64,000 bases of DNA. Origin: Porphyridium purpureum. Lineage: Eukaryota. Positions 1-64,000 of this stretch are shown here, one piece after another; the stretch's first letter is position 1, and the number at the start of each line of letters is the position of its first letter. Both the position numbers and the translations under genes were made by a program. The DNA is taken from positions 2,046,001 to 2,110,000 of the forward strand of contig VRMN01000003.1 in assembly GCA_008690995.1 (NCBI GenBank). Reading direction: 5' to 3'. A model generated the notes under the pieces. It was not told the DNA's origin. It did no database searches and worked only from the letters and a program-made list of their open reading frames with translations.

Positions 1-686
1 TGTCCGGCAAGCATTGGGCACGACATTCGGGCGTGCATTTGTGCACAAGGTCCCACATGCGATTGGGCACACCTTCACAAGCTTAGCGGGGGTGACAGTA
101 CGGATGACCCCGTCATGGTCCGAGCTGAACGTGTGCCATTCGCTCTGTCGAGCACTCCGAACAGGCGACAGTGATCTCGTCACGCACATTTGCGAGTGCT
201 GCATCGTAGCTGCTTGCTACAACAATGCCCATGATCCTCGTTTCTATCGGCACTCGAATAAGATTCTTTGATTGTGCGCAATCACATGCGCACTTGCCTC
301 CATGGCACGCTCTACGACGTCTGGAGCACGACCGCCGTTTGTGCAAGCGACCGCGGATGCAAGACCCACTTGCGTCTTCAGCTCGAGCATGCGCGACACG
401 CCACCTCATCGGCTCCTTCACTTTTGGCGCGAAACGCATGGCCAATGAAACGATAATTACTAATAAAATGAGATTGTTCTAATAGAAGAAAGGAACTTGG
501 CGCCTTCGAGCGCGCGCGCGCGGGTTGGGAGAAGCCAACTTGGTTGAGGGAGAGCGTTTGAGGGGCGCTGGCATGGTTAAGAGAGCGTCCGTTTGCCGGG
601 CTTGCACGCGACATTGCTTTGGCGTTTCTTGGTTGGGAATCGCAGCGAACTAAGTGGGTTTTCGAAGGTTTAGTAAGGGCGGTGGT

Positions 687-3272
687 ATGGCGGGCGCTGC
701 GATGGAAATGACGCGCACGCGCCTGTGCGAACTCTTGTTCGGTCACTCTGGTGGCTCCGACGATCAGACCGCGCAAGAAACACTGCTCGATAAGATTGTG
801 CAGCTGTGTTCGAAGCACGCATTGTCGGCTGACGAGATGTTTGCGCGATGGGAGGCGCTCGCGCTGGAAAAGAATATTGAGGTTAGTACGCCGACCATGG
901 CGCACCTTGCCCAGATCGAGGACAAGCTCAACAAGTCCAAAGCCATGGCATCCGCCTCATCGTCGGCCAAGAAATCAGAAGCAATCTTGGCTCCTGCGAG
1001 CATGATCACTCCGGTTTCGACGGCGAAAGGACGAGGCGGTGGTTTGAGAAAAGGCGTTGCGGTAAAGAAGTCTCCAGCCGCCGGTCGGAAAGGCAGTGCG
1101 CAGACCAAAACCTCCGCAGCGTCCAAAGGGCAAGAAAGCGTGGGCGCTTCGTCTGTCCCGCTGTCCATGCTCAGTACGGACATGTTCTTCGACCTGGACA
1201 TGTACGCAATGCGCGATGACGTGCAGTTGGCACCCAAGAATCTCGCGCGCGCGTTTGATGACGCTGCAGCGATGGAAGATGTTGGTGACGCAAAGAGTGT
1301 GACGCTCGATGCAAACGGATCGAACCCTGCGCAATCGCAGGATCGAGTGGGATTTCGCGGACAGGGCGCTCTGGAAGTGGAGCCGATCTTGGCTGACGAG
1401 GACTGGGACATTTCGAGCGAGTGCGCTGAGGAGCTGCTGCGAACGACAGACTCGGAAGACAAGCTGGTGTCATTCTGCAGTTCGGGATTCTGTACTGATT
1501 TTCAGCGCGTGCATCGCGTCGAGCAATTGCACGTGCACTGTATGAACGCGACGCTCGGTGAATCGTCATCCTTATTTGAAGACACACACTTTCGATACAT
1601 GAACGACCCGCGCTCCATGATGACAACCTTGCTGCGCAGTCGCATCAAGGAGGTTTCCGAGCGCATCTGCACCACAAATCGATGCTTTGAGCCGACTCTG
1701 GAAGCATTTGATACGCCTACACAGCAGCTGCGGACGATTTGTGGCCGCGTACGCTGGGAGCTGGAGCAAGGCAGTGAAGACGACGACATCGACCCAAACG
1801 GTCTTGATGAAAAGGGTAGAGATGGGAAGGAAGACGTGGAGGATGATCAAGCGGCTTCTGCCGCTGCGACCGCAGTCAAGGTTCCGGCAACTAGCACCTC
1901 GCAGTCTTGCGCACAGGTCAAACAGCTCCGCGCCAACGGCAATGCTGTCCTGCTCGAATCCATTGAAGGGCACTGCGTCAAGCTCGACCTAAGCATGGTG
2001 CAGAACAATCTCTTTCTTGTGCGCGGACAAGTCGTTGTCCTGGTCGGCAACAACCCAACCGGACGCCTCTTCCGCGTGCAGCACATTTTGGACTGTGAGC
2101 CCAATTTTGGCGCCAGCCTGAAGCCATCGCTGACAGATAAGGGAGCACACAGTAGTGGCGACCAAGCGGTAAGCACGGGACCTGAGCAGGAGAGCGAAGG
2201 CGGTGCAAGAGGTAGCCATAGCGGCAAAATTGAGTCTGACCCGGAGGCCATGCACATTGACTCGGCAGCTACAGAGAAACCGCGTGCCAAAGAAGATCTG
2301 CATGACTCGGTGCAAACTCTGCGCATTTTGTCAGCCGCCGGTCCGTTCTATCGAGCAGAGAGCAAGACCGAGGAGGAGTCGCGCGACGGGGCTGAAGCTG
2401 ACCCCAGGGCGGGCTCACCGGTATCCGAAGCAAACTCTAAACTGAACTATGGACCTCTGATTCGTGTGCTCAAGACAGCTGTCGTCCGCAAGGCTCATGT
2501 GCTAGTTCTCTTCGGCCCCTTTCTGGATGCCAACGACGCAGCATGGACGGCATCGCTGACAAGCATGACGTATGACGAATATTTTGAGGCGCATATTGTG
2601 CAGCCTGTGCAGCAGTTCTTGCAAAGCAACAGCAGTCCGGGGCTCTGTGTCGTACTCGTGCCGCACATAGACGACGTGCATCATCCATTTGTGGTCCCGC
2701 AGCCTGGCTTCTTCGATTTGGCAAAGGAGGCGCGGCTCGGGGAGTCGGCTTCTCCATCTTTGCCGCAGCTCTGCACGGCAGCAAATCCCGACATTCTGAG
2801 ACTTCGATTTCCAGACGCCTCTGGCGGCGAGATTCTGCTGCACCTTGGCGTGAGCTCCTTGCCGAGCATCGAAAGCATCAGTGCGAACAGCCTGTGCACG
2901 CGCCGCGACCGCATTGGTGAGATGGTGTCGTACCTGATGCACCAGCGCCACTTCTTCCCGATCTTTCCTGTTCCCAGCGGGATCCCACTGGACGCGACGC
3001 TGGGCAGTGCGGCTCTCTCCATGCCGGCGGGCTGGCTTCCGGACGTGGTGATCAACCCGAGCAAGCTGGGCGCATTCGTCAAGCCGCTCGGCCGCGCGCT
3101 CGCCGACGCGAGCAGCGCCAGGCGCGTCGCAATCAACCCAGGCCAGGCCGTTCGCATGGGCACGCGCTCATACGCCGTGATGGATATCCAAGTCCAAACG
3201 CATCGTGACTCAGTCGACCAAGCAGCGCAAACACGCTTCGCGTACAAAGTCGCCATCGAGCGTTTGGACTGA
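687..3272 (+). CDS. POLA2: DNA polymerase alpha-primase subunit B
   Basis: Long ORF from the first ATG (687). OB-fold segment (ICGRV...LVRGQVVVLVGNNPTG) and inactive phosphoesterase domain (AAGPF, LFGPFLD, HHPFVVPQP, QRHFFPIFP, PDVVINPSKL). Confidence 0.88.
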   Translation: MAGAAMEMTRTRLCELLFGHSGGSDDQTAQETLLDKIVQLCSKHALSADEMFARWEALALEKNIEVSTPTMAHLAQIEDKLNKSKAMASASSSAKKSEAILAPASMITPVSTAKGRGGGLRKGVAVKKSPAAGRKGSAQTKTSAASKGQESVGASSVPLSMLSTDMFFDLDMYAMRDDVQLAPKNLARAFDDAAAMEDVGDAKSVTLDANGSNPAQSQDRVGFRGQGALEVEPILADEDWDISSECAEELLRTTDSEDKLVSFCSSGFCTDFQRVHRVEQLHVHCMNATLGESSSLFEDTHFRYMNDPRSMMTTLLRSRIKEVSERICTTNRCFEPTLEAFDTPTQQLRTICGRVRWELEQGSEDDDIDPNGLDEKGRDGKEDVEDDQAASAAATAVKVPATSTSQSCAQVKQLRANGNAVLLESIEGHCVKLDLSMVQNNLFLVRGQVVVLVGNNPTGRLFRVQHILDCEPNFGASLKPSLTDKGAHSSGDQAVSTGPEQESEGGARGSHSGKIESDPEAMHIDSAATEKPRAKEDLHDSVQTLRILSAAGPFYRAESKTEEESRDGAEADPRAGSPVSEANSKLNYGPLIRVLKTAVVRKAHVLVLFGPFLDANDAAWTASLTSMTYDEYFEAHIVQPVQQFLQSNSSPGLCVVLVPHIDDVHHPFVVPQPGFFDLAKEARLGESASPSLPQLCTAANPDILRLRFPDASGGEILLHLGVSSLPSIESISANSLCTRRDRIGEMVSYLMHQRHFFPIFPVPSGIPLDATLGSAALSMPAGWLPDVVINPSKLGAFVKPLGRALADASSARRVAINPGQAVRMGTRSYAVMDIQVQTHRDSVDQAAQTRFAYKVAIERLD

Positions 3273-3545
3273 GGCGCGGCAGAAACGCGTGCTCGATCAT
3301 TTGTCTATCTAAACAACCCTTTTTACATAGACTCTCCTGAGCACAAGAAACTGGAGCAGGCGAGTTGAAAAGTAACGGGAAAAGGTTAAATAAATGGTTA
3401 AATAAAAGGTTAAAAAACGTGGGGTGTGTTTGTTGAGCTTGACGCGCGGGGCGTTGGAGAGATGCTGAGGGGAAAGCGGAGAGACGAGGAAGACGGTGAT
3501 TTGGATGGGATTGATCTGTGGGATTCGACGCAGTAAGTGGCTGCA

Positions 3546-5219
3546 ATGGGCCCGCCGGACGTAGCGCTGGACGCGCTGGATGCAGGGGATGCGGCGCTGT
3601 ATAAGAAGCAGGACGGAGTGGCGGTAGGAGCGCCACATGCGGCGCGCGTGCTGCTGGATGATGGGCGCGATCGCGAGTTCGAGCCGCTGCGGCCTGGCGC
3701 GCGGCACTCCGTCACGCATCTTGCGCGAGCAGATTATGTCATTGAGGCGCTGCTGTTTGTCATGGCGCTCGGTACACGTATGTTCAGAATCGACTCGCCC
3801 ATGGCGACGGTGTTTGATGAGGTGCATTTTGGACGCTTTGTGTCACAGTACGACCTCCGAGAATACTTTTTCGATATCCACCCGCCGCTAGCCAAGCTGA
3901 CGCTGTACTTTGTCGCAAAACTTTTTGGCTTCAGCGCGGTGGACCGCTCTGTCTTCAAATTTCAGAAGATTGGCGCCCATTTCCCGCCAGAGCTCAAGTG
4001 GTTCCCGCTTCGCACGATTTCGGCGGTCTTTGGTGCGCTGCACGCACCGCTCATGTACAGGTGCTGTCGAAAGCTTGCCATCGAGCGCTTAGTTTGCATC
4101 ATGGCGGCGTTTATGATCAACTTTGACATGGTGAACGTGATAGAGTCTCGGCTGATCCTCACTGACTCCCAGCTCTTGTTCTACTGTGGTCTCGCACTCT
4201 ACTTCATGCTTGAGCTCTGGGACACAGAACCATACTCTCGTGCCCGCGCGAAATATGTGCTTCTCGCCGGACTCGCGTGCGGCGGCGCCATTTCCGTCAA
4301 GTACACCGGGCTCGGCACACCTGGCGTCACCGGACTCGTATGCCTGTTCGGGCTGTACTTCCCGGTCTACGGCCGTATCACAGTGCTTGAATGCGTAGCC
4401 ATCGGCGCATACGGACTCTTTGTGTTCATGCTCTGTTTCCAGATTCACTTTTTGCTGCTACCCAATGGCGGTGACGGCGACGGGTTCATGCCAACCTGGT
4501 TTCGCATGTCTTTGGTTGGCGATGCCGCGTTCAAGCAAGGCTCGGTGCGACCTTGGTTTCCAAGAAGCGTGACCCATCTCGCCGTGGAAATGGTGCGCGC
4601 GAGCGCGCGAATCAAGAACACGCACAACTGGGCGTCCATGTGGTACTCATGGCCGCTCACACAGCGCGGCATTTTGTACTTTGTTGACGGTACGCGACAC
4701 ACGCACCTCAGCGCGTCAAAAATTTACTTGATTGGCAATCTGTCTGTCTATGCTTGTGTGGTGCTCGCGCTCATCGTCTTTGGTGCCTCGCAGGCCGCCA
4801 TGTTGCTCCTCGTGCTTGTGCGAAGGTTACGAAAACGGCCCGGCAGCGGCAACAGCATCAACATCAGTAGTAGTAGTAGCAGCAGCAGCACGGGTAGCAA
4901 TCTGCTAGGAAGTCATCGTATATACGCAGCAGTCGGATGGTTTTGCACGGCCGGGTGGCTGGTCAACATGGTGCCGTACCTCGATATCACGCGAGCCACC
5001 TTTTTATACCATTATTTACCAGCGTTGTGGTACGGAATCATGCTCGCGGCATGGATGCTGCACGTCTTTGTCCGTTCCCAGAAAGTGCGAGTCCCGCTCG
5101 TGCTTGTCTTGATGACCATCTTCGTCGCAAACTTTGTCTATTTTGCGCCCTGGGTGTACAACATGGAAATCTTGAACACCGCCCACAAACAGCGTCAGTG
5201 GTTTTCAAGATGGAACTGA
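3546..5219 (+). CDS. Dolichyl-phosphate-mannose:protein O-mannosyltransferase (GT39, PMT/POMT family), lacking the MIR domain
   Basis: VFDEVHFG catalytic DE motif, FFDIHPPLAKL, ESRLILTDS, SVKYTG, YLIGN, FLYHYLPAL; multiple TM helices. Confidence 0.9.
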   Translation: MGPPDVALDALDAGDAALYKKQDGVAVGAPHAARVLLDDGRDREFEPLRPGARHSVTHLARADYVIEALLFVMALGTRMFRIDSPMATVFDEVHFGRFVSQYDLREYFFDIHPPLAKLTLYFVAKLFGFSAVDRSVFKFQKIGAHFPPELKWFPLRTISAVFGALHAPLMYRCCRKLAIERLVCIMAAFMINFDMVNVIESRLILTDSQLLFYCGLALYFMLELWDTEPYSRARAKYVLLAGLACGGAISVKYTGLGTPGVTGLVCLFGLYFPVYGRITVLECVAIGAYGLFVFMLCFQIHFLLLPNGGDGDGFMPTWFRMSLVGDAAFKQGSVRPWFPRSVTHLAVEMVRASARIKNTHNWASMWYSWPLTQRGILYFVDGTRHTHLSASKIYLIGNLSVYACVVLALIVFGASQAAMLLLVLVRRLRKRPGSGNSINISSSSSSSSTGSNLLGSHRIYAAVGWFCTAGWLVNMVPYLDITRATFLYHYLPALWYGIMLAAWMLHVFVRSQKVRVPLVLVLMTIFVANFVYFAPWVYNMEILNTAHKQRQWFSRWN

Positions 5220-5272
5220 TTAAAAACGTGCATAGGCAAACCCCAAATCGCTCTTGCCGCTCGCTGCTTTGG

Positions 5273-7654
5273 CTACTTTGTGAGCATGGCGCGGAAGTCA
5301 GCCTGCGACAGAGAAGGCTTGCTACCGCTTGTTTCGGTGCGAGCTTCGGTGGTTGTGGTGGCGCCAGGTTCGGCAGGCATTCCATTCTGGGCGTCGATTG
5401 TCAATCGCATCGCCGGCTGCTGCGCAGGAGCCGGCGCAGACCCATACATAGCACTGAAACCACGATGCAGCCGCGGCGCCTGCAACGCTGATGCTGATCC
5501 CACGGCTGTCGAAGCAGCCTTTGGCGGCTTGGACCTGAGCACAGATATTTTTCGACCGTGAAGCTCAGAACCATGTGCCGCCAAAGCAGCCTGTACGCCT
5601 TGCTCCGAGGTAAACTCAATATAGGCAAACGCACGGCTACCATCCTTGGTGTGCTTGAGACGGATCTCCTTCAGGTCCGGCAGCCTTCCAAACACCGCTG
5701 CGAGCTCTTCTGCCGTGGTATGCTTGTCAAGTTGGCTTACATAGACGGTGCACTGGTCATTGTACCACGTCATGGCACTAGACTTGGTATCGTGACGAGC
5801 TTCCATCGCACCAAGCGCTTCGCTTCGCCCTGCGCTGCCGCTCGGTCGAGTCGTGCGTGCTTGAGAAGAATTCTGCTTCTCCACAGACTGCCCTGACGTC
5901 AGAGCATGCTCACCATTTAAATACTGAGAGGACATCGCACTGGCGTCAGCAAACGCCTCCTGCTGTTCAGAGTGAATGCGCTTGCGCTTTGCGGGGACTG
6001 CGGCCGCCGCGCGACCTAAAGAACGATGAATGCGATCCTTTTCCTGCTGGCGTACAAGTGCCACGCGCCTTTCGATGGCCGCGCTCGCTTGTTGAAGCCA
6101 GTTGCTACTATCTGCAAAGACGGCTTCAGTCTCCATCCACTCTTTTCCCAGTAAAAGAACGTCAGATTCAGTACTCAACACGGATATGCCGCGGCGAAAG
6201 AGCTTGCGCCACCCAAAGTCCTGATGCCTTTTGTGAATGTGTTCTTCCAGCCGCAAGCACGCCAGCCAAACGCTAACTTCCTTACCAAAACGCCCCGAGA
6301 TTGCCTTTTCCATGTATGTTCGTGCCATTGCTGTGTCGTCCGCGACCAGCACGAGCATACGACACGCGAGAAGCAGCAAGGACACGTTATCGAGCGTCAA
6401 CGATGAAAAGAGGCGCGAGACAAACGCCGTGAATTGTGCATGGTCGTCTGCTCCAGGGACCAAGGATCTCCGAGCAAATTCCAGCAAGGTGCGACGCGCC
6501 TTGTCCCAAATCGAGTGGGCTATTGCGGGTGCCAAGACTTGCCCCTGTTCTGTGAGTGCGATGCAGCGGTCTAAGAATTGCTCCGCTTCTGCGAAAGGCA
6601 TGCCATTGGTCTCGAGCGCATCGATGTACGCGGCGGCTATATCGCCAGACATGGGCAAGTTTCGAAGTGCGCGCGATAAAACGCCGAGCTGCCGCTGCTT
6701 GTCCTGGAGCACGGAATTCATCACGTGCGCGTACCGCAACCATGGGTATTCGCTGTCAAAATGCAACGAGACCATCCGCTCTAAGAGTACAATGGCCCGA
6801 TTTGGATCGGCCTGGATTTCCAGAGCAAGATAGTTCTCCCACGCGCTCTGCACGCTTTCATTGTACGCCCCACCACTGGCTGAGACTGCCGCATTCACAA
6901 GCGCCTCGCAATGCTCACGCTGCGCTACCATGCTTCGCACACTCTCAACAGTCGCAGCGAGCTGTTCCAACAAGTCTGGAAACTTCACTCGCGTTTCGTC
7001 TACCCAGTCTTCGTAGTTAGCGAGCGGCACGCGCAGAATTCTCTGCCATACTGCGCGCTCTTGTCGCAATTCATCGTCAGCTGCGGCTTCAACAGCCAGC
7101 CGGCAGGTCCACATTCTGGCACCCTGTGTGAAATGCGTGGCACATTTCGCCATAAGCTCCGAGTCCATTCTGCCGCGCATCTGGGCCATGGTTTCCAATC
7201 GCAGCTCGTAGCGCGTCGCGAGAATCTGCATACCCAACAGTGCCAAATCCACCGACACATAGTCTCGCAGACCGGTATGTACCAGCTTTAGCACTGCCTC
7301 TGTAGCTGCATCCAAGCGCTCCTTGTCGTAGTCTATAGGCGAGTCGTCCTCTTGCTCGCTATCTTGCGGCATGACCGCCTGGACGTCCTCGAGCTCATCC
7401 TCAACCCACGCGATCCAGAGCTCAGGCGCTAGTGGCAGGCGCTCGTGCATGTCTGTGCGCGCGGCAAGCAGCGCTCGCTTCATGCAGGCCCAGCCAACGT
7501 CACTGGCTTGTGACTGTGCACTGTCTTCAGCATAGTGACACGTGGTGCAAAAGCGCCTTTCTGCGTTCCGCAGCGCAGTGACGTATAGTTCGTGGGCCGA
7601 ATAGTTTAGCGGCTGCTCCGCAACCACACGGCGCAGCTCCTCGATCTGCTCCAT
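5273..7654 (-). CDS. SART3: SART3/Prp24-like U4/U6 recycling factor (HAT repeats + RRM)
   Basis: N-terminal HAT/TPR-like repeats (PLAPELWIAWVEDE, DYVSVDL) and C-terminal RRM (TVYVSQL...RAFAYIEF), ending in the LSm-binding-like motif LSQADFRAML. Confidence 0.8.
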   Translation of the reverse strand: MEQIEELRRVVAEQPLNYSAHELYVTALRNAERRFCTTCHYAEDSAQSQASDVGWACMKRALLAARTDMHERLPLAPELWIAWVEDELEDVQAVMPQDSEQEDDSPIDYDKERLDAATEAVLKLVHTGLRDYVSVDLALLGMQILATRYELRLETMAQMRGRMDSELMAKCATHFTQGARMWTCRLAVEAAADDELRQERAVWQRILRVPLANYEDWVDETRVKFPDLLEQLAATVESVRSMVAQREHCEALVNAAVSASGGAYNESVQSAWENYLALEIQADPNRAIVLLERMVSLHFDSEYPWLRYAHVMNSVLQDKQRQLGVLSRALRNLPMSGDIAAAYIDALETNGMPFAEAEQFLDRCIALTEQGQVLAPAIAHSIWDKARRTLLEFARRSLVPGADDHAQFTAFVSRLFSSLTLDNVSLLLLACRMLVLVADDTAMARTYMEKAISGRFGKEVSVWLACLRLEEHIHKRHQDFGWRKLFRRGISVLSTESDVLLLGKEWMETEAVFADSSNWLQQASAAIERRVALVRQQEKDRIHRSLGRAAAAVPAKRKRIHSEQQEAFADASAMSSQYLNGEHALTSGQSVEKQNSSQARTTRPSGSAGRSEALGAMEARHDTKSSAMTWYNDQCTVYVSQLDKHTTAEELAAVFGRLPDLKEIRLKHTKDGSRAFAYIEFTSEQGVQAALAAHGSELHGRKISVLRSKPPKAASTAVGSASALQAPRLHRGFSAMYGSAPAPAQQPAMRLTIDAQNGMPAEPGATTTTEARTETSGSKPSLSQADFRAMLTK

Positions 7655-8051
7655 GCCTGCTTGCGCTGACGCATCTCACCGAGTCTGGTCCAGGCGCAGA
7701 TATGGGCTTTCATTTCTGCATGTACCTGGCGAACGTGTGGTTTAGGGGGGCTGGAGGTGGTTTTCAAGTTCCGGAAGATTGTGCTTCATGCAGGAATTGA
7801 CGGTCTGTCGCGGCGGCTCGGCGATCCGCCATAGAATGCATTCACTCTGCGCGCGCGTCCACGTGGAGACAGAAAACGGTGACTGTGATCATGACAGTAA
7901 AGGGGAACAGGCCAGACTGGCAGCGAGAAAGCGGGAAGCCGACTTCTTTTTCTTCAGAATTTTTTTTTTTTTTTTGGGGTGGTCTTGGATCTTTTAACGC
8001 AAAAACACGCCGGCGAAAAATTGCGCGGAATACACAGCGGGCGTTGCGAAA

Positions 8052-8528
8052 TTAGCATCCTACGGTTGAGGTCTTACCCGAGAGGATGAGGGCGACGATC
8101 AGGCCGTACAGTGCCAACGCTTCTGCGAAAATGAGAATGAGGATCATTCCGACGAAGAGTTTTGGCTGCTGCGCCGTGGCGCGTACGCCGGCGTCGCCGA
8201 CGATTCCGATGCAGATGCCAGCCGCGAGGCCCGAGAGACCGTTTGCGAGTCCGGACGCCAGGTGGGCAAAGCCCATGAAGTACGGGTAGCCGTCCTCTGC
8301 GACCTGTCCGACGAGGATGACCGCGACGATGAGTCCATAAATACCCAGCACACCCGCCATGACGACGGGGATGATCGAGCGCATGACGAGCTCCGGCCGC
8401 ATGACGCCCATGGACGCGACGCCGACGCCCGACTTGGCGGTGCCGTACGCGGCGCCCAGGTTCGAAAACACGAGCGCCGCCGCGGCGCCCATGAACCCAA
8501 AGAACGACGCCGCCGGTGGACACGACAT
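8052..8528 (-). CDS. VHA-c: V-type H+-ATPase 16 kDa proteolipid subunit c
   Basis: Canonical motifs [55 protein letters not shown]. Confidence 0.98.
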
Positions 8529-8948
8529 CTTGATCTGCTTCTCCCGACTCCCCTTGACAACCCCCCCTTATTCCCTCCTGTCTCCCTCCCTCCTAACCCA
8601 CACACACACTCCTACACCCTCACGATCTACCACTCCACCCCACCCCTCCTCCTCATCCTCATCACCACGCCTAACCACTAACCATCATCGTCTCTACCGG
8701 CAGCGGCTAAAGTTCCTGTTTTTCCCCCCTGCAACGCCGCCACCCGTTATTTATTTCCCTGCTTATGGCGCGCCGTATGATAAAAAATACAAACCGCCCC
8801 AACGCCCCCTGGTCCAACCCGCGTTCGGTACAACTTCCTACTAAAACAGCCCCACTTTATTGGATCGGTTCCCCTTACCCCTCTTACCCCCCATACCCCC
8901 CCCTTCATACTGGTTTTGCCTCATTCTGATAAGGCCAAGCACTAGCAC

Positions 8949-8993
<45 letters not shown>
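8949..8993 (+). repeat. (TAG)15 microsatellite
   Basis: 15 perfect TAG units read directly. Confidence 0.97.
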
Positions 8994-10721
8994 GTAATAG
9001 TGGTATGTTGTGGTCTTGGTATTCTGATTTTCATCGCTGTCTTGTTATGTGTTGCGCGCAGCTGGTGGTTGCTGGGTTGATGCGTGGCGTCCGTTGATCG
9101 ACCGCAGAGGGAGGTACAGTAGGGTGTACATTGGGGGTGGGTGTACCGCGGGAATTCTGCGGTACAGTGGCAGGTCCTAACCCTAAACACGAAGAGCGTG
9201 TGTGAGTGTGTGTGGGTAGGTGGTGCGCCATGAGAGAGGGGAGAGATATTCTCCGAGCTTCGTAGCTTCGTGCGTACGGAACGCCGTGGTCTCGCGCGGC
9301 GGCAGGGTTCTGCGTGTGAGTAGCGATCGCGTACGCTGTCCCTACATCCCGGTGTGAATGAAGCGAGAGGGAATCGATGCCTCACGCGGCTGGTTGCATG
9401 GGTGCCGCGCGCATTCTGTCGTGCAAGAGGCGCGCACCGGCCACGCCGGTACGTGGTTCGAGCCAACAAGTTCACCACACAAGACCAATGCGACGGTTGA
9501 ACGGTGCGAATATACGTGCGGAGGGGCTCGGCACCGCCACTGCGCAGCAATCTACATGCATCCACCCACTTTGCGCCGCGGTTGCACAGAGCTACAAAGG
9601 TCGCCGCGCCCGGTAAATCTTCCCGGTATCTTGCCTCGCGCGTCTGGTCACGTGCTCGACGTTTTGTCTGCGCTTTTGCCCAGCACTTCTTGCGCCGAGA
9701 GCTAGCCCCTTCTGGTTTCCTAGCGCGTCACGCCCGAACGCAACGGAAGCGTATCGATCCTCATGTGGCAGATATCGCGTCTCGTTCCAAATCCTACCTC
9801 CCCCTCACTCCATTTCTCCGCGGTGGCGCCAAGTCGGCCCCGGGCTTGGACCGTGGTCGTCCTCCGCGCGTCTGACACCAACACGCATGGAAGCAAGCCA
9901 GCGCGCGCGAAACCATGCGGCGAGAAGTCCCAGTGGCCACAACCTGACCGAATTCAAAACGTTCGTGTTGCGCGCGCATGGACGCAACGCAGCATCGCGC
10001 AGCGTCTACTGAAACAGAGCGGTTTTACTAGGGACTTGGATTCTCCTGCGTGGTGGCGAAAATTTTTTGCGTGCTGTTGCGGCTGGAGTGAGTTGGATTG
10101 CGCCGGGATTGTGGTTTTCGTGCTGCTGCTGCTGCAACTCCTGCTGTTGTGGATGGAGGAGCCGGGGACAACAAGCAGGCTAGTTGTCGCCATTTATTTA
10201 TGTGCGACACAATCTTCTATTTAGCATCTGTCGCGCCGTTCACCCGGTCATCACTTCACCGTTCCACCGTTTCATCCACACGGGTTTCCGCGTGTGTTAT
10301 TACAGCAAGAGGTAGACAGACTTAGCATAGAGCGCGAACGTGGTCGCGTGTGGTTTATGCGGGTATCTTTTCCTTTTTTTCGTTTCCCGCTCGTTCCCTT
10401 TCCGGCCCATTTGAGCGAAAGGGAGGTTTAACTTTCTCCGGCGTTGACCCCGCTCGGCGTGGGAACGCGGACATCGGGTTTCGGCTTTCAACCCGTGGGT
10501 CGCTTGCCATCTGCCAGGCCCGTGTGAGCGCACGAAGAGGGAGGTTCAACAAGAGGCAGGGCCGCAGACAAGTTAGTCTGCGCGAGTGAGACAAGCTGCG
10601 GCGTGAATGTATTGAACTGTGCGGTGGCTACAGAAATCAAGTGGAAGACAACAGGTACGCACAGTGCCCAGGGAGCTGTTCTCGGGTTTGTGCCGAGTGG
10701 GCAATCGGTGTAAAGTGAAGA

Positions 10722-11165
10722 ATGGCGGACAGTGCTGTTAAAGCCGAGGAGCCGCGCCGAAACTCGGACGTCGGCTCTGGCACGCTGCAGGCAACCATGA
10801 CCTTCAAGAAGCGCTTTGACGACGATCCGAGAGGCAATTTGCTCAAAGAAGTTGAGGAAAGGCTGCCGTTTTCGCTGACCCGCCAGAGTGCGGACTCGCT
10901 GGCCGAGGAGGAAAGCGGCTACGTCAGCGATAGCTATGGTAGCCGGTTTGAGCGCAACCAGCAAAACTCGTTCACCGACTTGCGCGAATCAAACAGCGCA
11001 AAGCAGAAGGAGCGTCTCAGTGAGTCGCAGCGCTTGGCGGAGCTGAAAACGTCGGTCCGCAGCGAGGCGCGCGCCAGCCGGAGGAAGCTCGCGCTCGATA
11101 AGAAAAAGAGCTCGGGCAGCTCAGCGAATAAGCTGCGCTTTTCGCTGCGCGCCGCGCTGAGCTGA
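10722..11165 (+). CDS. Hypothetical charged/coiled-coil protein
   Basis: 147-aa ATG ORF with coding-like codon usage; no recognisable domain. Confidence 0.55.
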   Translation: MADSAVKAEEPRRNSDVGSGTLQATMTFKKRFDDDPRGNLLKEVEERLPFSLTRQSADSLAEEESGYVSDSYGSRFERNQQNSFTDLRESNSAKQKERLSESQRLAELKTSVRSEARASRRKLALDKKKSSGSSANKLRFSLRAALS

Positions 11166-11357
11166 ATGCCTGACATTTCCTTGCTCCTTGATGCCTCCCT
11201 TCACCGTTATTCATGTTGCCGTCGCTCTCTCGCTCAGCGCTTCACATCGGCGTCTGGCTTTTACTTTCCTACACATCGGAATAAAGCGAGGAAATGTTTT
11301 GTTGCTCGATCTGAAGTGTGGGGATCCAAGTTGTCGCACCGACGTTCTCTGTGCGGA

Positions 11358-12218
11358 ATGGACCGTGGCGAAACCAGCTCTGCCGCGCCCACGGCCGCGG
11401 GCGGTGGCGGCGGCAAGTGGCGCGCTCTGGGTTACGTGCCAAATGTAATCGGGTACGTGCGCATTTTCTTGGGCGCGCTTGCGTTTGTGGATTGGCGCAA
11501 TGCGCAGCGCTTTTGCGTGCTGTACGCTCTGTCATTCGTGCTGGACGCAGCAGATGGCTACGCGGCGCGCAGGTTCAATCAGGCCTCTGAGCTGGGCTCG
11601 TATCTTGACATGATCACGGACCGTGTGGCCACCATGGCATTGCTGGCTGTCACAGCGGTTTCCGCTGGCGAGTTGCACGACGCCATCTCAGGCAGCGCCG
11701 TTTCCGTGCTTGGGCTACGCCAGCAACACACGCACTTCTTACAGCAGAGGCTGATCACGCTGCTGTTGGACCGCGATTGTGCGTTCGCACTCCAGACCGC
11801 GCTGCTGCTCTTGGTGGCTCTGGATGGGGTGTCGCACTGGAATCAGATGCTTGCTGGCCTGACGAATGAAGTCGGCTCGCACAAGCAGGCGAATCGGAAT
11901 CGCCTCCTCCAGTTCTATTACTGGCGCCCGGTGCTGACTGTCGTGTGTATCTTTAATGAACTTTTCCTCCTCATGCTCTTCGTGCTTCTTCAGCAGAGCT
12001 CTGGGAAAACGTATGCACCCGGCGCATCCCTCTGGCAAACCTGGGAGTTCCCGCTTACAATGGTGACAGTCTTGCTCGTCATTTCATTCCCTTTCTTTGT
12101 GCTCAAGCAGGGAGTATCGGTCCAGCAGATCGCATCATCGCACTTCACCATCCTGCGTGGCGCCTCGCGGCAAAGTCGCGCACGTGACAGAGAGGTGCAA
12201 AAAAATGTTTCAAGATGA
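11358..12218 (+). CDS. PIS1: CDP-diacylglycerol--inositol 3-phosphatidyltransferase (PI synthase)
   Basis: YVPNVIGYVR and the CDP-alcohol phosphotransferase motif LDAADGYAARRFNQASELGSYLDMITDR; SHW and SHK motifs. Start at MDRGE inferred. Confidence 0.92.
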   Translation: MDRGETSSAAPTAAGGGGGKWRALGYVPNVIGYVRIFLGALAFVDWRNAQRFCVLYALSFVLDAADGYAARRFNQASELGSYLDMITDRVATMALLAVTAVSAGELHDAISGSAVSVLGLRQQHTHFLQQRLITLLLDRDCAFALQTALLLLVALDGVSHWNQMLAGLTNEVGSHKQANRNRLLQFYYWRPVLTVVCIFNELFLLMLFVLLQQSSGKTYAPGASLWQTWEFPLTMVTVLLVISFPFFVLKQGVSVQQIASSHFTILRGASRQSRARDREVQKNVSR

Positions 12219-12419
12219 ACAAAAGGATATGATCATCTCGAATCCTTGTCTATTCGATTTGTCTGTGTCGCACCTCGCCCGGCAGGATGACGTGCTTTGC
12301 TGCCGGCATGACATCACAAGCTCACCAAACCGTCGCGAAGCAAAGTTTCTTTTTCCCCGTGTGAGTGATTGTGTGTATTTGTGGTTCAGGGCTTCTATTG
12401 TCATCCACTCCCTAGCTCC

Positions 12420-15400
12420 TCAAGCCCACGCCGCCCACCCGTCAAACATGTGGGCCAGATTCTCTTCACTGACTGCGTCGCCTATGAGCGCACTGACATG
12501 GCTTTCAACCGACAGTACCGCGCTGCCGTCTTCAGTCAGGCCAGACAGCTTCTGGCTCACCTTGAGGATAGCTTGCGCGGCTGCGTCATTGCCCTTAATG
12601 AGGTCCCCGTAAGCGGGTCGGTGCGCTGCAGTGTCGGGCGAGTTGTCGCCATCGTCTTGACTCGCAGCAGCAGCAGCGTCGAACTGCTCGTGCTGGCGCG
12701 CATGCACGCCAAGATTCCAGCGAAACAGTGGATCGTGCAGCAGTACTGACAGGATGGTAAGGATTGAATCCTTGCGCTCACGCAGCACCTTCATACAACA
12801 TTCGGCAGAAATTCGCATCGTGCCGTGCACACCTTGTGCACCCATGCCGTCGACGAGGTCCCGCGTCAAGCGAAACGGTACGCGCTCTGGCGTCCGCAGC
12901 TGCTTTCCCTGCTCGAATGCTATGCCCAAGTCAATGTGGATCAGCTCGGCCGACGCCTTATCAATGAGGATGTTCGAGCAGTGCCGGTCTCCCAGCCCAA
13001 TAATATATCCAATCATGCTATTGGTTGCCATAGACCGAGTATAATCGCGGCGACGCTGCAGCCACACTGAAGAGCTTGCAAAGTTTTCGATGAAAAAGTG
13101 GCGCAGCACAGGCTGAAATCGCGCGCACACGTCACGGAATGCCTCCAGACGCTGCGGAGAACCAGCCGCGTGCGCACGCACCTTCATTCGACACTGAAGG
13201 TGCGTATAGTCATCGGGGCGGTACCTGCGGTGGGCGCTCCGCTGTTCATCTGCGAACAGCACCTCGGACAGCGTCATGGAATTATCCACCCACTGCATGA
13301 TTCCCGCACACGGACACAACGGTACGACGTGATACGTGCGCACGTTGAGCTTTCGCCGCGCCGACTCGTCGTCTGCACCAAGTAGCTCATTGACCAGCGC
13401 AAACAGCTGCTGCATTACAGCGTCCTGGCGAAGGTCGTCTTGGCCCTTGACTAGCTGCCGATACGCCACACCGTCAGAACCCACGCATATAATCAGCTTC
13501 GGGTGATTCACTCCCGGAAGAAGCTTTCCATGATCCTGGAACCCGCTGACCGAGACGAGCGCAGGAGCCAAGGATGTCCCTCTCTTCTGCGTGAGCTCAT
13601 CTACGGCACAGCACGGGACTTGCGCCCACTCTGCTGCGTTCTTGACAAAATCTATCACATAGCTCTCCCACGCGGCCTCCGCACCGTCACTCACCTTCGC
13701 GCAGCGCGCGGCAAGTGGCGAGGTCGCGGCAGAGTCGAACGACCACATGTCAAGCGCGAGCGTAGGAATGACTGTCTGGCGCAGATTCTTGAGCTTCCTA
13801 AAGGCAGGCACGGCATCAAACAGCGAAAATGAAGCGTCCTGCGGGTCAAAATGAGTGCATGATAGTGTATAATACGCATCGCTCAGAGCATCCAGCTGCT
13901 CAATATGGGCGCGCAAGGCCCGTCCGCAGTAACTCTGCAGATCGTCCATCAAGTTTTTGGCGGCTGCGACTTTGTCTGGGCGCACCATGTACTGACTCGC
14001 CCGGCGCAGGTCAGCGGGAACCTGGGCCCCTTTTGCAAGTGCCATGAGCTGCCAAAGGCAGTGGTGCGGATACAAGCGCGCCATTTCGGAAAGCACGTTC
14101 CGTAGCAGCGTCTGAAATCCATCATCATCTTCCAATCTGGCTGCATCAATGGCGTCACTAAAAGCATGCCGAAAGTTGCCTCTGCTGTTGGATGGTTGCT
14201 GCAAATGACTGGCCAGCTGATACACAAGAGGTATGAACATGCCCACAGGAAACATACATTCTGGTCGCTTCTGCTCTTCGCGCAGCGATTGACGTGGCGC
14301 TTTGGAGCTCTCCTTACGCAGGGCGTATGATTGGCCTTCATAGAGCATTTGTGAAATTTGTTCGTTGACCAAACGATTGTTGCGGTTCTCAAGCCATAAC
14401 CCGACGCTTCCGAAAACTGCGAGCACCCGCTGCTGCCTGGTCAGTTTGCCAAAGCGGAGAGACTCGAGCATGCCATGAATCGCCAACAAAAGCCACTGCG
14501 TGGCGTGTGTGCTTCTTGCTTGCTCAGCCGCAACGTCACGCCGCACTTGCGCCTCGAGTTCACGGATCGCAAGCTCACCACCTGCAGCACCACTCGATCC
14601 GCGTGGTTGCGTCAATCCCGCGCGTGGCCTGTGTGCGAGTCGCATGCGCTCCAGCTTGTCCGCGCGCTTTTTGCTTAAAGTGCGTCCCACGCGGTACTCG
14701 TCGCTGCCTGCGAACCGCTCTAAGAGTCGAAATTCGTCCATGGCGAATTTGCCCACATACAGCAAACACTCGCCGCGTGCACATTCAGCGAGCGTGTCGG
14801 ATGACGAAGATACGCATGACATCGGTCCCGAATGACGTTCCACTTCAGCCAGACCCAGACTGACAGCTTGAACAGCAGGGACCAGATAAGCCATGTAAAT
14901 TTGAAAGGCACTATTCTGAGCGCGCATACTGGCCAACCAGCTGGCGGCGAGTGTGCATGCCCGAGCACGCAGCAGCATGAGCCTACCCTGGTCATCATGC
15001 CAAGACTGCCGATGCTCTCGCTGCGTATCCCCAATCGGATCTGCACCGAGTCCTAGGTCCCATACCGAAGCGGGAGGCGAGCCGGCGCGAATTCCCACAG
15101 GAATGTCCGCCGGGCTGTTCGCACCCTTCATGGCTTGCGCAAGTACGTTACTCAATGATTTCGGCTCATCAGTGGCAATGCCATGAAGGCTGGGCTGTCT
15201 CTCGCCGATGGACGTGCCCTTGTAGCCGAGCATGTCATCTATGACGTGCCGAACTAGCGCAAGCGCCTCATTTTGAGTTCCGTCGGTCCACTGGAGAATG
15301 GCAAAAAGAGTGAGCCACTCTGCGCGGTCAATTTTGGCACACTCACGAAGAATGTGCGGGCGCTTCACAAAAGGCAACATCAGCAGCTGTCGCGCACGCC

Positions 15401-17034
15401 CTGCGTGCTCGGCATCGCGCACGCTAAACCCAGCGTGCCGACCAGGCTGCTGCTTCTTCTGCTCAAGAATGTTCACGTCAAGCAATAGCGACGCCGAGGC
15501 ACAGCTGGTAACAATTTGGGTCGGTGCATCGTCGAGAGCGCCAGCAAGTGCGAACAATCCCTGCGAGAAAAGCTGGGCATTTTCCAGAGCTCCTTTCTCG
15601 GCCAGCATGTTCGCGAGCGAAAGTTCCCGCCGGAAAAGCTCGGCTAACGGGTCTGGCGACGTGGTCGACACTCCTTGAGCCACGGATACGGCATCCGAAA
15701 CCAGGCTCGCGTTCTCCGCGAGCCGCTCACAAGACTCAAGCGTTCGGAGTGAAATGAGCGTTTGAGGTCCGGTACGGTGAACACATGCAGTGCCGGAACA
15801 GCTGCTGCTGCTGCCCAGAATCGCGTGTCGCGCCGCTACCAGCCATCGCCGCACCTTGTCAAATGACTGGCGATTGCGGACACTCGAAAGCGCGGCAAAC
15901 AGTGGCTCGGCGACCACACTTGAGGTATGGGATGCCATGGGCTCGTCTCCGCACGGAGCCGATTCAACCACGACTTCATTCGAAGGGTGAAGGTATGGCA
16001 GCGAAGGAATGGAAGGTACGCAAACCGAATCCCACTGCTGCATATTCAATGCATGCTGGAACCGCAGCTGGCGCCACTCCGATCCGAACCGAAGAAAGTC
16101 TAACCCATTCGTATCTGTCACTGCACCACTGATCGCAGTGCTGCTACTGCTGCTGTTGGTTACGTTACTTATCTCGTGTTCGAACAGTTGTCCAATCGTG
16201 CCGAACAGTCCCAGATGCTGCAGCGCAGAAATTTGCCGACCGAACCAATGTGAATTCGTGGCACGAGCGTTTCCACCTTCAGCCCAATATCTCTGTGTTA
16301 GCTGCAAGTCTATATCACGCAGGGCATGGAAACTCAATCCGCGCTCCAAATTCAAGTCTACGTCCTCACCCAGCATGCGCAAGGAGCGACCGAGGAGTGA
16401 CTCCACAGCAAGCTCATGCTCATCCTTCCCTGAGCACGTTTGCATGTCACTTGCGTGTGACGTTTTTAATTCGCACAGCCGGGCCACGAACGAAGCCTCG
16501 AAGTCTCGCTTAACAACTAGGACCCCGGCCAAGGAATCTGCATCTTGCAGCGCCCGACATGCTTCGCTGAGCGTCTTCCACGCTCGCTGATGCACCTTGT
16601 GGACGTTTCGTAGTTTCTCAGTGTATTTGTCAGCATCCATGTCTGTCATCATCTCGCTAGCTTCCCGGAGTGCGAGCTCGGCGTACAAAACGGCGTCTTC
16701 TGTGCGTCCACATCGAAGACATGTCCTCGCTACAAGTTCATACGGTATATCCAGCACGTAAGAATGAAGATGCGCGGTACCGCAGCCTTCAGCAGAGACA
16801 CTCCCTCCGGTGGCCAAGAGATCCGCTGCAGATTGCTCACACAGCCACGCACGGAATTGAGCGCCCACAAAATTGAGCATTTCGATCACGAGCACGCCGA
16901 TCGACGTATCCAACGAGTACGGTATGAAAGCGGAATCATGTGTCAATGTGTACGTACACAGGCGGCTCGACAGAATGGCAATAGTATTCATCACCAGCAT
17001 TCGCTGCTGCTTTTGTTGTTGTTGTTGTTGTTGT

Positions 17035-17068
<34 letters not shown>

Positions 17069-20000
17069 TACCTGACAGTGCTTGCGTGCCGCCGCTTGAG
17101 ACCGCGGTGGGATCGTAGCGTGGGCTCACGATCGCATTTAGAAGAAGAGGCAGCACGAGTCGTGCACGATCAGCGCTTAGATATTCGTGCTCAAGAAAAT
17201 GGGTCACAATAGGTTCCTGCCTGACGAAGCTGACATGCGCCAAGCTCCGTGCAAGCTGGACCACAAACCATTTCGAGTCGACCTCGAGTCCCCGCCACAA
17301 TGCGTCGTCTCCAATTCCATAAATTGTCAGCGGAGCTGTGCTGCCCTTTTGCACCAAAATGTCATCTGCGGAAGCGAAAGATGAATCCAAATCACATGCA
17401 GACCAAACAAGCCGACTGACAGACGCCGTGGCCTTGCTACTCGTACCAGCTGATGAGAGCGTGCGTTGAATCTTGCGCAGGCATTCATACGACGCACGGC
17501 CCATAGTCGCGCTGTGCCCAAATTGAATGTCGTACAGCAGCACGCGCACAAGCCGCAGCAGCGTGACGAACGTGGGGGAAACATTTTGAGTCAAATTCTG
17601 CATGAGCCTTGCAGTGCCGCCACGCTTACTCATGCCTACGCTTGATGCCGACACAACTGCACGCACGGCATTCTCGCGCAGATGCCGGTCTATGCCGCTG
17701 GGCAGTGCGAAGCACTCCTCAAAGGCGCGTACGTGCCGCGCATTGTTGCTCACTAGGTTTGCCTCACACATGCTGCTGGCGGCAAGGCTGCTGCATACGC
17801 GGTGCAGGCTCGTACGGAGTCTAGCACCAGCTTCGTCATCACCCGTGCGTGTCGCTAGGCACAACTCAAGCACGATACTCAACCACCGTTCTCCAAGGAT
17901 CGCATGCGATCCCCCAATGCCTACAACTAGGTCAGCCGTTTCTTTCCAGACATCAACCTCGTTCTTGTTTCGTCGTTGAGTTTCAACTGGTCCGCTAGGA
18001 CACACATGGCGTACAATTCTGTCGACAAGATGCCCCAGGACGTTCCGTGGACATGCAAGGCCCAACAAGAACAGTCTTACAGAGCTTGTCTCAAGTTCCG
18101 ATAAGCGCCGCGCCAGAACCGGGTGAGAAAGATGCTTCTGAAACGAAGAAGGCACTTCAGCGTCCGTCGTCACGTGGGCTTCTGCGGCAAACTCATCAAC
18201 AAACGCTTTCTTGTAGACACTGGAAACAGTCCGCGCGACATTCGACCCGGACAGAGCCAACAAGGGCAAATCAGCAAGACCAGCGGACAATGCTGTGGCT
18301 CGCATAGGATGCAAATCCTGCCTCGTTTCGTCGTCCGCACGGATACCAAGAATATCGTACTCCATCACGCGGGCGACGCTCGGCGTCAACTTTGGCCCCA
18401 ATTCACCCGCACTCGCCCAAGTATCTCGCGCGTCAAGAACACATTGCGCAATTGTCGTCAGCACCCAACGCTGCTCACCACGCAAAAACTTCTTCTGTTC
18501 TCCGTGGATTCTCCTTCGTGCCCGAACACGTGGACTGGTGTTTGAATCCTGATCGTCGCTCCGAAGCATGCAGAGCGTCGCTAACCTGAAAAAAAGGGTC
18601 ACTGCGACTGCTCGTGGATGCAGCATGCCGCTCTCAAGAACGGGTGCCTCCGAGAGAGTAGGCATGGCTCGACGAGATCCTGCTTTGCCTCGTGCGTCGC
18701 CTCTAGTCGAGCTAGCCGGGCGAACGTCGCCACCAAGCGCAGTACCGCGGCTGTCTTGTAAAATATTGTGCACGACAAGCAAGCTCGCCGCCGTGCTCAC
18801 CACGCAGGCGAATTCTGAGCTCGCGCAGAGCGCATCCCAAAGACTGAATAACCATGACACCATTGAGCCCCACAATACAGCTTCCGTGTCGAGGCCATCT
18901 GCGTTACTTTGGTGACGTGAAGTCAGACTCTCGCCGCTTTTTCCCGGTAAACATGCAGGTGTCTGAGCAAAGCTCCAAAGAGGCGGCGCCCCTGGCACAA
19001 CTTGAGTTCGAAGGAGCATCTCAGATGCCAGTGCAGGAGACAAACGACTTGCGCCGCAGCTGAACAGATGACCCTTGGTCTTTTCTGTCTCGAGCGAGGT
19101 CAAACGATTGGCCGCTAGACTCATAATATCTTCCTCAGTAGGCATCACACCAGTTATCGTATCAAGCCAGAGCCGCGCACGAGTATGGGTTGTGCCCATT
19201 AAGGCATCCAGCACGGGCTGAGTGTCACCCAAAAGAACAATGATTGCGTCAAAAGCCTTTGCAGCTCTTTGTACAAGCCAGAATGAGCCGCTGGGGTGCA
19301 ATGCCGTCGGTGCAGTCGTCGATATGGTCATGCTCTTTAGTAGCACTGCTACCTCTGCATGCTCACGCAAAAAGAAAATGACCGATTGCCTCAGTCCAAT
19401 GGCTCGTATTAAGTGAGCGAGGTGTCGCTCCAGCGCCCTTGCGAGTGCTGAAGCGTCCAGATCCTCACACTGGTCCCCACAAGCATGCAAAATTACCCAA
19501 GCCAAAGCGTGATGATCATACAAAGCGTGCCTTGTCAAGGTCTCGCTTGACAGCACACTGCCACGTTCCTTTTCCATGCGCAGCCCCGGTCCCGCGCTGC
19601 GATCATGTACCCATTCGAACTCGCCAGCTGGTGGCGCACCAATAGCACTCTCAGAGCCATTGCTTTTTGCGAGGGCGACACGATTGTCTCGCGCGGTACC
19701 CATTCTGTTTCCGCAGACATGCTCCGGAAAGTCGAGCGGGTCGTACACGTGTCTCGAAAGTCGCGTACAAAACAAAGCCAGCAACCGCTTGCGCTTCTGT
19801 TCCAGGAACGCTTGCACCGAAATGTAACCCAAGCGCGACGCGCCGTGGTGGAGATGTCGCACCAGCGATGAACGCAAAAATGCAGCTTCACCAATGCAAT
19901 GGCGTTCGATGCCCACGCAAGCATCTCCACAAATTACGCGCAAAACGCAAGACCACATTGAATCATACACCGAGGCCATCGTCTCAGATGTGAAAATCAG

Positions 20001-23000
20001 CCCGCTGAGCAGCATACGCGTGTAGCTTCCTGCGTAGCTAGTGATCATGGACCGGTTCCAATGCGAATGATGCGCTTGCTGGTCTGTCGCAGCGAGCCCG
20101 AGGTCAGCGTCCACGTCAAACAAGGCTTCGAAAACTCCGAGGTTTTGCAGGTGCAAAACGCCCAGTCGAGACCGGCCTGGTGCTAGCCAGAGGATTCCGT
20201 ATCGATCTCGCAGGTTGGTGTCTGGATCCAAGAATGGCTGTTGGACAAGAGCCGCAACCAGCACTGGTGTGCACAGGTCGTCTTGTACGCTTCTCTCTTC
20301 CTGTACATCGTTCTCCTGTCCACTGTGCTCAGAAGGAAGACCATCATCTATCTTGAACGCCCAACTGTGTGCTGGACCAAGAGCACCTACGAACATCAAC
20401 AGTGAGGGAAGCCGAGCATAACATCTTGCGCGAAAGGGGCGCGCAAGCTCGAGGAGCGGAAGCTCGTCCAGCTCACGCACAACTACACACACAAGTGCCT
20501 GAAGGTCGGCGTGCCAAACCTGTTTCACGCCTGTCGCTAAATTTGCCTCGGTGGCGGTCACCAGCAGCCCAACACAATCGAACAGAAGCTCAAACAAAGA
20601 GCACAGCTCGAGCTTGGCAAAACGCGTCAGCTTGGCAGCATTCTTGAGCGCATCAAACACATTTCGTCCAAGACGGCACAGCGAACTGACTGATATCTCC
20701 ATAGAGGCCGAGAATGCACTAATCCGTAGACTATGCATCCCTACACCATGCTCTGGCGTAACAGATACCAAAAGCAGACAAATGAGACGAAATACAGAAA
20801 ATCTTTGAAACCACGCATCGAGTCGATGCATGGCGTACGCTTCCGGTACGCGCCCATCTGGGAACGTTGCTGCTCGACGGAGCCATGCCTCGAACGTACG
20901 TGGCGCTTGCAACCATAAAAGCATGAACCAATCCAAGGTCCAGTCCACTGGAACGCAAGCGGACCAGTGCTCGAGAAGACGTGCACCTGCTGGCCAAGAC
21001 TCCCACTGCGGAGCAACTTGATGCGTGTAATCGAGAAACCCTGAAAACTCGAACAGGGCGCTTCCAAGCGGCGCAAGCCGATGGTTTGCCAGATCGTGAT
21101 CGCTGATCATTGAAGCAGCAAAATTACGCATGTCTGCAAGCTGGGTCAAAATAGCAGAATATCTTTCGTCAACCGACCGCACTCTCGAACGCCATGCATT
21201 TTCAGCATCCCCGATAGGACTAGGGGTGACAATGTCGTGCACGCCATCTACTTCAAAGCTCGTCATGCCACTCGATGCGTGTCCATCGTGCCCCGGTTTC
21301 ATACGCTTGCGGCTTTCGGCAGCCGCTGTTCCGCTTTGCTGACTCTGAATGCCCAAATCCGCTGCGGGACATCCCGCGCCCGACGCCGAGTTTAACGTCG
21401 GGCTCGATGCAGAACTCGAACCAAATGACAACAACGTAGTCCCAAGACATTGCTCATATAAAAGTTCACCATCAGCCATGACCAGAGCAGCAACATCGCG
21501 AAGCAGGGCTGTATAATTGACCCCACAAAATATGGCGCCAGACGCTGGGTTTGACAGCATTGAAAGCAGTACGGAAAGAAGCTGCGCGCCGTTGCCACGT
21601 GCGGCTCGTACGGCTCGAAGCCGGTTACTCTGCATTACGCCTTCGGCAACGCCTGCCGGAAAATTTATCCAGCCCCTCAGCGCACAGCCTAAAAGTACGA
21701 GATTGAATGACAGCACAAACTCGATCCGCGACCTTGATCGCAGTGAGGCAGCCCCAGTCCTCACAGCATTAGACATGTGCTCACAGGAAATGTTCTCATT
21801 AAGCAGAAATCTGGCGCGATACATCAGAGCAACACCAAGGCAGCTGCGCGCTACGAGGTCATCGACTGTCATGTGGAAATGAACGGCTAGGGACAAACCC
21901 TCCCCGCGGTCCTCAGTGGACGCGTCGCATGGATGAAGCTCACTCCTCCCGTCGGCAAGCAAATGATCTTTCTCATGTGCTCCCTCGCTCGCGCAACTCA
22001 GACGCGCTGAAAAAGAACCACAATTAATTGTCGCACAATCGCCGGCGCCCCACTCGACAATGCCCGATCTCGCACCGCACGCCCTGGCTCTTTTCGCCGG
22101 ACGGTCAGCAGGCTCCGCTTGCGGTCCGCTCGAGGCTACGGCTTGCGCTACACTTTTAAAAAGAGCCCTCCATTCATCAAGCGCTGGCATATGTTGTGCA
22201 TGCAGAAGCTGGGCTGAAAACAGAGCTAAATCGTTCGAACATGGTGAGTATTCGTTCGACGCGGAAGCGCCGCTTTCATGAAACTGAGGAAGAATGAAGC
22301 TGGTGTCATCTTCCTCTGCTGATATCGTCAAGAAAGGAGAGCTGCTTCCCAGTGCCGCCATGCAGCACGTGCTCATATCGCAATGGTCCAAAAGGCGCAC
22401 TTTGAGCGTATTGCTGTCACGTTCTGGTCTAGCTTCTGCGGTCCTCGGACAATGTTCACAGTGGAGACATGTGGACTTAAGCTCGCCGCAACGCTCTCTT
22501 GCACGATAGTCAGCCACGTATTCCTCTATACTCTCACGAACATCGCACATGGGTTCTTCTACTAGGGTCTCCGCGGAACTTGAATGCAAGCTACGCAGCA
22601 ACGCCGACGACCCGCCAGCCATATGTAAGAGCACACACGGCACCATGCATTTCGAATACGCGCCGCGGCCACTTGTGACCAGGTTTAAAAGTGCAAGGGC
22701 GCTCTGCACCGGCGCACAACGGTTGCAAGTGTCCGAGTGGACGAAAGTGGTCGGACAGAACCGATTCTGATTCCAGTTCAGATCATCGAACGTCTTGTCT
22801 GGGCCGGTCAGGGCCGACATTACCGATGACGCGGGCTGCGCTGCCTTGGTCTGGCCAGGCAACCAAGTGCAACCTCCAGAAATGGCGTCAGATTCTACTC
22901 CAGAGAGCATACTTGACCAAATTGCATTTGACAAACGCAAATCCACATTAGTACAGCTCGACGCTTGCGCGGCATTCCAGCGCAAAATCTCGCAAACAAG

Positions 23001-25670
23001 CGAACGCGATAGGTGATTGACTTTGCAGCGCTGAGTCAGCCAGCCGAGCACACTGGACGAGGTGTCAAGTGATGCGAATGAAAACGGCGAGTCAGATGGT
23101 TTGCATAAATTCACGCCAAAGCCAGTCGCCGAATCAAGTCCGTCTCGTACTGCCCACTCATTTCGATGATACAGCAGCGCCAGGAGCACAAGCTGCAGTA
23201 TTTGATGTTCATCGTGCTTCGCCTGCGGTTTAGAACTCGGAACGCAGGCGGCTGATGGCCACTCCACCTCTCGCGTGCTCTGTGACGCGCGAAGATGTGC
23301 GTCAGAAGTACTCGTCGCTGCTGTGAGCGTCACGCGCAGCGAAGCGTCTTGCGCGGTTGCAATTTCTGGGTGGCTCTTCGCTTGATACTCACTCCGCGCA
23401 CTTAATGCTACACATTCGCCCAGTGCGTGATCGATTTCAGCGCCCGTCAACAAGGCATGCAGTTCTTCAGCGTGCTTGTTTTCAGAGGATGATATACCAC
23501 AGGTCGTGTTCCAGAACACGTGCTCTGTTGCCAGCATGATAGATTCCAGAATGACAAACAAGCATGCGAGCTCCAAAGCCGTGCTTCTTGCATCGCCTCC
23601 GGCCACGTCGCGCGAGTGCTGACGCAGCAAAGATTGCGTGCCTCTGCGAGCATGCAGATGGTCAAGACGCCGTAGAGTACTTTGAAGCGCATATGTCGCT
23701 TGTACAAATTGACAGCCACCGGATGAAAGAACGCAGTACTTCAGACTCGGGTCGCGCACGCAGTAATTGCTCAGCATCCATGGCGCGGAGCGTGGGTGAA
23801 CACGCCACCGTTTCATGCTGCAGGCGGCCACGCGCAGCACGCGCGCAGCCGCAAGGTCGTCTGCCAAAAGTTCATGTTTCGTTTGCACCCAATCGCACAG
23901 TGTGCGGGGCGCAAAAAGAGCCGAACCCACTTGTTCTAAATCGTTCGTACATGCATTGAATGCATTCAATGAATTTACCAGGTCGAGAGGCGTCCGCCGA
24001 GTCAGCTTGTCCGCGACCACCTGCACAATCAGCGCACGGACTTTCCGCCATTGAGGATTCGATACATTCAGATCTAGCTGTAGGCGCTCACAGAAATCAT
24101 CCCGATATGTGTGCTGCGAGCCTGATACATGACCCATACTTATATCCGTGCCTGAGTGCAGCGGTGGCGCCAATAGTGCCTCGCATGACAAAAGGACGCC
24201 GAGGAATCTCGCACTCGGTTCCTCATACCGCTCGTCGAGAAGTAGTGTACATGCTACATGGCACGCAGCGATCCACAACGGGTGCATACAGACTACCGCT
24301 GCAGGTGCACTCCAACTTGCAGCCATACTATCTTCGGATGCCATCGCCGGCGCTCCTCTCGATGGTGTATCTCCGACGGCAATCGCGCGAGGCGCTCCGC
24401 CACTGGGCACCTTCCCAACCGCTGCGCAGCTTTCGCAATGGGCGATTGAGCCAAGCTGCGGGAGAAGGTCGCGTCCAAAGTTGCACATGCACGATTCCAA
24501 CACTTTCAGTATCGACGAAAATTCCTCACCGTATCGGTCGGCCGCCTTCTGGTCCTTGTAGACGCGAGGCCCACCGTGAAGTCCTAGTAAAACCTCGCAC
24601 TCTGCCAGCAAAATATACAGCGCATCGTCGGCTGCCGACTGCAGCTCATTCTGTCCTCTCGGTCGCGTTGAAGTCCCGCGATCCGCACGAGCGCTTTGCC
24701 GTAGTGAAGATGTCCGCTCGTCCTTGCCCGTTTCGGGGCCTTTCTTCAATTCATATGCATCTGATCTCTTTGGCTTCAAATGAGAAGCCACGTTCGTGCT
24801 CGAGGCCGTGTCCTCGGCCAGTTTGGGTACAACGCGAAGCACACCGTCCGCATCCGCAATGCAAGCTGGAAGGCACTCAAAAAGCTGGCACGCCAGTGTC
24901 CTGATGCCGCGACTGTACGCCACTTTCGTGCCCTGCGCGTCTGGATCGCTCGATTCCTTGGATCCGCCGAGGCAGAGCAACACTGAACAAAGCCAGGTCC
25001 ACCGCTTAAACAATCTTCTGCGCATGAGTGCTCGCACCGCGTGGCGGCGCATGAGCAGCAGGGCAGCGCCCCACAGCGTTCTGGCTAGTTTCTCAGGTAG
25101 AGGCGGCTCACCGTCCTCGCGAGGCTCGAGTAATCCACAGATCCGGCGCAACAGCGTTGTTCCACACTCTTCAATGCTTGCCCTGATGACATTCAGAACG
25201 TGGCGCTCCTCGCACATGCTTGCATGATGCTGTACGTCAGTCGGAGCAGGCGCCATTGTCAGTGATTGCGAAACCGGCGCTGGCCCGGACGCGGGAATGT
25301 TGAGCCACTTGAGCATGTTTCTGAGCTGCACTGCAACATCAGCGCGGAACACCGCACTACTGGCGTGCGTGGACTCGACGGCGTCCATCATCCCGAGCAC
25401 TGCAGCGCGCACTTGGATCGCAACCTCTTCGAGTTGCTTTTCTATCAGGTCTGGTGTGGCACACACGCGACGCCCACCGCATGCCTCGTCATCTGCGCGG
25501 TGCTCGCACATTGTACAGCCACTGACAAGGGTTTGGCTCAGCAACGACACATTCTGGCTGAGTCTGTCCACCAGCCGCGCGTGATCACTCCTGCTGCTGC
25601 CTGGACGCACGTGCAGCTGCTCCGCCTGCTGGCTGACCTTTCGCAGTGCGCGTCGCACGCGAGCGTCCAT
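12420..25670 (-). CDS. ATM: ATM/Tel1 PIKK-family Ser/Thr kinase
   Basis: Single ORF of about 4416 aa. C-terminal kinase (QLVKGQDDLRQDAVMQQLF, GYIIGLGDRHCSNILID, HIDLGIAFEQGKQLRTPERVPFRLTRD) and FATC (LAHMFDGWAAWA) are ATM-type. Confidence 0.92.
17013..17066 (-). repeat. CAG/CAA repeat encoding Q18 within ATM
   Basis: 18 consecutive Gln codons read directly. Confidence 0.95.
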
Positions 25671-26350
25671 GCTAACAATGGCGTCTTCATGCAACGCGTA
25701 ATCGCGTCAACCCGTTTGCTGTCAAATGCGAGGACGCGCTCGCGGCAACTGAAGGAAGGAACGCTCCCTCTCGTCGTCTTTGTGCAAGCGCATGGACCAT
25801 GTAGGGTTGCAAAACCGTTTCTTATCTAGCGGAGGCAAGAGGGGAGACGGCAAACAACGATGTTCAGGAGTCTGGCGATGGACGAGACAGAAACATACAT
25901 GGGGGACAGGCAGCAGTAGACCATCCTTGATACATTTGCTACTTTTATTCGAGAACAAGGCGGTTGAAGTAAACGTGCATTATTCGCAAGACTTTCATCC
26001 TCGCGCTTCAGCGTGGTGAAGGGCGTGACAACAGTTTGTTCCGAGCAATATCCACAAGAGGTAGACTTGAAAGCGAGGGAAGCGGCCGCTGCGGCCGCTC
26101 CACATTATATATTAGACTTTCCGTCTCTGTCGCGCAGCATCCCTATGGCACGAGGGAGGGACTGCTGCACTGGACGGATGAAAGTAACCAAATAAAGTAC
26201 AAAAACGGGCAGTGGCGTGACGGAAAGCCAAGACACGCGCAAACTGCTGTGAGCAGCCGCGGCATCGGATCCGTTCTAGCGTAATGCCAATAAGCGAGCG
26301 CGCTTCGCAGGGACGTTGAGACCTACCAGTCCCCTTGCCGGGTTATCGCT

Positions 26351-27361
26351 CTAAAATGAAAAGCCCGCAAGCAAGTCTGCACCGCGTTCCTCATGCTCGA
26401 GCTTTCGCGACAAACTTTTTTTCTTACTGCTGCGCTCCTTACGCAGCCTCTTAAAGCACTCGCGCATCTCCCACTGATGTGATGCGTGATTCATTTCAAT
26501 AAACCCGGCGCGCGGCGCGCATAATTCCCCAAACTGGGCCACGAACTGGCGGTACCCGCCAGCCATGACGTAGATGTATGGGTGAGACAGCCTCGGATAC
26601 TGGTGCGAGTTGCGACCACGATCCGCTTGCCGGAAATCTTGCCATTGCTTCGGAGCGCGCTCTGAAGAGAACTCGCAGTAAAACACAATAATGTGATGCG
26701 CCGGCGGTACGTGTTGCTCGGCCGCTTGGGCAGGGACAATGTCCAACAGCACGGAAGGGTACGGGCTGTTCACAGCGTCCACGATGTGGCCGCCACGATA
26801 TTCGAACGGGAAGCGGCAGTCAATGAGCGTCAAGCACCAGTCGCCCGCGCTTCCTGTTAGATTTTGGATGCTTTGCAGCGATTCTGACGAGGCCGAGTGC
26901 TCTTCTTCTTGTTCAACTGGGTCGTCGATCTCGTCCACCTGTTCCGGATTCGCAAACGACGTGCTGCTGTCAAAACAGTCTGGCCCTGCTCCCTTGCTCA
27001 GATGAAAAGGCGAAATTTCCAGGCTTGCACGCATGCTCGTGCCCATGTCCTTTGGGGTGACGGGCGAACCGATCTCGCGGCTAAGCACGCTGAGATGGGA
27101 CTTGACCCGGTCGAGCGGTTCCAGCTCCGGTGTCTGCGTGGGCGCGGGCGCAGTGCCTCTCCGCAGCTTGGCGGCGAGCATTTTGGCCACGCAGCGCGGC
27201 GAAATGTACTTGACCCCTGCGCCCGAGCGGCAGGACACGCTCGGACGAATCCCGAGCGGATCAAAGCAGTCCGGCTCGGCCGGCTCGGCGGTCTCCATGT
27301 GCACCGCTGGCGTCCTCGCGACGTGCCGGTGCGTTTGCGCGGCGCCGACAGCTTCCTGCAT
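26351..27361 (-). CDS. CDC25: Cdc25-type dual-specificity phosphatase (rhodanese fold)
   Basis: LIDCRFPFEYRGGHI, active loop FYCEFSSERAP, YPRLSHPYIYVMAGGY. The 5' end is uncertain. Confidence 0.88.
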   Translation of the reverse strand: MQEAVGAAQTHRHVARTPAVHMETAEPAEPDCFDPLGIRPSVSCRSGAGVKYISPRCVAKMLAAKLRRGTAPAPTQTPELEPLDRVKSHLSVLSREIGSPVTPKDMGTSMRASLEISPFHLSKGAGPDCFDSSTSFANPEQVDEIDDPVEQEEEHSASSESLQSIQNLTGSAGDWCLTLIDCRFPFEYRGGHIVDAVNSPYPSVLLDIVPAQAAEQHVPPAHHIIVFYCEFSSERAPKQWQDFRQADRGRNSHQYPRLSHPYIYVMAGGYRQFVAQFGELCAPRAGFIEMNHASHQWEMRECFKRLRKERSSKKKSLSRKLEHEERGADLLAGFSF

Positions 27362-28598
27362 GCGGCTCGCCCTCTTCAAAACGCCACGCCTTGGCCCTGA
27401 CTGCTTCTCGCTCTTTTGTTCTTGCTCTTCCGACCCCGACGAACCGCGTCACTCTGTTCGCATCCTCCTGTGCCCCGGCCCACCCGTGCGCGCGGAATGC
27501 GGTACCTATGATCAGCGCGCGCGCCGTCGCGTCACGCAGCATGCGCCGGCTGCTTCACACCCCGCACGACGATAACCACCCTCAGCCACCGCCGCATAAC
27601 CCTTTCCCCACGCCCTGGCACCCCCGTCCCGCGCCTCTTATACTTCAGCCCCTGCACCCTTCCCCCACGCGCGCACACAACACAACACACGCAAAACGCC
27701 TTTTGTATCAAAATGGCGCCGCGCACATACAAAACGTACAAGCCATCCGAAATCTGACTAGACCGGTTCACACACGCAAAGAACCAATTCTGTATAAAGC
27801 GGCCTGTTTTAATAGGCCCCACGTCGGGACGGGTGGTGCATGTGACAAAATGGGGCGCTGCAGTAGGGAAACGAGCAGTAGCAGGGTTATTAGGGTTACA
27901 GCGCGGTGTTTGGTGTGCGTTTGCTCGTGCTTTTTCTACGGCTTTTGAAAGCGGTCCGGTGAGGAGAAAAAGCAGAAAGGGCGTCCCGGTTTCAAAACAC
28001 GTGGGTGTGTGGTTGGGTGGTTGGTTGCTGTGTAGGAGGGGGGGAGCAGCGATGTGGGATGCGATGCGGTGTGACGGCCATCGCTTCACGTGCTGACGCG
28101 TCATGCTCATCTCAATCTTCGTCGTCGTCGACGCAGCGGCTTCTGGTAGGATGGCTGTGAGCCTGCGTGGGCTGCGGTGGCAGCTGCTGGCAGTGGGACC
28201 GCACAGGTTTGGCGTAATACGATGTTCCAGTTGCGTTCGTTGAACACGTGGCACGATGTGCGCTTACGCAGCAGAAAAAGAAGAAATGAAGGCCGGCAGA
28301 AGGAGGTTGGGTGGGTGTGTTGGTGGTGGCTTGGAGGGTATTTGGTGCCACAAAGCCGCGCTCATGGCACAAAGGCTATTTATATCGGTGTCCACACGCA
28401 TTGCGAGGCCTGCCCCGCACTTATGGACAGTGTGGTCAGCCATCGTCCAGAGGGCTTGTGCCAACGCGGCTGTGCTGACGCGCACACGTGCGCTGCCATG
28501 ATTTACAATGTGGACGTGGACAGGCGTCGCCCGAAACAAGTCTGCTCTCGACGCACAGTGACGTCTTTCGCACGCAGCACGACGTAACGATTCCTACT

Positions 28599-29534
28599 CT
28601 ACGGTAGCAGATTTGCGCGGTGGCTGCTGCTGCCGCCGCGGGACACATAGCTGACAAGCGTGTCTTCAAAGTAGTGCGTGTAGAGGAACTGGATCAGAGC
28701 AAAGATACACGACAGCAGCGCGAGCGTGACGGCGTCTGCCCCCAAACGTTTTGCAGCACTTTGCTGCTTCAACCGCTGCTTGTACTCGAACACGGGAAAG
28801 TTTCCCGAGCTCGCTGATCCCAGCGACGTCGTCACGTGCGGATCCGAACCCACAGAAAACAGCACGATGCCGTCAGACTCACCACTGATCGGCAAGACCC
28901 GCGCGCGCTCGTGGTACTCAGCCAGCACTCGATGCTGATCGGCCGGCTTCAGCTGCCAGAAGCGCAAGAAAACCAGCACGCCCTCGCTTTGATCCAGACG
29001 CCTCACCAGACTCAATGCGCATTCGGCACTGGCAGTGAATACATTCACGAGCGGGCGCGGCTCTGCGTGCGGCTTTGAAGAAGCGCCCAGATCAGCCAGC
29101 TCATCGGACGATAAAGCATCTGCACACGCCACCAACGGCTCGCCCAGCCCAGCGACATGCGCGAGCACCAGACTCAGCTCGTGCGTAGTGAGCCTTCCCA
29201 GCTCCGTTTCTTCACGCACGCGCAGCGCCTCGGCGTGCATATCAAACAAGGGCTTGGTGCCGCCCACTTGCCAGTCATCAACCAAGCCTGCGCTCTGTTC
29301 CACGCTCCCATTGAAGAGTAGCTGCACGTCGCCCTGTTGCTCCTGCTGCAGCAACAACAGCCGCTCCGCGCGAATCTCTGACGCAAACATGCAGTCCGCG
29401 AGCCACGGCTGCACCACCTGCGTGAGAATCTCGTGGGACCCGCACACAAGGACTAGTACAATGGTCAGAAACAGAGCCGCCGCTTGTACAGGCGGCCGCG
29501 AGCGTAGCCACAGCTCGGGCCGCGACTTTCCCAT
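28599..29534 (-). CDS. Hypothetical membrane protein (N- and C-terminal TM helices)
   Basis: About 311 aa with two hydrophobic segments; no family recognised. Confidence 0.6.
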   Translation of the reverse strand: MGKSRPELWLRSRPPVQAAALFLTIVLVLVCGSHEILTQVVQPWLADCMFASEIRAERLLLLQQEQQGDVQLLFNGSVEQSAGLVDDWQVGGTKPLFDMHAEALRVREETELGRLTTHELSLVLAHVAGLGEPLVACADALSSDELADLGASSKPHAEPRPLVNVFTASAECALSLVRRLDQSEGVLVFLRFWQLKPADQHRVLAEYHERARVLPISGESDGIVLFSVGSDPHVTTSLGSASSGNFPVFEYKQRLKQQSAAKRLGADAVTLALLSCIFALIQFLYTHYFEDTLVSYVSRGGSSSHRANLLP

Positions 29535-29730
29535 CTCCACCAACGCAACGCGCGAACATGCGCTCGAGTTCCGTTTCGTCGCATCAAGGCTGGCGTTCGT
29601 CCTTGTTCTATTCTTTTTGCGCCACGGATGCGGAGCTGGGTTGGGCTCCACGCGAGAGGAGGCAGAACCAGCTCCGTGGACAGGTGCATGAACGGACTGG
29701 AGAAACTGGGCGACAGAGACGAGTAAGGCG

Positions 29731-31878
29731 ATGGATCTCGGGGTCAGAACGTGCTACGTTGCTGCACCGGGCGTTGCACGCTCGCGGCCCCTCGCGCTCA
29801 GACCGACAAACCGCCAGCCGCACACGAGTCTCTCCAGGCTGCCGCGGCGCGTGCAGGTAAAGTCGACGCCACTGGCAAGCGATGCGCAGACGCCGGTGAG
29901 CAGTGATGCTCAGCGGATGGGACAGTGGGTGAGAATAGCCGCAAATGACAAGGTCAGGCTGCTTGCATACAAAGAAGCTTCCGATCCGGGCGAGTCGAAG
30001 GTAGGTTCACGTGCCGGTGTATGGCATCCGCAGCCATCCGCCATTTGCGTGTTCTTCGCGGGGCTGGAAAATGTGCCTTTACTTGCCGCTCACGCACAAG
30101 CGTTAATGAGCAGCGGTGTCGCGCACGTGTGGAGCGTTCAGTACGTAGGCCGGAATGGTCATGAACGCAGATCACCTAGCGAAGAAGAAACTCGAGGTCT
30201 GGTAACACAGCTGGCCGCTCGCGCCGTACATCTAATCCAGGAACAGAGCGAGCGGCTCGCAGGGACAGGTTGCGGAAAAGAAGGTGCTATCGGGGCATCT
30301 GCATCAAAAATCACTATCCTTGGTGAATCGTTTGGCGCGGTCGTGGCGATGCTGGCAGCCACGGAGCTCGAGAGCATGGAGCCGAAGCCCTTGTCTTTGC
30401 ATCGCTTGGTGCTTGTGAACTCGGCGTCTGCGCTTCTGTATCAGCCATGGCTTCGGCGACTAGCGTCTGTGGCCATGCCGACCCTTGACCGCGTTCGCCC
30501 TCTGTCCACAGGCATGTATCCACTCGCAACGTTCGTCTTATGGCGCATTCTGGTCGACGAAGCGCGCCTCCGTCCGGAGCTCGTGCCTGCGCGCGGAATG
30601 CCGGGTCGGATTTCTGTCGAGAATGCCAGTCTCGTCGACACTATTGGAAGAATTCAAGCTGTGCTTGCGGCCGAGGCCGACATTGAGCACGCTGCACGAA
30701 GCATTCAGACTCCGACCCTTCTTGTGGGTGCCGCAAAGGACGCGTTATTCGATAGCGTGCGCGAGGCGCAGCGACTAGGCGCTGTGCTGCCAAGCTCGCG
30801 TGTTCAAATACTTGAGCATAGCGCTCATGCATGTTTGCTTGAAGATGAAATCAACATCAATTCCATCTTTGGACTCTCGGAGTCAAAACAGGAGGCTCGC
30901 AAGGAAAAATCGACAGACCGGCAAACTCCTGAACCTGGCTCGGATGGCCTTCCTTCGGCGTCACGAGACACGCTCGGGTATGGTGTCGATCCAGACTTTC
31001 GCCTCGACTCGCAGGCTGTTGAGCGCGGCAAGCTTTTGTTGAACCCGTGGAGATCCTACACACGGCCCGTATTTCTCGGCACTGAAAACCTGCTGCGCAT
31101 GCGCGAAGCGGGCTTTCTTGACGCTGATGACGGTGCAATGCGCCGCCGACCGATCCTTTTTGTGGGAAACCATACGGTGCATGGCATCCTCGACATGCCA
31201 CTGCTGATCGAACACCTGATTGATGCGGGCGTGACTTTGCGTCCTCTAGCACATCCAGCACACTTCGAGCTGTTTTCTTCATTGACGCGCGGCGGATGGC
31301 GAGATGTGGTCCAAAGCTTTGGTGCAGTTCGCGCCACGCCTCGTAATTACTTCCGGCTGCTGAAACACAAGCAAGCCATTTTGTTGTACCCTGGAGGCGC
31401 CAGGGAAGTGTGTCGCCGGCGCGGCGAAGGATATGCGGTGCACTGGAAGGAAAACGTCGATTTTGTGCGCGCAGCACTGAAGTTCAACGCAGTGATCGTG
31501 CCGTTTTCGGCGATAGGTGCGGACGACTCGGTTTCGATCCTATTGGATGCTGAGGAGCAGCTCCAACTGCCCATCATCGGCGAGCTGATTCGCACACAAG
31601 TCCTGGATCGATTCGGCATGGATTATGAACACCTGCATCCGATTACGACGTTCCCGCGACCGATTCGTTTCTACTTCAAATTTCACAAGCCCATTGAGCT
31701 TGATGCCATGAAGGACGCTGGCCGCGAGCAGGCTTTGTACGAGCTAACCCGATCCCAAGTCGAGGCAGGCATCAATGAGCTGCTTGAGTATCGGACACGG
31801 CAGGAGGGCATTCACGCGCAGCGCAGCGCGGGGCCGCTGTCATTCTTGAAAGACATCTCCCAGGGGTGGACCTTTTAA
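29731..31878 (+). CDS. Phytyl ester synthase / ELT-type acyltransferase (alpha/beta hydrolase + DGAT2-like domain), probably plastid-targeted
   Basis: ILGESFGA nucleophile elbow, HACLLE, LFVGNH, LLYPGGAREV, IVPFSAIGADD, RFYFKF; Arg/Ser-rich N-terminus. Confidence 0.87.
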   Translation: MDLGVRTCYVAAPGVARSRPLALRPTNRQPHTSLSRLPRRVQVKSTPLASDAQTPVSSDAQRMGQWVRIAANDKVRLLAYKEASDPGESKVGSRAGVWHPQPSAICVFFAGLENVPLLAAHAQALMSSGVAHVWSVQYVGRNGHERRSPSEEETRGLVTQLAARAVHLIQEQSERLAGTGCGKEGAIGASASKITILGESFGAVVAMLAATELESMEPKPLSLHRLVLVNSASALLYQPWLRRLASVAMPTLDRVRPLSTGMYPLATFVLWRILVDEARLRPELVPARGMPGRISVENASLVDTIGRIQAVLAAEADIEHAARSIQTPTLLVGAAKDALFDSVREAQRLGAVLPSSRVQILEHSAHACLLEDEININSIFGLSESKQEARKEKSTDRQTPEPGSDGLPSASRDTLGYGVDPDFRLDSQAVERGKLLLNPWRSYTRPVFLGTENLLRMREAGFLDADDGAMRRRPILFVGNHTVHGILDMPLLIEHLIDAGVTLRPLAHPAHFELFSSLTRGGWRDVVQSFGAVRATPRNYFRLLKHKQAILLYPGGAREVCRRRGEGYAVHWKENVDFVRAALKFNAVIVPFSAIGADDSVSILLDAEEQLQLPIIGELIRTQVLDRFGMDYEHLHPITTFPRPIRFYFKFHKPIELDAMKDAGREQALYELTRSQVEAGINELLEYRTRQEGIHAQRSAGPLSFLKDISQGWTF

Positions 31879-32052
31879 TTGACATTTTCCAGACTAGTTC
31901 ACGACCTCTCTCCGTCTCGTTGATGAGCACACGCCCGCAAGTGGTCTAGCCCGTGGTCACATTCGAGTGGAATCAGCCACTAAAAAGAAAACTTGAACAA
32001 GGTACATGAAACCAGAAGGACATAGAAGCAAGACGTCCAACAGCGCGATGAT

Positions 32053-32817
32053 TTATCGACCCTTCATGGCCCGATCTCGCATGTACTGCTCGAACAAACC
32101 CCCCGGGCTGCCCGCAGTAGAGCTGCCGCTGGCTGGCGCAGGTGCTGTGTACGGAGAAGCCGACTTCCGCTTCGATGTGAGTTTCGCATCGTCTTCGAAA
32201 AGTCGGTCACGGTTTGCCTTTTGCAACGCCTCCACTTTTGCACGCACGTTGCGGTCATGCACGCCAAGGATCTTGGCCGCGGCTAGAGCAGCACCGGCTG
32301 GATCTAGTACGAGCATTGGTGAAACGCCGCCGGGCATGCGGATTGAGGAGAAGAGATCCGCCCCGCCAAATGCGTCCGAGTACGGCGGGCAGGCAATGAC
32401 CGGCGCACTCACCGCGCAGTCGAGCATCCCAGACAAGGCGTTGGATCGTCCGGCCACCGATACGTACACTTTGTCGCGTGGGTCTGCCTGATACGCGGCG
32501 ATCACCTCAAGCAGTCTGGCGGGGATTTTGTGCGCCGAAGCAATGCGCATTTCGGCGTCCATACCCAGCGCCTCCGCCGCGCTCGCAATCTTTTCACAAT
32601 GCGGTTCGTCCGCGGCGCTCCCCATCAGAATGACCACGACGGGCTTTGTGTTGCCGTACTGCATGGCAACGACGCCACGCGTCAACCTTGTGCGCGACTG
32701 CGGGTGCGCACGTCGCACCCACGCCGTGCTCGGGGCCACCGCCCATGAACACGCCGCACTCGCCTGCAGCTTTCCGGATACCGGCGCCGTCGTCGAAGAA
32801 GCTCCCACAAACGCCAT
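32053..32817 (-). CDS. purE: Stand-alone AIR carboxylase PurE (class II-like) with plastid transit peptide
   Basis: ILMGS..D, IASAHK, VAGRSNALSG, PVIACPP, SSIRMPGG; MAFVG start followed by a Ser/Ala/Arg-rich leader. Confidence 0.9.
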   Translation of the reverse strand: MAFVGASSTTAPVSGKLQASAACSWAVAPSTAWVRRAHPQSRTRLTRGVVAMQYGNTKPVVVILMGSAADEPHCEKIASAAEALGMDAEMRIASAHKIPARLLEVIAAYQADPRDKVYVSVAGRSNALSGMLDCAVSAPVIACPPYSDAFGGADLFSSIRMPGGVSPMLVLDPAGAALAAAKILGVHDRNVRAKVEALQKANRDRLFEDDAKLTSKRKSASPYTAPAPASGSSTAGSPGGLFEQYMRDRAMKGR

Positions 32818-33373
32818 CTTTGTCCCAGCTATTGCTTCACTTCCGGTCTCCCTTCTGTCGGCTTGTCGTCCTTGCATCTCAATGACGCCGTACGAGATTT
32901 CATTTTTGCTTGTGGCCGTCGCAAGCGACGAGGCTCGCAAACATGTGAGTGGCCATTGTCCTGATTTGACGGCTAGGTGATAGTGCGGGAAGCTGTTTGG
33001 GTGCAACTCACTTGTACAGTCTGTTGGACATCAGCGACGGGAAGAAAATGTACGCGTCTTGTTTACGCCACCCCAAGTCGGACCTGCTTGATTTGAGCAG
33101 TCCTGATGTGTTGCCAAGACAGCCGGCACGGTTCCATGCTTTTTTGGTGAGCAAGTTCAACGATTGTCGATGCCTTAATTGTGTGCAGACGGAGCTCAGC
33201 CGCATGTCCTCACTGCACGTCGGAGCACCCGAGGATTCGCAGGCATGCCACTCAGGCGAAGAGAACGTCTTCCAAGCTATTGTACCAGTTTTATTGCAGA
33301 CAAGGTACCATTGCACTTGCCGTTCATATAAATAGGACAGGGCCATGTAAGGAAAAGGTAGCAGCTCCCAGAC

Positions 33374-35143
33374 TCATGAATCGGCCGACTCGAACTTGAA
33401 CACTGCATCTCTTTTGTCCTGGCTGTCAGTCGCACGCGGACTGCATGGAGACTGTGCGCGGCTTGTGCTCGTGCCTGTACCGGATCGTGGGCTCAAAGGA
33501 GAGCGGGCTCGGCTAATCACCTGGCCGCGCGGAGGGCTCATTGCCAGACGATTGCGTCGCGGTGAACTGAGCGGCGACATCGGCGCACTGTCCTTTCTCG
33601 ACTCGATTCGAAGCTTGGGCATTTCTAGCACATGAAGCGACGGGGTTCCCGGGGGAGTGCTGCCCTTGCCGCCGGGCGACCGCGTGCGAGCCTTTAGCCT
33701 AGCAAGCGGGCTTCGCAGTCCCATCTCCTTTTCCTTTTCCTTTTGCTTCTTTGGGCGTTGCTGAACAAGTTCCGCAAACCACTTATGATTCATGGCCTGG
33801 TCTGCTGATAAGCGCGCGCTCGCGTCACGGTTCAGTAATCCAGTCAGCAGGTCCAACGCAGTAGCTGAGAACGCGCCACTAGCGTGATCTGCGGACAACT
33901 GGGATGGGATATCGGCCACGAAGATGCTTTCTATGGCAACCTGTCCATGCTGTGGGTCAAAAAGAGGCCTTCCGGTGAGCGCTTCGTACATAACACAGCC
34001 AGCGGACCATAGATCACACTTTTCAGAGTAATCGACGCTGTGCTCGAGCACCTCGGGGGCTGCATACTCGAGCGTTCCGTACGCGTCTCGCAAGGCATGA
34101 GTAGATATCACTGCAGCATTGTTAAAGTCTATAATACAAAGCAGGTCCGGGTCGGGCGTCGTGTACGTGGACGGATCGGATGGGTCCAGACACTCACGTC
34201 GCAGCATGACGTTTTCCGGCTTGATGTCACGGTGCGCCACATTCATGCGCCTGTGCAAAAACGAGAGGGCATCAAGCACTTGAAACATGATCTCGCACAC
34301 GAATCCCTCTGGCATGCCATCCGGATGTCGCCTCAGCACGCTGCGAAGGGACCCACCGGTCAGTAGCTCCATGAGCACAAAGAAAACCTTTTTCTCTTCA
34401 AAGTACTTGACGTCTAGCACCTGCACAAGGTTAGGGTGTTTGTACTCCTGCTCGGCTAGCATGCGTGAAATCTGTAGTTCATTCTGCGCGCACTCGAGCT
34501 CCTTGACGTCTTCCATCCGGCTCTGATGTATGGCCTTGACAGCCGCATACCTAGGACTAAGCACCCGCTCCAAGGTACCCCTATCGGGTTTCTCCACCAT
34601 AAAGCTTTCAGAGCGTCGAGCTCCGCGCACTGGTGACGTGCTTATGCTGCTCTTACTCCGTGCATTCGTGCCACTCTTCCACCCCTCGCTCGCTACCGAC
34701 CCGCGCTGCTGGAGCGAGGGCTGCTGAGCTTCCGGGAAAGGAGGAACCACGAGGTCATTGATAAGCTGCACTTCAAACACAGCGGTCGTATTGCTTGAAT
34801 AAATGGTGCGCTTGCGCTCGCAATATCCATCCAGCAGGCTGAGCGCAGTGTTCCGCCGTGGCGAGAACAGGCTGAAATTCGTGCTGTTGTGGTGACTGCT
34901 GTTGGTGTGGTCAAGTGAGAGCAGCTCGTTGACCTCGCGCGGGACCTTGAATTTTGCCTTGAACGGCGCCTTCTCCCTCTTCCCCCAGCGGGGCGACGTC
35001 AGCGTGGCGGACTTGGGCGTCTGCGGTGTCTCAACAAGATGCGCAGTGGCCATATTCTCATCTGGATCCGTTCCCCTCCGCAGACCAAACAGCGGCCGGA
35101 CTGAAAGCCCACGTCCACCACCGCCCGCGGCATGCGGCTCCAT
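33374..35143 (-). CDS. Ser/Thr protein kinase (CAMK-like)
   Basis: AAVKAI, HPNLV, HRDIKPEN, IIDFN, GTLEYAAPE, DLWSAG; SP-rich tails. Confidence 0.9.
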   Translation of the reverse strand: MEPHAAGGGGRGLSVRPLFGLRRGTDPDENMATAHLVETPQTPKSATLTSPRWGKREKAPFKAKFKVPREVNELLSLDHTNSSHHNSTNFSLFSPRRNTALSLLDGYCERKRTIYSSNTTAVFEVQLINDLVVPPFPEAQQPSLQQRGSVASEGWKSGTNARSKSSISTSPVRGARRSESFMVEKPDRGTLERVLSPRYAAVKAIHQSRMEDVKELECAQNELQISRMLAEQEYKHPNLVQVLDVKYFEEKKVFFVLMELLTGGSLRSVLRRHPDGMPEGFVCEIMFQVLDALSFLHRRMNVAHRDIKPENVMLRRECLDPSDPSTYTTPDPDLLCIIDFNNAAVISTHALRDAYGTLEYAAPEVLEHSVDYSEKCDLWSAGCVMYEALTGRPLFDPQHGQVAIESIFVADIPSQLSADHASGAFSATALDLLTGLLNRDASARLSADQAMNHKWFAELVQQRPKKQKEKEKEMGLRSPLARLKARTRSPGGKGSTPPGTPSLHVLEMPKLRIESRKDSAPMSPLSSPRRNRLAMSPPRGQVISRARSPLSPRSGTGTSTSRAQSPCSPRATDSQDKRDAVFKFESADS

Positions 35144-35529
35144 GGCGTCTAATAAGTCAACCCTGTAAAGGCGGCCCTACCTGATTTCATCTCCGCGTCG
35201 CCGCCGGACCTCATTCGATTCACGCCGGGACCCGCAGCAAGTAAACTTACCTACACAACACAGAGGTAAGTCGGCCCTTCATTGGTATGACGCGGCGTGA
35301 CGTGCCGTGACAGGGACGACACGGCTGCGAGACGTTCTTGCGCTGCGTCCAATTCCATGCCGCGCTAACGTACACATCCGCCCATCCAGTCAGCACCTAC
35401 GTGCAACTCGTGTGTGTGTCGGTCGAGATGTGCAATTTTAGTAGTAGAATGTGGCCATTCTGACGAATTTCCGAGGTGGACTTGCGGGGTTCTCAAGTCC
35501 GTGTTCTCGCTGCGCTTCGCATCCGGAGA

Positions 35530-36333
35530 CTAGAAGATGAAAGGCACGCACGCGCGCCGATTCAGCGCTGCGTATGCCGAGTCAAACTCGGACATGTACC
35601 ATTGGTGCACGCGGTGCGCTCGTGGAAGCAGGTTGGCCGTCGTCCACAGCGCAAACGCCCACGCGGCCTGCACGCGCCACGCAGCAAGGGCAAAGCCGCT
35701 CCACTCGATGATTTCGAAGAGGTAGTTGGGGCAGCTCACAAAACGGTACATGCCGCCGTATGGAATGCGGTACGCCGCATCGTTCGCGTGCTGGCGGAGC
35801 GTCCGCAGCACATGGTCGGCGTGTATGTTTCCAAGGAAGCCGATGCACCACAGCGCGAGCCCGCCGCAAAAGGGTACCGAGGATGCGGCAGGCACCCGTG
35901 CGGCGTCGTATTTGAGTATGCCACTCAGCACGAAAAAGCTGTTGCAGCAGCAGAACACGCAGCTGATGCACGTGACAAATCCGGACGTCCGCTTCTGGCC
36001 GTTCTTCATGCGGAGCGGATATATAAGCGCGCGATTCACATAATGCACGACGAACAGCGCGACCAGCACGTAGCTCTCTGCGCGCACAGGCCGTCCGTGC
36101 GTGTTCTCCGCGCGTGCCGCGCACCAGTACAAGCACATCACCGCGCCGACCAAATTCGGCGACTCCATGATCAACCACGCGACGTCGGAACGCGGCGCAA
36201 ACCACTCGCGCGGCTGGTTGCTGAAGAACCTGCCGTAATTCGGCGCCTGGACACCGAGCATGAGCACGACAAACGCCACTGGCGCTAGCGCCGTCCAGAC
36301 GGCCAGCGCGAGCCGATATTCTGGCAGCCACAT
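35530..36333 (-). CDS. Steroid 5-alpha-reductase family (DET2/SRD5A-like)
   Basis: YGRF, AWLIMESP, HYVNRALIYP, YRIPYGGMYRFVSCPNYLFEIIEWSG, NLLPRA. Confidence 0.92.
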   Translation of the reverse strand: MWLPEYRLALAVWTALAPVAFVVLMLGVQAPNYGRFFSNQPREWFAPRSDVAWLIMESPNLVGAVMCLYWCAARAENTHGRPVRAESYVLVALFVVHYVNRALIYPLRMKNGQKRTSGFVTCISCVFCCCNSFFVLSGILKYDAARVPAASSVPFCGGLALWCIGFLGNIHADHVLRTLRQHANDAAYRIPYGGMYRFVSCPNYLFEIIEWSGFALAAWRVQAAWAFALWTTANLLPRAHRVHQWYMSEFDSAYAALNRRACVPFIF

Positions 36334-36821
36334 CGCGCTGCTACAGCTGCTGCTGCTGTGGCGGCGGTGGCGGCGACTCCATGCGCGCGCACGCCACGGC
36401 TCCACGTCCCACTGCGCCTTGCGCACGACGTTTCCCGCAGCCCAGCCGCCGTACACTGCTTACGAACCACTGTACCTCTGCAATGCGGTTGATGTGGCGG
36501 TATGCTGAGATGGAGGTATTTTAGTATGGGTCTTGTGAGGATGGCATATGAATGTGGATAAAGGAAAGGCGCTCGGGCGAAGACGCGAGTTCCGGCGGGG
36601 GAAGTTGTGAGAGAGAGAGGCGGGGCGGGGCGGAGAGAGAGAACGGCAGATTGTGGCGTGGGGCGCTTGGTGCGTGTCTGGAAAAGGGCAGGTGGTGTGG
36701 GTCGGGCGTGGAGAACGCGTCGCCGTGGACTCGGACGCCGAGCAGGCGTGGTGGTGTGCGCACGTGTGCGTGCGGGTTGGGGCCGTTGGGGAAGGGAGGG
36801 AAAGGGGCAGAGGGATCGAGC

Positions 36822-39242
36822 ATGGGGATCATGTTTGTGAGCTGGGGCTGGCATTGGGGGGTTTGTGCGCCTGGGTTGCGGGTCAATGGGCTGGATGTTG
36901 CGGCTCTGCCGCCGCCGGCGGCGTTGCGGCGGCTGCGCGAGGAGGAGAGGAACGCCGTCGCCCCGCGCCGGCCGTTGCCGACGTTCGTGCTGCGTGCGGC
37001 GCGGCGGAGTAGCGGGAATCAGCCCGCCACGGACGCGAGTAGCGATAATGTAAAGGCGGCGACAGCGACAACGCGGGCAAAGCGCAGTACAGAAGCAACT
37101 GGAAAGAAGGCGGCGACGACGAGGCGTACGAAAAAGTCCGTCGCAACAGACGCAGACGACGAGTCGCAAAGTGGCGCCGACACTCAACCGGCCGCGAAAG
37201 TCCTTTCCGAATCCGAATCGGAAGTTGTCCCAAAGACGACAAGGGCGAAGCGCAGCGCAACCAAAAAGCCGCGCGCAGTGCGAAAGGCGTCGGCAGCGCC
37301 CGTAGCGGCTGAGATCGTGACGAGCGGTCCCGAGTCGGAGGAGGATGAGGAGTTCCTCAACTTTTTATCGCGCAAGGCCGAGCTAAAGAAGGCGGGCATG
37401 CTAGATGAGGATGACGAGGAAAGTCTTCTAGCTGGCCTCGACGAACTGGATGAGCGGGACGGCATTGTGCCCGCAAGCCCCGAGGCAGAGTCTGCGCCGA
37501 AAAACCCTGGTCGGGCAAGGTCCGGCAAAGCGTCACGGCCGCCTGCGGCGGTTTCCGCTTCCGTCGAGCCCGTGAAGAAGAGGAATGGACAGCGTGTTGA
37601 TGACGCGGGTTTTGACCAGTACTTTGGGGATGGCTTGGACTTTGCACCGAGCTCGCGTGCGGGGCGCGTAATGCCAAGCACGCCTCATGACATGGATGAA
37701 ATTGATGAGCTGTTTGCGGATCACGACGAGGAGATCGACGATCCGCTTGAGAGCGCGCAGATCCTTGATGAAGACTCCTTCTCTCCGCAGGGAGCGAAAG
37801 GAGGTGCGGAGACGTTTTCGTCGCGGCGCTCTGCCAATGCCCCAGTGGATGATGAAGGCCTGTCTGACGAAGGAGATAGCCAAGGGATGAACATCGAAGC
37901 CTTGCTGGACGGCGAATTGGAGGATGACAATGATATTGTAGGGGAGGATGACTTGGACGACGATTCAATGGGCCCGATTCATCGGCGCGTGAAGCAGCGC
38001 GCGTCTGAAGTGTCGCTTTCCGAGAGCGATGAGGACGATGACCGCTTTGGGATCGGCGCATATTTTGAAGACGACAACGAGGACGAGGAGGAGTTGGACG
38101 ATGTTGAAGACGAGGACGAGCTCGGGGATGAAAGTGATTTGGATATTGGGGCCGAGCTCGATGATGAGGATGATGATATAGCGGAGGATGAAGATGCGGA
38201 ATCTACCGGGAGGTCACGTAACCTGTCATCGTATGCGTATGTGGACAATGAGTTAGATGAAGATGAAGGGGGTGAAGACGGACTAGAAGATGACATTGAC
38301 CGAGACGAGGATGATGATCGTGACGTGTCTGTGGATGAAGACGAAGAGGAGGACGATGACGAGGCCCCGGTTGTGAGCGTGTCTTCGCGACAAAGACAGA
38401 AGGCTGAATCTGGTTCCAAAATGCTCCGTGGCGCCATCGAACAAAATCTTCACGAAATGGCAGATCTGCTGGACGAAGCAGCCGCGCCGGCGGTTCCAGA
38501 TCTGGAGAAGTACAACGAGTTTGACTCGTACGAGGAGAATATGGCAGACGACCAGGATCAGCTGCGAATTCATTCTGCGGTGGGTGAAACGTGGGAAATG
38601 AACGAAGACATGTATGTGACAGTAGTTCAGGCACAGGACGTGACGGTGCGCCCAGACGAGTCGCGAAGCGACGCTCAGAATGATGCTGAGCTTCTTGCAG
38701 CGCTCCTTGCACAAAATCCGAGTGTGCCGACCAAAGGTTCGCCACAATGGTTAGCGTCCAAGATGTACGAGCTGTCCTTCTTCACGGACTACCGCGAGAA
38801 GATCCGCTGGTGCGATCGCAAGCAGGCGCCACCGCAAGCCGTTCAGGATCTATTTCCGGGCGCCACACTGCCCGCGCCGCCTAAACTCGGACGCACTGTA
38901 CTGTTCAGCGACGTACGCGCCGATGACGAGCGCGCCGCAGCAGAAAAGCGCAGCCTCGTGTTTACGGGCAATGAGTATTCAGATGACGAAGTTTATGAGC
39001 AGGACACTGAAGACGAGGATCAGGTTCTGCTCGGGGATGAAGAGGACGAAGACGAGTATGTTAGCAGCGCTTCAAATGCCCATGCAGAGTCGGACTCTCA
39101 GATCGACGAAGATTACTCCGGCGACGAAGGACGCGAAGGCGAAGATGGCGACTTTGATGATGAGGATGAGGAGGAGTACTTTGATCTGGAGGAGATTGAG
39201 GAAGACCTGGAGGTCCAGCAGCGTACGGCGCGGCGCCGGTAA
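36822..39242 (+). CDS. Very acidic, largely disordered protein with putative plastid transit peptide
   Basis: Long ORF. MFVSWG-type start, basic Lys/Arg/Thr segment, long D/E tracts and a small ordered C-terminal segment. Start uncertain. Confidence 0.7.
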   Translation: MGIMFVSWGWHWGVCAPGLRVNGLDVAALPPPAALRRLREEERNAVAPRRPLPTFVLRAARRSSGNQPATDASSDNVKAATATTRAKRSTEATGKKAATTRRTKKSVATDADDESQSGADTQPAAKVLSESESEVVPKTTRAKRSATKKPRAVRKASAAPVAAEIVTSGPESEEDEEFLNFLSRKAELKKAGMLDEDDEESLLAGLDELDERDGIVPASPEAESAPKNPGRARSGKASRPPAAVSASVEPVKKRNGQRVDDAGFDQYFGDGLDFAPSSRAGRVMPSTPHDMDEIDELFADHDEEIDDPLESAQILDEDSFSPQGAKGGAETFSSRRSANAPVDDEGLSDEGDSQGMNIEALLDGELEDDNDIVGEDDLDDDSMGPIHRRVKQRASEVSLSESDEDDDRFGIGAYFEDDNEDEEELDDVEDEDELGDESDLDIGAELDDEDDDIAEDEDAESTGRSRNLSSYAYVDNELDEDEGGEDGLEDDIDRDEDDDRDVSVDEDEEEDDDEAPVVSVSSRQRQKAESGSKMLRGAIEQNLHEMADLLDEAAAPAVPDLEKYNEFDSYEENMADDQDQLRIHSAVGETWEMNEDMYVTVVQAQDVTVRPDESRSDAQNDAELLAALLAQNPSVPTKGSPQWLASKMYELSFFTDYREKIRWCDRKQAPPQAVQDLFPGATLPAPPKLGRTVLFSDVRADDERAAAEKRSLVFTGNEYSDDEVYEQDTEDEDQVLLGDEEDEDEYVSSASNAHAESDSQIDEDYSGDEGREGEDGDFDDEDEEEYFDLEEIEEDLEVQQRTARRR

Positions 39243-39426
39243 TTAATTAAAGAACAGATCGTACGCATGCACAAAGGGAAGAGGGGGAAAATGTGCGAAC
39301 GACACTTTCGGCCCAGCGTAAACCTTTTAACGCATGCCATCTCAATGTCTATCGATCAGAAAACACAGCGCAAAACGGAAACCTGTGTCGCCATCAAAAC
39401 AAGGTGAGAGAGGTTGGGCCTATGGA

Positions 39427-41556
39427 ATGGACGCAGCAGGCTTAGCCCTGGTGCAGAACGAGCTGCTGACGGAGCACGGATTAGACGCGCTGATTATCCC
39501 GCACGGAGACGCACACGCAAGCGAATACACCGCGCCGTGCTTTGAACGGCTGCACTTTGCGAGCGGCTTCAGCGGCTCTGCTGGCACGGGCCTGATCACG
39601 CGCGAAGCTGCGCTGCTTTGGACAGACGCCCGCTACTTTCTGCAGGCCACCCAGCAGCTCCGGGCGCCATGGAAACTCATGCGGATGCCGTTCCGGGCCG
39701 CCGCTGAGCCGCAGGCTGCGCTAAAGTCCGAAACCAAGCCCAAAGGTGTTTCTGCAGACGCAGACTCTGAGGCACGCGAAGCCGACATGACGATGCAAGA
39801 GTATATCGCGACCGCACTACCGGCTGACGCCAAGGTCGGCGTGGACGGTTGGCTTTACACTGAGCGACAGGCCAAGCAGCTGATCGACGCGAATGTTTGC
39901 TTGGTGCCGCTGTCTGGACCTAACCTGGTGGATGTTGTGTGGGAACGTTTCAGCGGAAAGCATTGTGCTCGCCCAGACACGCCATGCCACGCGGTGCGTC
40001 TCCATGAACTGCAATGGAGTGGAGCACCAAGCGAGCACAAGCTGGCGCTGATCCGCGAGCACATTCGTACGCAGAGCACCGAGCGCAGCTCATTGTTGGT
40101 CTCCGCACTGGACGAAGTGGCATGGGTGCTCAATATTCGTGGAGAAGACGTGCCACATACGCCTGTGGCATTGGCCTACTTGTGGATACGGCCGCACGAT
40201 TGCGTGCTGTACATTCACGCCAACGCCACCGCCTCGCAGAGTGTACGAGACTATTTAGACAGCCTGAATGTGCGCGTTGCCGCGTACGATTCTCGCGCAC
40301 TGCTAGAAGATATAAGTGGCGTGGCCCCTGCGACTGTGAGCGCACCTGCACGTATTCCTGCTGCTGATGCTCTGGTTGCTTCTCCTGAATGTTTGGATCC
40401 GCGCACGGGCACTGGAATGGCATCCACGAGTTCTGGACCCATGTGCACGTGCTCTCAAAAGGTGTGGATGGATCCAGACACCACGTCAATGCTTCTAACG
40501 CAAACAAGCGCGTCATCACTCCACCAGAGTCCCATTCCGATGATGAAGGCGGTCAAGAATCGTGCGGAACTAAACGGCTTGCGCTCGGCGCATGTCAAAG
40601 ACGCAGTGGCCATGGTGAGGCTTCTGCACTGGCTGGAGCATGGTGCCTTGCAGGGTGTGTTTCCAACCGAATGCGATATTGCAGAGAAGGCGCTCGAGTT
40701 TCGTGCACAGCAACCGGGCTTCCTGGACATTTCTTTCGGCACCATTTGCGCCGTGGGCGCCAACGCGGCGATTATTCACTACCAGCCCGAGCGCGGCGAA
40801 GCCTTGTACTGCAGTAATGCGCGTACAAGCGCAGAGGAACTTGTACTGATTGACTCTGGCGGGCAGTATCTTGAAGGGACGACAGATGTGACGCGCACAA
40901 TACAGCTTGGAGGCGCTGCGTCGCGTCATGTGCGCGAATGCTTCACGCGCGTTCTGCAAGGGCACATTCAGATGGAAACCTTGGTGTTTCCCGCAGGGAC
41001 TTTGGGAGCGGTTCTGGATGCGTCGGCACGAGCACAGCTCTGGCGAGCTGGACTGGATTACCGGCACGGCACAGGTCATGGTGTTGGCGCCGCGCTTTGC
41101 GTGCATGAAGGACCGCAGACCATTTCTAGCCGCGTGGGTACAGCGCCTGTCGGTATTGTGGAAGGCATGTGCGTCAGTAATGAACCGGGATACTACGAAG
41201 AGGGCAAGTTTGGTGTCCGCATTGAAAGCGTCGTCGTTGCTGTGCGTGCCAACACTGCTCACCAGTTTGGCTCCACGCCTTATATCACCTTTGAGAACAT
41301 AACGCACGTACCCATTCAGCAAAGCTTGCTCGAACTCAGCTTGATGAGCCAGTCCGAGCTTGACTGGCTGAACGACTACCACATGCGCATCTGGCATAAA
41401 TTGCGCCACGCGTGGCCATGGACTGATGATGAGCTGCGCTGGCTTGAAGACGCCACACGCGCGATTTCAAAGTCGGACGCCAGCACAGGTACTGGAAAGG
41501 CCGACGAACAAGAGGCCTCAACGACACGCGCGAAGCGGGCGCGCGTCAACCCTTGA
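39427..41556 (+). CDS. Xaa-Pro aminopeptidase P (M24B, XPNPEP1-like)
   Basis: DAHASEY, SGFSGSAG, LWTDARYF, IDSGGQYLEGTTDVTRT, HGTGHGVG, VHEGP, SNEPGYY, GVRIE. Confidence 0.95.
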   Translation: MDAAGLALVQNELLTEHGLDALIIPHGDAHASEYTAPCFERLHFASGFSGSAGTGLITREAALLWTDARYFLQATQQLRAPWKLMRMPFRAAAEPQAALKSETKPKGVSADADSEAREADMTMQEYIATALPADAKVGVDGWLYTERQAKQLIDANVCLVPLSGPNLVDVVWERFSGKHCARPDTPCHAVRLHELQWSGAPSEHKLALIREHIRTQSTERSSLLVSALDEVAWVLNIRGEDVPHTPVALAYLWIRPHDCVLYIHANATASQSVRDYLDSLNVRVAAYDSRALLEDISGVAPATVSAPARIPAADALVASPECLDPRTGTGMASTSSGPMCTCSQKVWMDPDTTSMLLTQTSASSLHQSPIPMMKAVKNRAELNGLRSAHVKDAVAMVRLLHWLEHGALQGVFPTECDIAEKALEFRAQQPGFLDISFGTICAVGANAAIIHYQPERGEALYCSNARTSAEELVLIDSGGQYLEGTTDVTRTIQLGGAASRHVRECFTRVLQGHIQMETLVFPAGTLGAVLDASARAQLWRAGLDYRHGTGHGVGAALCVHEGPQTISSRVGTAPVGIVEGMCVSNEPGYYEEGKFGVRIESVVVAVRANTAHQFGSTPYITFENITHVPIQQSLLELSLMSQSELDWLNDYHMRIWHKLRHAWPWTDDELRWLEDATRAISKSDASTGTGKADEQEASTTRAKRARVNP

Positions 41557-41592
41557 AATAATACGCTTTCTATTTATTTGTGCTTGCTGTTC

Positions 41593-42945
41593 TCATTCGA
41601 TGGGTTCCTTCGAGTTGGGGTAGTGTTGCGGAGGAGGTGGGTGCGGGTAAGCTTTGATACGGAGGAGCCACAGTGCGATGTTACTGAGCACGGTTATGGC
41701 AGCCGCAGCACATAGCAAGACCAACAGTGATTTCATCGAAATCTTGTCAAGGAAAGAATTAATGACGTCCGCCACGGTTTCAGCCGACAGCCGCGTAACG
41801 AGCGCGAGCGACTTGGCATCGCGTTCGGCGCATTTGGCCCACGCTTCACATTGTTGCTTCATGTACGGGATATACGGGGAAATATCTACGCACCGATTGA
41901 GCTCAAAGTCTGCCTTACAGCTCCCAATTGCCAGCTCGTTCGCTTCGATCTCTGCGCTGAGTTTCCGCAAAACGTCACTGCGCACGCTCCACACAAAAGT
42001 GCCCATCACGTATAGTACGAGCATCGCCAGACACGCATTGAAAAGAATCTGCAGCACCGATGCCACCACGTACGGGATATAGTACATGCGCTGCACCACG
42101 TCACTAGAGTGCGCAGTGTACCGAACCGCGGTGCGGATGTGAGGCTCACGCTCGTCCTCCCACTCACTGCTCGATGATTCTGCCAGGTCGCGCCCGCCAG
42201 CAGAATAACGCCTTCTGCGGGAGACGGAGCCACCCCTCCGGGCGCGCTGTTCCAGTCGGGTCTCCCAAGGCGCGGCGAAGCGCGTGCGACTTGCATGCGA
42301 GGCGTAGGGTGCCGGGGCGCCACCTACGTATACGACGCGCGTACGCGCCCCAACAACATAGCGAACGGGTGTATGATGGGTGTGTGGCGCCGCTGGAGGT
42401 CTTGATGACGCTTCGTGCACGCTCTGTGTGCTCTGGCCGGCAGCCCACCGATTCAGCGCCACGCCGGGAGTCACAATTGACTCTGCATCATGGCTCTCTC
42501 GATGACATTCGTGCTTCTCCGACGGCCCCGCTTGCGTGTGCGACATGAACAAAGAATTTTTATCCTCCCAACGCGCTTTCACTTCCGTTCGTCCAGCCGA
42601 AGCACCCGGGTGGACGACATGAGAAGAGTCCATTCGAAGCGTGGGTTCCGCGCCTCCATACCTTACGCGCCGATGGGACATGGGACTGGCATGGGTGCTG
42701 AACGCCTGGGCAGCTTCTCGGACCTGCGGTGCACCGCTCAGAATCGAATACTCGCTGGCGTGCTCACGACTATGCGTGTACGGAACCACGCAAAGCTGCT
42801 GCTCGCGCCGAAAATCGCCGGCGCTCCAAGGCGAACCATTTGCGCCCACGCCGCGCACGTCTGAGTCCGGGTGCGCGTCCGCTTCCAGTCCAGCTTTATT
42901 TTCGTGTTCGTGCTCGGAACATGACAAAGGCGCCGCGACCCTCAT
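41593..42945 (-). CDS. Brr6/Brl1-family nuclear envelope protein
   Basis: Two TM segments flank a four-Cys lumenal domain (CKADFELNRC...CEAWAKC), followed by SAETVADVINSFLDKISMKS; disordered N-terminus. Confidence 0.82.
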   Translation of the reverse strand: MRVAAPLSCSEHEHENKAGLEADAHPDSDVRGVGANGSPWSAGDFRREQQLCVVPYTHSREHASEYSILSGAPQVREAAQAFSTHASPMSHRRVRYGGAEPTLRMDSSHVVHPGASAGRTEVKARWEDKNSLFMSHTQAGPSEKHECHRESHDAESIVTPGVALNRWAAGQSTQSVHEASSRPPAAPHTHHTPVRYVVGARTRVVYVGGAPAPYASHASRTRFAAPWETRLEQRARRGGSVSRRRRYSAGGRDLAESSSSEWEDEREPHIRTAVRYTAHSSDVVQRMYYIPYVVASVLQILFNACLAMLVLYVMGTFVWSVRSDVLRKLSAEIEANELAIGSCKADFELNRCVDISPYIPYMKQQCEAWAKCAERDAKSLALVTRLSAETVADVINSFLDKISMKSLLVLLCAAAAITVLSNIALWLLRIKAYPHPPPPQHYPNSKEPIE

Positions 42946-43592
42946 CACTTCCTCACGTCCTTTGCTCCTTCCAATCCCTGCGCCACTACGCCACTCTGCC
43001 ACACCTGAGGTCGTCACAACGTGTGTCGATGTTGAAAGACTTGCTCGAGTCGTCTTCCCTTTCCAGAGTAGGGTTAGTCGATATCCGATAAACCATTAAA
43101 CCGATAGGGTTGGTCCTTCACGCTCCTCACAAAGAACGCGCGTTTTTTGCAATGGATTTTGATCGCGTTGGTAGTTTCCGACAAACTGTAAAATTCGGCG
43201 AATTTTACATGGTGTTCTGCGAGCGGTTTATCGGCTGATCGGTTTATGCGAGAATGCCTATCGAAATAGTCGGCTTTTGTTGGAATATTCTTCTATGAAA
43301 GTAAGGGGTTTTTGATTGTACACTTCGCGCCACTTGTCGGATCGGATGTTCTCAGGTTTTCAGGCAAGTGAGTCCCGGAGGACGTGTGACATTGAACTTG
43401 CCAGATGGAGTGACGACGCGACAAGGTGTACTATTCTGCATGTCGCTGCGGCACAGCGGTGCAAACAGTCGAGTGGCTTCCTGACCCCGCTCAAGATCGG
43501 GCAGTCAGGAACGGGTTGGTGGAATGGACGAAAGGGGCCGCGCATTGGTTGTTTTTTTTCTGTTTTCCTGTCGTGGAGAAGGTGATACGGCA

Positions 43593-44234
43593 TTACAATT
43601 TTTCGAGCGACTCGAGGTCAGGGATCTGCATGGCGTTCATATCAATAGTGCCTAGTTTTTGGCGGAGCGAATTCATCTGGCTTTCGAGTTTCTCGAGCTT
43701 TTCCTGCTTCATATTCCTCAGGTACCGGTCTCGCTCTCGCTGCCGCGTCTCGCGGCGCGCGCGAAGTTCGGCTTCTAGCTCTTCTTCCGTGAGAAAGCCG
43801 GTACTACCTGGCGCACCCAGAAACACAGACTTCCTCTTCCTTGATCTCGAGTCACCCCGGTCACCGTCGCCGAGAATGTCGTCATTCTCCAACTCTTGCT
43901 TGCGGGCGATACGCTGCTGTCGGCGCCGCGCCAATCGGCGCTCCTGCTCCTCCCTGATCCGTCGACGCCTCTCGCGAAAGACTTCAATACGCGCCGAGAC
44001 TGCATCGACGACGGGCGCAAACACCGCAGACAGTCTCGCAACGACGCTCTTCACTGACGCAAACCCAGCGAGCGCCGTCATTACCACATCGCTTCTCGTG
44101 TATGAGCGACGCTGCACCGTCTGGCTCCCCGCGTCACTTCTCACATCGCGCTCGGCCGCAACTTTTTCAGCCGTCTCTCGCAGACCGTATCCACTCTCCA
44201 GATCTTCCTCCTCCATCCTCTCTTCTTCCCTCAT
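43593..44234 (-). CDS. Hypothetical coiled-coil protein
   Basis: 213-aa ATG ORF with E/R-rich helical character. Confidence 0.6.
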   Translation of the reverse strand: MREEERMEEEDLESGYGLRETAEKVAAERDVRSDAGSQTVQRRSYTRSDVVMTALAGFASVKSVVARLSAVFAPVVDAVSARIEVFRERRRRIREEQERRLARRRQQRIARKQELENDDILGDGDRGDSRSRKRKSVFLGAPGSTGFLTEEELEAELRARRETRQRERDRYLRNMKQEKLEKLESQMNSLRQKLGTIDMNAMQIPDLESLEKL

Positions 44235-44378
44235 GGCTCGTCACACCGCTCGGGGCCTTGCGCCCTTCCGCCGCTCTGTCACGCACCTGCCGCGACCGAC
44301 ACGGATTTTTAAATTTGAAACCTTGGCGCCAACATTTGCGTAGCGGAAGGATTGGGAGGCAGAACATCGCCGCCACCC

Positions 44379-45143
44379 ATGAAGATGGCGGCGCCAAACT
44401 CACAGCTGGCCGGGCTCTATGCCATGAGTACCGTTGCGATACTATCGGCATGTTTGTTTGTGTACCCGCGCGGTCCGGACGGCGCCGACGCCGTTTTTGA
44501 CGCCGAACGCTCCGCGGCCTGGCTTGGCGTCGTGGCGCCAGGTCTCATGCGCGACTATGTCGCGGCGTGGGTGGCGATTGCGGCGCTCACAGGTATGCGT
44601 ATGGTGCTGGTAGGGACCTCGTTTGCGTCCGTCGCGATGCCGAGTGCAACTCGGATGCTGTACGAAGGCGGCGCTCTCTTTAGTTCGGCGGTTCTGGCAC
44701 TTGTGCGCGTCGTGATCTGCGAGACCCCGCACGATCTTGTGGCCAAGGGACGTGCGGCCGAGCCCATCTCGCGAGAGTGGCTTCTGGCTGCCTTGTCGCT
44801 GAACGTTTTTGCGACGTGGCTGTTTCAATTTTCGGTTTTACGCAGCAGCAGGGGGCAAAGCAGCGCCGCTACCCTGTCGGCTCAGCACGACTCGTCGCTC
44901 AGATACTCTCCCGGCACCATTCGACACGTAGCGTACCATGCCGCGTCGCTTGCGCTGGACGCGACAAACATAATGGCCGTGAATCCGGCGTGGTGGCCGA
45001 TGTGGGAGACTCAACTGGCCCCACTGTTTCCGTATCTGCTTGCCATCCGCGTCGCGTTTGACGCCGAGCGCCTTGTGCGCGGCACGATGTGGCTGGCTCT
45101 GTTGGATGCGGGTGATGGGAGCAGCAAATCGCAAAGCAAGTAA
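44379..45143 (+). CDS. Hypothetical multi-pass membrane protein
   Basis: About 254 aa with several hydrophobic helices; divergent from the 44234 gene. Confidence 0.6.
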   Translation: MKMAAPNSQLAGLYAMSTVAILSACLFVYPRGPDGADAVFDAERSAAWLGVVAPGLMRDYVAAWVAIAALTGMRMVLVGTSFASVAMPSATRMLYEGGALFSSAVLALVRVVICETPHDLVAKGRAAEPISREWLLAALSLNVFATWLFQFSVLRSSRGQSSAATLSAQHDSSLRYSPGTIRHVAYHAASLALDATNIMAVNPAWWPMWETQLAPLFPYLLAIRVAFDAERLVRGTMWLALLDAGDGSSKSQSK

Positions 45144-45219
45144 ACCGAACTTCCCTACCGCGGGCGGCAGCTTCTACACACACATCCTCATCAAGCCAAA
45201 AATTCTTGCCATGGGAGGC

Positions 45220-45224
45220 AAAAA
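45220..45224 (-). terminator. Pol III T5 terminator of permuted tRNA-Lys
   Basis: TTTTT 9 nt after the end of the 5' part. Confidence 0.7.
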
Positions 45225-45233
45225 GTTTTGCCA

Positions 45234-45334
45234 CTCGAACCCACGACCACCAGATTAAAAGTCTGGCGCTCTGACCAACTGAGCTAGGCAGGCATGAGGA
45301 ATCCGATGTGCTCGGTTTCTTACCCACCGTGGGG
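45234..45334 (-). tRNA. tRNA-Lys(UUU): Circularly permuted tRNA-Lys(UUU): 3' part (nt 60-73) at 45334-45321, 27-nt spacer, 5' part (nt 1-59) at 45293-45234
   Basis: The 5' part GCCTGCCTAGCTCAGTTGGTCAGAGCGCCAGACTTTTAATCTGGTGGTCGTGGGTTCGAG is not followed by a T-stem/acceptor 3' strand. The missing CCCCACGGTGGGTA lies upstream and completes the T-stem (GTGGG/CCCAC) and the acceptor stem. Confidence 0.92.
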
Positions 45335-45371
45335 ATTTCGTAAAATTAGGGTGAGTAGAGGAAAACTTAAA

Positions 45372-45381
45372 ATATATATAT
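45372..45381 (-). promoter_or_regulatory. TATA box upstream of permuted tRNA-Lys
   Basis: ATATATATAT in a GC-rich genome, about 40 nt upstream of the 3' part. Confidence 0.65.
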
Positions 45382-46077
45382 TTTGTATGTGGTTCAGGAG
45401 AACGTGGTTGGGAGGTACAGTGAACCCTGTGTTTTACGCCAAGGCATGAAAAACGGCTTGGTCCACGTGTGAAACGCACGCCAAGGGGAAGAGCGCGGCG
45501 AGTATGCCGGTGACGACAATGATAACGTTGTGCGCCTCGGCAGGCCTGCTTGTCGAAAAAATCCATCGCTGATCGGGTCCGTGTCTTTCTCTCCCAGAAT
45601 TTACCGTACACGTACAGAAAGATAAGCGTACAATTTTCATCGCACATCGCATGCGAATGTCATGAGAACCAGATGCGTCGACCAGTGCGCCGATGCCGTG
45701 TGCTATGTCACATGCCCATTGGCCTTATCCATATCCTCGGTCAGAGGCTCAAAGCTATGCTTGTCACGCTGTTCACCTTGCTTTCACACGCAATGAACGC
45801 GCGGTCCATGCTTGTCATAAACGAACCGTTTCCGTTCCATACAAGGTAGAAAAAATCAATGTGGGCACGTGCATCTGTTCTTTCATGCCATTCGTTTAGA
45901 TTCACGTGCAAGAAGTTGTGGATTATTGCTTGGTACTTCATCACGACAGAATCCACTCCAGACACTCAGCACTGAGCTTTGCAGCATTCAGCACGGGCGT
46001 TTCTCTAATGATATGTCTCATCTATACAGCCTTCTCGTTCACTCTTCCTGCGCATCGCCATTTCTATCCTGACGGCA

Positions 46078-47445
46078 TCACTTTTTATTCAGACGGCCTG
46101 AAGTCGCCTTGGCGATGAGCGCTTTTTCTTCCTCGGTCAGCACCATGTTCGCGCCGAAAGCCTCAAGCACAGCGAGCTGCTCGTTGACCATGTCTGGATC
46201 AAATTCTTCCAAAAGTTTGGTGTACATGATGGCCGTAAATCCGCCGTCGTTACGATGGGTGATGTCTGCGCCTCGCTCTAGCAAATAACGCACCATGCGC
46301 GTGCGGCAGCGCGCACATGCGGCCAGCAATGGAATTTGGTTCTGCTTGTCCTGCCACTTGTGATTAATTTCTACATTCTTAGTCTCGATGCACTCGATGA
46401 ACTTTTCCCAGTCGTCGTACCGGATGGCTGTGAGCAAGTTGAGGGCAGCGTTGTCCGTGTATTGCGGGATCATGTAAGACAGCGGTTCCTGAAAGCTGGG
46501 CTGAGCCCAGGTCTTGACAACAGCAGAGAGCATGAAGCTGAGCGAGCCACTTACTGCCGCGATCACGACTTCCTGTTCGGAAACATCGCCACTCGCCACG
46601 CGGCCCTCGTGCGTTAGCACGCTCCAGCCTTTCCCGTTTTGCGAGGCGTCACCGGCCGCCGGTCCACCGTACGCCGTGCAGTTGGCAAACTGCTGCTCGA
46701 TGCTTGCGCGCACGTGATCCGTGCGCGCACCGGGCGTGTGAGAGAACAAGAAGAACGTTACGTCGCCTGGGTCGCTCGACTTGATGTCCGTGACGGCTTC
46801 CTCTGCAGCCTGCAGTAGCGCTGCGTCTACGGCGGCTTGCATCGTTTCCCCAACCGTCGGGCTCACGCCCACAGTCTCGTCGTCAGACACGAGGTTGTCC
46901 TCGACGTCCTTCACATGTGCGCGGCCCCAGCCGATGGTGACGCCACTGCCGCCGGTGATCACCATCACCTCGACCTGCTCCGCGGTGTCCTTCTTGGTGA
47001 TGCTCCTCCCCAGCACGCGCGTGTGGTGCTCGGTATCGATTGCGCGCCACACCTGAGCTGGATCGAGGTTGAGCGTGTACGTGACGTGCACGAGCTCGCA
47101 GCTTGCGAGCTCGGACACTTGCGCGGACGCCATCGCGCGCTGCAGCGCTTTCGCACACGTCGCTTGCGAGTCTCCCGCGCACTCCTCCAACGTGGCGCGG
47201 CCGGTCCCGATCACCATCGGCTCCCCCGTGATCTTCTTCCCCAGCCCCATCTTCTGCTTGTAGTACTCCTCAATCCCTGGCGGGCCCTCTGAGAACGGGC
47301 TCTGAATCATGCTCACGCGTGTCGCGCGGCGCGTGCCGGGCGTGCTGACGGCCGGCGACGCCGCCACATGACTCGACCGCCCGTGCCTCCGTCGCGCACC
47401 ACGCGACCCAGCAACTTGTACCCCACCGCACACAAACGCGGCCAT
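46078..47445 (-). CDS. Putative plastid protein: FIST-N-like domain + C-terminal ankyrin repeats
   Basis: MAAFV transit-peptide start; FLFSHTPG...YGGPAAGD (FIST-like); IPLLAAC...MVRYLLERGADITHRNDGGFTAIMY (ankyrin). Confidence 0.72.
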   Translation of the reverse strand: MAAFVCGGVQVAGSRGARRRHGRSSHVAASPAVSTPGTRRATRVSMIQSPFSEGPPGIEEYYKQKMGLGKKITGEPMVIGTGRATLEECAGDSQATCAKALQRAMASAQVSELASCELVHVTYTLNLDPAQVWRAIDTEHHTRVLGRSITKKDTAEQVEVMVITGGSGVTIGWGRAHVKDVEDNLVSDDETVGVSPTVGETMQAAVDAALLQAAEEAVTDIKSSDPGDVTFFLFSHTPGARTDHVRASIEQQFANCTAYGGPAAGDASQNGKGWSVLTHEGRVASGDVSEQEVVIAAVSGSLSFMLSAVVKTWAQPSFQEPLSYMIPQYTDNAALNLLTAIRYDDWEKFIECIETKNVEINHKWQDKQNQIPLLAACARCRTRMVRYLLERGADITHRNDGGFTAIMYTKLLEEFDPDMVNEQLAVLEAFGANMVLTEEEKALIAKATSGRLNKK

Positions 47446-48387
47446 GTTCATGCACCCCACGATAACCCCAAAGCCACCACTGTCTCCTGCTCCAACAGCG
47501 CCTCTGCTTTCTTCTCCCGCTCCGCACCACACCAATCTGGGATCTTCCGGAAATGCTCTCCAGATTCGTCGATCCGGTCAAAAATACGAGCTGCATCCCC
47601 TCAAAACCCGGGACGAAAATCCCGCATGCGCGTAGTCTATTAAAACACCCGCGTCTGAGCACAAACTACGTACAGTCCGTTTGGGTACAGTTACGGGGCC
47701 GTCGAAGAACCGGAAGATTTTCCACCCGTGGGAAGCAACGAACCAAGGGACCAACGAACCCAGCGACCACGCGACCACAGGCGCTTCGGCTCGCTTCAGT
47801 CATCAAACACGAGAAGAGCAGGTTCGCTTCCCTCCTGACGATACATGCGCGCTTGCGGCGTTCCTCCGTTCCGCCGCTCCCACAGTCTCCTTTCCGCGTG
47901 TCAAGTAGCCATGCGTTCTGGATATCTCGTTCAACGATTCCTTATCGGTTCGGTTTAAGCGATGCTGATCCGTGACAAGAACACCTGCGGTATCGAGTGC
48001 ATCTGCCTCTTAGTGCGTGGCCCGAGGTGACGCGCCAGGTGGCTGGAGGAGAGGAACCGATGAAACGACCACCACCAACAGATATTGAAGTGAGCCGCGC
48101 GTGTGCGTGTCAGGGGCAGATTTTATATGTGAGAGGGCGAGAGGTTTGGATAGGAAAGGGGGGTTGGTGGAATTGGAGATTTGGAGTGAGGTGTACACCT
48201 GTGGGTGGCAGAGTGAGGCGCCGTGGCATGGAGTGAAAGTGGGGAAGCATGGCGGCGGAGTGATGGGGCATGAAAGGGAGGGGGAGGAGTCACGCGTGGG
48301 TGGGTGGGTGAGCCGGCCGGCTGGTGGGACGGCGGCTAGGGAGGTGGGTAGGTGGGCGCGGAGGGTTTGGTGCCGGGGGGAAAGGGA

Positions 48388-50256
48388 ATGGGCTGGGCAG
48401 AGGAGATGGACTGGTGGCGGCATTCGGAAGGACGGTTGGTGAGTGTCGATAGTTTGGAGAGTCTGCAAGGTGCTGACGCGTCATGCGCGTCGACGTCCAG
48501 GTCGCATGTTGGCGCAGCGTGCGTGGGCGATCATGGCGGGTATGTGATCACAAGGGGCCGTCAAGTGGGGCTCCACACGTGGCTGCAGCTCGCAAAGTTG
48601 ATGAGCAGTCGCTTCACCGTGCCGCGCTTCGAGCCGCCGTTTTGGGCGAGCAACAACCACATGCAGACGTTGCTGGGCTTTGTGTTCCCCATTGTAACGC
48701 CTCTGTCTGTGTCTTGGGTCTACCGCCGAGACAAGCTCCTCACGGCAGACTCTGACTTTTTCTATGTCGATTCGGTCGGCCCGCTGGCTCACATACAATT
48801 GCAGTCGGGAGCAGATGCAAATGCCGCGGCCGAGTGGTCCTCGCCTCCATCCCTCCCACTCGTGGACGGCGTGGATCAGCTCCACAAGCAATTATCGCAA
48901 TCGCTGCGCAATTTCGGAATCGAGCTGGACATTGGCGCCTCTCGCTTTGGACTCGCGCCGCCTCAGCTCCAGCTGACGGACGTTCTGGCACCCCCTGAAG
49001 GTAAGATGCACATAGAGACATTGGGGAGTGCGAAGTCAACAGCGCTATGCAAAGACGCTACGCAAGGAAGCGACACATCAACGCTCGGTGCGGCCGACAA
49101 GACAGCAGAAGGTGTTGTAGCGAATGCAGCAACTGGTGACAAGCAGGCCCGAGAAGACGGAGTGCCGCAGCAAGCAGCGCACGAGACACCTGCTCAGACA
49201 CGCACTGACGTGGTGGTCATTCTAGTGCCAGGGACCGAGTCGTCATCGTTTGGCCCGTACAACATTCGGCTTGTGGACGAAATACATCGGCTGGGCTGGA
49301 CGGTAAAGGTGCTAAACTGGCGCGGCTCGGGAGCGGGGACAGACTCTGCAGCATTGCAATCGCCCAAAATGTACCACCTGGGGTTCACAGACGATCTGGA
49401 CCAACTCGTGCGCGAGACCTCGGCGCTCTTGGCTCACAACGCCGAGCCTGGCGCCGCGGTTAGCATTTTTCTGGTGGGCCTGTCTCTCGGTGGAAATGTG
49501 GTTCTCAAGTGGCTGGGTGAGCAAGGGCATGAAGCACTGCGTCTTGGTGTGCGCGGCGCGGCGGTTGCGAGCGTACCTTTCAGTCCGTACCACGCCGCGC
49601 GCAAGCTAAACGAAGGCATGAGCCGCGCGATCTATGCGGCCAATTTTCTGCGTACGCTTAAACCCAAGGCGCTAGCCATCCACCAGCGCTTCCCGGATGC
49701 CTTTGACATCAAGGCGGTCCTCTCTGCAAAGAACATTTACGAGTGGGATGAAGCGGTCACGGCGCCCATGTTCGGCTTCGAGAGCGCGTCGGACTACTAC
49801 CGTCGCTGCAATGTGAACCCATTGCTCAAGCATATCGTGGTTCCTGTGTACTGTCTCCAGGCGCTGGATGACCCGGTCATGGACCCAAACTACTACCCGC
49901 GAGCAAAGGATCTCGGCAGCGCGCCCATCCAGTTTGATTTGCACGCCCTGGGTGGGCACCTGGGCTTTGTAACGGAGGGTGTCCTGAACGGCACGCAGCG
50001 CGTCAGCTTTATGACGCATGCGCTCGTTCGGTTTCTCCAGCACGTGGACAGCTGCCTGCACTCGGCGATCAGCAACTCGTTTTCTCTTGCCATCATCTCG
50101 CGCGACCACGAGTCGTTGGTTGGGCTGAGATGTCTTTTGCCCTCCGCCAGCAGTTCATCGCTAGGCTACCACACGAGTCACGGGTCGCAGAGCGGCGGTG
50201 GCAGCAACGGGCGCTTGCGCCGCGTGCTCCTGCGCTTTGGCCTGGTGCGAGCGTGA
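48388..50256 (+). CDS. Alpha/beta hydrolase, ABHD1-3/YheT family esterase
   Basis: NNHMQT, LNWRG, YHLGFTDDL, VGLSLGGN, ALDDP, GGHLGF. Start uncertain (48388 or 48601). Confidence 0.88.
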   Translation: MGWAEEMDWWRHSEGRLVSVDSLESLQGADASCASTSRSHVGAACVGDHGGYVITRGRQVGLHTWLQLAKLMSSRFTVPRFEPPFWASNNHMQTLLGFVFPIVTPLSVSWVYRRDKLLTADSDFFYVDSVGPLAHIQLQSGADANAAAEWSSPPSLPLVDGVDQLHKQLSQSLRNFGIELDIGASRFGLAPPQLQLTDVLAPPEGKMHIETLGSAKSTALCKDATQGSDTSTLGAADKTAEGVVANAATGDKQAREDGVPQQAAHETPAQTRTDVVVILVPGTESSSFGPYNIRLVDEIHRLGWTVKVLNWRGSGAGTDSAALQSPKMYHLGFTDDLDQLVRETSALLAHNAEPGAAVSIFLVGLSLGGNVVLKWLGEQGHEALRLGVRGAAVASVPFSPYHAARKLNEGMSRAIYAANFLRTLKPKALAIHQRFPDAFDIKAVLSAKNIYEWDEAVTAPMFGFESASDYYRRCNVNPLLKHIVVPVYCLQALDDPVMDPNYYPRAKDLGSAPIQFDLHALGGHLGFVTEGVLNGTQRVSFMTHALVRFLQHVDSCLHSAISNSFSLAIISRDHESLVGLRCLLPSASSSSLGYHTSHGSQSGGGSNGRLRRVLLRFGLVRA

Positions 50257-50706
50257 TTCCTTTCGCAACTGCTTTTTTTCTTCCTTCTTCCACCGTCTGT
50301 CCATAACTAATCTCTCAAATATAACATGGCCATAATTTTGGGATAGCACAGAGCATATGACACAAGCAGACAACCCTGCGCGCCGCAGCGTGTCCATCAT
50401 GTTGAAACACAGGACACACGCTGAGCGACCTGCCGTTCTGCTCGACTGGCGGCAGCGGGCACAGAGCAAACAGAAATCGCCGATATCACTGTACCTCATG
50501 CGGTGGCAATGTACAGTTGGCGAGTTGGAAGCGCGCCTCTGCGAGCCGTCGCCGCGTTGTAAGTTTAGATTATGTGTCCCGTGGCACAGGAGCAGAGCCG
50601 AGCGCTTCGCTTCAATGTAAAGTAGCTTGGGAGTTCTCAACGTATTTCGGTCCCGTCGTGCAGCTGCCGCACGGCGCAATTGCGCAGAACAAGAATATAA
50701 GCCAAG

Positions 50707-51711
50707 ATGATTCCGCTGTGGCTGATTCTGGGCACGGCCAGCACCGTGTTTGCGTGGTTTGTGTCATGCTACGAGATTCGGCAGCACCTGGCGCACTACT
50801 CGCGGCCAGACTTGCAGATGCATATTGTGCGCGTGCTCGGTATGGTGCCCGTGTACTCCAGTACCGCGCTGCTCTCGCTTTTTTTCAAGAACAACGAAAA
50901 GGTCGTGCTGATTCTCGACGTCATTCGCGACTCGTACGAGGCGTACGTCATTTATAATTTCCTGGTGCTCCTCATCAACTACGGGGGCGGCGAGAGGCAC
51001 CTCATTCACGCACTAGAATTGCAACCGCGTATGGAGCACCCATTCCCGCTCACCGAAGTCCTGCCGCCAATGAAACTGGGCACGGGCTTCATGTACTTTG
51101 TGCGCTCGGCTTGTCTGCAGTTTGTGTTTGTCAAGCCGGCGACTGCTGTGTTAGTGCTGTGTACCGCTCACCGCGGCTCTCAGCTACTGCGCAGCATTGT
51201 CCGTATCGCAGCAGTGCTCATCAACAACATGAGCGTCACCGTCGCGTTGTACGGCTTGTTGTGCTTTTACCATGCGGTCGAGAACGTGCTGCGGCCATAC
51301 AAGCCGCTACCCAAGTTTTTGTCCGTCAAGCTTGTCATTTTCCTCACATTTTGGCAGGGCATGGTGCTGTCACTGATGATCAAGCTGGGCATTCTTGTCG
51401 ACGTGGAGGGCTTTTCGGCCATGGAGCAGGCCAGCGGTTTGCAAGACTTGCTCATCTGCTTTGAGATGGCCGGCGCGGCGGTCATGCATTTGTTTGTTTT
51501 CAGTTGTCAGGAGGTGCTTGATTATCCAGACCTGCTTGGTATGAGCGACCTCTTTTCAGGCTACACGGACGAGGATAAGCGCCCGATTTTGCGCAACTTT
51601 GGCGACATTGTTGACTTTCGCGACGTGCTTTTTGACGCCAAGGCGAGCATATATGGCTCGTGCTTTGAGCGCGAGATGCACGAAAAGGGACCCGTCGAAC
51701 CGATTTTGTGA
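50707..51711 (+). CDS. TMEM184/OSTalpha (LAZ1-like) membrane protein
   Basis: IVRVLGMVPVY, IRDSYEAYVIYNF, LQFVFVKP, KFLSVKLVIFLTFWQG, LQDLLICFEM. Confidence 0.93.
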   Translation: MIPLWLILGTASTVFAWFVSCYEIRQHLAHYSRPDLQMHIVRVLGMVPVYSSTALLSLFFKNNEKVVLILDVIRDSYEAYVIYNFLVLLINYGGGERHLIHALELQPRMEHPFPLTEVLPPMKLGTGFMYFVRSACLQFVFVKPATAVLVLCTAHRGSQLLRSIVRIAAVLINNMSVTVALYGLLCFYHAVENVLRPYKPLPKFLSVKLVIFLTFWQGMVLSLMIKLGILVDVEGFSAMEQASGLQDLLICFEMAGAAVMHLFVFSCQEVLDYPDLLGMSDLFSGYTDEDKRPILRNFGDIVDFRDVLFDAKASIYGSCFEREMHEKGPVEPIL

Positions 51712-51951
51712 GAGCCAGTGGAGAACGCAGCCATTCCTGTTGCAGCGGTCTGGTTTCTTTTTCTCTCTCTCTCTCTTGCAGCAATGGTTTTCTTCACTTT
51801 CTGAATAAGTGTGCTTGTTCCCCTTTATCCACTGAATAGCTAACACAAAATCGGCCGGACGTGACTGGGCGATCGTGTCCGAGAAGCCCCAACTTTTGTC
51901 TTGTCATGCTGCTCGTGATGATGCCTTCTTGTTCCAAACTTTCGACTATTT

Positions 51952-53262
51952 CTATCGTCGCTTTCCGCTCTTGTCAATAAATGGCGCGGTATCCATCAGA
52001 ACGGACAGTCGCTTCAGATTCTGGCTCCGCATGTGATGCACATGCTTCAGCGACTGCTCTGCGTCCTTTTGCGAAATCGGCGACGCAAAGTAAGCTGGGA
52101 ATTCTGAAGCCATGAGAAACACATCTGACGTCGTTTCCCGGATCTTAAAACCAAATGCATCGCACCCGTCCTCATTGGCACTATCTGTATTTGTGAACCT
52201 TCCCAAAATTTGTCCAACCTCTTCTTGTGGTTCAAACACGACAAAGGTATCGCGATACCAGTCCGCTATCATGAAGAACAATGTCATATCCAGCGGTGCA
52301 TGGTAAGCCGTCAATCGAGACAGTAGAAAATTGACGCCTTGCCTGGACAAAATGTACGCGCTCGCCCGTGCGAACGGATTGGGCTCGATCTTCTGCAGGC
52401 CAACGCCTTGGCCCGACGAACCTGCAGCTGTGTCCCGAAGCCAAATAGCGTGCCAAGCAGTTTCACCTTTCGCGACTATTGTGCGCGTCTCCATGGTGTC
52501 TGCGGATCCCACGAGCGCGTCCGCCTTGGCCTTCGTAACGAACACGCCAGGTTCTAGCACCAACACTGCACCAGCACGGTCGTTGCGAAAAACATGCTCC
52601 CAGCTACGCAAATGCGCTTCGTACCGCGCGACGTCGGACGCGTAGACGCGACTGTCGCGTGGGTGGACATGAGTTATTGGAACGGGCGATTCCACTTTCA
52701 GGTCAATCTCGCGGTCGATGAAAACGGGAAGTATTTCCTCTTCTATCCATCCATATTGGGACACTAGCAGTTGCACACTTGCATCCACACGCTCCTTACA
52801 GAAGGGGTCACCCACTATCACGACCTGCGCGACGCGCTCCTGAGCTTGCTTGGGTTCCGTAAACAAGACGTGGTCTTTATCATCGACCACAGGCAAATAC
52901 CGGGGCAAGACCAGAGGAAACGCACCCAGTGGAAGAGACGATTCAGCGCGGCTTTCATTCTGCGTCCCTGTCAACTTGGCGTCGCCGTATGCGACAGAAT
53001 CCGGTATCCACGTTGGACTTCTTGAGGCATACTGCGGAACCGAGCTGAGAAACATCGGCAACACAAGCGACGACCTGCGGACCGAATAAAACAGGCTCGC
53101 AGGGATCAGCACCAAGAACACGAACAATGAGATCGCAAATGCAGGACGATGCACCCGCTGCTGCACCTCACTTCTCGCGCAGCTCTGCATCCGCTCAAGC
53201 CATGCGCGCCATCTCGGTGCTCCCGCGCGACCTGTGCGGGTTGCGAACACCGAATCCGCCAT
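51952..53262 (-). CDS. Type II membrane glycosyltransferase, GT25-like (divergent)
   Basis: Single N-terminal TM and stem, then AHLRSWEH...VLVLE and ASAYILSRQGVNFLL...PLD, resembling GT25 motifs. Confidence 0.6.
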   Translation of the reverse strand: MADSVFATRTGRAGAPRWRAWLERMQSCARSEVQQRVHRPAFAISLFVFLVLIPASLFYSVRRSSLVLPMFLSSVPQYASRSPTWIPDSVAYGDAKLTGTQNESRAESSLPLGAFPLVLPRYLPVVDDKDHVLFTEPKQAQERVAQVVIVGDPFCKERVDASVQLLVSQYGWIEEEILPVFIDREIDLKVESPVPITHVHPRDSRVYASDVARYEAHLRSWEHVFRNDRAGAVLVLEPGVFVTKAKADALVGSADTMETRTIVAKGETAWHAIWLRDTAAGSSGQGVGLQKIEPNPFARASAYILSRQGVNFLLSRLTAYHAPLDMTLFFMIADWYRDTFVVFEPQEEVGQILGRFTNTDSANEDGCDAFGFKIRETTSDVFLMASEFPAYFASPISQKDAEQSLKHVHHMRSQNLKRLSVLMDTAPFIDKSGKRR

Positions 53263-53363
53263 CCGCAGCCGTCTTCCTCACTGGCCCCCCCTTTCCCGCC
53301 ACTACTTTGAACCGAGCCAGAACTCTGAAAATGTTGCGTCTCCCCTGGACTTTCCACAAATAC

Positions 53364-53372
53364 AATATTTAT
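53364..53372 (+). promoter_or_regulatory. TATA-like element upstream of permuted tRNA-Glu
   Basis: AATATTTAT about 40 nt upstream of the 3' part, the same spacing as at the Lys locus. Confidence 0.5.
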
Positions 53373-53413
53373 GATGTTTAAATTTTCTCCTCTCCCGCAG
53401 TCTGGAAATAGAG

Positions 53414-53538
53414 CCGGGAAGGTCCCGGGATCAAGCGTCAGCGACAGCTGGCTGAGAGCCCCGGCTGGGAAGGAAAGATTTTCTCCTCGGAGGAAAAGCT
53501 TTTCCCAGTGGTCTAGTGGTTAGGATGTCCCGCTTTCA
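53414..53538 (+). tRNA. tRNA-Glu(UUC): Circularly permuted, intron-containing tRNA-Glu(UUC): 3' part (nt 38-73) at 53414-53472 with T-loop intron 53436-53458, 29-nt spacer, 5' part (nt 1-37) at 53502-53538
   Basis: 5' part TTCCCAGTGGTCTAGTGGTTAGGATGTCCCGCTTTCA. Upstream 3' part CCGGGAAGGTCCCGGGATCAAG[intron]CCCCGGCTGGGAAG. Acceptor TTCCCAG/CTGGGAA, anticodon stem TCCCG/CGGGA and T-stem CCGGG/CCCGG all pair perfectly. Confidence 0.92.
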
Positions 53539-53554
53539 ATTCCTGAGACGGAAA

Positions 53555-53562
53555 TTTTTTTT
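53555..53562 (+). terminator. Pol III T8 terminator of permuted tRNA-Glu
   Basis: Run of 8 T starting 16 nt after the 5' part. Confidence 0.8.
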
Positions 53563-54892
53563 CTTGGACTTCGTTGTGGCTCTCCAATTTTTGCTTGACG
53601 CTGCGAAATTGTCCGACAATGCCTCGTCTGTCTCTGCCACCTTCTTCTCTCCCGACCTGCTACTCAAGTGTTTATTGAGTTGGGCGCCGCCAGAAACAGC
53701 GACCGGAGCTCTGATTCCGTACATGCCTTCGCAGCGGTAGTTTCCTTTTCAGATCATATCACGTGTATCATGACGACGTAAAATGCACACTCGCGCCCAA
53801 AAACGTTGACTCGCAAGCTGGGTTTCTCCGATGTCACAGTGGAGCGTTTCGAATACTTTACGGCACCGAGCAAATTGTCAAGGCACCCTGGCATGGAAAC
53901 GTGCTCGCTGCCTGCAAATCTGCAGCCATGCGACGCCGGCCTCCGCCGCACATGCTTAACATAGTCAATGGTTTCGGTATATCTATCCATAACTTGATGG
54001 AGAGGATCTACATCAGTGACCAGCCTTCTGCGCGTCGCGCTTTGACAGTAAGGTGAGCTGGTGCCCCCGGCCGGGTGCTGCATGCGTGCGCTTTCAGTGC
54101 AATGCATCAAAAAATCGTCCAGATCAAAATGGAATAGGAAACTGCCTTTTCCATGACGCTCTCTCAGAATGGCACAGTGCTTTTCTGTGAAGATGAGCTC
54201 AAGAGGCTGATACCGCTTCTTGTTCGTCCCGACGGCCACGCCGCCGTAGATGTGATAGCCACACGCGAGTGTCGCATGCGTCGCAACTCATGCCCTGTAC
54301 CACGGCTTACCTTCTTGCTGGATGAATTCAGCGCGGATCAAGTGCCACCTCAACCTCATGGCACACAGCCAAGTGCACAAAGGCGCGCGGATTGTAGACA
54401 CCGACTCATCCCATTCTAAGCCTAAGCTTAAGCCCCCAGGCTCGGGCCAAGGCCAAGGCCACGTAGAACATACAGGCATTGTGGAGCCACGCGTGTCCAA
54501 GCAAAAGACTCAGTTAGCCGGCCTTAGGCAGCAACGAAGCTTGTTATTGTGTGGCACACCGAGTAAACGGTCGATCATCGTGCAGCTCCTTAGACAAACA
54601 CCGCGCTGAGGTAACTTGGGGTACAAGACTTCGACGCAGGTTCTGTTGTGTTAGTGTACCTCCAGCAGCGCTCGTAGGAATCTCGCCGAAATCGGCCCGT
54701 TTCGCTAGTAGAGCGTTGGAGAGGAAAGCTGTACCTCCACCGATCACTGCACCTCAACAGGGTACAGCGAAAATCGAAACCGATAAACCGAGTTTGCGTG
54801 GCTTGTGCGCGAGCAGGTCAAGCACTCGCGGGAGCGAGACGTGCAAGCGCGCGAGGACACACAGAAGGGAGAGACGGAGAGGCAAAGGGGAG

Positions 54893-56545
54893 ATGCGGCG
54901 ATGGCATGTGGAACTTTCGTGTGTTCCATCGGATGGCGACGCGCCGTATGAGTGTGATATGAGATGTGCTGCGGGCGGCTCGTTTCAGGGACTGGCAGCG
55001 CCGTCCGCATGGGTTCGGAGTTTGGGTCCCGCCCGACGTGCGCGAAGCGCCGTGTCCAAGTCGATGCTGCGCGTGCCGGTTTGTTTTGTTGCGCAGCCGC
55101 CGGGTCGGGGAATCGATAGGGTGGCGTATGGGGGTTCAAGGAGGGGTGCATATCAGGCATGCGGCGTGCAAAAGCGCGGGCTGTGGATGACGGGTGAATT
55201 CGGTCTCACCGGCTCCGATTGGGCCGATGCCGCCATGGTGGCTGATACGGCAATGACTGCGTTGAGCTTTTCGGCCGCGGCAATGGCGTCGACGGTTTCG
55301 GGGTCTTCCGCGCAATCAGATAAATCCGCGGCGCGCCGTCAGCCGGGGAGACTCAGTGACAACTCAAGTTTAGAGACGAGTACAAAGAGCGTCAGCCGCG
55401 TGCGTCGAAGAAACCCTGCGTCTGGAACGAGCAATGAATGTAGGCAAAAGCAGAGACATGCCGTCTCTTCTCCTGCGGGGGGCTCAGTGTCCGGCTCTGG
55501 GCCTCGAAAGGTGAAATCGCGGTCCAAAAGTCCGCTCTCCGGTATGGAGTCACGACAAAGTGACCCTGTAAATGCAAAAGCAAAGTCAAAAGTGAAACAA
55601 AACAAAGGAAGAGCAAAACAGAGGATCAGAACAAAGGCCCAAGTGGCACTCTCTCGAGCAGAGCGAGGGCTGCTTATGCGCTCGTTTACCGCGAGTGCGC
55701 CAGAGGACCATATTTTTTCCTCCGGTGCCTTGTTGGCAAGACGAGACGGCAGTGGCAGCAGCGTGACAAGAAACCACACAGCAAGCACCGAAGAGACATC
55801 CGCTTTGACGGATGCAGATGAAACGTACAAGCAAGACCTCGAAATCAAGCGCCCAACATTACTACCGCTTGCCTCGTCGCTCGGTACTTTTCTCGGCGAT
55901 TCGAAAACCGTGCCCGTGTTCAAGCCTTCTCTAGAGACTGGGAGTCACACCGAGATGTTCACAAGTGCCGCTTTAGAGTTTGCGGGTGATGTATTGCCTC
56001 AGGCGGAACACTTTGGCGGGCCTAACCGGACCCATCTGAGCCAACTCGCGCGCAACATTTTTGTGTTTTACGACGAGTATGTGTTCCAGAACCAGCTGCG
56101 CGACCATACGTACATCAATTGGAACCGGCGGCTGCGAAGTACAGCGGGGCTCACGCGGTTCCTGGAGGACAAGCGCGGCGGCAGCTCGCTGCGCTTCTCG
56201 GTGATTGAGCTCAGTAGCAAGGTGTTGACATCATCAGAGCGGCTGTACGCAACGCTGGTGCACGAACTCTGCCATGCGGCGCAGTGGGTGGTGGACGCCG
56301 AATACCGCCCGCCCCATGGCGCTGCTTTCATGCGCTGGGTGCGCCGGTGTGAGAAAATCGACCCGGCGCTCTCGATCACCACATGTCACAACTTTGAAAT
56401 CCAGTACCGCTTCTGGTGGGCGTGCAGCCAGTGCGGCGAGGCATACGGAAGGCACTCCAATTCCATTGACGTGCGAAGTGTCGCATGTGCGCGCTGCAGC
56501 GGCAAGCTGCGCCGCACAATCCCTAATCAGGTTCGAGACCACTAG
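54893..56545 (+). CDS. SprT-like zinc metalloprotease (GCNA/ACRC-type) with long disordered N-terminus
   Basis: WNRRLRSTAG, IELSSKV, TLVHELCHAA (HExxH), PHG..F, CSQC...CARC zinc ribbon. Start uncertain. Confidence 0.87.
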   Translation: MRRWHVELSCVPSDGDAPYECDMRCAAGGSFQGLAAPSAWVRSLGPARRARSAVSKSMLRVPVCFVAQPPGRGIDRVAYGGSRRGAYQACGVQKRGLWMTGEFGLTGSDWADAAMVADTAMTALSFSAAAMASTVSGSSAQSDKSAARRQPGRLSDNSSLETSTKSVSRVRRRNPASGTSNECRQKQRHAVSSPAGGSVSGSGPRKVKSRSKSPLSGMESRQSDPVNAKAKSKVKQNKGRAKQRIRTKAQVALSRAERGLLMRSFTASAPEDHIFSSGALLARRDGSGSSVTRNHTASTEETSALTDADETYKQDLEIKRPTLLPLASSLGTFLGDSKTVPVFKPSLETGSHTEMFTSAALEFAGDVLPQAEHFGGPNRTHLSQLARNIFVFYDEYVFQNQLRDHTYINWNRRLRSTAGLTRFLEDKRGGSSLRFSVIELSSKVLTSSERLYATLVHELCHAAQWVVDAEYRPPHGAAFMRWVRRCEKIDPALSITTCHNFEIQYRFWWACSQCGEAYGRHSNSIDVRSVACARCSGKLRRTIPNQVRDH

Positions 56546-56738
56546 ACCCTCCCACACATAGGCATTTGGGTTGACAAAAAAATGAAACGAAGGGTCGATT
56601 CCCTCTCGAACCAGACCCGAACGAGTATTTCTCACTCCTTTCACGAGCTCAATCGATCTGGTCGAAGCGCGTTGGCAAAAGTTGAGCAAGTCTATAGGGA
56701 TATTGACCAATTTGGCTGCGTGCTTATCGCAGCGGGTG

Positions 56739-59063
56739 ATGGATTTGTTTTTGCTCTTTGCGTTTGTCCCACCCGGAGTTCCGCCGCCCGGTGCTCGAAA
56801 GGCGCAGAGTATTTCGGGAAGAACGGGGGTTTTGCGCGGAGGACGAGACCGCTCCCATCCATCTGCGGCGGTGCTGCGCCGTGCGACTGGGTTCCAACCG
56901 TCCTCGCCACAGAAAGGTCAGGGCAATGGGCGAGTACCGAATCAGCCCAATCCAGGCGACTCGGCGACAGCGCCCTCGGCTTCCTCTTCCGCACAGTCAC
57001 CGCCTGCTGGGCAGAACGCCGAGGGAGCCAGACGGGCCGCGAAGAAGAAATCGGAGCGTGGCCCAAAGAAGAAGAAAAACGCAGGCTCGCGCTCTTCTCC
57101 AGCGACGAAAGTCCAGCAGAAGGATCAGGACTTGTCGGCCATGCTCCAGGAAGATTTTGGTGTGCGCGTCCCGCATCGGCAAGACGGTGTCGAGTCTGAC
57201 CAAGTGCAAGAGCGAAGCATGTTTGGGCAACGCCTCGCGCGTTCACAGCAAATGCAGCAGGTGCAGCAAGCCCAGCCTGGGAGGAACATCGAGAATGCCG
57301 GCGAGGAAAAGGGAGAAGAATGGCTACCGGTTCCGGCACCGAGTTCGAGCTCGACATCGTCGGCTTCGCCTCCACCGTCTGCGTCACCAGGCATGCTGAC
57401 TCCGGGAGGCACGGGTGCACCGAGCATGCGAGCAGGAGATGCCGACGAGCAGCAGTTTGAGCGCGATCTTGGGCTGGCAGGACAGTATTCGAATCGATCA
57501 TCATTGCCGATGTCGACACAAGTGCCGCCTTATAACCTGCCGGATCCAGTTGTTGGCTCTGTTCCTGCGCCCGCTGGGTCGGCGGCCAGCCCGATGCCGG
57601 AAGTGGTTGACGTTAATGTGGTACCTGTTGGCTCGAACTATGCGATGGAGAGCAAGACTTTCGATGATATGCTGGACGAGCTGGCGATTCGCGCAGAGGC
57701 AACATCTGGCCGCTTGTTCCGCACGTCGGACCCACTGGTGTCGCAGGCGCTCGAGGAAGTATGGCATGATCGCGTGATGCACCAGAGGGATATTAAGGAC
57801 GGCATTCCCCAGTACGACGTTACTGGATCGCCCTTCCTGGACAGCTACACCATGGCATGCTCAGGATCGCTCTTCTTGGCGCAGTCTCGGCTTTACCGCG
57901 GCGTTGGCGTGATCATCACTCATAACTTTGGCGATTTTACCGTGCCGCTGCCGTCGCTGGATGAACTTGGCGACGGTGAGGAATTCGAGAGTCCTCAGAG
58001 CACGAGCGTGCGGCACTCGCTTGAGCAGTGGAGCCGGTGGAAGGCACATGCAGTTTATCTTGTGACGGGCCTTCCTTGCATCGCCGAAAGCACTGACTTT
58101 TGCGTCCCAGCGCAGCCGCAAATGCGGAATGATCGCGGCTTTTACGCACGCGTGTGGAACTCGGACATTGTTGAAAAGGCAGTGCAGCGATTCGGACCCG
58201 TGTCGCCACCAGAGCGTCGTGCGCGCTTCGAGAGCGTGGCCGTGTACTATGATGGCGAGACTGAGGTGGTGGGCAAAGGCGTCGTGGAGTGCGAGCTCGA
58301 GTTTATGAATCCGTCGCGGGCCATCATCGCCATGGCGTCTGCGTTAGACAACGTGTACAAGGTGTTGTACAAGCGGTTCTCGTTTGACCTGGCGTATTTT
58401 GATACGATCAGCCGCGATAACGAGATGCGTGATCTCCAGCAAACAACGATGACGGGCGCGACGTTTTTGAGGCAGCGCATCATGAACGAGGCCAAAGTGC
58501 TGCGCGACGGCATCCTCAAGGTGAGCAGCTTTTTGAACCACAAGGTGGACACGCGCCTGATGGACCTGTGCGGGCAGGAGCTCGCAGCGCGACTGCAGTC
58601 CACGCGCCCGAACAAGGTGCTGACTGTTGAGGCGACCGGACTGATTCCGGGCCTCACTGTTGCGCGCGTTCTGAACGTGCCCCTGGTGTTTGCGCGGAAG
58701 AGCCGGCCGATCTCGATCTCGGACTCGTACCAGACGACGTACCGCAGCGCGACCAAGGGTACCACGAGCGAGCTTGTGGTGAGCGAGGAGTACCTCGGTC
58801 CCAGCGACCGAGTCATCATTATCGACGACTTCCTTGCCGGCGGCAGCACGGTGGAGGCGTTGTTCAAGCTGGCCCGCATGGCGTCTGCGCGGGTGGTGGG
58901 CGTCGGCGTTCTCATTGAGAAAGTGTCCGACAGCGGCCGCACTGCTCTGAGCGGGTACGATGTGCCGATCATCAGCCTCGCGAAAGTGTCCAAGATAGAA
59001 GAAGGCCACGTCGAGGTGCTTGACGAGCCGCCATTCAACCGCATCGAACGCGTTGACGAGTAG
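56739..59063 (+). CDS. xpt: Xanthine phosphoribosyltransferase (Bacillus Xpt-like) fused to a long N-terminal region
   Basis: The last ~200 aa carry ILKVSSFLNHKVD, KVLTVEATG, VFARKS, DRVIIIDDFLAGG (PRPP loop) and GVLIEK. Confidence 0.85.
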   Translation: MDLFLLFAFVPPGVPPPGARKAQSISGRTGVLRGGRDRSHPSAAVLRRATGFQPSSPQKGQGNGRVPNQPNPGDSATAPSASSSAQSPPAGQNAEGARRAAKKKSERGPKKKKNAGSRSSPATKVQQKDQDLSAMLQEDFGVRVPHRQDGVESDQVQERSMFGQRLARSQQMQQVQQAQPGRNIENAGEEKGEEWLPVPAPSSSSTSSASPPPSASPGMLTPGGTGAPSMRAGDADEQQFERDLGLAGQYSNRSSLPMSTQVPPYNLPDPVVGSVPAPAGSAASPMPEVVDVNVVPVGSNYAMESKTFDDMLDELAIRAEATSGRLFRTSDPLVSQALEEVWHDRVMHQRDIKDGIPQYDVTGSPFLDSYTMACSGSLFLAQSRLYRGVGVIITHNFGDFTVPLPSLDELGDGEEFESPQSTSVRHSLEQWSRWKAHAVYLVTGLPCIAESTDFCVPAQPQMRNDRGFYARVWNSDIVEKAVQRFGPVSPPERRARFESVAVYYDGETEVVGKGVVECELEFMNPSRAIIAMASALDNVYKVLYKRFSFDLAYFDTISRDNEMRDLQQTTMTGATFLRQRIMNEAKVLRDGILKVSSFLNHKVDTRLMDLCGQELAARLQSTRPNKVLTVEATGLIPGLTVARVLNVPLVFARKSRPISISDSYQTTYRSATKGTTSELVVSEEYLGPSDRVIIIDDFLAGGSTVEALFKLARMASARVVGVGVLIEKVSDSGRTALSGYDVPIISLAKVSKIEEGHVEVLDEPPFNRIERVDE

Positions 59064-59295
59064 CTGAGTCACTAAATTTCACTTTGGGCGTGCGGTACAC
59101 GCTCTCCCTAATGAAACCGCCTCGCTTTTCTATGACGCTGCGCTAATCGGCTTGCGGTCATGCGGCAAAAACCAAAAAAAGAAGAGGTGGTTTGGTGTGC
59201 GCGCGGACAGTAACGTGTATGTGTGTGTGTGCGACGAGCTGACATGCGGCGGTGAGAGTGCGCGTGGGGTCGGAGCCGTCGTCGTCGTATATCGC

Positions 59296-61044
59296 ATGGC
59301 GTTTCTGAACGCGTGGAGCAGCGGGACTCGCGCAAATGGCGTGTCCTTGATAGACCTCGCTAACGGCGATCGTGGCTTGAAGCGCAGCAGCCACAAGAGC
59401 CGGCCCGCGCGGATCGGCAGGATGGCGTGCTCTGCGCATCGTGGCACGCGGAATCGGTATCGGTATGCCGCTCCGGATTTTGCCACCATCGTAGCCGACG
59501 CCCACCTCGGGAGGCATCGGCGGCAGCACTCAATTGCCATGTCCATGCGGGGTACTCGGTGCGGGGCTGCGAGTGCGGATGACGTGGACGATGCCGGGAA
59601 TGAGCTCACCGACACAGACTTGGAGAATGAGGACATAGGCAGCGGTGCCTCGCGAAAAGGAGTTGTGCCAGCAGAGGCGCAGCGCGCAAATGTTCAGAAT
59701 GGTACAGGTGGAACTGCGAGTCCCCAGCAAGTCGCAGAGCGTAAGAATAGCACGACTCGCTCGTCTATGGCGCTGTCACGGAGTATAACGTCACGCAAGT
59801 CGTCCTGGAGCACCGTGGTGAATGATGATTCTGACGAAGATGCAGAGCACGGCTCAGATGTGTCGCAGATGGCAGATCCGATGCGCGCGCGCAAGATCAT
59901 GGAAGACGCGTCGGAGCGTGCCACACGCCGCAAAAAGCTCCTATCTACACAATCAGTTCCCCTGCAGGGCAGGGCCAGGCCTGCTGACCTTCTTCCCGCT
60001 GGTCCGCGAGTCACCACAGGGCAATCGCAGGACGTTGTATCGAGCGAGCCTGTAAGGACTTATCGTGTTGCGTCTTACTGCACGGCGCAAGAGTTTCGTA
60101 TGCGCTCGCTTGCTCGCGTGCTTGCTCGTCGCCGCGGGCTTGTGGTTGAGGCCTTTGATGGCGTGCTGCACGCCGTCGAGCGCGACTCGGAGCTGGACGT
60201 TTTCTTTTTCCCGTACGGCGCCGTGGTGATCTGGAGTATGGCAGATGAGTCGGAAGACCAAGCCGTGCTAGACTCGCTGAAGCCCTTTGAACGCAACCCG
60301 CTGGAGGAGGCCGAAAGTGATACGTTTGGCTTTCAGCACGGAAGTCCTGGCGGGGGTGTGCCGCGGATGCGCGAAGACGTCATCGTGCTGGATTACGACT
60401 CAGGGGCGGATCCAGGCAACGAAGAGGCTCGGCAGAATGAGATTCTGGAGCGGCTTGCGGTTTCACATGCGCTCGCCCAGTCTGTGAGGCTAACAACGAT
60501 TGAAGACTCTGTTCAACGGACCATTGCCTCGACGCGGGAACTTCCCGAAGAAATGGCTCGGAACGGTGCGATCAGCAAGTCTCACAAGGACATTTCGCGC
60601 TTCATGGGCCGGCTCATCACGGACCGACACAACGTGTTTCTTTATGCGGATGTGTTGGACACGCCGGATTTCTTTTGGGAGAATGAGCGCTTCGAGCCCA
60701 TTTATCGTGTGGCGGAGCGCTACCTCGAGCTCAGGCAGCGCGCAGAAGTGCTCAATCGGCGCGTGGAAGTGGTTCGAGACCTGTTCGAGCTGCTGTCACA
60801 GGAGCTGCAGTACAAGCACGGCACCGACCTCGAAATGATTGTGATTGGGCTGATTGCGTTTGAGATTCTCATCACTCTTGTGAAGGACGGTCTGGAGGTA
60901 CTGTCGGTGCGACGCGCTGGCGGTCGTATCGATGTGCTTTCTGCCATCGGTCTCGTCTTTGTGGTCACCGCCGTCAGCTTTCTTGTTGCCGCGCTCCTCA
61001 TCTTCATTTGGAAGAAGCTCATTGGCCGTGTGACAAGAGTTTAA
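59296..61044 (+). CDS. RMD1/DUF155 family protein, putative organellar targeting
   Basis: YCTAQEF, FFFPYGAVVIW, AVSHALAQSVRL, LDTPDFFWE, YLELRQRAEVLNRR, LEMIVIGLIAFEI; MAFL start. Confidence 0.9.
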   Translation: MAFLNAWSSGTRANGVSLIDLANGDRGLKRSSHKSRPARIGRMACSAHRGTRNRYRYAAPDFATIVADAHLGRHRRQHSIAMSMRGTRCGAASADDVDDAGNELTDTDLENEDIGSGASRKGVVPAEAQRANVQNGTGGTASPQQVAERKNSTTRSSMALSRSITSRKSSWSTVVNDDSDEDAEHGSDVSQMADPMRARKIMEDASERATRRKKLLSTQSVPLQGRARPADLLPAGPRVTTGQSQDVVSSEPVRTYRVASYCTAQEFRMRSLARVLARRRGLVVEAFDGVLHAVERDSELDVFFFPYGAVVIWSMADESEDQAVLDSLKPFERNPLEEAESDTFGFQHGSPGGGVPRMREDVIVLDYDSGADPGNEEARQNEILERLAVSHALAQSVRLTTIEDSVQRTIASTRELPEEMARNGAISKSHKDISRFMGRLITDRHNVFLYADVLDTPDFFWENERFEPIYRVAERYLELRQRAEVLNRRVEVVRDLFELLSQELQYKHGTDLEMIVIGLIAFEILITLVKDGLEVLSVRRAGGRIDVLSAIGLVFVVTAVSFLVAALLIFIWKKLIGRVTRV

Positions 61045-61194
61045 GTGCGAAAAAACAAAAAACAAAAAAAGCGTTAAAAATTAAGGTATAGTGGGTACAT
61101 CCGACTGAATTGACTGTACACCCATCACAGGATTGGGGTGCGCGTGTGTGGCGCGCGGGCGAGATGCTGCCGTGCGATTGCGACGTCGAGCGTG

Positions 61195-62193
61195 ATGGCT
61201 GCCGAAACCTCGCGCTGGGCGGCGACGGCGTTCGCTGTGTTTCCGTGCGCCGGGCAGGCGAGACGCGACGTTCGCGCCACGCGTGGTCTCGTCTCTTCGC
61301 GAGCGATGCGCGTTCAAATGGGCGCCGCGGGAAGCCGCGATCTGCTGGTGGTGGGAGCCGGAGAACTCGGAAAGCGCGTGGGGCGTCTCTGGAAGCAACA
61401 TGAAGAGACGAGCTCTGCGCGCGTGGTGGCGGTCACGAAAAGTAACGCATCGCATGCCGAGCTTCGTTCGTATGGCCTGGAAGCGTATACGTGGGAACAG
61501 TACATGGCCGAACGTGACGCCGCGGATCCAGGGCTTGCGTTCCCGTACGTGCTCCTAAGCGCGAGCTTTGGCGCAATCGCGCAGGATCCTGCATTGGTTG
61601 CATCGGCCTTGTCGCAGTGGGACGCAGCGTCTGATGGTGTCTTTGTGTACACATCGTCAACAGGTGTTGTGGCGACTGGTGCGAAGATTCTGGAACCTGG
61701 TGTGGTCCTGGATGAGAATGCGCCGCTGAGTGAAGAGCCGCGCGCGCAAAAGTTGGCACACATTGAGCATCAGGTTCTGCAAAATGCTGGCTGCGTGGCG
61801 CGGCTGGCAGGGCTGTACACGCGGACGCGCGGTCCGCATAATTTCTGGGTGCGTGCGGGCAAGGTTGATTCCAGCGCAGACTGTATGATCAATATGGTGC
61901 ATTACCAAGACGCGGCACGATATGTGACGGCCACCCTGCGCAAGGGAGAAGAGGCGAGGAACAAGTTGCTGCTGGTGACAAGCGAGGCTTTAAGCAGGCG
62001 CGAAATATGCGAAGCAGCCATCGAAAAGGTTCCAGATCTTCAGCCGCCGGCCGGCGCGGAGATGCAGTACGGCCCGCCTGCCGAGGCGTGGGAGTCGCGT
62101 CGTGTCTTCAGTAACGACTGGACACGTCAGTTTCTGGACGGAATCGAACCGCTCTTTCCCACTTACCGCGACGGCCTGGCGTGGACTGAGTAG
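61195..62193 (+). CDS. Atypical SDR / NAD(P)-binding Rossmann protein, putative plastid
   Basis: LLVVGAGELGKRV, FVYTSSTGV, RLAGLY, INMVHYQDAA. Confidence 0.85.
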   Translation: MAAETSRWAATAFAVFPCAGQARRDVRATRGLVSSRAMRVQMGAAGSRDLLVVGAGELGKRVGRLWKQHEETSSARVVAVTKSNASHAELRSYGLEAYTWEQYMAERDAADPGLAFPYVLLSASFGAIAQDPALVASALSQWDAASDGVFVYTSSTGVVATGAKILEPGVVLDENAPLSEEPRAQKLAHIEHQVLQNAGCVARLAGLYTRTRGPHNFWVRAGKVDSSADCMINMVHYQDAARYVTATLRKGEEARNKLLLVTSEALSRREICEAAIEKVPDLQPPAGAEMQYGPPAEAWESRRVFSNDWTRQFLDGIEPLFPTYRDGLAWTE

Positions 62194-62270
62194 GCAGAAG
62201 GATTGAAAATAAAAAGTGCACGGCACAGAACTTCATAAATACAGCGAGCTGCGGCTCTCCGTTTCTATCT

Positions 62271-64000
62271 TTACATCCCGCTCCAGCGATCGCTAAGCAA
62301 GCGAAGCCCGTTGAGGCCAACTAACACTGTGCTTCCTTCGTGTAGGCACACACAGAGCCAGAGCGGCACAGAAAATGCGACTCCGAGGGCACTCGCGAGC
62401 ATCATCATACCAAGCGCAAACGTAACATTTTGAACGACAATACGCTGCGCCGCGCGCGCCTTGCGCTGGAACCACACGACATCCTGGATGCGCTGGCGCA
62501 TAATCACAACGTCAGCGGCGTGGATTGCGGTCGCCGAGGCGTTTTCGTGTCCGATGGACGCGCCAACAGTAGACGCCGCTAACGCGGGTGCGTCATTAAT
62601 GCCATCACCGACGTACAGCACTGAATTCTTTCCGTCGCTGGTATTGAACGACGAAATCAGTTCAAGCTTCTCCTCGGGCTTCTTCTCGGCCCAGACGTCG
62701 TCGATCGAGCCGATCCGCTGAGCCAGTCTCAAGGCACTAGCGGCACGGTCGCCCGTGAGCATACCCACGCGCACTCCGGTCGCTTTGAACGCGGCCAGCG
62801 CCGCGGCTGCGTCTGGGCGAGGTGCGTCCTGAAACCGGAAAAGAGCGAGCTCACCGAGTGAAGAGTGGTACACTGCGATAGATTCGCCTCGCGATTCGCC
62901 CAGCTCTGCGCGCTCGTGCATCCAACGTTTCTGTGCCTCTGTCAGCGAGCCCTGTTCTTCAAGAAAGGTGGTGCGGCCAAAATACACAGCCTCATTTGAC
63001 TCTGCGTGGGTCAGATCCGCTTTGGCGTACAGACCCTGTCCTGATACAAACCCAAAACCGCGCACCGATATGGGCTTCACACCGCGTTGCGCGGCCTCGT
63101 TCAGCACAGCTACCGCAATGGGGTGCACTGTGTTATCCTCGAGTGCCGCCGCCACGCTTAGCATGCGCGGAATATTGGTCGTTGCATCGCTGTGCTCATC
63201 GTAGCAGTCAATGCCCAGTAGCGCCGGTGTGCCGGTTGTCAGCGTGCCGGTCTTGTCGAACACGACTCGCCGGACATTTGCAATGGCCTCCACAGTGCGC
63301 GCGCCGCCTTTGACGAGCACTCCGCGTCGAGCACACGCCGACAGGGTCGACAAGTATGCTACGGGGGCGCCAATGACGAGCGCACAAGGGCTGGCCGTGA
63401 CCAGGAAACCAAGTGCGCGGCTGAGCGAACCAGCGGGGCCAACGTACGGTATGTGAGCACGGAGCACAAAACGTGCAAGCGGCGGGAGCAGCAGCGCAAT
63501 GGCAAGCGAGCAACACACGATGAGCTGCGCGTAGGTTCGGCCGAATCGGTCCAAAAAGCCCTGAAGCTGCGGCCGGTTTTGCTGCGCAGTCGTCACCAGC
63601 TTGATCATGCGGGACACGGTGCTCTCTGCGCCTGTTCGGAGCACCTTCAGAGTCAATGTGCCATCGACGGTCCTCGCGCCCGCCGGGATTTCGCTCCCAC
63701 GCTCCACAGCGCGGGGCTCTGCCTCGCCTGTAATGTGTTCCATGCTAACATAAGGCGCCCCCTCGATAACGATGCCGTCACAAGGCGCCAGCTCACCTGT
63801 GCGGACAAGCAAGAGATCACCTACGCAGACCTGGTCGATTGGCACAAGCTCGTAGCCATCGCCCGGTGCGCCCGGCGTCTTGCGGTACGCAGTGCTCGCA
63901 GACAGCTCCTGGAGCGCATCGAGATCGCCGCGCGCCTTTTCCGTGACGCGCTTCTCTGCTGAGTGCGATAAAGCGTAGAGTGCCATGAGCAGCGCGCCCT
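62271..64000 (-). CDS. HMA1: P1B-type heavy-metal ATPase, HMA1/P1B-4-like (5' end outside window)
   Basis: TGE, SPC motif (TASPCAL), DKTGTLT, HP, TGD, GDGINDAPAL, HEGST. Confidence 0.92.
   Translation of the reverse strand, partial: GALLMALYALSHSAEKRVTEKARGDLDALQELSASTAYRKTPGAPGDGYELVPIDQVCVGDLLLVRTGELAPCDGIVIEGAPYVSMEHITGEAEPRAVERGSEIPAGARTVDGTLTLKVLRTGAESTVSRMIKLVTTAQQNRPQLQGFLDRFGRTYAQLIVCCSLAIALLLPPLARFVLRAHIPYVGPAGSLSRALGFLVTASPCALVIGAPVAYLSTLSACARRGVLVKGGARTVEAIANVRRVVFDKTGTLTTGTPALLGIDCYDEHSDATTNIPRMLSVAAALEDNTVHPIAVAVLNEAAQRGVKPISVRGFGFVSGQGLYAKADLTHAESNEAVYFGRTTFLEEQGSLTEAQKRWMHERAELGESRGESIAVYHSSLGELALFRFQDAPRPDAAAALAAFKATGVRVGMLTGDRAASALRLAQRIGSIDDVWAEKKPEEKLELISSFNTSDGKNSVLYVGDGINDAPALAASTVGASIGHENASATAIHAADVVIMRQRIQDVVWFQRKARAAQRIVVQNVTFALGMMMLASALGVAFSVPLWLCVCLHEGSTVLVGLNGLRLLSDRWSGM

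Follow-up and report, generated by a model that had tools for sequence, protein, structure and literature searches.

Does the broken tRNA-Lys(UUU) on the minus strand of this Porphyridium purpureum contig represent the remains of a gene, or a gene with its two parts encoded in reversed order? On this strand a 14-nt tRNA 3′ piece (45334-45321) precedes the 5′ piece (45293-45234), with a 27-nt spacer between them. Judging from the sequence and by analogy with Cyanidioschyzon merolae, we consider it about 85% probable that the locus is a functional permuted tRNA-Lys(UUU) gene that would be matured by the route used in that alga. All positions refer to the 64-kb window, the whole stretch of DNA analysed here.

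Layout of the locus and placement of its host

Read along the minus strand, the locus starts with a TATA element, TATATATA (45380-45373), 46 nt before the first exon base. It is likely to be an RNA polymerase III promoter, and the motif occurs only once within the window, at this site upstream of the tRNA pieces. The leader ends with CGAA (45340-45337), which pairs with T-loop positions 54-57 in a central 4-bp helix, and with AT (45336-45335), which together with position 60 makes up a 3-nt bulge; the predicted cut falls between 45335 and 45334. The 3′ exon (45334-45321) comprises tRNA positions 60-73, that is the 3′ strands of the T-stem and acceptor stem and the discriminator A73, and does not encode CCA. 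The intervening spacer (45320-45294) closes the acceptor stem, is predicted to form a hairpin and contains neither T-run nor TATA. The 5′ exon (45293-45234) comprises the D-arm, the anticodon TTT (45259-45257), the variable loop, the 5′ T-stem strand and the T-loop to G59, and its 60 nt cover positions 1-59 with one extra base in the D-loop. A second predicted cut follows 45234, and the trailer (45233-45220) ends in a T5 run (45224-45220) which, by analogy with C. merolae, is a likely polymerase III terminator. The preliminary description of this DNA had set out the same order of TATA, leader, two pieces, spacer and T run, and every element was found exactly where it had been placed on the minus strand.

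Two features of the type IV class of permuted tRNA genes are evident from this layout, namely a short intervening sequence (27 nt) without promoter or terminator, and a TATA-like element upstream combined with a T-stretch downstream. The spacers of known permuted tRNA genes span 1-74 nt in the accessible text of PMC3978253, and in C. merolae an upstream TATA within about 50 bp is typical of the permuted genes.

The window is eukaryotic, compact and intron-poor, with a GC content of 0.54-0.62 in 2-kb bins, compared with 0.559 reported for P. purpureum. The proteins encoded next to the gene are of red-algal affinity. The ankyrin protein encoded at 46078-47451 has its best match (48%) in a cluster that includes a Timspurckia protein, and a quick tree built from 21 of its 46 matches groups the two with an SH-aLRT of 99. 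With the orthologues in C. merolae and Cyanidiococcus the TMEM184-like protein (50707-51711) shares 42% identity. A 27-row tree joins it to two other proteins (99/98), outside the clade of Galdieria and Cyanidiales (98/95), and an AU test on 14 rows, picked after the first tree, rejects a grouping with Galdieria and Cyanidiales (p 0.0004). These protein trees place the host outside the Cyanidiophyceae, in the Porphyridiales. Timspurckia and Porphyridium are both members of the Porphyridiales, and neither is a hot-spring alga.

The other TATA-like window sites that were checked had no second broken tRNA nearby, and Rfam at E up to 10 found none either. ARAGORN reported a tRNA-SeC(tca) at 7497-7585 on the plus strand, antisense within a HAT-repeat/RRM ORF (5273-7654); this call has a poor D-arm, is not matched by Rfam at E up to 10 and is likely false. 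Elsewhere in the window, an uninterrupted minus-strand ORF of 4424 codons (12420-25694) with PI3/PI4-kinase and FATC domains is a PIKK-family gene, and a plus-strand ORF of 793 aa (56682-59063) with Ham1-like and phosphoribosyltransferase domains is a possible nucleotide-salvage fusion.

The rejoined tRNA and the source of its 3′ end

In genomic order ARAGORN found no tRNA at the locus, and Rfam RF00005 gave only a broken 33-bit match on the 5′ piece, which is how the preliminary description had expected a scanner to see it. When the two pieces were swapped, or the stretch was treated as a circle, ARAGORN reported a 74-nt tRNA-Lys(ttt). A further feature of type IV is that the 3′ part comes first on the strand shared with the 5′ part and that the two together rebuild a cloverleaf. 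The stems of the rejoined tRNA are free of mismatches, each of the 21 pairs being Watson-Crick or G-U, and the invariant tRNA bases are intact. Three acceptor pairs are G-U (1-72, 4-69 and 5-68), a caveat already attached to the locus. The claim of a permuted tRNA-Lys(UUU) is upheld by the swapped or circular call, by the uniqueness of the 3′ piece and by its advantage over every tested alternative.

If the locus were a truncated pseudo-tRNA, its upstream piece would be a chance match, and both the broken tRNA seen by scanners and the shortness of a 14-nt piece are in keeping with this. Shuffling the 120 nt that precede the 5′ piece by dinucleotides, however, gave such a 3′ piece in only 1 of 20,000 cases, and in none of 20,000 when CGAA was required in place; the chance of the upstream piece amounts to about 1e-4 per 100 positions, or about 5e-7 with CGAA. 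Under a strict rule (five Watson-Crick T-stem pairs plus seven acceptor pairs, with at most three G-U), 45334 was the only match among 127,962 window positions, which represent both strands, while a looser rule with G-U allowed anywhere found 12 pairs at six window positions. The match to natural Lys(UUU) 3′ ends is a test independent of pairing. The upstream piece agrees with positions 60-73 of the colinear gene L072 at 13 of 14 nt, the sole 13/14 match in the window. Compared with L111 (12/14) it is the sole best and with L097 (12/14) it is tied for best, and compared with L053 (10/14) it is beaten by two window sites at 12. Some room for chance is suggested by two weaker look-alikes downstream, with 10 and 11 of 12 pairs, since joining the latter yields a fold of -25.9 kcal/mol versus -26.2 kcal/mol for the upstream piece. 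Against the shuffles and the independent match to L072, the pseudo-tRNA reading is highly improbable and close to refuted.

Both look-alikes lie on the minus strand. The one with 11 of 12 pairs (45165-45152) is located just past the stop of a plus-strand gene, is expected by chance at about 1% within 100 nt and is probably a chance match. It was rejected as a 3′ exon on account of G60 and G72, each present in 0 of 90 relatives among the matches listed, its location beyond two T5 runs and its lack of a junction helix. The look-alike with 10 of 12 pairs, followed by A and T5, is found at 45216-45203 (to 45198 with a second T5), and is probably not an exon. The preliminary description, accurate as to layout, had been silent on this look-alike, on the placement of the host and on the Lys(TTT) precedent in C. 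merolae.

With 45216-45203 as the 3′ exon, the gene would be colinear, its T-loop interrupted by an intron of 17 nt (45233-45217) comparable to those in Chondrus and C. merolae. By criteria set post hoc this piece, with nine Watson-Crick pairs and one G-U, A73 and an adjacent T5, occurs once in the window, and the 17-nt insert can form a 6-bp hairpin. A minus-strand Lys(TTT) call of just this span, 91 nt, stands without a pseudogene flag in the accessible part of a tRNAscan-SE table for P. purpureum (PMC10496412), and Lys(TTT) calls of 85-92 nt are listed there for other red algae. The colinear product would, however, have acceptor mismatches at 1:72 and 3:70, seen in 0 of 90 relatives among the matches listed, and its 3′ piece is identical to L072 at only 8 of 14 nt. 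Its cloverleaf reaches -19.9 kcal/mol versus -26.2 kcal/mol for the permuted one, and its pairs have a probability of 0.00 in the precursor. Neither downstream candidate restores T-stem and acceptor stem together, as the piece at 45216 leaves these two mismatches and that at 45165 sets G1 against G72 beyond two T5 runs. Nor does CGAA precede either candidate to form a junction helix with the T-loop, and T5 lies inside the supposed intron. ‘No H’ introns do exist in C. merolae, as far as the available literature describes them, so that the helix test alone is not decisive, and the profile scores differ by a small gap only, with 62.2 bits for the upstream join versus 60.7 and 58.2 bits for the downstream joins.

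The look-alike at 45216-45203 is explained as the second unit of a two-unit local repeat (45238-45195, minus strand) with a period of 22 nt and 16 of 22 positions identical, each unit of which ends in T5; the units can pair as hairpins. Taken with the mismatches, this makes a colinear gene quite improbable, and if the 91-nt call corresponds to this locus, the scanner appears to have read it as a colinear gene and assigned a wrong 3′ end. A decayed outer exon left at 45216-45203 by duplication and loss was likewise rejected, both because the repeat explains the piece and because its Watson-Crick bases 68-69 are unlike those of the nearest listed genes. The repeat at 45195-45238 also overlaps the 3′ end of a convergent mRNA, and may represent a duplicated terminator.

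Colinear Lys(UUU) genes with the same T-arm were collected from viral and prokaryotic contigs, yielding at least 126 matches at no fewer than 123 loci; at least 125 were parsed and at least 90 were distinct. These are phage, giant-virus and bacterial genes and none is red-algal. The closest among the matches listed are eukaryote-type genes without CCA, and the core of the 5′ exon is identical at 38 of 38 nt to L064, L073 and L122. These three and L072, L111 and L053, the closest colinear relatives among the matches listed, are located on viral contigs, several of them in giant-virus bins. No permuted gene was found among the matches listed for the at least 125 parsed relatives. A type IV Lys pattern gave six matches in metagenome contigs, all colinear and of bacterial type with no orthologue, and none in viral contigs, and a pattern for the 5′ piece gave three bacterial matches in genome contigs, again with no orthologue.

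The relatives also put the G-U pairs in perspective. G1-U72 is present in 19 of the 90 distinct relatives among the matches listed, and G5-U68 is common to L072, L111, L097 and the P. purpureum locus. Two acceptor G-U pairs occur in 14 of these 90 and three in none, and 17 tRNA genes of C. merolae have at most one each, as read by eye from the accessible Fig. S1 of PMC3728597. Compared with L072 the acceptor stem shows three changes, each of which keeps a pair, and at the level of sequence such pairing-preserving changes look like drift under selection.

Predicted processing and expression

Precursors with a 5′ end at 45345 or 45352 and a 3′ end at either the first or the second T run gave, when folded without constraint, pair probabilities of 0.90-0.96 for the permuted acceptor stem, and with these starts 0.92-0.98 for the T-stem and 0.71-0.86 for the helix between leader CGAA and T-loop positions 54-57. 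The predicted precursor leaves a 3-nt bulge beside the T-stem, and its trailer side has no outer helix of the strict BHB. A junction of this kind had been proposed, and the fold bears it out: the leader helix and the bulge form without constraint, and the outer helix thought to be weak is absent in register on the trailer side. This relaxed BHB of the predicted fold, made up of T-stem, 3-nt bulge and 4-bp helix without outer helix, is a type IV feature. So is the junction 59/60, which is set here by the geometry of the bulge and by the G59/C60 of the closest colinear gene among the matches listed. Since ARAGORN alone accepts all nine of the registers tried, the exact cut is a prediction. The P. 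purpureum locus thus has all five sequence-level features of the type IV class.

The D-arm is absent from the lowest-energy precursor fold, which has a z of -2.3. The spacer hairpin (-6.7 kcal/mol, z -2.8) was matched in stability by 4 of 200 shuffles and is predicted to sit on the acceptor stem. A start at 45360 lowers the predicted T-stem to 0.4 and the junction helix to 0.09-0.24, and read-through to 45140 removes the permuted pairs from the predicted fold; the model therefore needs termination at the T runs.

By analogy with C. merolae as described in the accessible text of PMC3978253, polymerase III would transcribe the gene from the TATA element into a linear precursor, in which the leader is predicted to pair with the T-loop and to leave the 3-nt bulge beside the T-stem. 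A splicing endonuclease would then cleave at the 59/60 junction and the cut pieces would be ligated into a circle, to be opened by RNase P and tRNase Z before CCA is added. One may also imagine that the precursor is trimmed at both ends and stays unligated at 59/60, as a two-piece, nicked tRNA reminiscent of two-piece tmRNA. The relaxed junction without outer helix would fit such a product, and ligation at this locus is itself predicted by analogy. Yet ligation by way of a circle is what has been seen in the algal permuted tRNAs examined to date, and a T-loop nick would disrupt the elbow recognised by RNase P and tRNase Z (both from the accessible text of PMC3978253), so that we regard a nicked tRNA as the least probable of the readings, extremely so.

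Reads were available from three raw runs of 2026, of which about 20-25% of each was read and all of which behave as mRNA libraries. In all three no read covered 45252-45377 and neither joint nor loose end was seen, and in all five mRNA-type contig runs the contigs stop short of the tRNA gene; libraries of this type are uninformative for tRNA. The mRNA-type reads end on both sides, in a plus-strand gene (44379-45143) and in a minus-strand transcript ending near 45400, and this gap between two convergent mRNA 3′ ends places the tRNA gene in intergenic rather than coding sequence. The overlapping ORFs 45255-45647 and 44899-45327 were rejected as genes, with no Pfam match and no reads across the tRNA gene. 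Same-species reads differ from the window at eight flank positions within 45050-45539, with mixed alleles in some runs, which is strain or haplotype variation.

AAA codons make up 140 of 14,126 codons in 16 window ORFs, and a CUU tRNA cannot read AAA. The permuted layout could nevertheless be real and the gene decaying or redundant, with another locus supplying tRNA-Lys(UUU). Its three acceptor G-U pairs exceed those of any of the 90 relatives among the matches listed, the mRNA-type runs give no expression support, and the accessible part of the P. purpureum table (PMC10496412) contains another Lys(TTT) call, 219 nt long; the present locus may thus not be the sole source of tRNA-Lys(UUU). That call, however, is a putative tRNA from a table, and decay is at odds with the faultless pairing and with the invariant bases, TATA, junction helix and T run, all of which are intact. 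Pairing also survives each of the acceptor changes relative to L072, which points to selection. A decaying or redundant gene is accordingly an unlikely reading, and a functional permuted gene is preferred.

Known permuted genes and the ancestry of the layout

A permuted tRNA-Lys(UUU) was reportedly found in C. merolae 10D by Soma et al. in 2007. In the accessible text of PMC3978253 C. merolae has 11 permuted genes, and Lys(TTT), with a 38-bp spacer, is one of three of type IV; its 3′ piece is 14 nt long (PMC3218864, in the part available). The P. purpureum locus shares with this gene the anticodon, the 59/60 junction and the 14-nt 3′ piece (same sources), as well as the upstream TATA, the downstream T run, the lack of an intron and the lack of an encoded CCA. 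The proposal that 59/60 is a junction class in C. merolae is thereby correct for the anticodon UUU itself. The two differ in spacer length (27 versus 38 nt) and in the class of the host, in a comparison made by features in the accessible published tables and not by exon sequence.

Further type IV genes, Ala(UGC) and Arg(CCU) of C. merolae and iMet and Tyr of Thermofilum pendens, resemble the locus in the 59/60 junction and the leader/trailer BHB-type motif (accessible parts of PMC3978253 and PMC3218864), but have other anticodons, and the T. pendens genes encode CCA and contain a 37/38 intron. In the type II genes of green algae and chlorarachniophyte nucleomorphs (PMC3978253) and in the permuted genes of Auxenochlorella the 3′ half also comes first, as far as the available descriptions go. 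In contrast to P. purpureum, the type II genes in the accessible Table 1 of PMC3978253 are almost all split at 37/38. Chondrus crispus has T-loop introns at 58/59 (PlantRNA 2.0, which covers two rhodophytes) and shares red-algal BHB-type processing in the T-loop, but unlike the P. purpureum gene its genes are colinear with a true intron. The sources available report C. crispus to be without permuted tRNA genes, and the accessible main text of a 2026 review mentions neither Porphyridium nor Galdieria. In the literature searched no report was found of permuted tRNAs in Porphyridium or in red algae beyond C. merolae; subscription papers, tRNA databases and supplements may hold one. Within this literature the layout is known, and a second red-algal class sharing anticodon and junction is new. 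The position 37/38 is the site measured by the ordinary eukaryotic endonuclease.

Published scans bear on how widespread the layout is, as far as the tables in PMC10496412 are available. The P. purpureum scan (Table S4d) has 30 rows, many above 100 nt, and none for Asn, Asp, Cys, His, Thr or Trp; many more disrupted tRNA genes probably await annotation in this alga. Lys(TTT) of C. merolae and Cyanidiococcus is flagged as pseudogenes of 66 and 75 nt, as expected for a permuted gene, which suggests that Cyanidiococcus shares the permuted Lys(TTT). In the 30 of 38 Lys rows at hand, Galdieria, Chondrus and two Gracilaria species have unflagged Lys(TTT) calls of 85-92 nt, which look like colinear, intron-bearing genes.

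That the 59/60 permutation of Lys(UUU) was one ancient event, inherited by Cyanidioschyzon and the Porphyridiales from the last common red-algal ancestor, is possible but rather doubtful. In favour of shared ancestry, type IV accounts for three of the 42 anticodons in C. merolae, so that independent events would match the anticodon by chance in about 7% of cases, and the P. purpureum case suggests that colinear calls can be wrong. Under a single origin, Galdieria, Chondrus and Gracilaria could have the permuted gene too, with some of their 85-92-nt calls being erroneous colinear readings of it. With these colinear-looking calls taken at face value, a single origin would need several reversals, and two rearrangements of an ancestral Lys(UUU) gene with a T-loop intron may be simpler.

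An anticodon and junction shared across the deepest split of the red algae mean that the layout may be older, or may arise more repeatedly, than has been assumed. Either the red algae had the permutation from the start, or an ancestral T-loop intron of Lys(UUU) was rearranged twice, and this question can be tested at one locus across red-algal genomes. With the P. purpureum gene, permutation is no longer tied to life in hot acid, and the gene implies that the Porphyridiales have an endonuclease able to cut the T-loop. If the single origin is true, this would be the first permuted tRNA gene conserved across classes.

What the first reader, a model, noticed from the sequence alone, without database searches (positions are those of the whole stretch)
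53401..53562. Circularly permuted tRNA-Glu(UUC) gene that also carries a T-loop intron
Seen: the order is leader, 3' half (nt 38-73), 29-nt spacer, 5' half (nt 1-37), trailer, T8. Rejoined, the halves give a complete cloverleaf with a perfect 7-bp acceptor stem and perfect 5-bp anticodon and T stems. Leader and trailer form a BHB around junction 37/38: outer GGAA/TTCC, central CTTT/ATAG (one mismatch), bulges CA|A and AG|C. A second BHB surrounds a 23-nt intron at 59/60: AG|C GTCAGC-gaca-GCTGGC TGAG AG|C. Established: permuted tRNA genes maturing through a circular intermediate are known from Cyanidioschyzon merolae, some prasinophytes, chlorarachniophytes and the archaeon Thermofilum. Inference: maturation needs two splicing events plus RNase P/tRNase Z opening of the circle. 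Standard tRNA scanners would miss it, and I am not aware of a description in a Porphyridium-type alga.
Basis: partly seen in the sequence, partly recalled or inferred. Interest (0 to 1): 0.93.

Follow-up and report, generated by a model that had tools for sequence, protein, structure and literature searches.

The report
Back-to-front glutamate tRNA gene, red alga
A single-celled red alga writes its glutamate tRNA gene back half first and with an extra intron, so the RNA would likely have to be spliced, closed into a circle and re-opened to work; the layout is known from a few algae and one archaeon, but this gene also appears to keep traces of the duplication that likely created it.

Summary
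53414-53472 is the 3' half with a 23-nt T-loop intron, followed by a 29-nt spacer, the 5' half (53502-53538) and T8. Rejoined, it is called tRNA-Glu(UUC) by ARAGORN and is 64/73 identical to an intact Glu gene. Contigs from three studies match it with no differences. The host is a mesophilic red alga, likely Porphyridium purpureum, whose published tRNAscan list has no Glu(TTC). The architecture is known: C. merolae Gly(CCC) is also permuted at 37/38 with a T-loop intron. New in what I searched are the lineage and the isotype. Position 54 is A, not T. Both BHB central helices pair only 3 of 4. A second permuted gene, Lys(UUU) type IV as in C. merolae, lies 8 kb away behind a similar AT-rich element. 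Three collinear repeats (11, 6, 6 nt; post hoc, 5 of 10,000 shuffles) look like remnants of a tandem duplication. No spliced or circular RNA was seen; the RNA data were too thin. The scan noted permuted tRNAs before on other DNA (C. merolae, diatoms, phages), not this gene. Verdict: new member of a known kind.

The parts
53360..53392 (+). Upstream AT-rich TATA-like element and pyrimidine tract, likely external Pol III promoter
   Evidence: Joint second most AT-rich 24-mer of the window (21/24); the most AT-rich (22/24) lies upstream of the Lys gene. Similar TATA-like plus AATTT elements precede C. merolae tRNA genes (Fig. S1). Promoter function inferred.
53382..53409 (+). Upstream copies of three collinear direct repeats (53382-53392, 53393-53398, 53404-53409), likely remnant of the outer part of a duplicated gene copy
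   Evidence: Match 53478-53488, 53528-53533 (tRNA positions 27-32) and 53550-53555. Chain score reached in 5 of 10,000 and 0 of 10,000 shuffles and 0 of 18,183 window 40-mers; post hoc.
53400..53413 (+). 5' leader; pairs with the trailer and with positions 32-35 (junction BHB, 3' cut before 53414)
   Evidence: Outer helices have pair probability 0.83-0.99; the central helix pairs 3 of 4. The start site near 53399-53402 is inferred.
53414..53435 (+). 3' half, first piece: tRNA positions 38-59 (A54 at 53430)
53436..53458 (+). 23-nt T-loop intron at 59/60 with a 6-bp stem and relaxed BHB
   Evidence: ARAGORN finds no tRNA with it left in and calls tRNA-Glu without it. In-register pairing arises in 74 of 200,000 random 23-mers.
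53459..53472 (+). 3' half, second piece: positions 60-73 (discriminator G73; no CCA encoded)
53473..53501 (+). 29-nt intervening sequence closing the acceptor stem; holds a 7-bp hairpin and a T4 run
53502..53538 (+). 5' half: positions 1-37, anticodon TTC at 53535-53537
   Evidence: Identical to the 5' half of the intact Glu(CTC) gene in L001 except at position 34.
53539..53554 (+). 3' trailer; pairs with the leader (5' cut after 53538)
53555..53562 (+). T8 run, likely Pol III terminator
   Evidence: function inferred
45222..45385 (-).
   Evidence: Descriptor hit; rejoined form called tRNA-Lys(ttt); Rfam tRNA hit on the 5' piece, 33 bits; same upstream element.

Best explanation
The locus is a circularly permuted tRNA-Glu(UUC) gene with the 3' half first and a 23-nt T-loop intron, and it is likely the working gene that supplies this alga's GAA-reading tRNA. 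Shown: the layout, the rejoined cloverleaf, the leader-trailer pairing, the AT-rich upstream element and the T8 run. [quoted passage not shown] Inferred origin: a normal gene with a 37/38 intron was duplicated in tandem (unit about 146 nt) and lost its outer exons, leaving the two parts of the old intron as trailer and leader.
For: The rejoined sequence is called tRNA-Glu by ARAGORN. It is 64 of 73 identical to an intact Glu(CTC) gene, with two compensatory T-stem changes (49-65, 50-64) and a G-U to G-C change at 7-66. The descriptor is met in only 3 of 300 shuffles. In-register leader/trailer pairing arises in 978 of 200,000 random flanks, 68 with the extra 4 bp; the intron pairing in 74 of 200,000. 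The two most AT-rich 24-mers other than a T run lie upstream of the two permuted genes. The DNA is identical in contigs of 3 of the 4 runs laid (X1, X2, X4; X1 and X2 may be the source). GAA makes up 367 of 907 Glu codons in 20 of the 33 listed ORFs and needs a U34 tRNA (established wobble rules). The published tRNAscan-SE list for P. purpureum has no Glu(TTC) among 30 rows and no row for Asn, Asp, Cys, His, Thr or Trp (PMC10496412 Table S4d). The intron motif is more stable than the junction motif (-16.1 against -6.6 to -10.0 kcal/mol), matching the intron-first order shown for C. merolae Gly(CCC). Collinear repeats support the duplication origin.
Against: A54 replaces the near-universal T54. 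The intact relative and C. merolae Glu(UUC) have T54, and the known elongator exception, tRNA-Ala(AGC), couples A54 with A48 (PMC7566577), whereas this gene has C48. Both central helices pair 3 of 4 and are not the favoured register. Two T4 runs (53479-53482, 53500-53503) lie inside the transcript and C. merolae terminators can be T4, although every Lys(UUU) gene must read through a T4. No joints were seen in raw RNA reads (depth 0-2 over the gene, 20-25% of each run read). No orthologous permuted Glu gene was found. The species is inferred.
Confidence: 0.85

Rival explanations
1. A real permuted gene in decay: after duplication it picked up T54A and is silent or makes an unstable tRNA, while another hidden (intron-broken) Glu(UUC) gene does the work.
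For: A54 and the two imperfect central helices; internal T4 runs; no processed RNA seen; many tRNA genes of the likely host are still unfound, with two 'Undet' rows.
Against: All other positions fit a Glu tRNA with perfect stems and compensatory changes. The upstream element and terminator are intact. A54-A58 pairs work in initiator tRNA and some tRNA-Ala. C. merolae processes motifs with no central helix. No Glu(TTC) in the tRNAscan list.
Confidence: 0.1
2. The gene is used but matures another way, for example the spacer is cut first and the halves are ligated as a linear two-piece intermediate, or the junction is cut before the intron.
For: No circular intermediate was observed here. The acceptor stem and spacer hairpin are the best-formed parts of the precursor.
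Against: Circles were found in both red and green algae and the intron went first in Gly(CCC). RNase P and tRNase Z recognise the acceptor stem plus T arm, which the intron distorts.
Confidence: 0.04
3. The order of the halves is an assembly error or a chance arrangement.
For: Two of the three matching runs may be the source of the window; X8, X3 and X7 have no contig over the gene.
Against: Independently assembled contigs of 27,900, 7,751 and 278 nt from three studies carry the same order with 0 differences and no joints. Leader and trailer pair in register. A second permuted gene has the same upstream element.
Confidence: 0.01

Closest known systems
C. merolae tRNA-Gly(CCC), type II permuted gene with T-loop intron (PMC3978253 Table 1; PMC3728597)
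   Same: Junction 37/38, an intron in the T loop of the 3' half, two independent BHB-type motifs, upstream TATA-like element, T-run terminator, red alga.
   Different: Isotype Glu; intron at 59/60 and 23 nt (against 55/56 and 13 nt); spacer 29 nt (against 7); A54; host outside Cyanidiophyceae (quick tree).
C. merolae tRNA-Glu(UUC), AB754488 (PMC3728597 Fig. S1)
   Same: Same anticodon; also a disrupted gene behind a TATA-like element.
   Different: Not permuted; two D-arm introns; T54; different stems. The permutation of Glu(UUC) is therefore lineage-specific.
C. merolae tRNA-Lys(UUU), type IV (PMC3978253 Table 1)
   Same: The companion gene in this window has the same anticodon and the same 59/60 junction, without intron.
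   Different: Spacer 27 nt against 38. I could not compare sequences, so shared ancestry and convergence are both open.
Chondrus crispus T-loop and D-loop tRNA introns (PlantRNA 2.0, 10.1101/2021.12.21.473619)
   Same: Red-algal T-loop introns at 58/59, spliced in vivo; the intron here can slide to 58/59 on sequence alone.
   Different: Chondrus is reported to lack permuted genes (PMC13578239).
A54-A58 tRNAs: eukaryotic initiator tRNA and tRNA-Ala(AGC) (PMC7566577, PMC7912444)
   Same: A at 54 with A58.
   Different: Here in a Glu tRNA with G15-C48 and C60; in tRNA-Ala A54 comes with A48 and a purine at 60.

Membership tests
Circularly permuted tRNA gene, type II | 3' half encoded upstream of the 5' half on the same strand, separated by a short intervening sequence (1-74 nt known) | tested here: met
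   29-nt spacer; range from Table 1
Circularly permuted tRNA gene, type II | Rejoined halves give a complete cloverleaf with the junction at 37/38 | tested here: met
   ARAGORN call; 64 of 73 identity to an intact Glu gene
Circularly permuted tRNA gene, type II | Leader and trailer form a strict or relaxed BHB motif at the junction | tested here: met
   Outer helices p 0.83-0.99, two 3-nt bulges, central helix 3 of 4 and not the favoured register, so a relaxed motif
Circularly permuted tRNA gene, type II | Upstream TATA-like element and downstream T run | tested here: met
   (rank of AT-rich 24-mers); T8 at 53555-53562
Circularly permuted tRNA gene, type II | No terminator between the halves | tested here: inconclusive
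   Two T4 runs in or at the spacer; an unspliced 278-nt contig of run X4 runs through them, but its RNA or DNA nature is not on record
Circularly permuted tRNA gene, type II | Circular RNA intermediate | tested here: inconclusive
   No joints in two raw RNA runs, depth 0-2 over the gene
Circularly permuted tRNA gene, type II | Mature, CCA-tailed, aminoacylated tRNA | not testable with these tools
   Needs tRNA-seq or acid northern
BHB-type T-loop intron | Removal restores a 7-nt T loop; the junction forms a BHB-like motif | tested here: met
   central helix 3 of 4
Canonical eukaryotic elongator tRNA consensus | U54-U55-C56 in the T loop | tested here: not met
   A54 at 53430 in the window and in contigs of X1, X2, X4. 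This bears on function, not on the permuted layout.
Canonical eukaryotic elongator tRNA consensus | U8, A14, G15-C48, G18-G19, U33, R37, G53-C61, A58 | tested here: met
   Read from the ARAGORN cloverleaf

The most novel reading that the evidence does not exclude
This gene is a fossil of its own birth and a working exception to the T-loop rule. Three collinear remnants record the tandem duplication and outer-exon loss long proposed as the origin of permuted tRNAs, and the product is the alga's only GAA-reading tRNA although it carries an initiator-like A54. With the Lys(UUU) type IV gene shared with C. merolae, one genome window would then hold both a recent and a possibly pan-red-algal permutation, and Porphyridium would be a second, transformable red-algal system with many hidden disrupted tRNA genes.
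Probability: 0.45. Interest if true: 0.75.

Novelty: new member of a known kind. Interest (0 to 1): 0.55.

Why it matters
In the papers I read, permuted tRNA genes in red algae are reported only from C. merolae, and Chondrus is said to lack them. Two such genes in 64 kb of a mesophilic red alga, plus six amino acids with no tRNA in the published scan of the likely host, imply that much of its tRNA set is hidden in disrupted form and that codon-usage work based on standard scans is incomplete. The origin of permuted tRNAs (ancient against recent, duplication-loss against reverse transcription) is an open question in PMC3978253. The collinear remnants here make the duplication-loss model testable by comparing strains and sister species. 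A functional Glu tRNA with A54 would be a new context for the A54-A58 pair.

Tried and rejected
Only 1 contig each of X1 and X2 lay on the stretch at 80% likeness; I do not use this as evidence against a second copy, because no Glu(CUC) isoacceptor showed up either, so sensitivity to 37-nt matches looks too low. RNA reads: X23 has no cover over the gene; X24 has depth 1-2 from 53289, upstream of the promoter, so these reads are not evidence of a Pol III transcript; X7 and X3 contigs leave a hole over the gene, which proves nothing. The X4 contig begins at 53402, near the predicted start, in a run whose cover stops at the neighbouring start codon as RNA would; contigs cannot show starts, so this is only a hint. 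Rfam at E up to 10 over 52900-54900 gave 5 hits, all far below gathering. Pattern scans for relatives gave 1 locus in metagenome contigs (an intact Glu(CTC) gene), 0 in viral contigs and 0 in genome contigs. An alternative intron position that restores T54 was considered; the only other T available gives T54-G55-A56 and loses U55 and C56. Global folding stability is not significant. My first descriptor script was faulty and was replaced. Relaxed ARAGORN with introns gave 26 calls that I took as noise. Cluster look-up of 5 window proteins gave no names (4 of 5 found). The duplication test on the Lys gene gave nothing (chain score 6). The careful tree did not finish; only the quick tree was read.

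Full report
What is there. On the plus strand come tRNA positions 38-59 (53414-53435), a 23-nt insert (53436-53458), positions 60-73 (53459-53472), a 29-nt spacer, positions 1-37 (53502-53538), a 16-nt trailer and T8 (53555-53562). Joined in silico in tRNA order without the insert, the 73 nt are called tRNA-Glu(ttc) by ARAGORN with complete acceptor, anticodon and T stems; with the insert left in, nothing is called. On the raw window ARAGORN and Rfam miss it.

Is it chance? A descriptor for permuted tRNAs of types II and IV, written after seeing the locus and allowing A or T at 54, finds 2 sites in 64 kb on both strands. Of 300 dinucleotide shuffles, 3 gave one site and none gave two (an earlier version with a bug found neither). 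Random 23-mers reproduce the intron pairing in 74 of 200,000. The one metagenome hit for a degenerate 5'-half pattern is an intact tRNA-Glu(CTC) gene (L001). It is 64 of 73 identical to the rejoined sequence; the differences include two compensatory T-stem pairs. The whole precursor does not fold better than shuffles (29 of 200).

Is the assembly right? Of 4 runs laid, X1 and X2 span the locus in single contigs (27,900 and 7,751 nt) with 0 differences, but may be the window's source. X4, from a third study, covers 53402-53679 with 0 differences. X8 has no cover over the gene. No joints were seen. In one search, raw RNA runs X23 and X24 (about 20 and 25% read) gave depth 0 and 1-2 over the gene and no joints, and contigs of X7 and X3 leave a hole there. 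Expression and processing are therefore not shown.

Host. A window protein's best named hits are all red algae: Galdieria 55%, Agarophyton 50%, Rhodosorus 46%, Cyanidiococcus and C. merolae 42% (120 of 409 hits listed). A quick tree of 59 of these rows puts it outside Cyanidiophyceae and outside the clade with Agarophyton, with two unnamed proteins (SH-aLRT 99; one gene; careful search unfinished). GC near 57%, long intron-poor ORFs and DNA runs of 24-27 million contig letters fit Porphyridium purpureum. So does a minus-strand Lys(TTT) row in a published tRNAscan table for that species whose start agrees in its last three digits with position 1 of the window's Lys gene. The species is inferred, not given by a tool.

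Is it the working gene? GAA makes up 367 of 907 Glu codons in 20 of the 33 listed ORFs and needs a U34 tRNA. The tRNAscan-SE list for P. purpureum has 30 rows with no Glu(TTC), and none for Asn, Asp, Cys, His, Thr or Trp (PMC10496412 Table S4d). That argues against a conventional Glu(UUC) gene but not against another disrupted one; two rows are undetermined. The upstream element is the joint second most AT-rich 24-mer of the window, the first being upstream of the Lys gene, and it resembles the elements before C. merolae tRNA genes.

Points against. Position 54 is A. The intact relative and C. merolae Glu(UUC) have T54, and PMC3978253 states that C. merolae elongators keep U54. A54-A58 is known in initiator tRNA and in tRNA-Ala(AGC), where it comes with A48; here position 48 is C. 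A54 also makes the intron's central helix 3 of 4, like the junction's, and the energy model prefers slipped registers for both. C. merolae processes motifs with no central helix at all, so this is tolerable. One inferred reason for drift at 54 is that the B box no longer acts as promoter in a gene driven from upstream. Two T4 runs lie within the transcript.

Mechanism. By analogy with C. merolae, Pol III makes a linear precursor of about 155-160 nt. The T-loop intron goes first: its motif evaluates at -16.1 kcal/mol against -6.6 to -10.0 for the junction (my segments differ from the paper's, so only the rank compares). Leader and trailer are then cut at 37/38 and the ends ligated into a 102-nt circle. 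RNase P and tRNase Z remove the spacer and CCA is added. All of these steps are inferred for this gene.

Origin. Three exact repeats lie in the same order upstream of the 3' half and in the spacer, 5' half and trailer: 53382/53478 (11 nt), 53393/53528 (6 nt, tRNA positions 27-32) and 53404/53550 (6 nt). The first two abut upstream, as after a clean 39-nt deletion. Merging trailer and leader at the third gives a 21-nt intron with its own hairpin. The chain score was reached in 5 of 10,000 shuffles of the upstream 40 nt, 0 of 10,000 shuffles of the downstream 83 nt and 0 of 18,183 other window 40-mers; without the third block, which pairing partly demands, in 23 of 10,000. This is the footprint expected from the tandem-duplication and outer-loss model (PMC3978253 Fig. 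5A). Cautions: the test is post hoc, the repeat finder lists 8 short repeat families in 241 nt, the 11-mer is pyrimidine-rich and overlaps a promoter-side tract, and the Lys gene shows no such chain. I put the duplication reading at about 0.65.

Companion gene. At 45334-45234 on the minus strand lies a permuted tRNA-Lys(UUU) with junction 59/60 and a 27-nt spacer. C. merolae has Lys(TTT) permuted at the same junction. With 11 of 43 C. merolae genes permuted, one such match among two genes could be chance (my rough estimate is 1 in 5), so shared ancestry is possible but not shown.

What is known. Table 1 of PMC3978253 lists 34 permuted genes, none for Glu, and includes C. merolae Gly(CCC) with junction 37/38 and an intron at 55/56. 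The combination is thus described. A 2026 review names C. merolae as the red alga with permuted genes, says Chondrus lacks them, and has no 'Porphyr' match (PMC13578239, passages); neither does the main text of PlantRNA 2.0. Eight literature searches were run; the five that bear on a Porphyridium or other red-algal report listed none by title or abstract. Seen: PMC3728597 parts 1-3 of 6 and supplement part 1 of 2; PMC3978253 parts 1-2 of 11, section 7, part 1 of 2 of section 10 and passages; passages only of PMC13578239, the PlantRNA preprint, PMC13353863, PMC7566577, PMC7912444; PMC10496412 passages, supplement 7 part 1 of 4 and supplement 8. Soma 2007, Maruyama 2010 and Chan 2011 were not read. 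The library lacks most subscription papers, and tRNA databases were not searched. Earlier notes of this scan report permuted tRNAs in C. merolae, diatoms and phages (unchecked AI notes) and nothing for this genome or sequence.

Verdict. A real type II permuted tRNA-Glu(UUC) gene with a T-loop intron, likely functional (0.85), and a new member of a known kind. Its value lies in the new lineage and isotype, the A54 anomaly, the companion Lys gene and the apparent duplication footprint. Interest 0.55.

Noticed in passing
window 45385-45222, minus strand: Second permuted tRNA gene, Lys(UUU), junction 59/60, 27-nt spacer, three G-U pairs in the acceptor stem. The leader pairs 4 of 4 with positions 54-57; the outer helix is weak. 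Same anticodon and junction as the C. merolae gene.
   Followed up: partly
window 45390-45345 (-) and 53355-53398 (+): The two genes share a longer upstream pattern: a short CA-rich box, a TATA-like run, a TTTAA box and a pyrimidine tract. It could serve as a probe for other hidden Pol III genes of this genome.
   Followed up: partly
window 7497-7585: ARAGORN calls tRNA-SeC here, but it lies inside a 793-codon ORF on the other strand and Rfam does not report it; probably spurious.
   Followed up: partly
L001 299-373: Intact, intron-free tRNA-Glu(CTC) of an unnamed organism, with no AT-rich upstream element; 5' half identical to the window's gene but for the anticodon.
   Followed up: yes
window 53137: A/G difference in 3 of 8 and 6 of 12 raw RNA reads of X23 and X24 within the neighbouring gene; allele or strain difference, not examined.
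   Followed up: no
window 56739-59063: 774-codon ORF whose C-terminal part looks like a purine phosphoribosyltransferase behind a long unrelated N-terminal region (recalled resemblance, no search run).
   Followed up: no
PMC10496412 Table S4d: The P. purpureum list holds a 126-nt Glu(CTC) flagged as pseudogene, a second Lys(TTT) call of 219 nt and two 'Undet' calls; these are candidates for further intron-broken or permuted genes.
   Followed up: no
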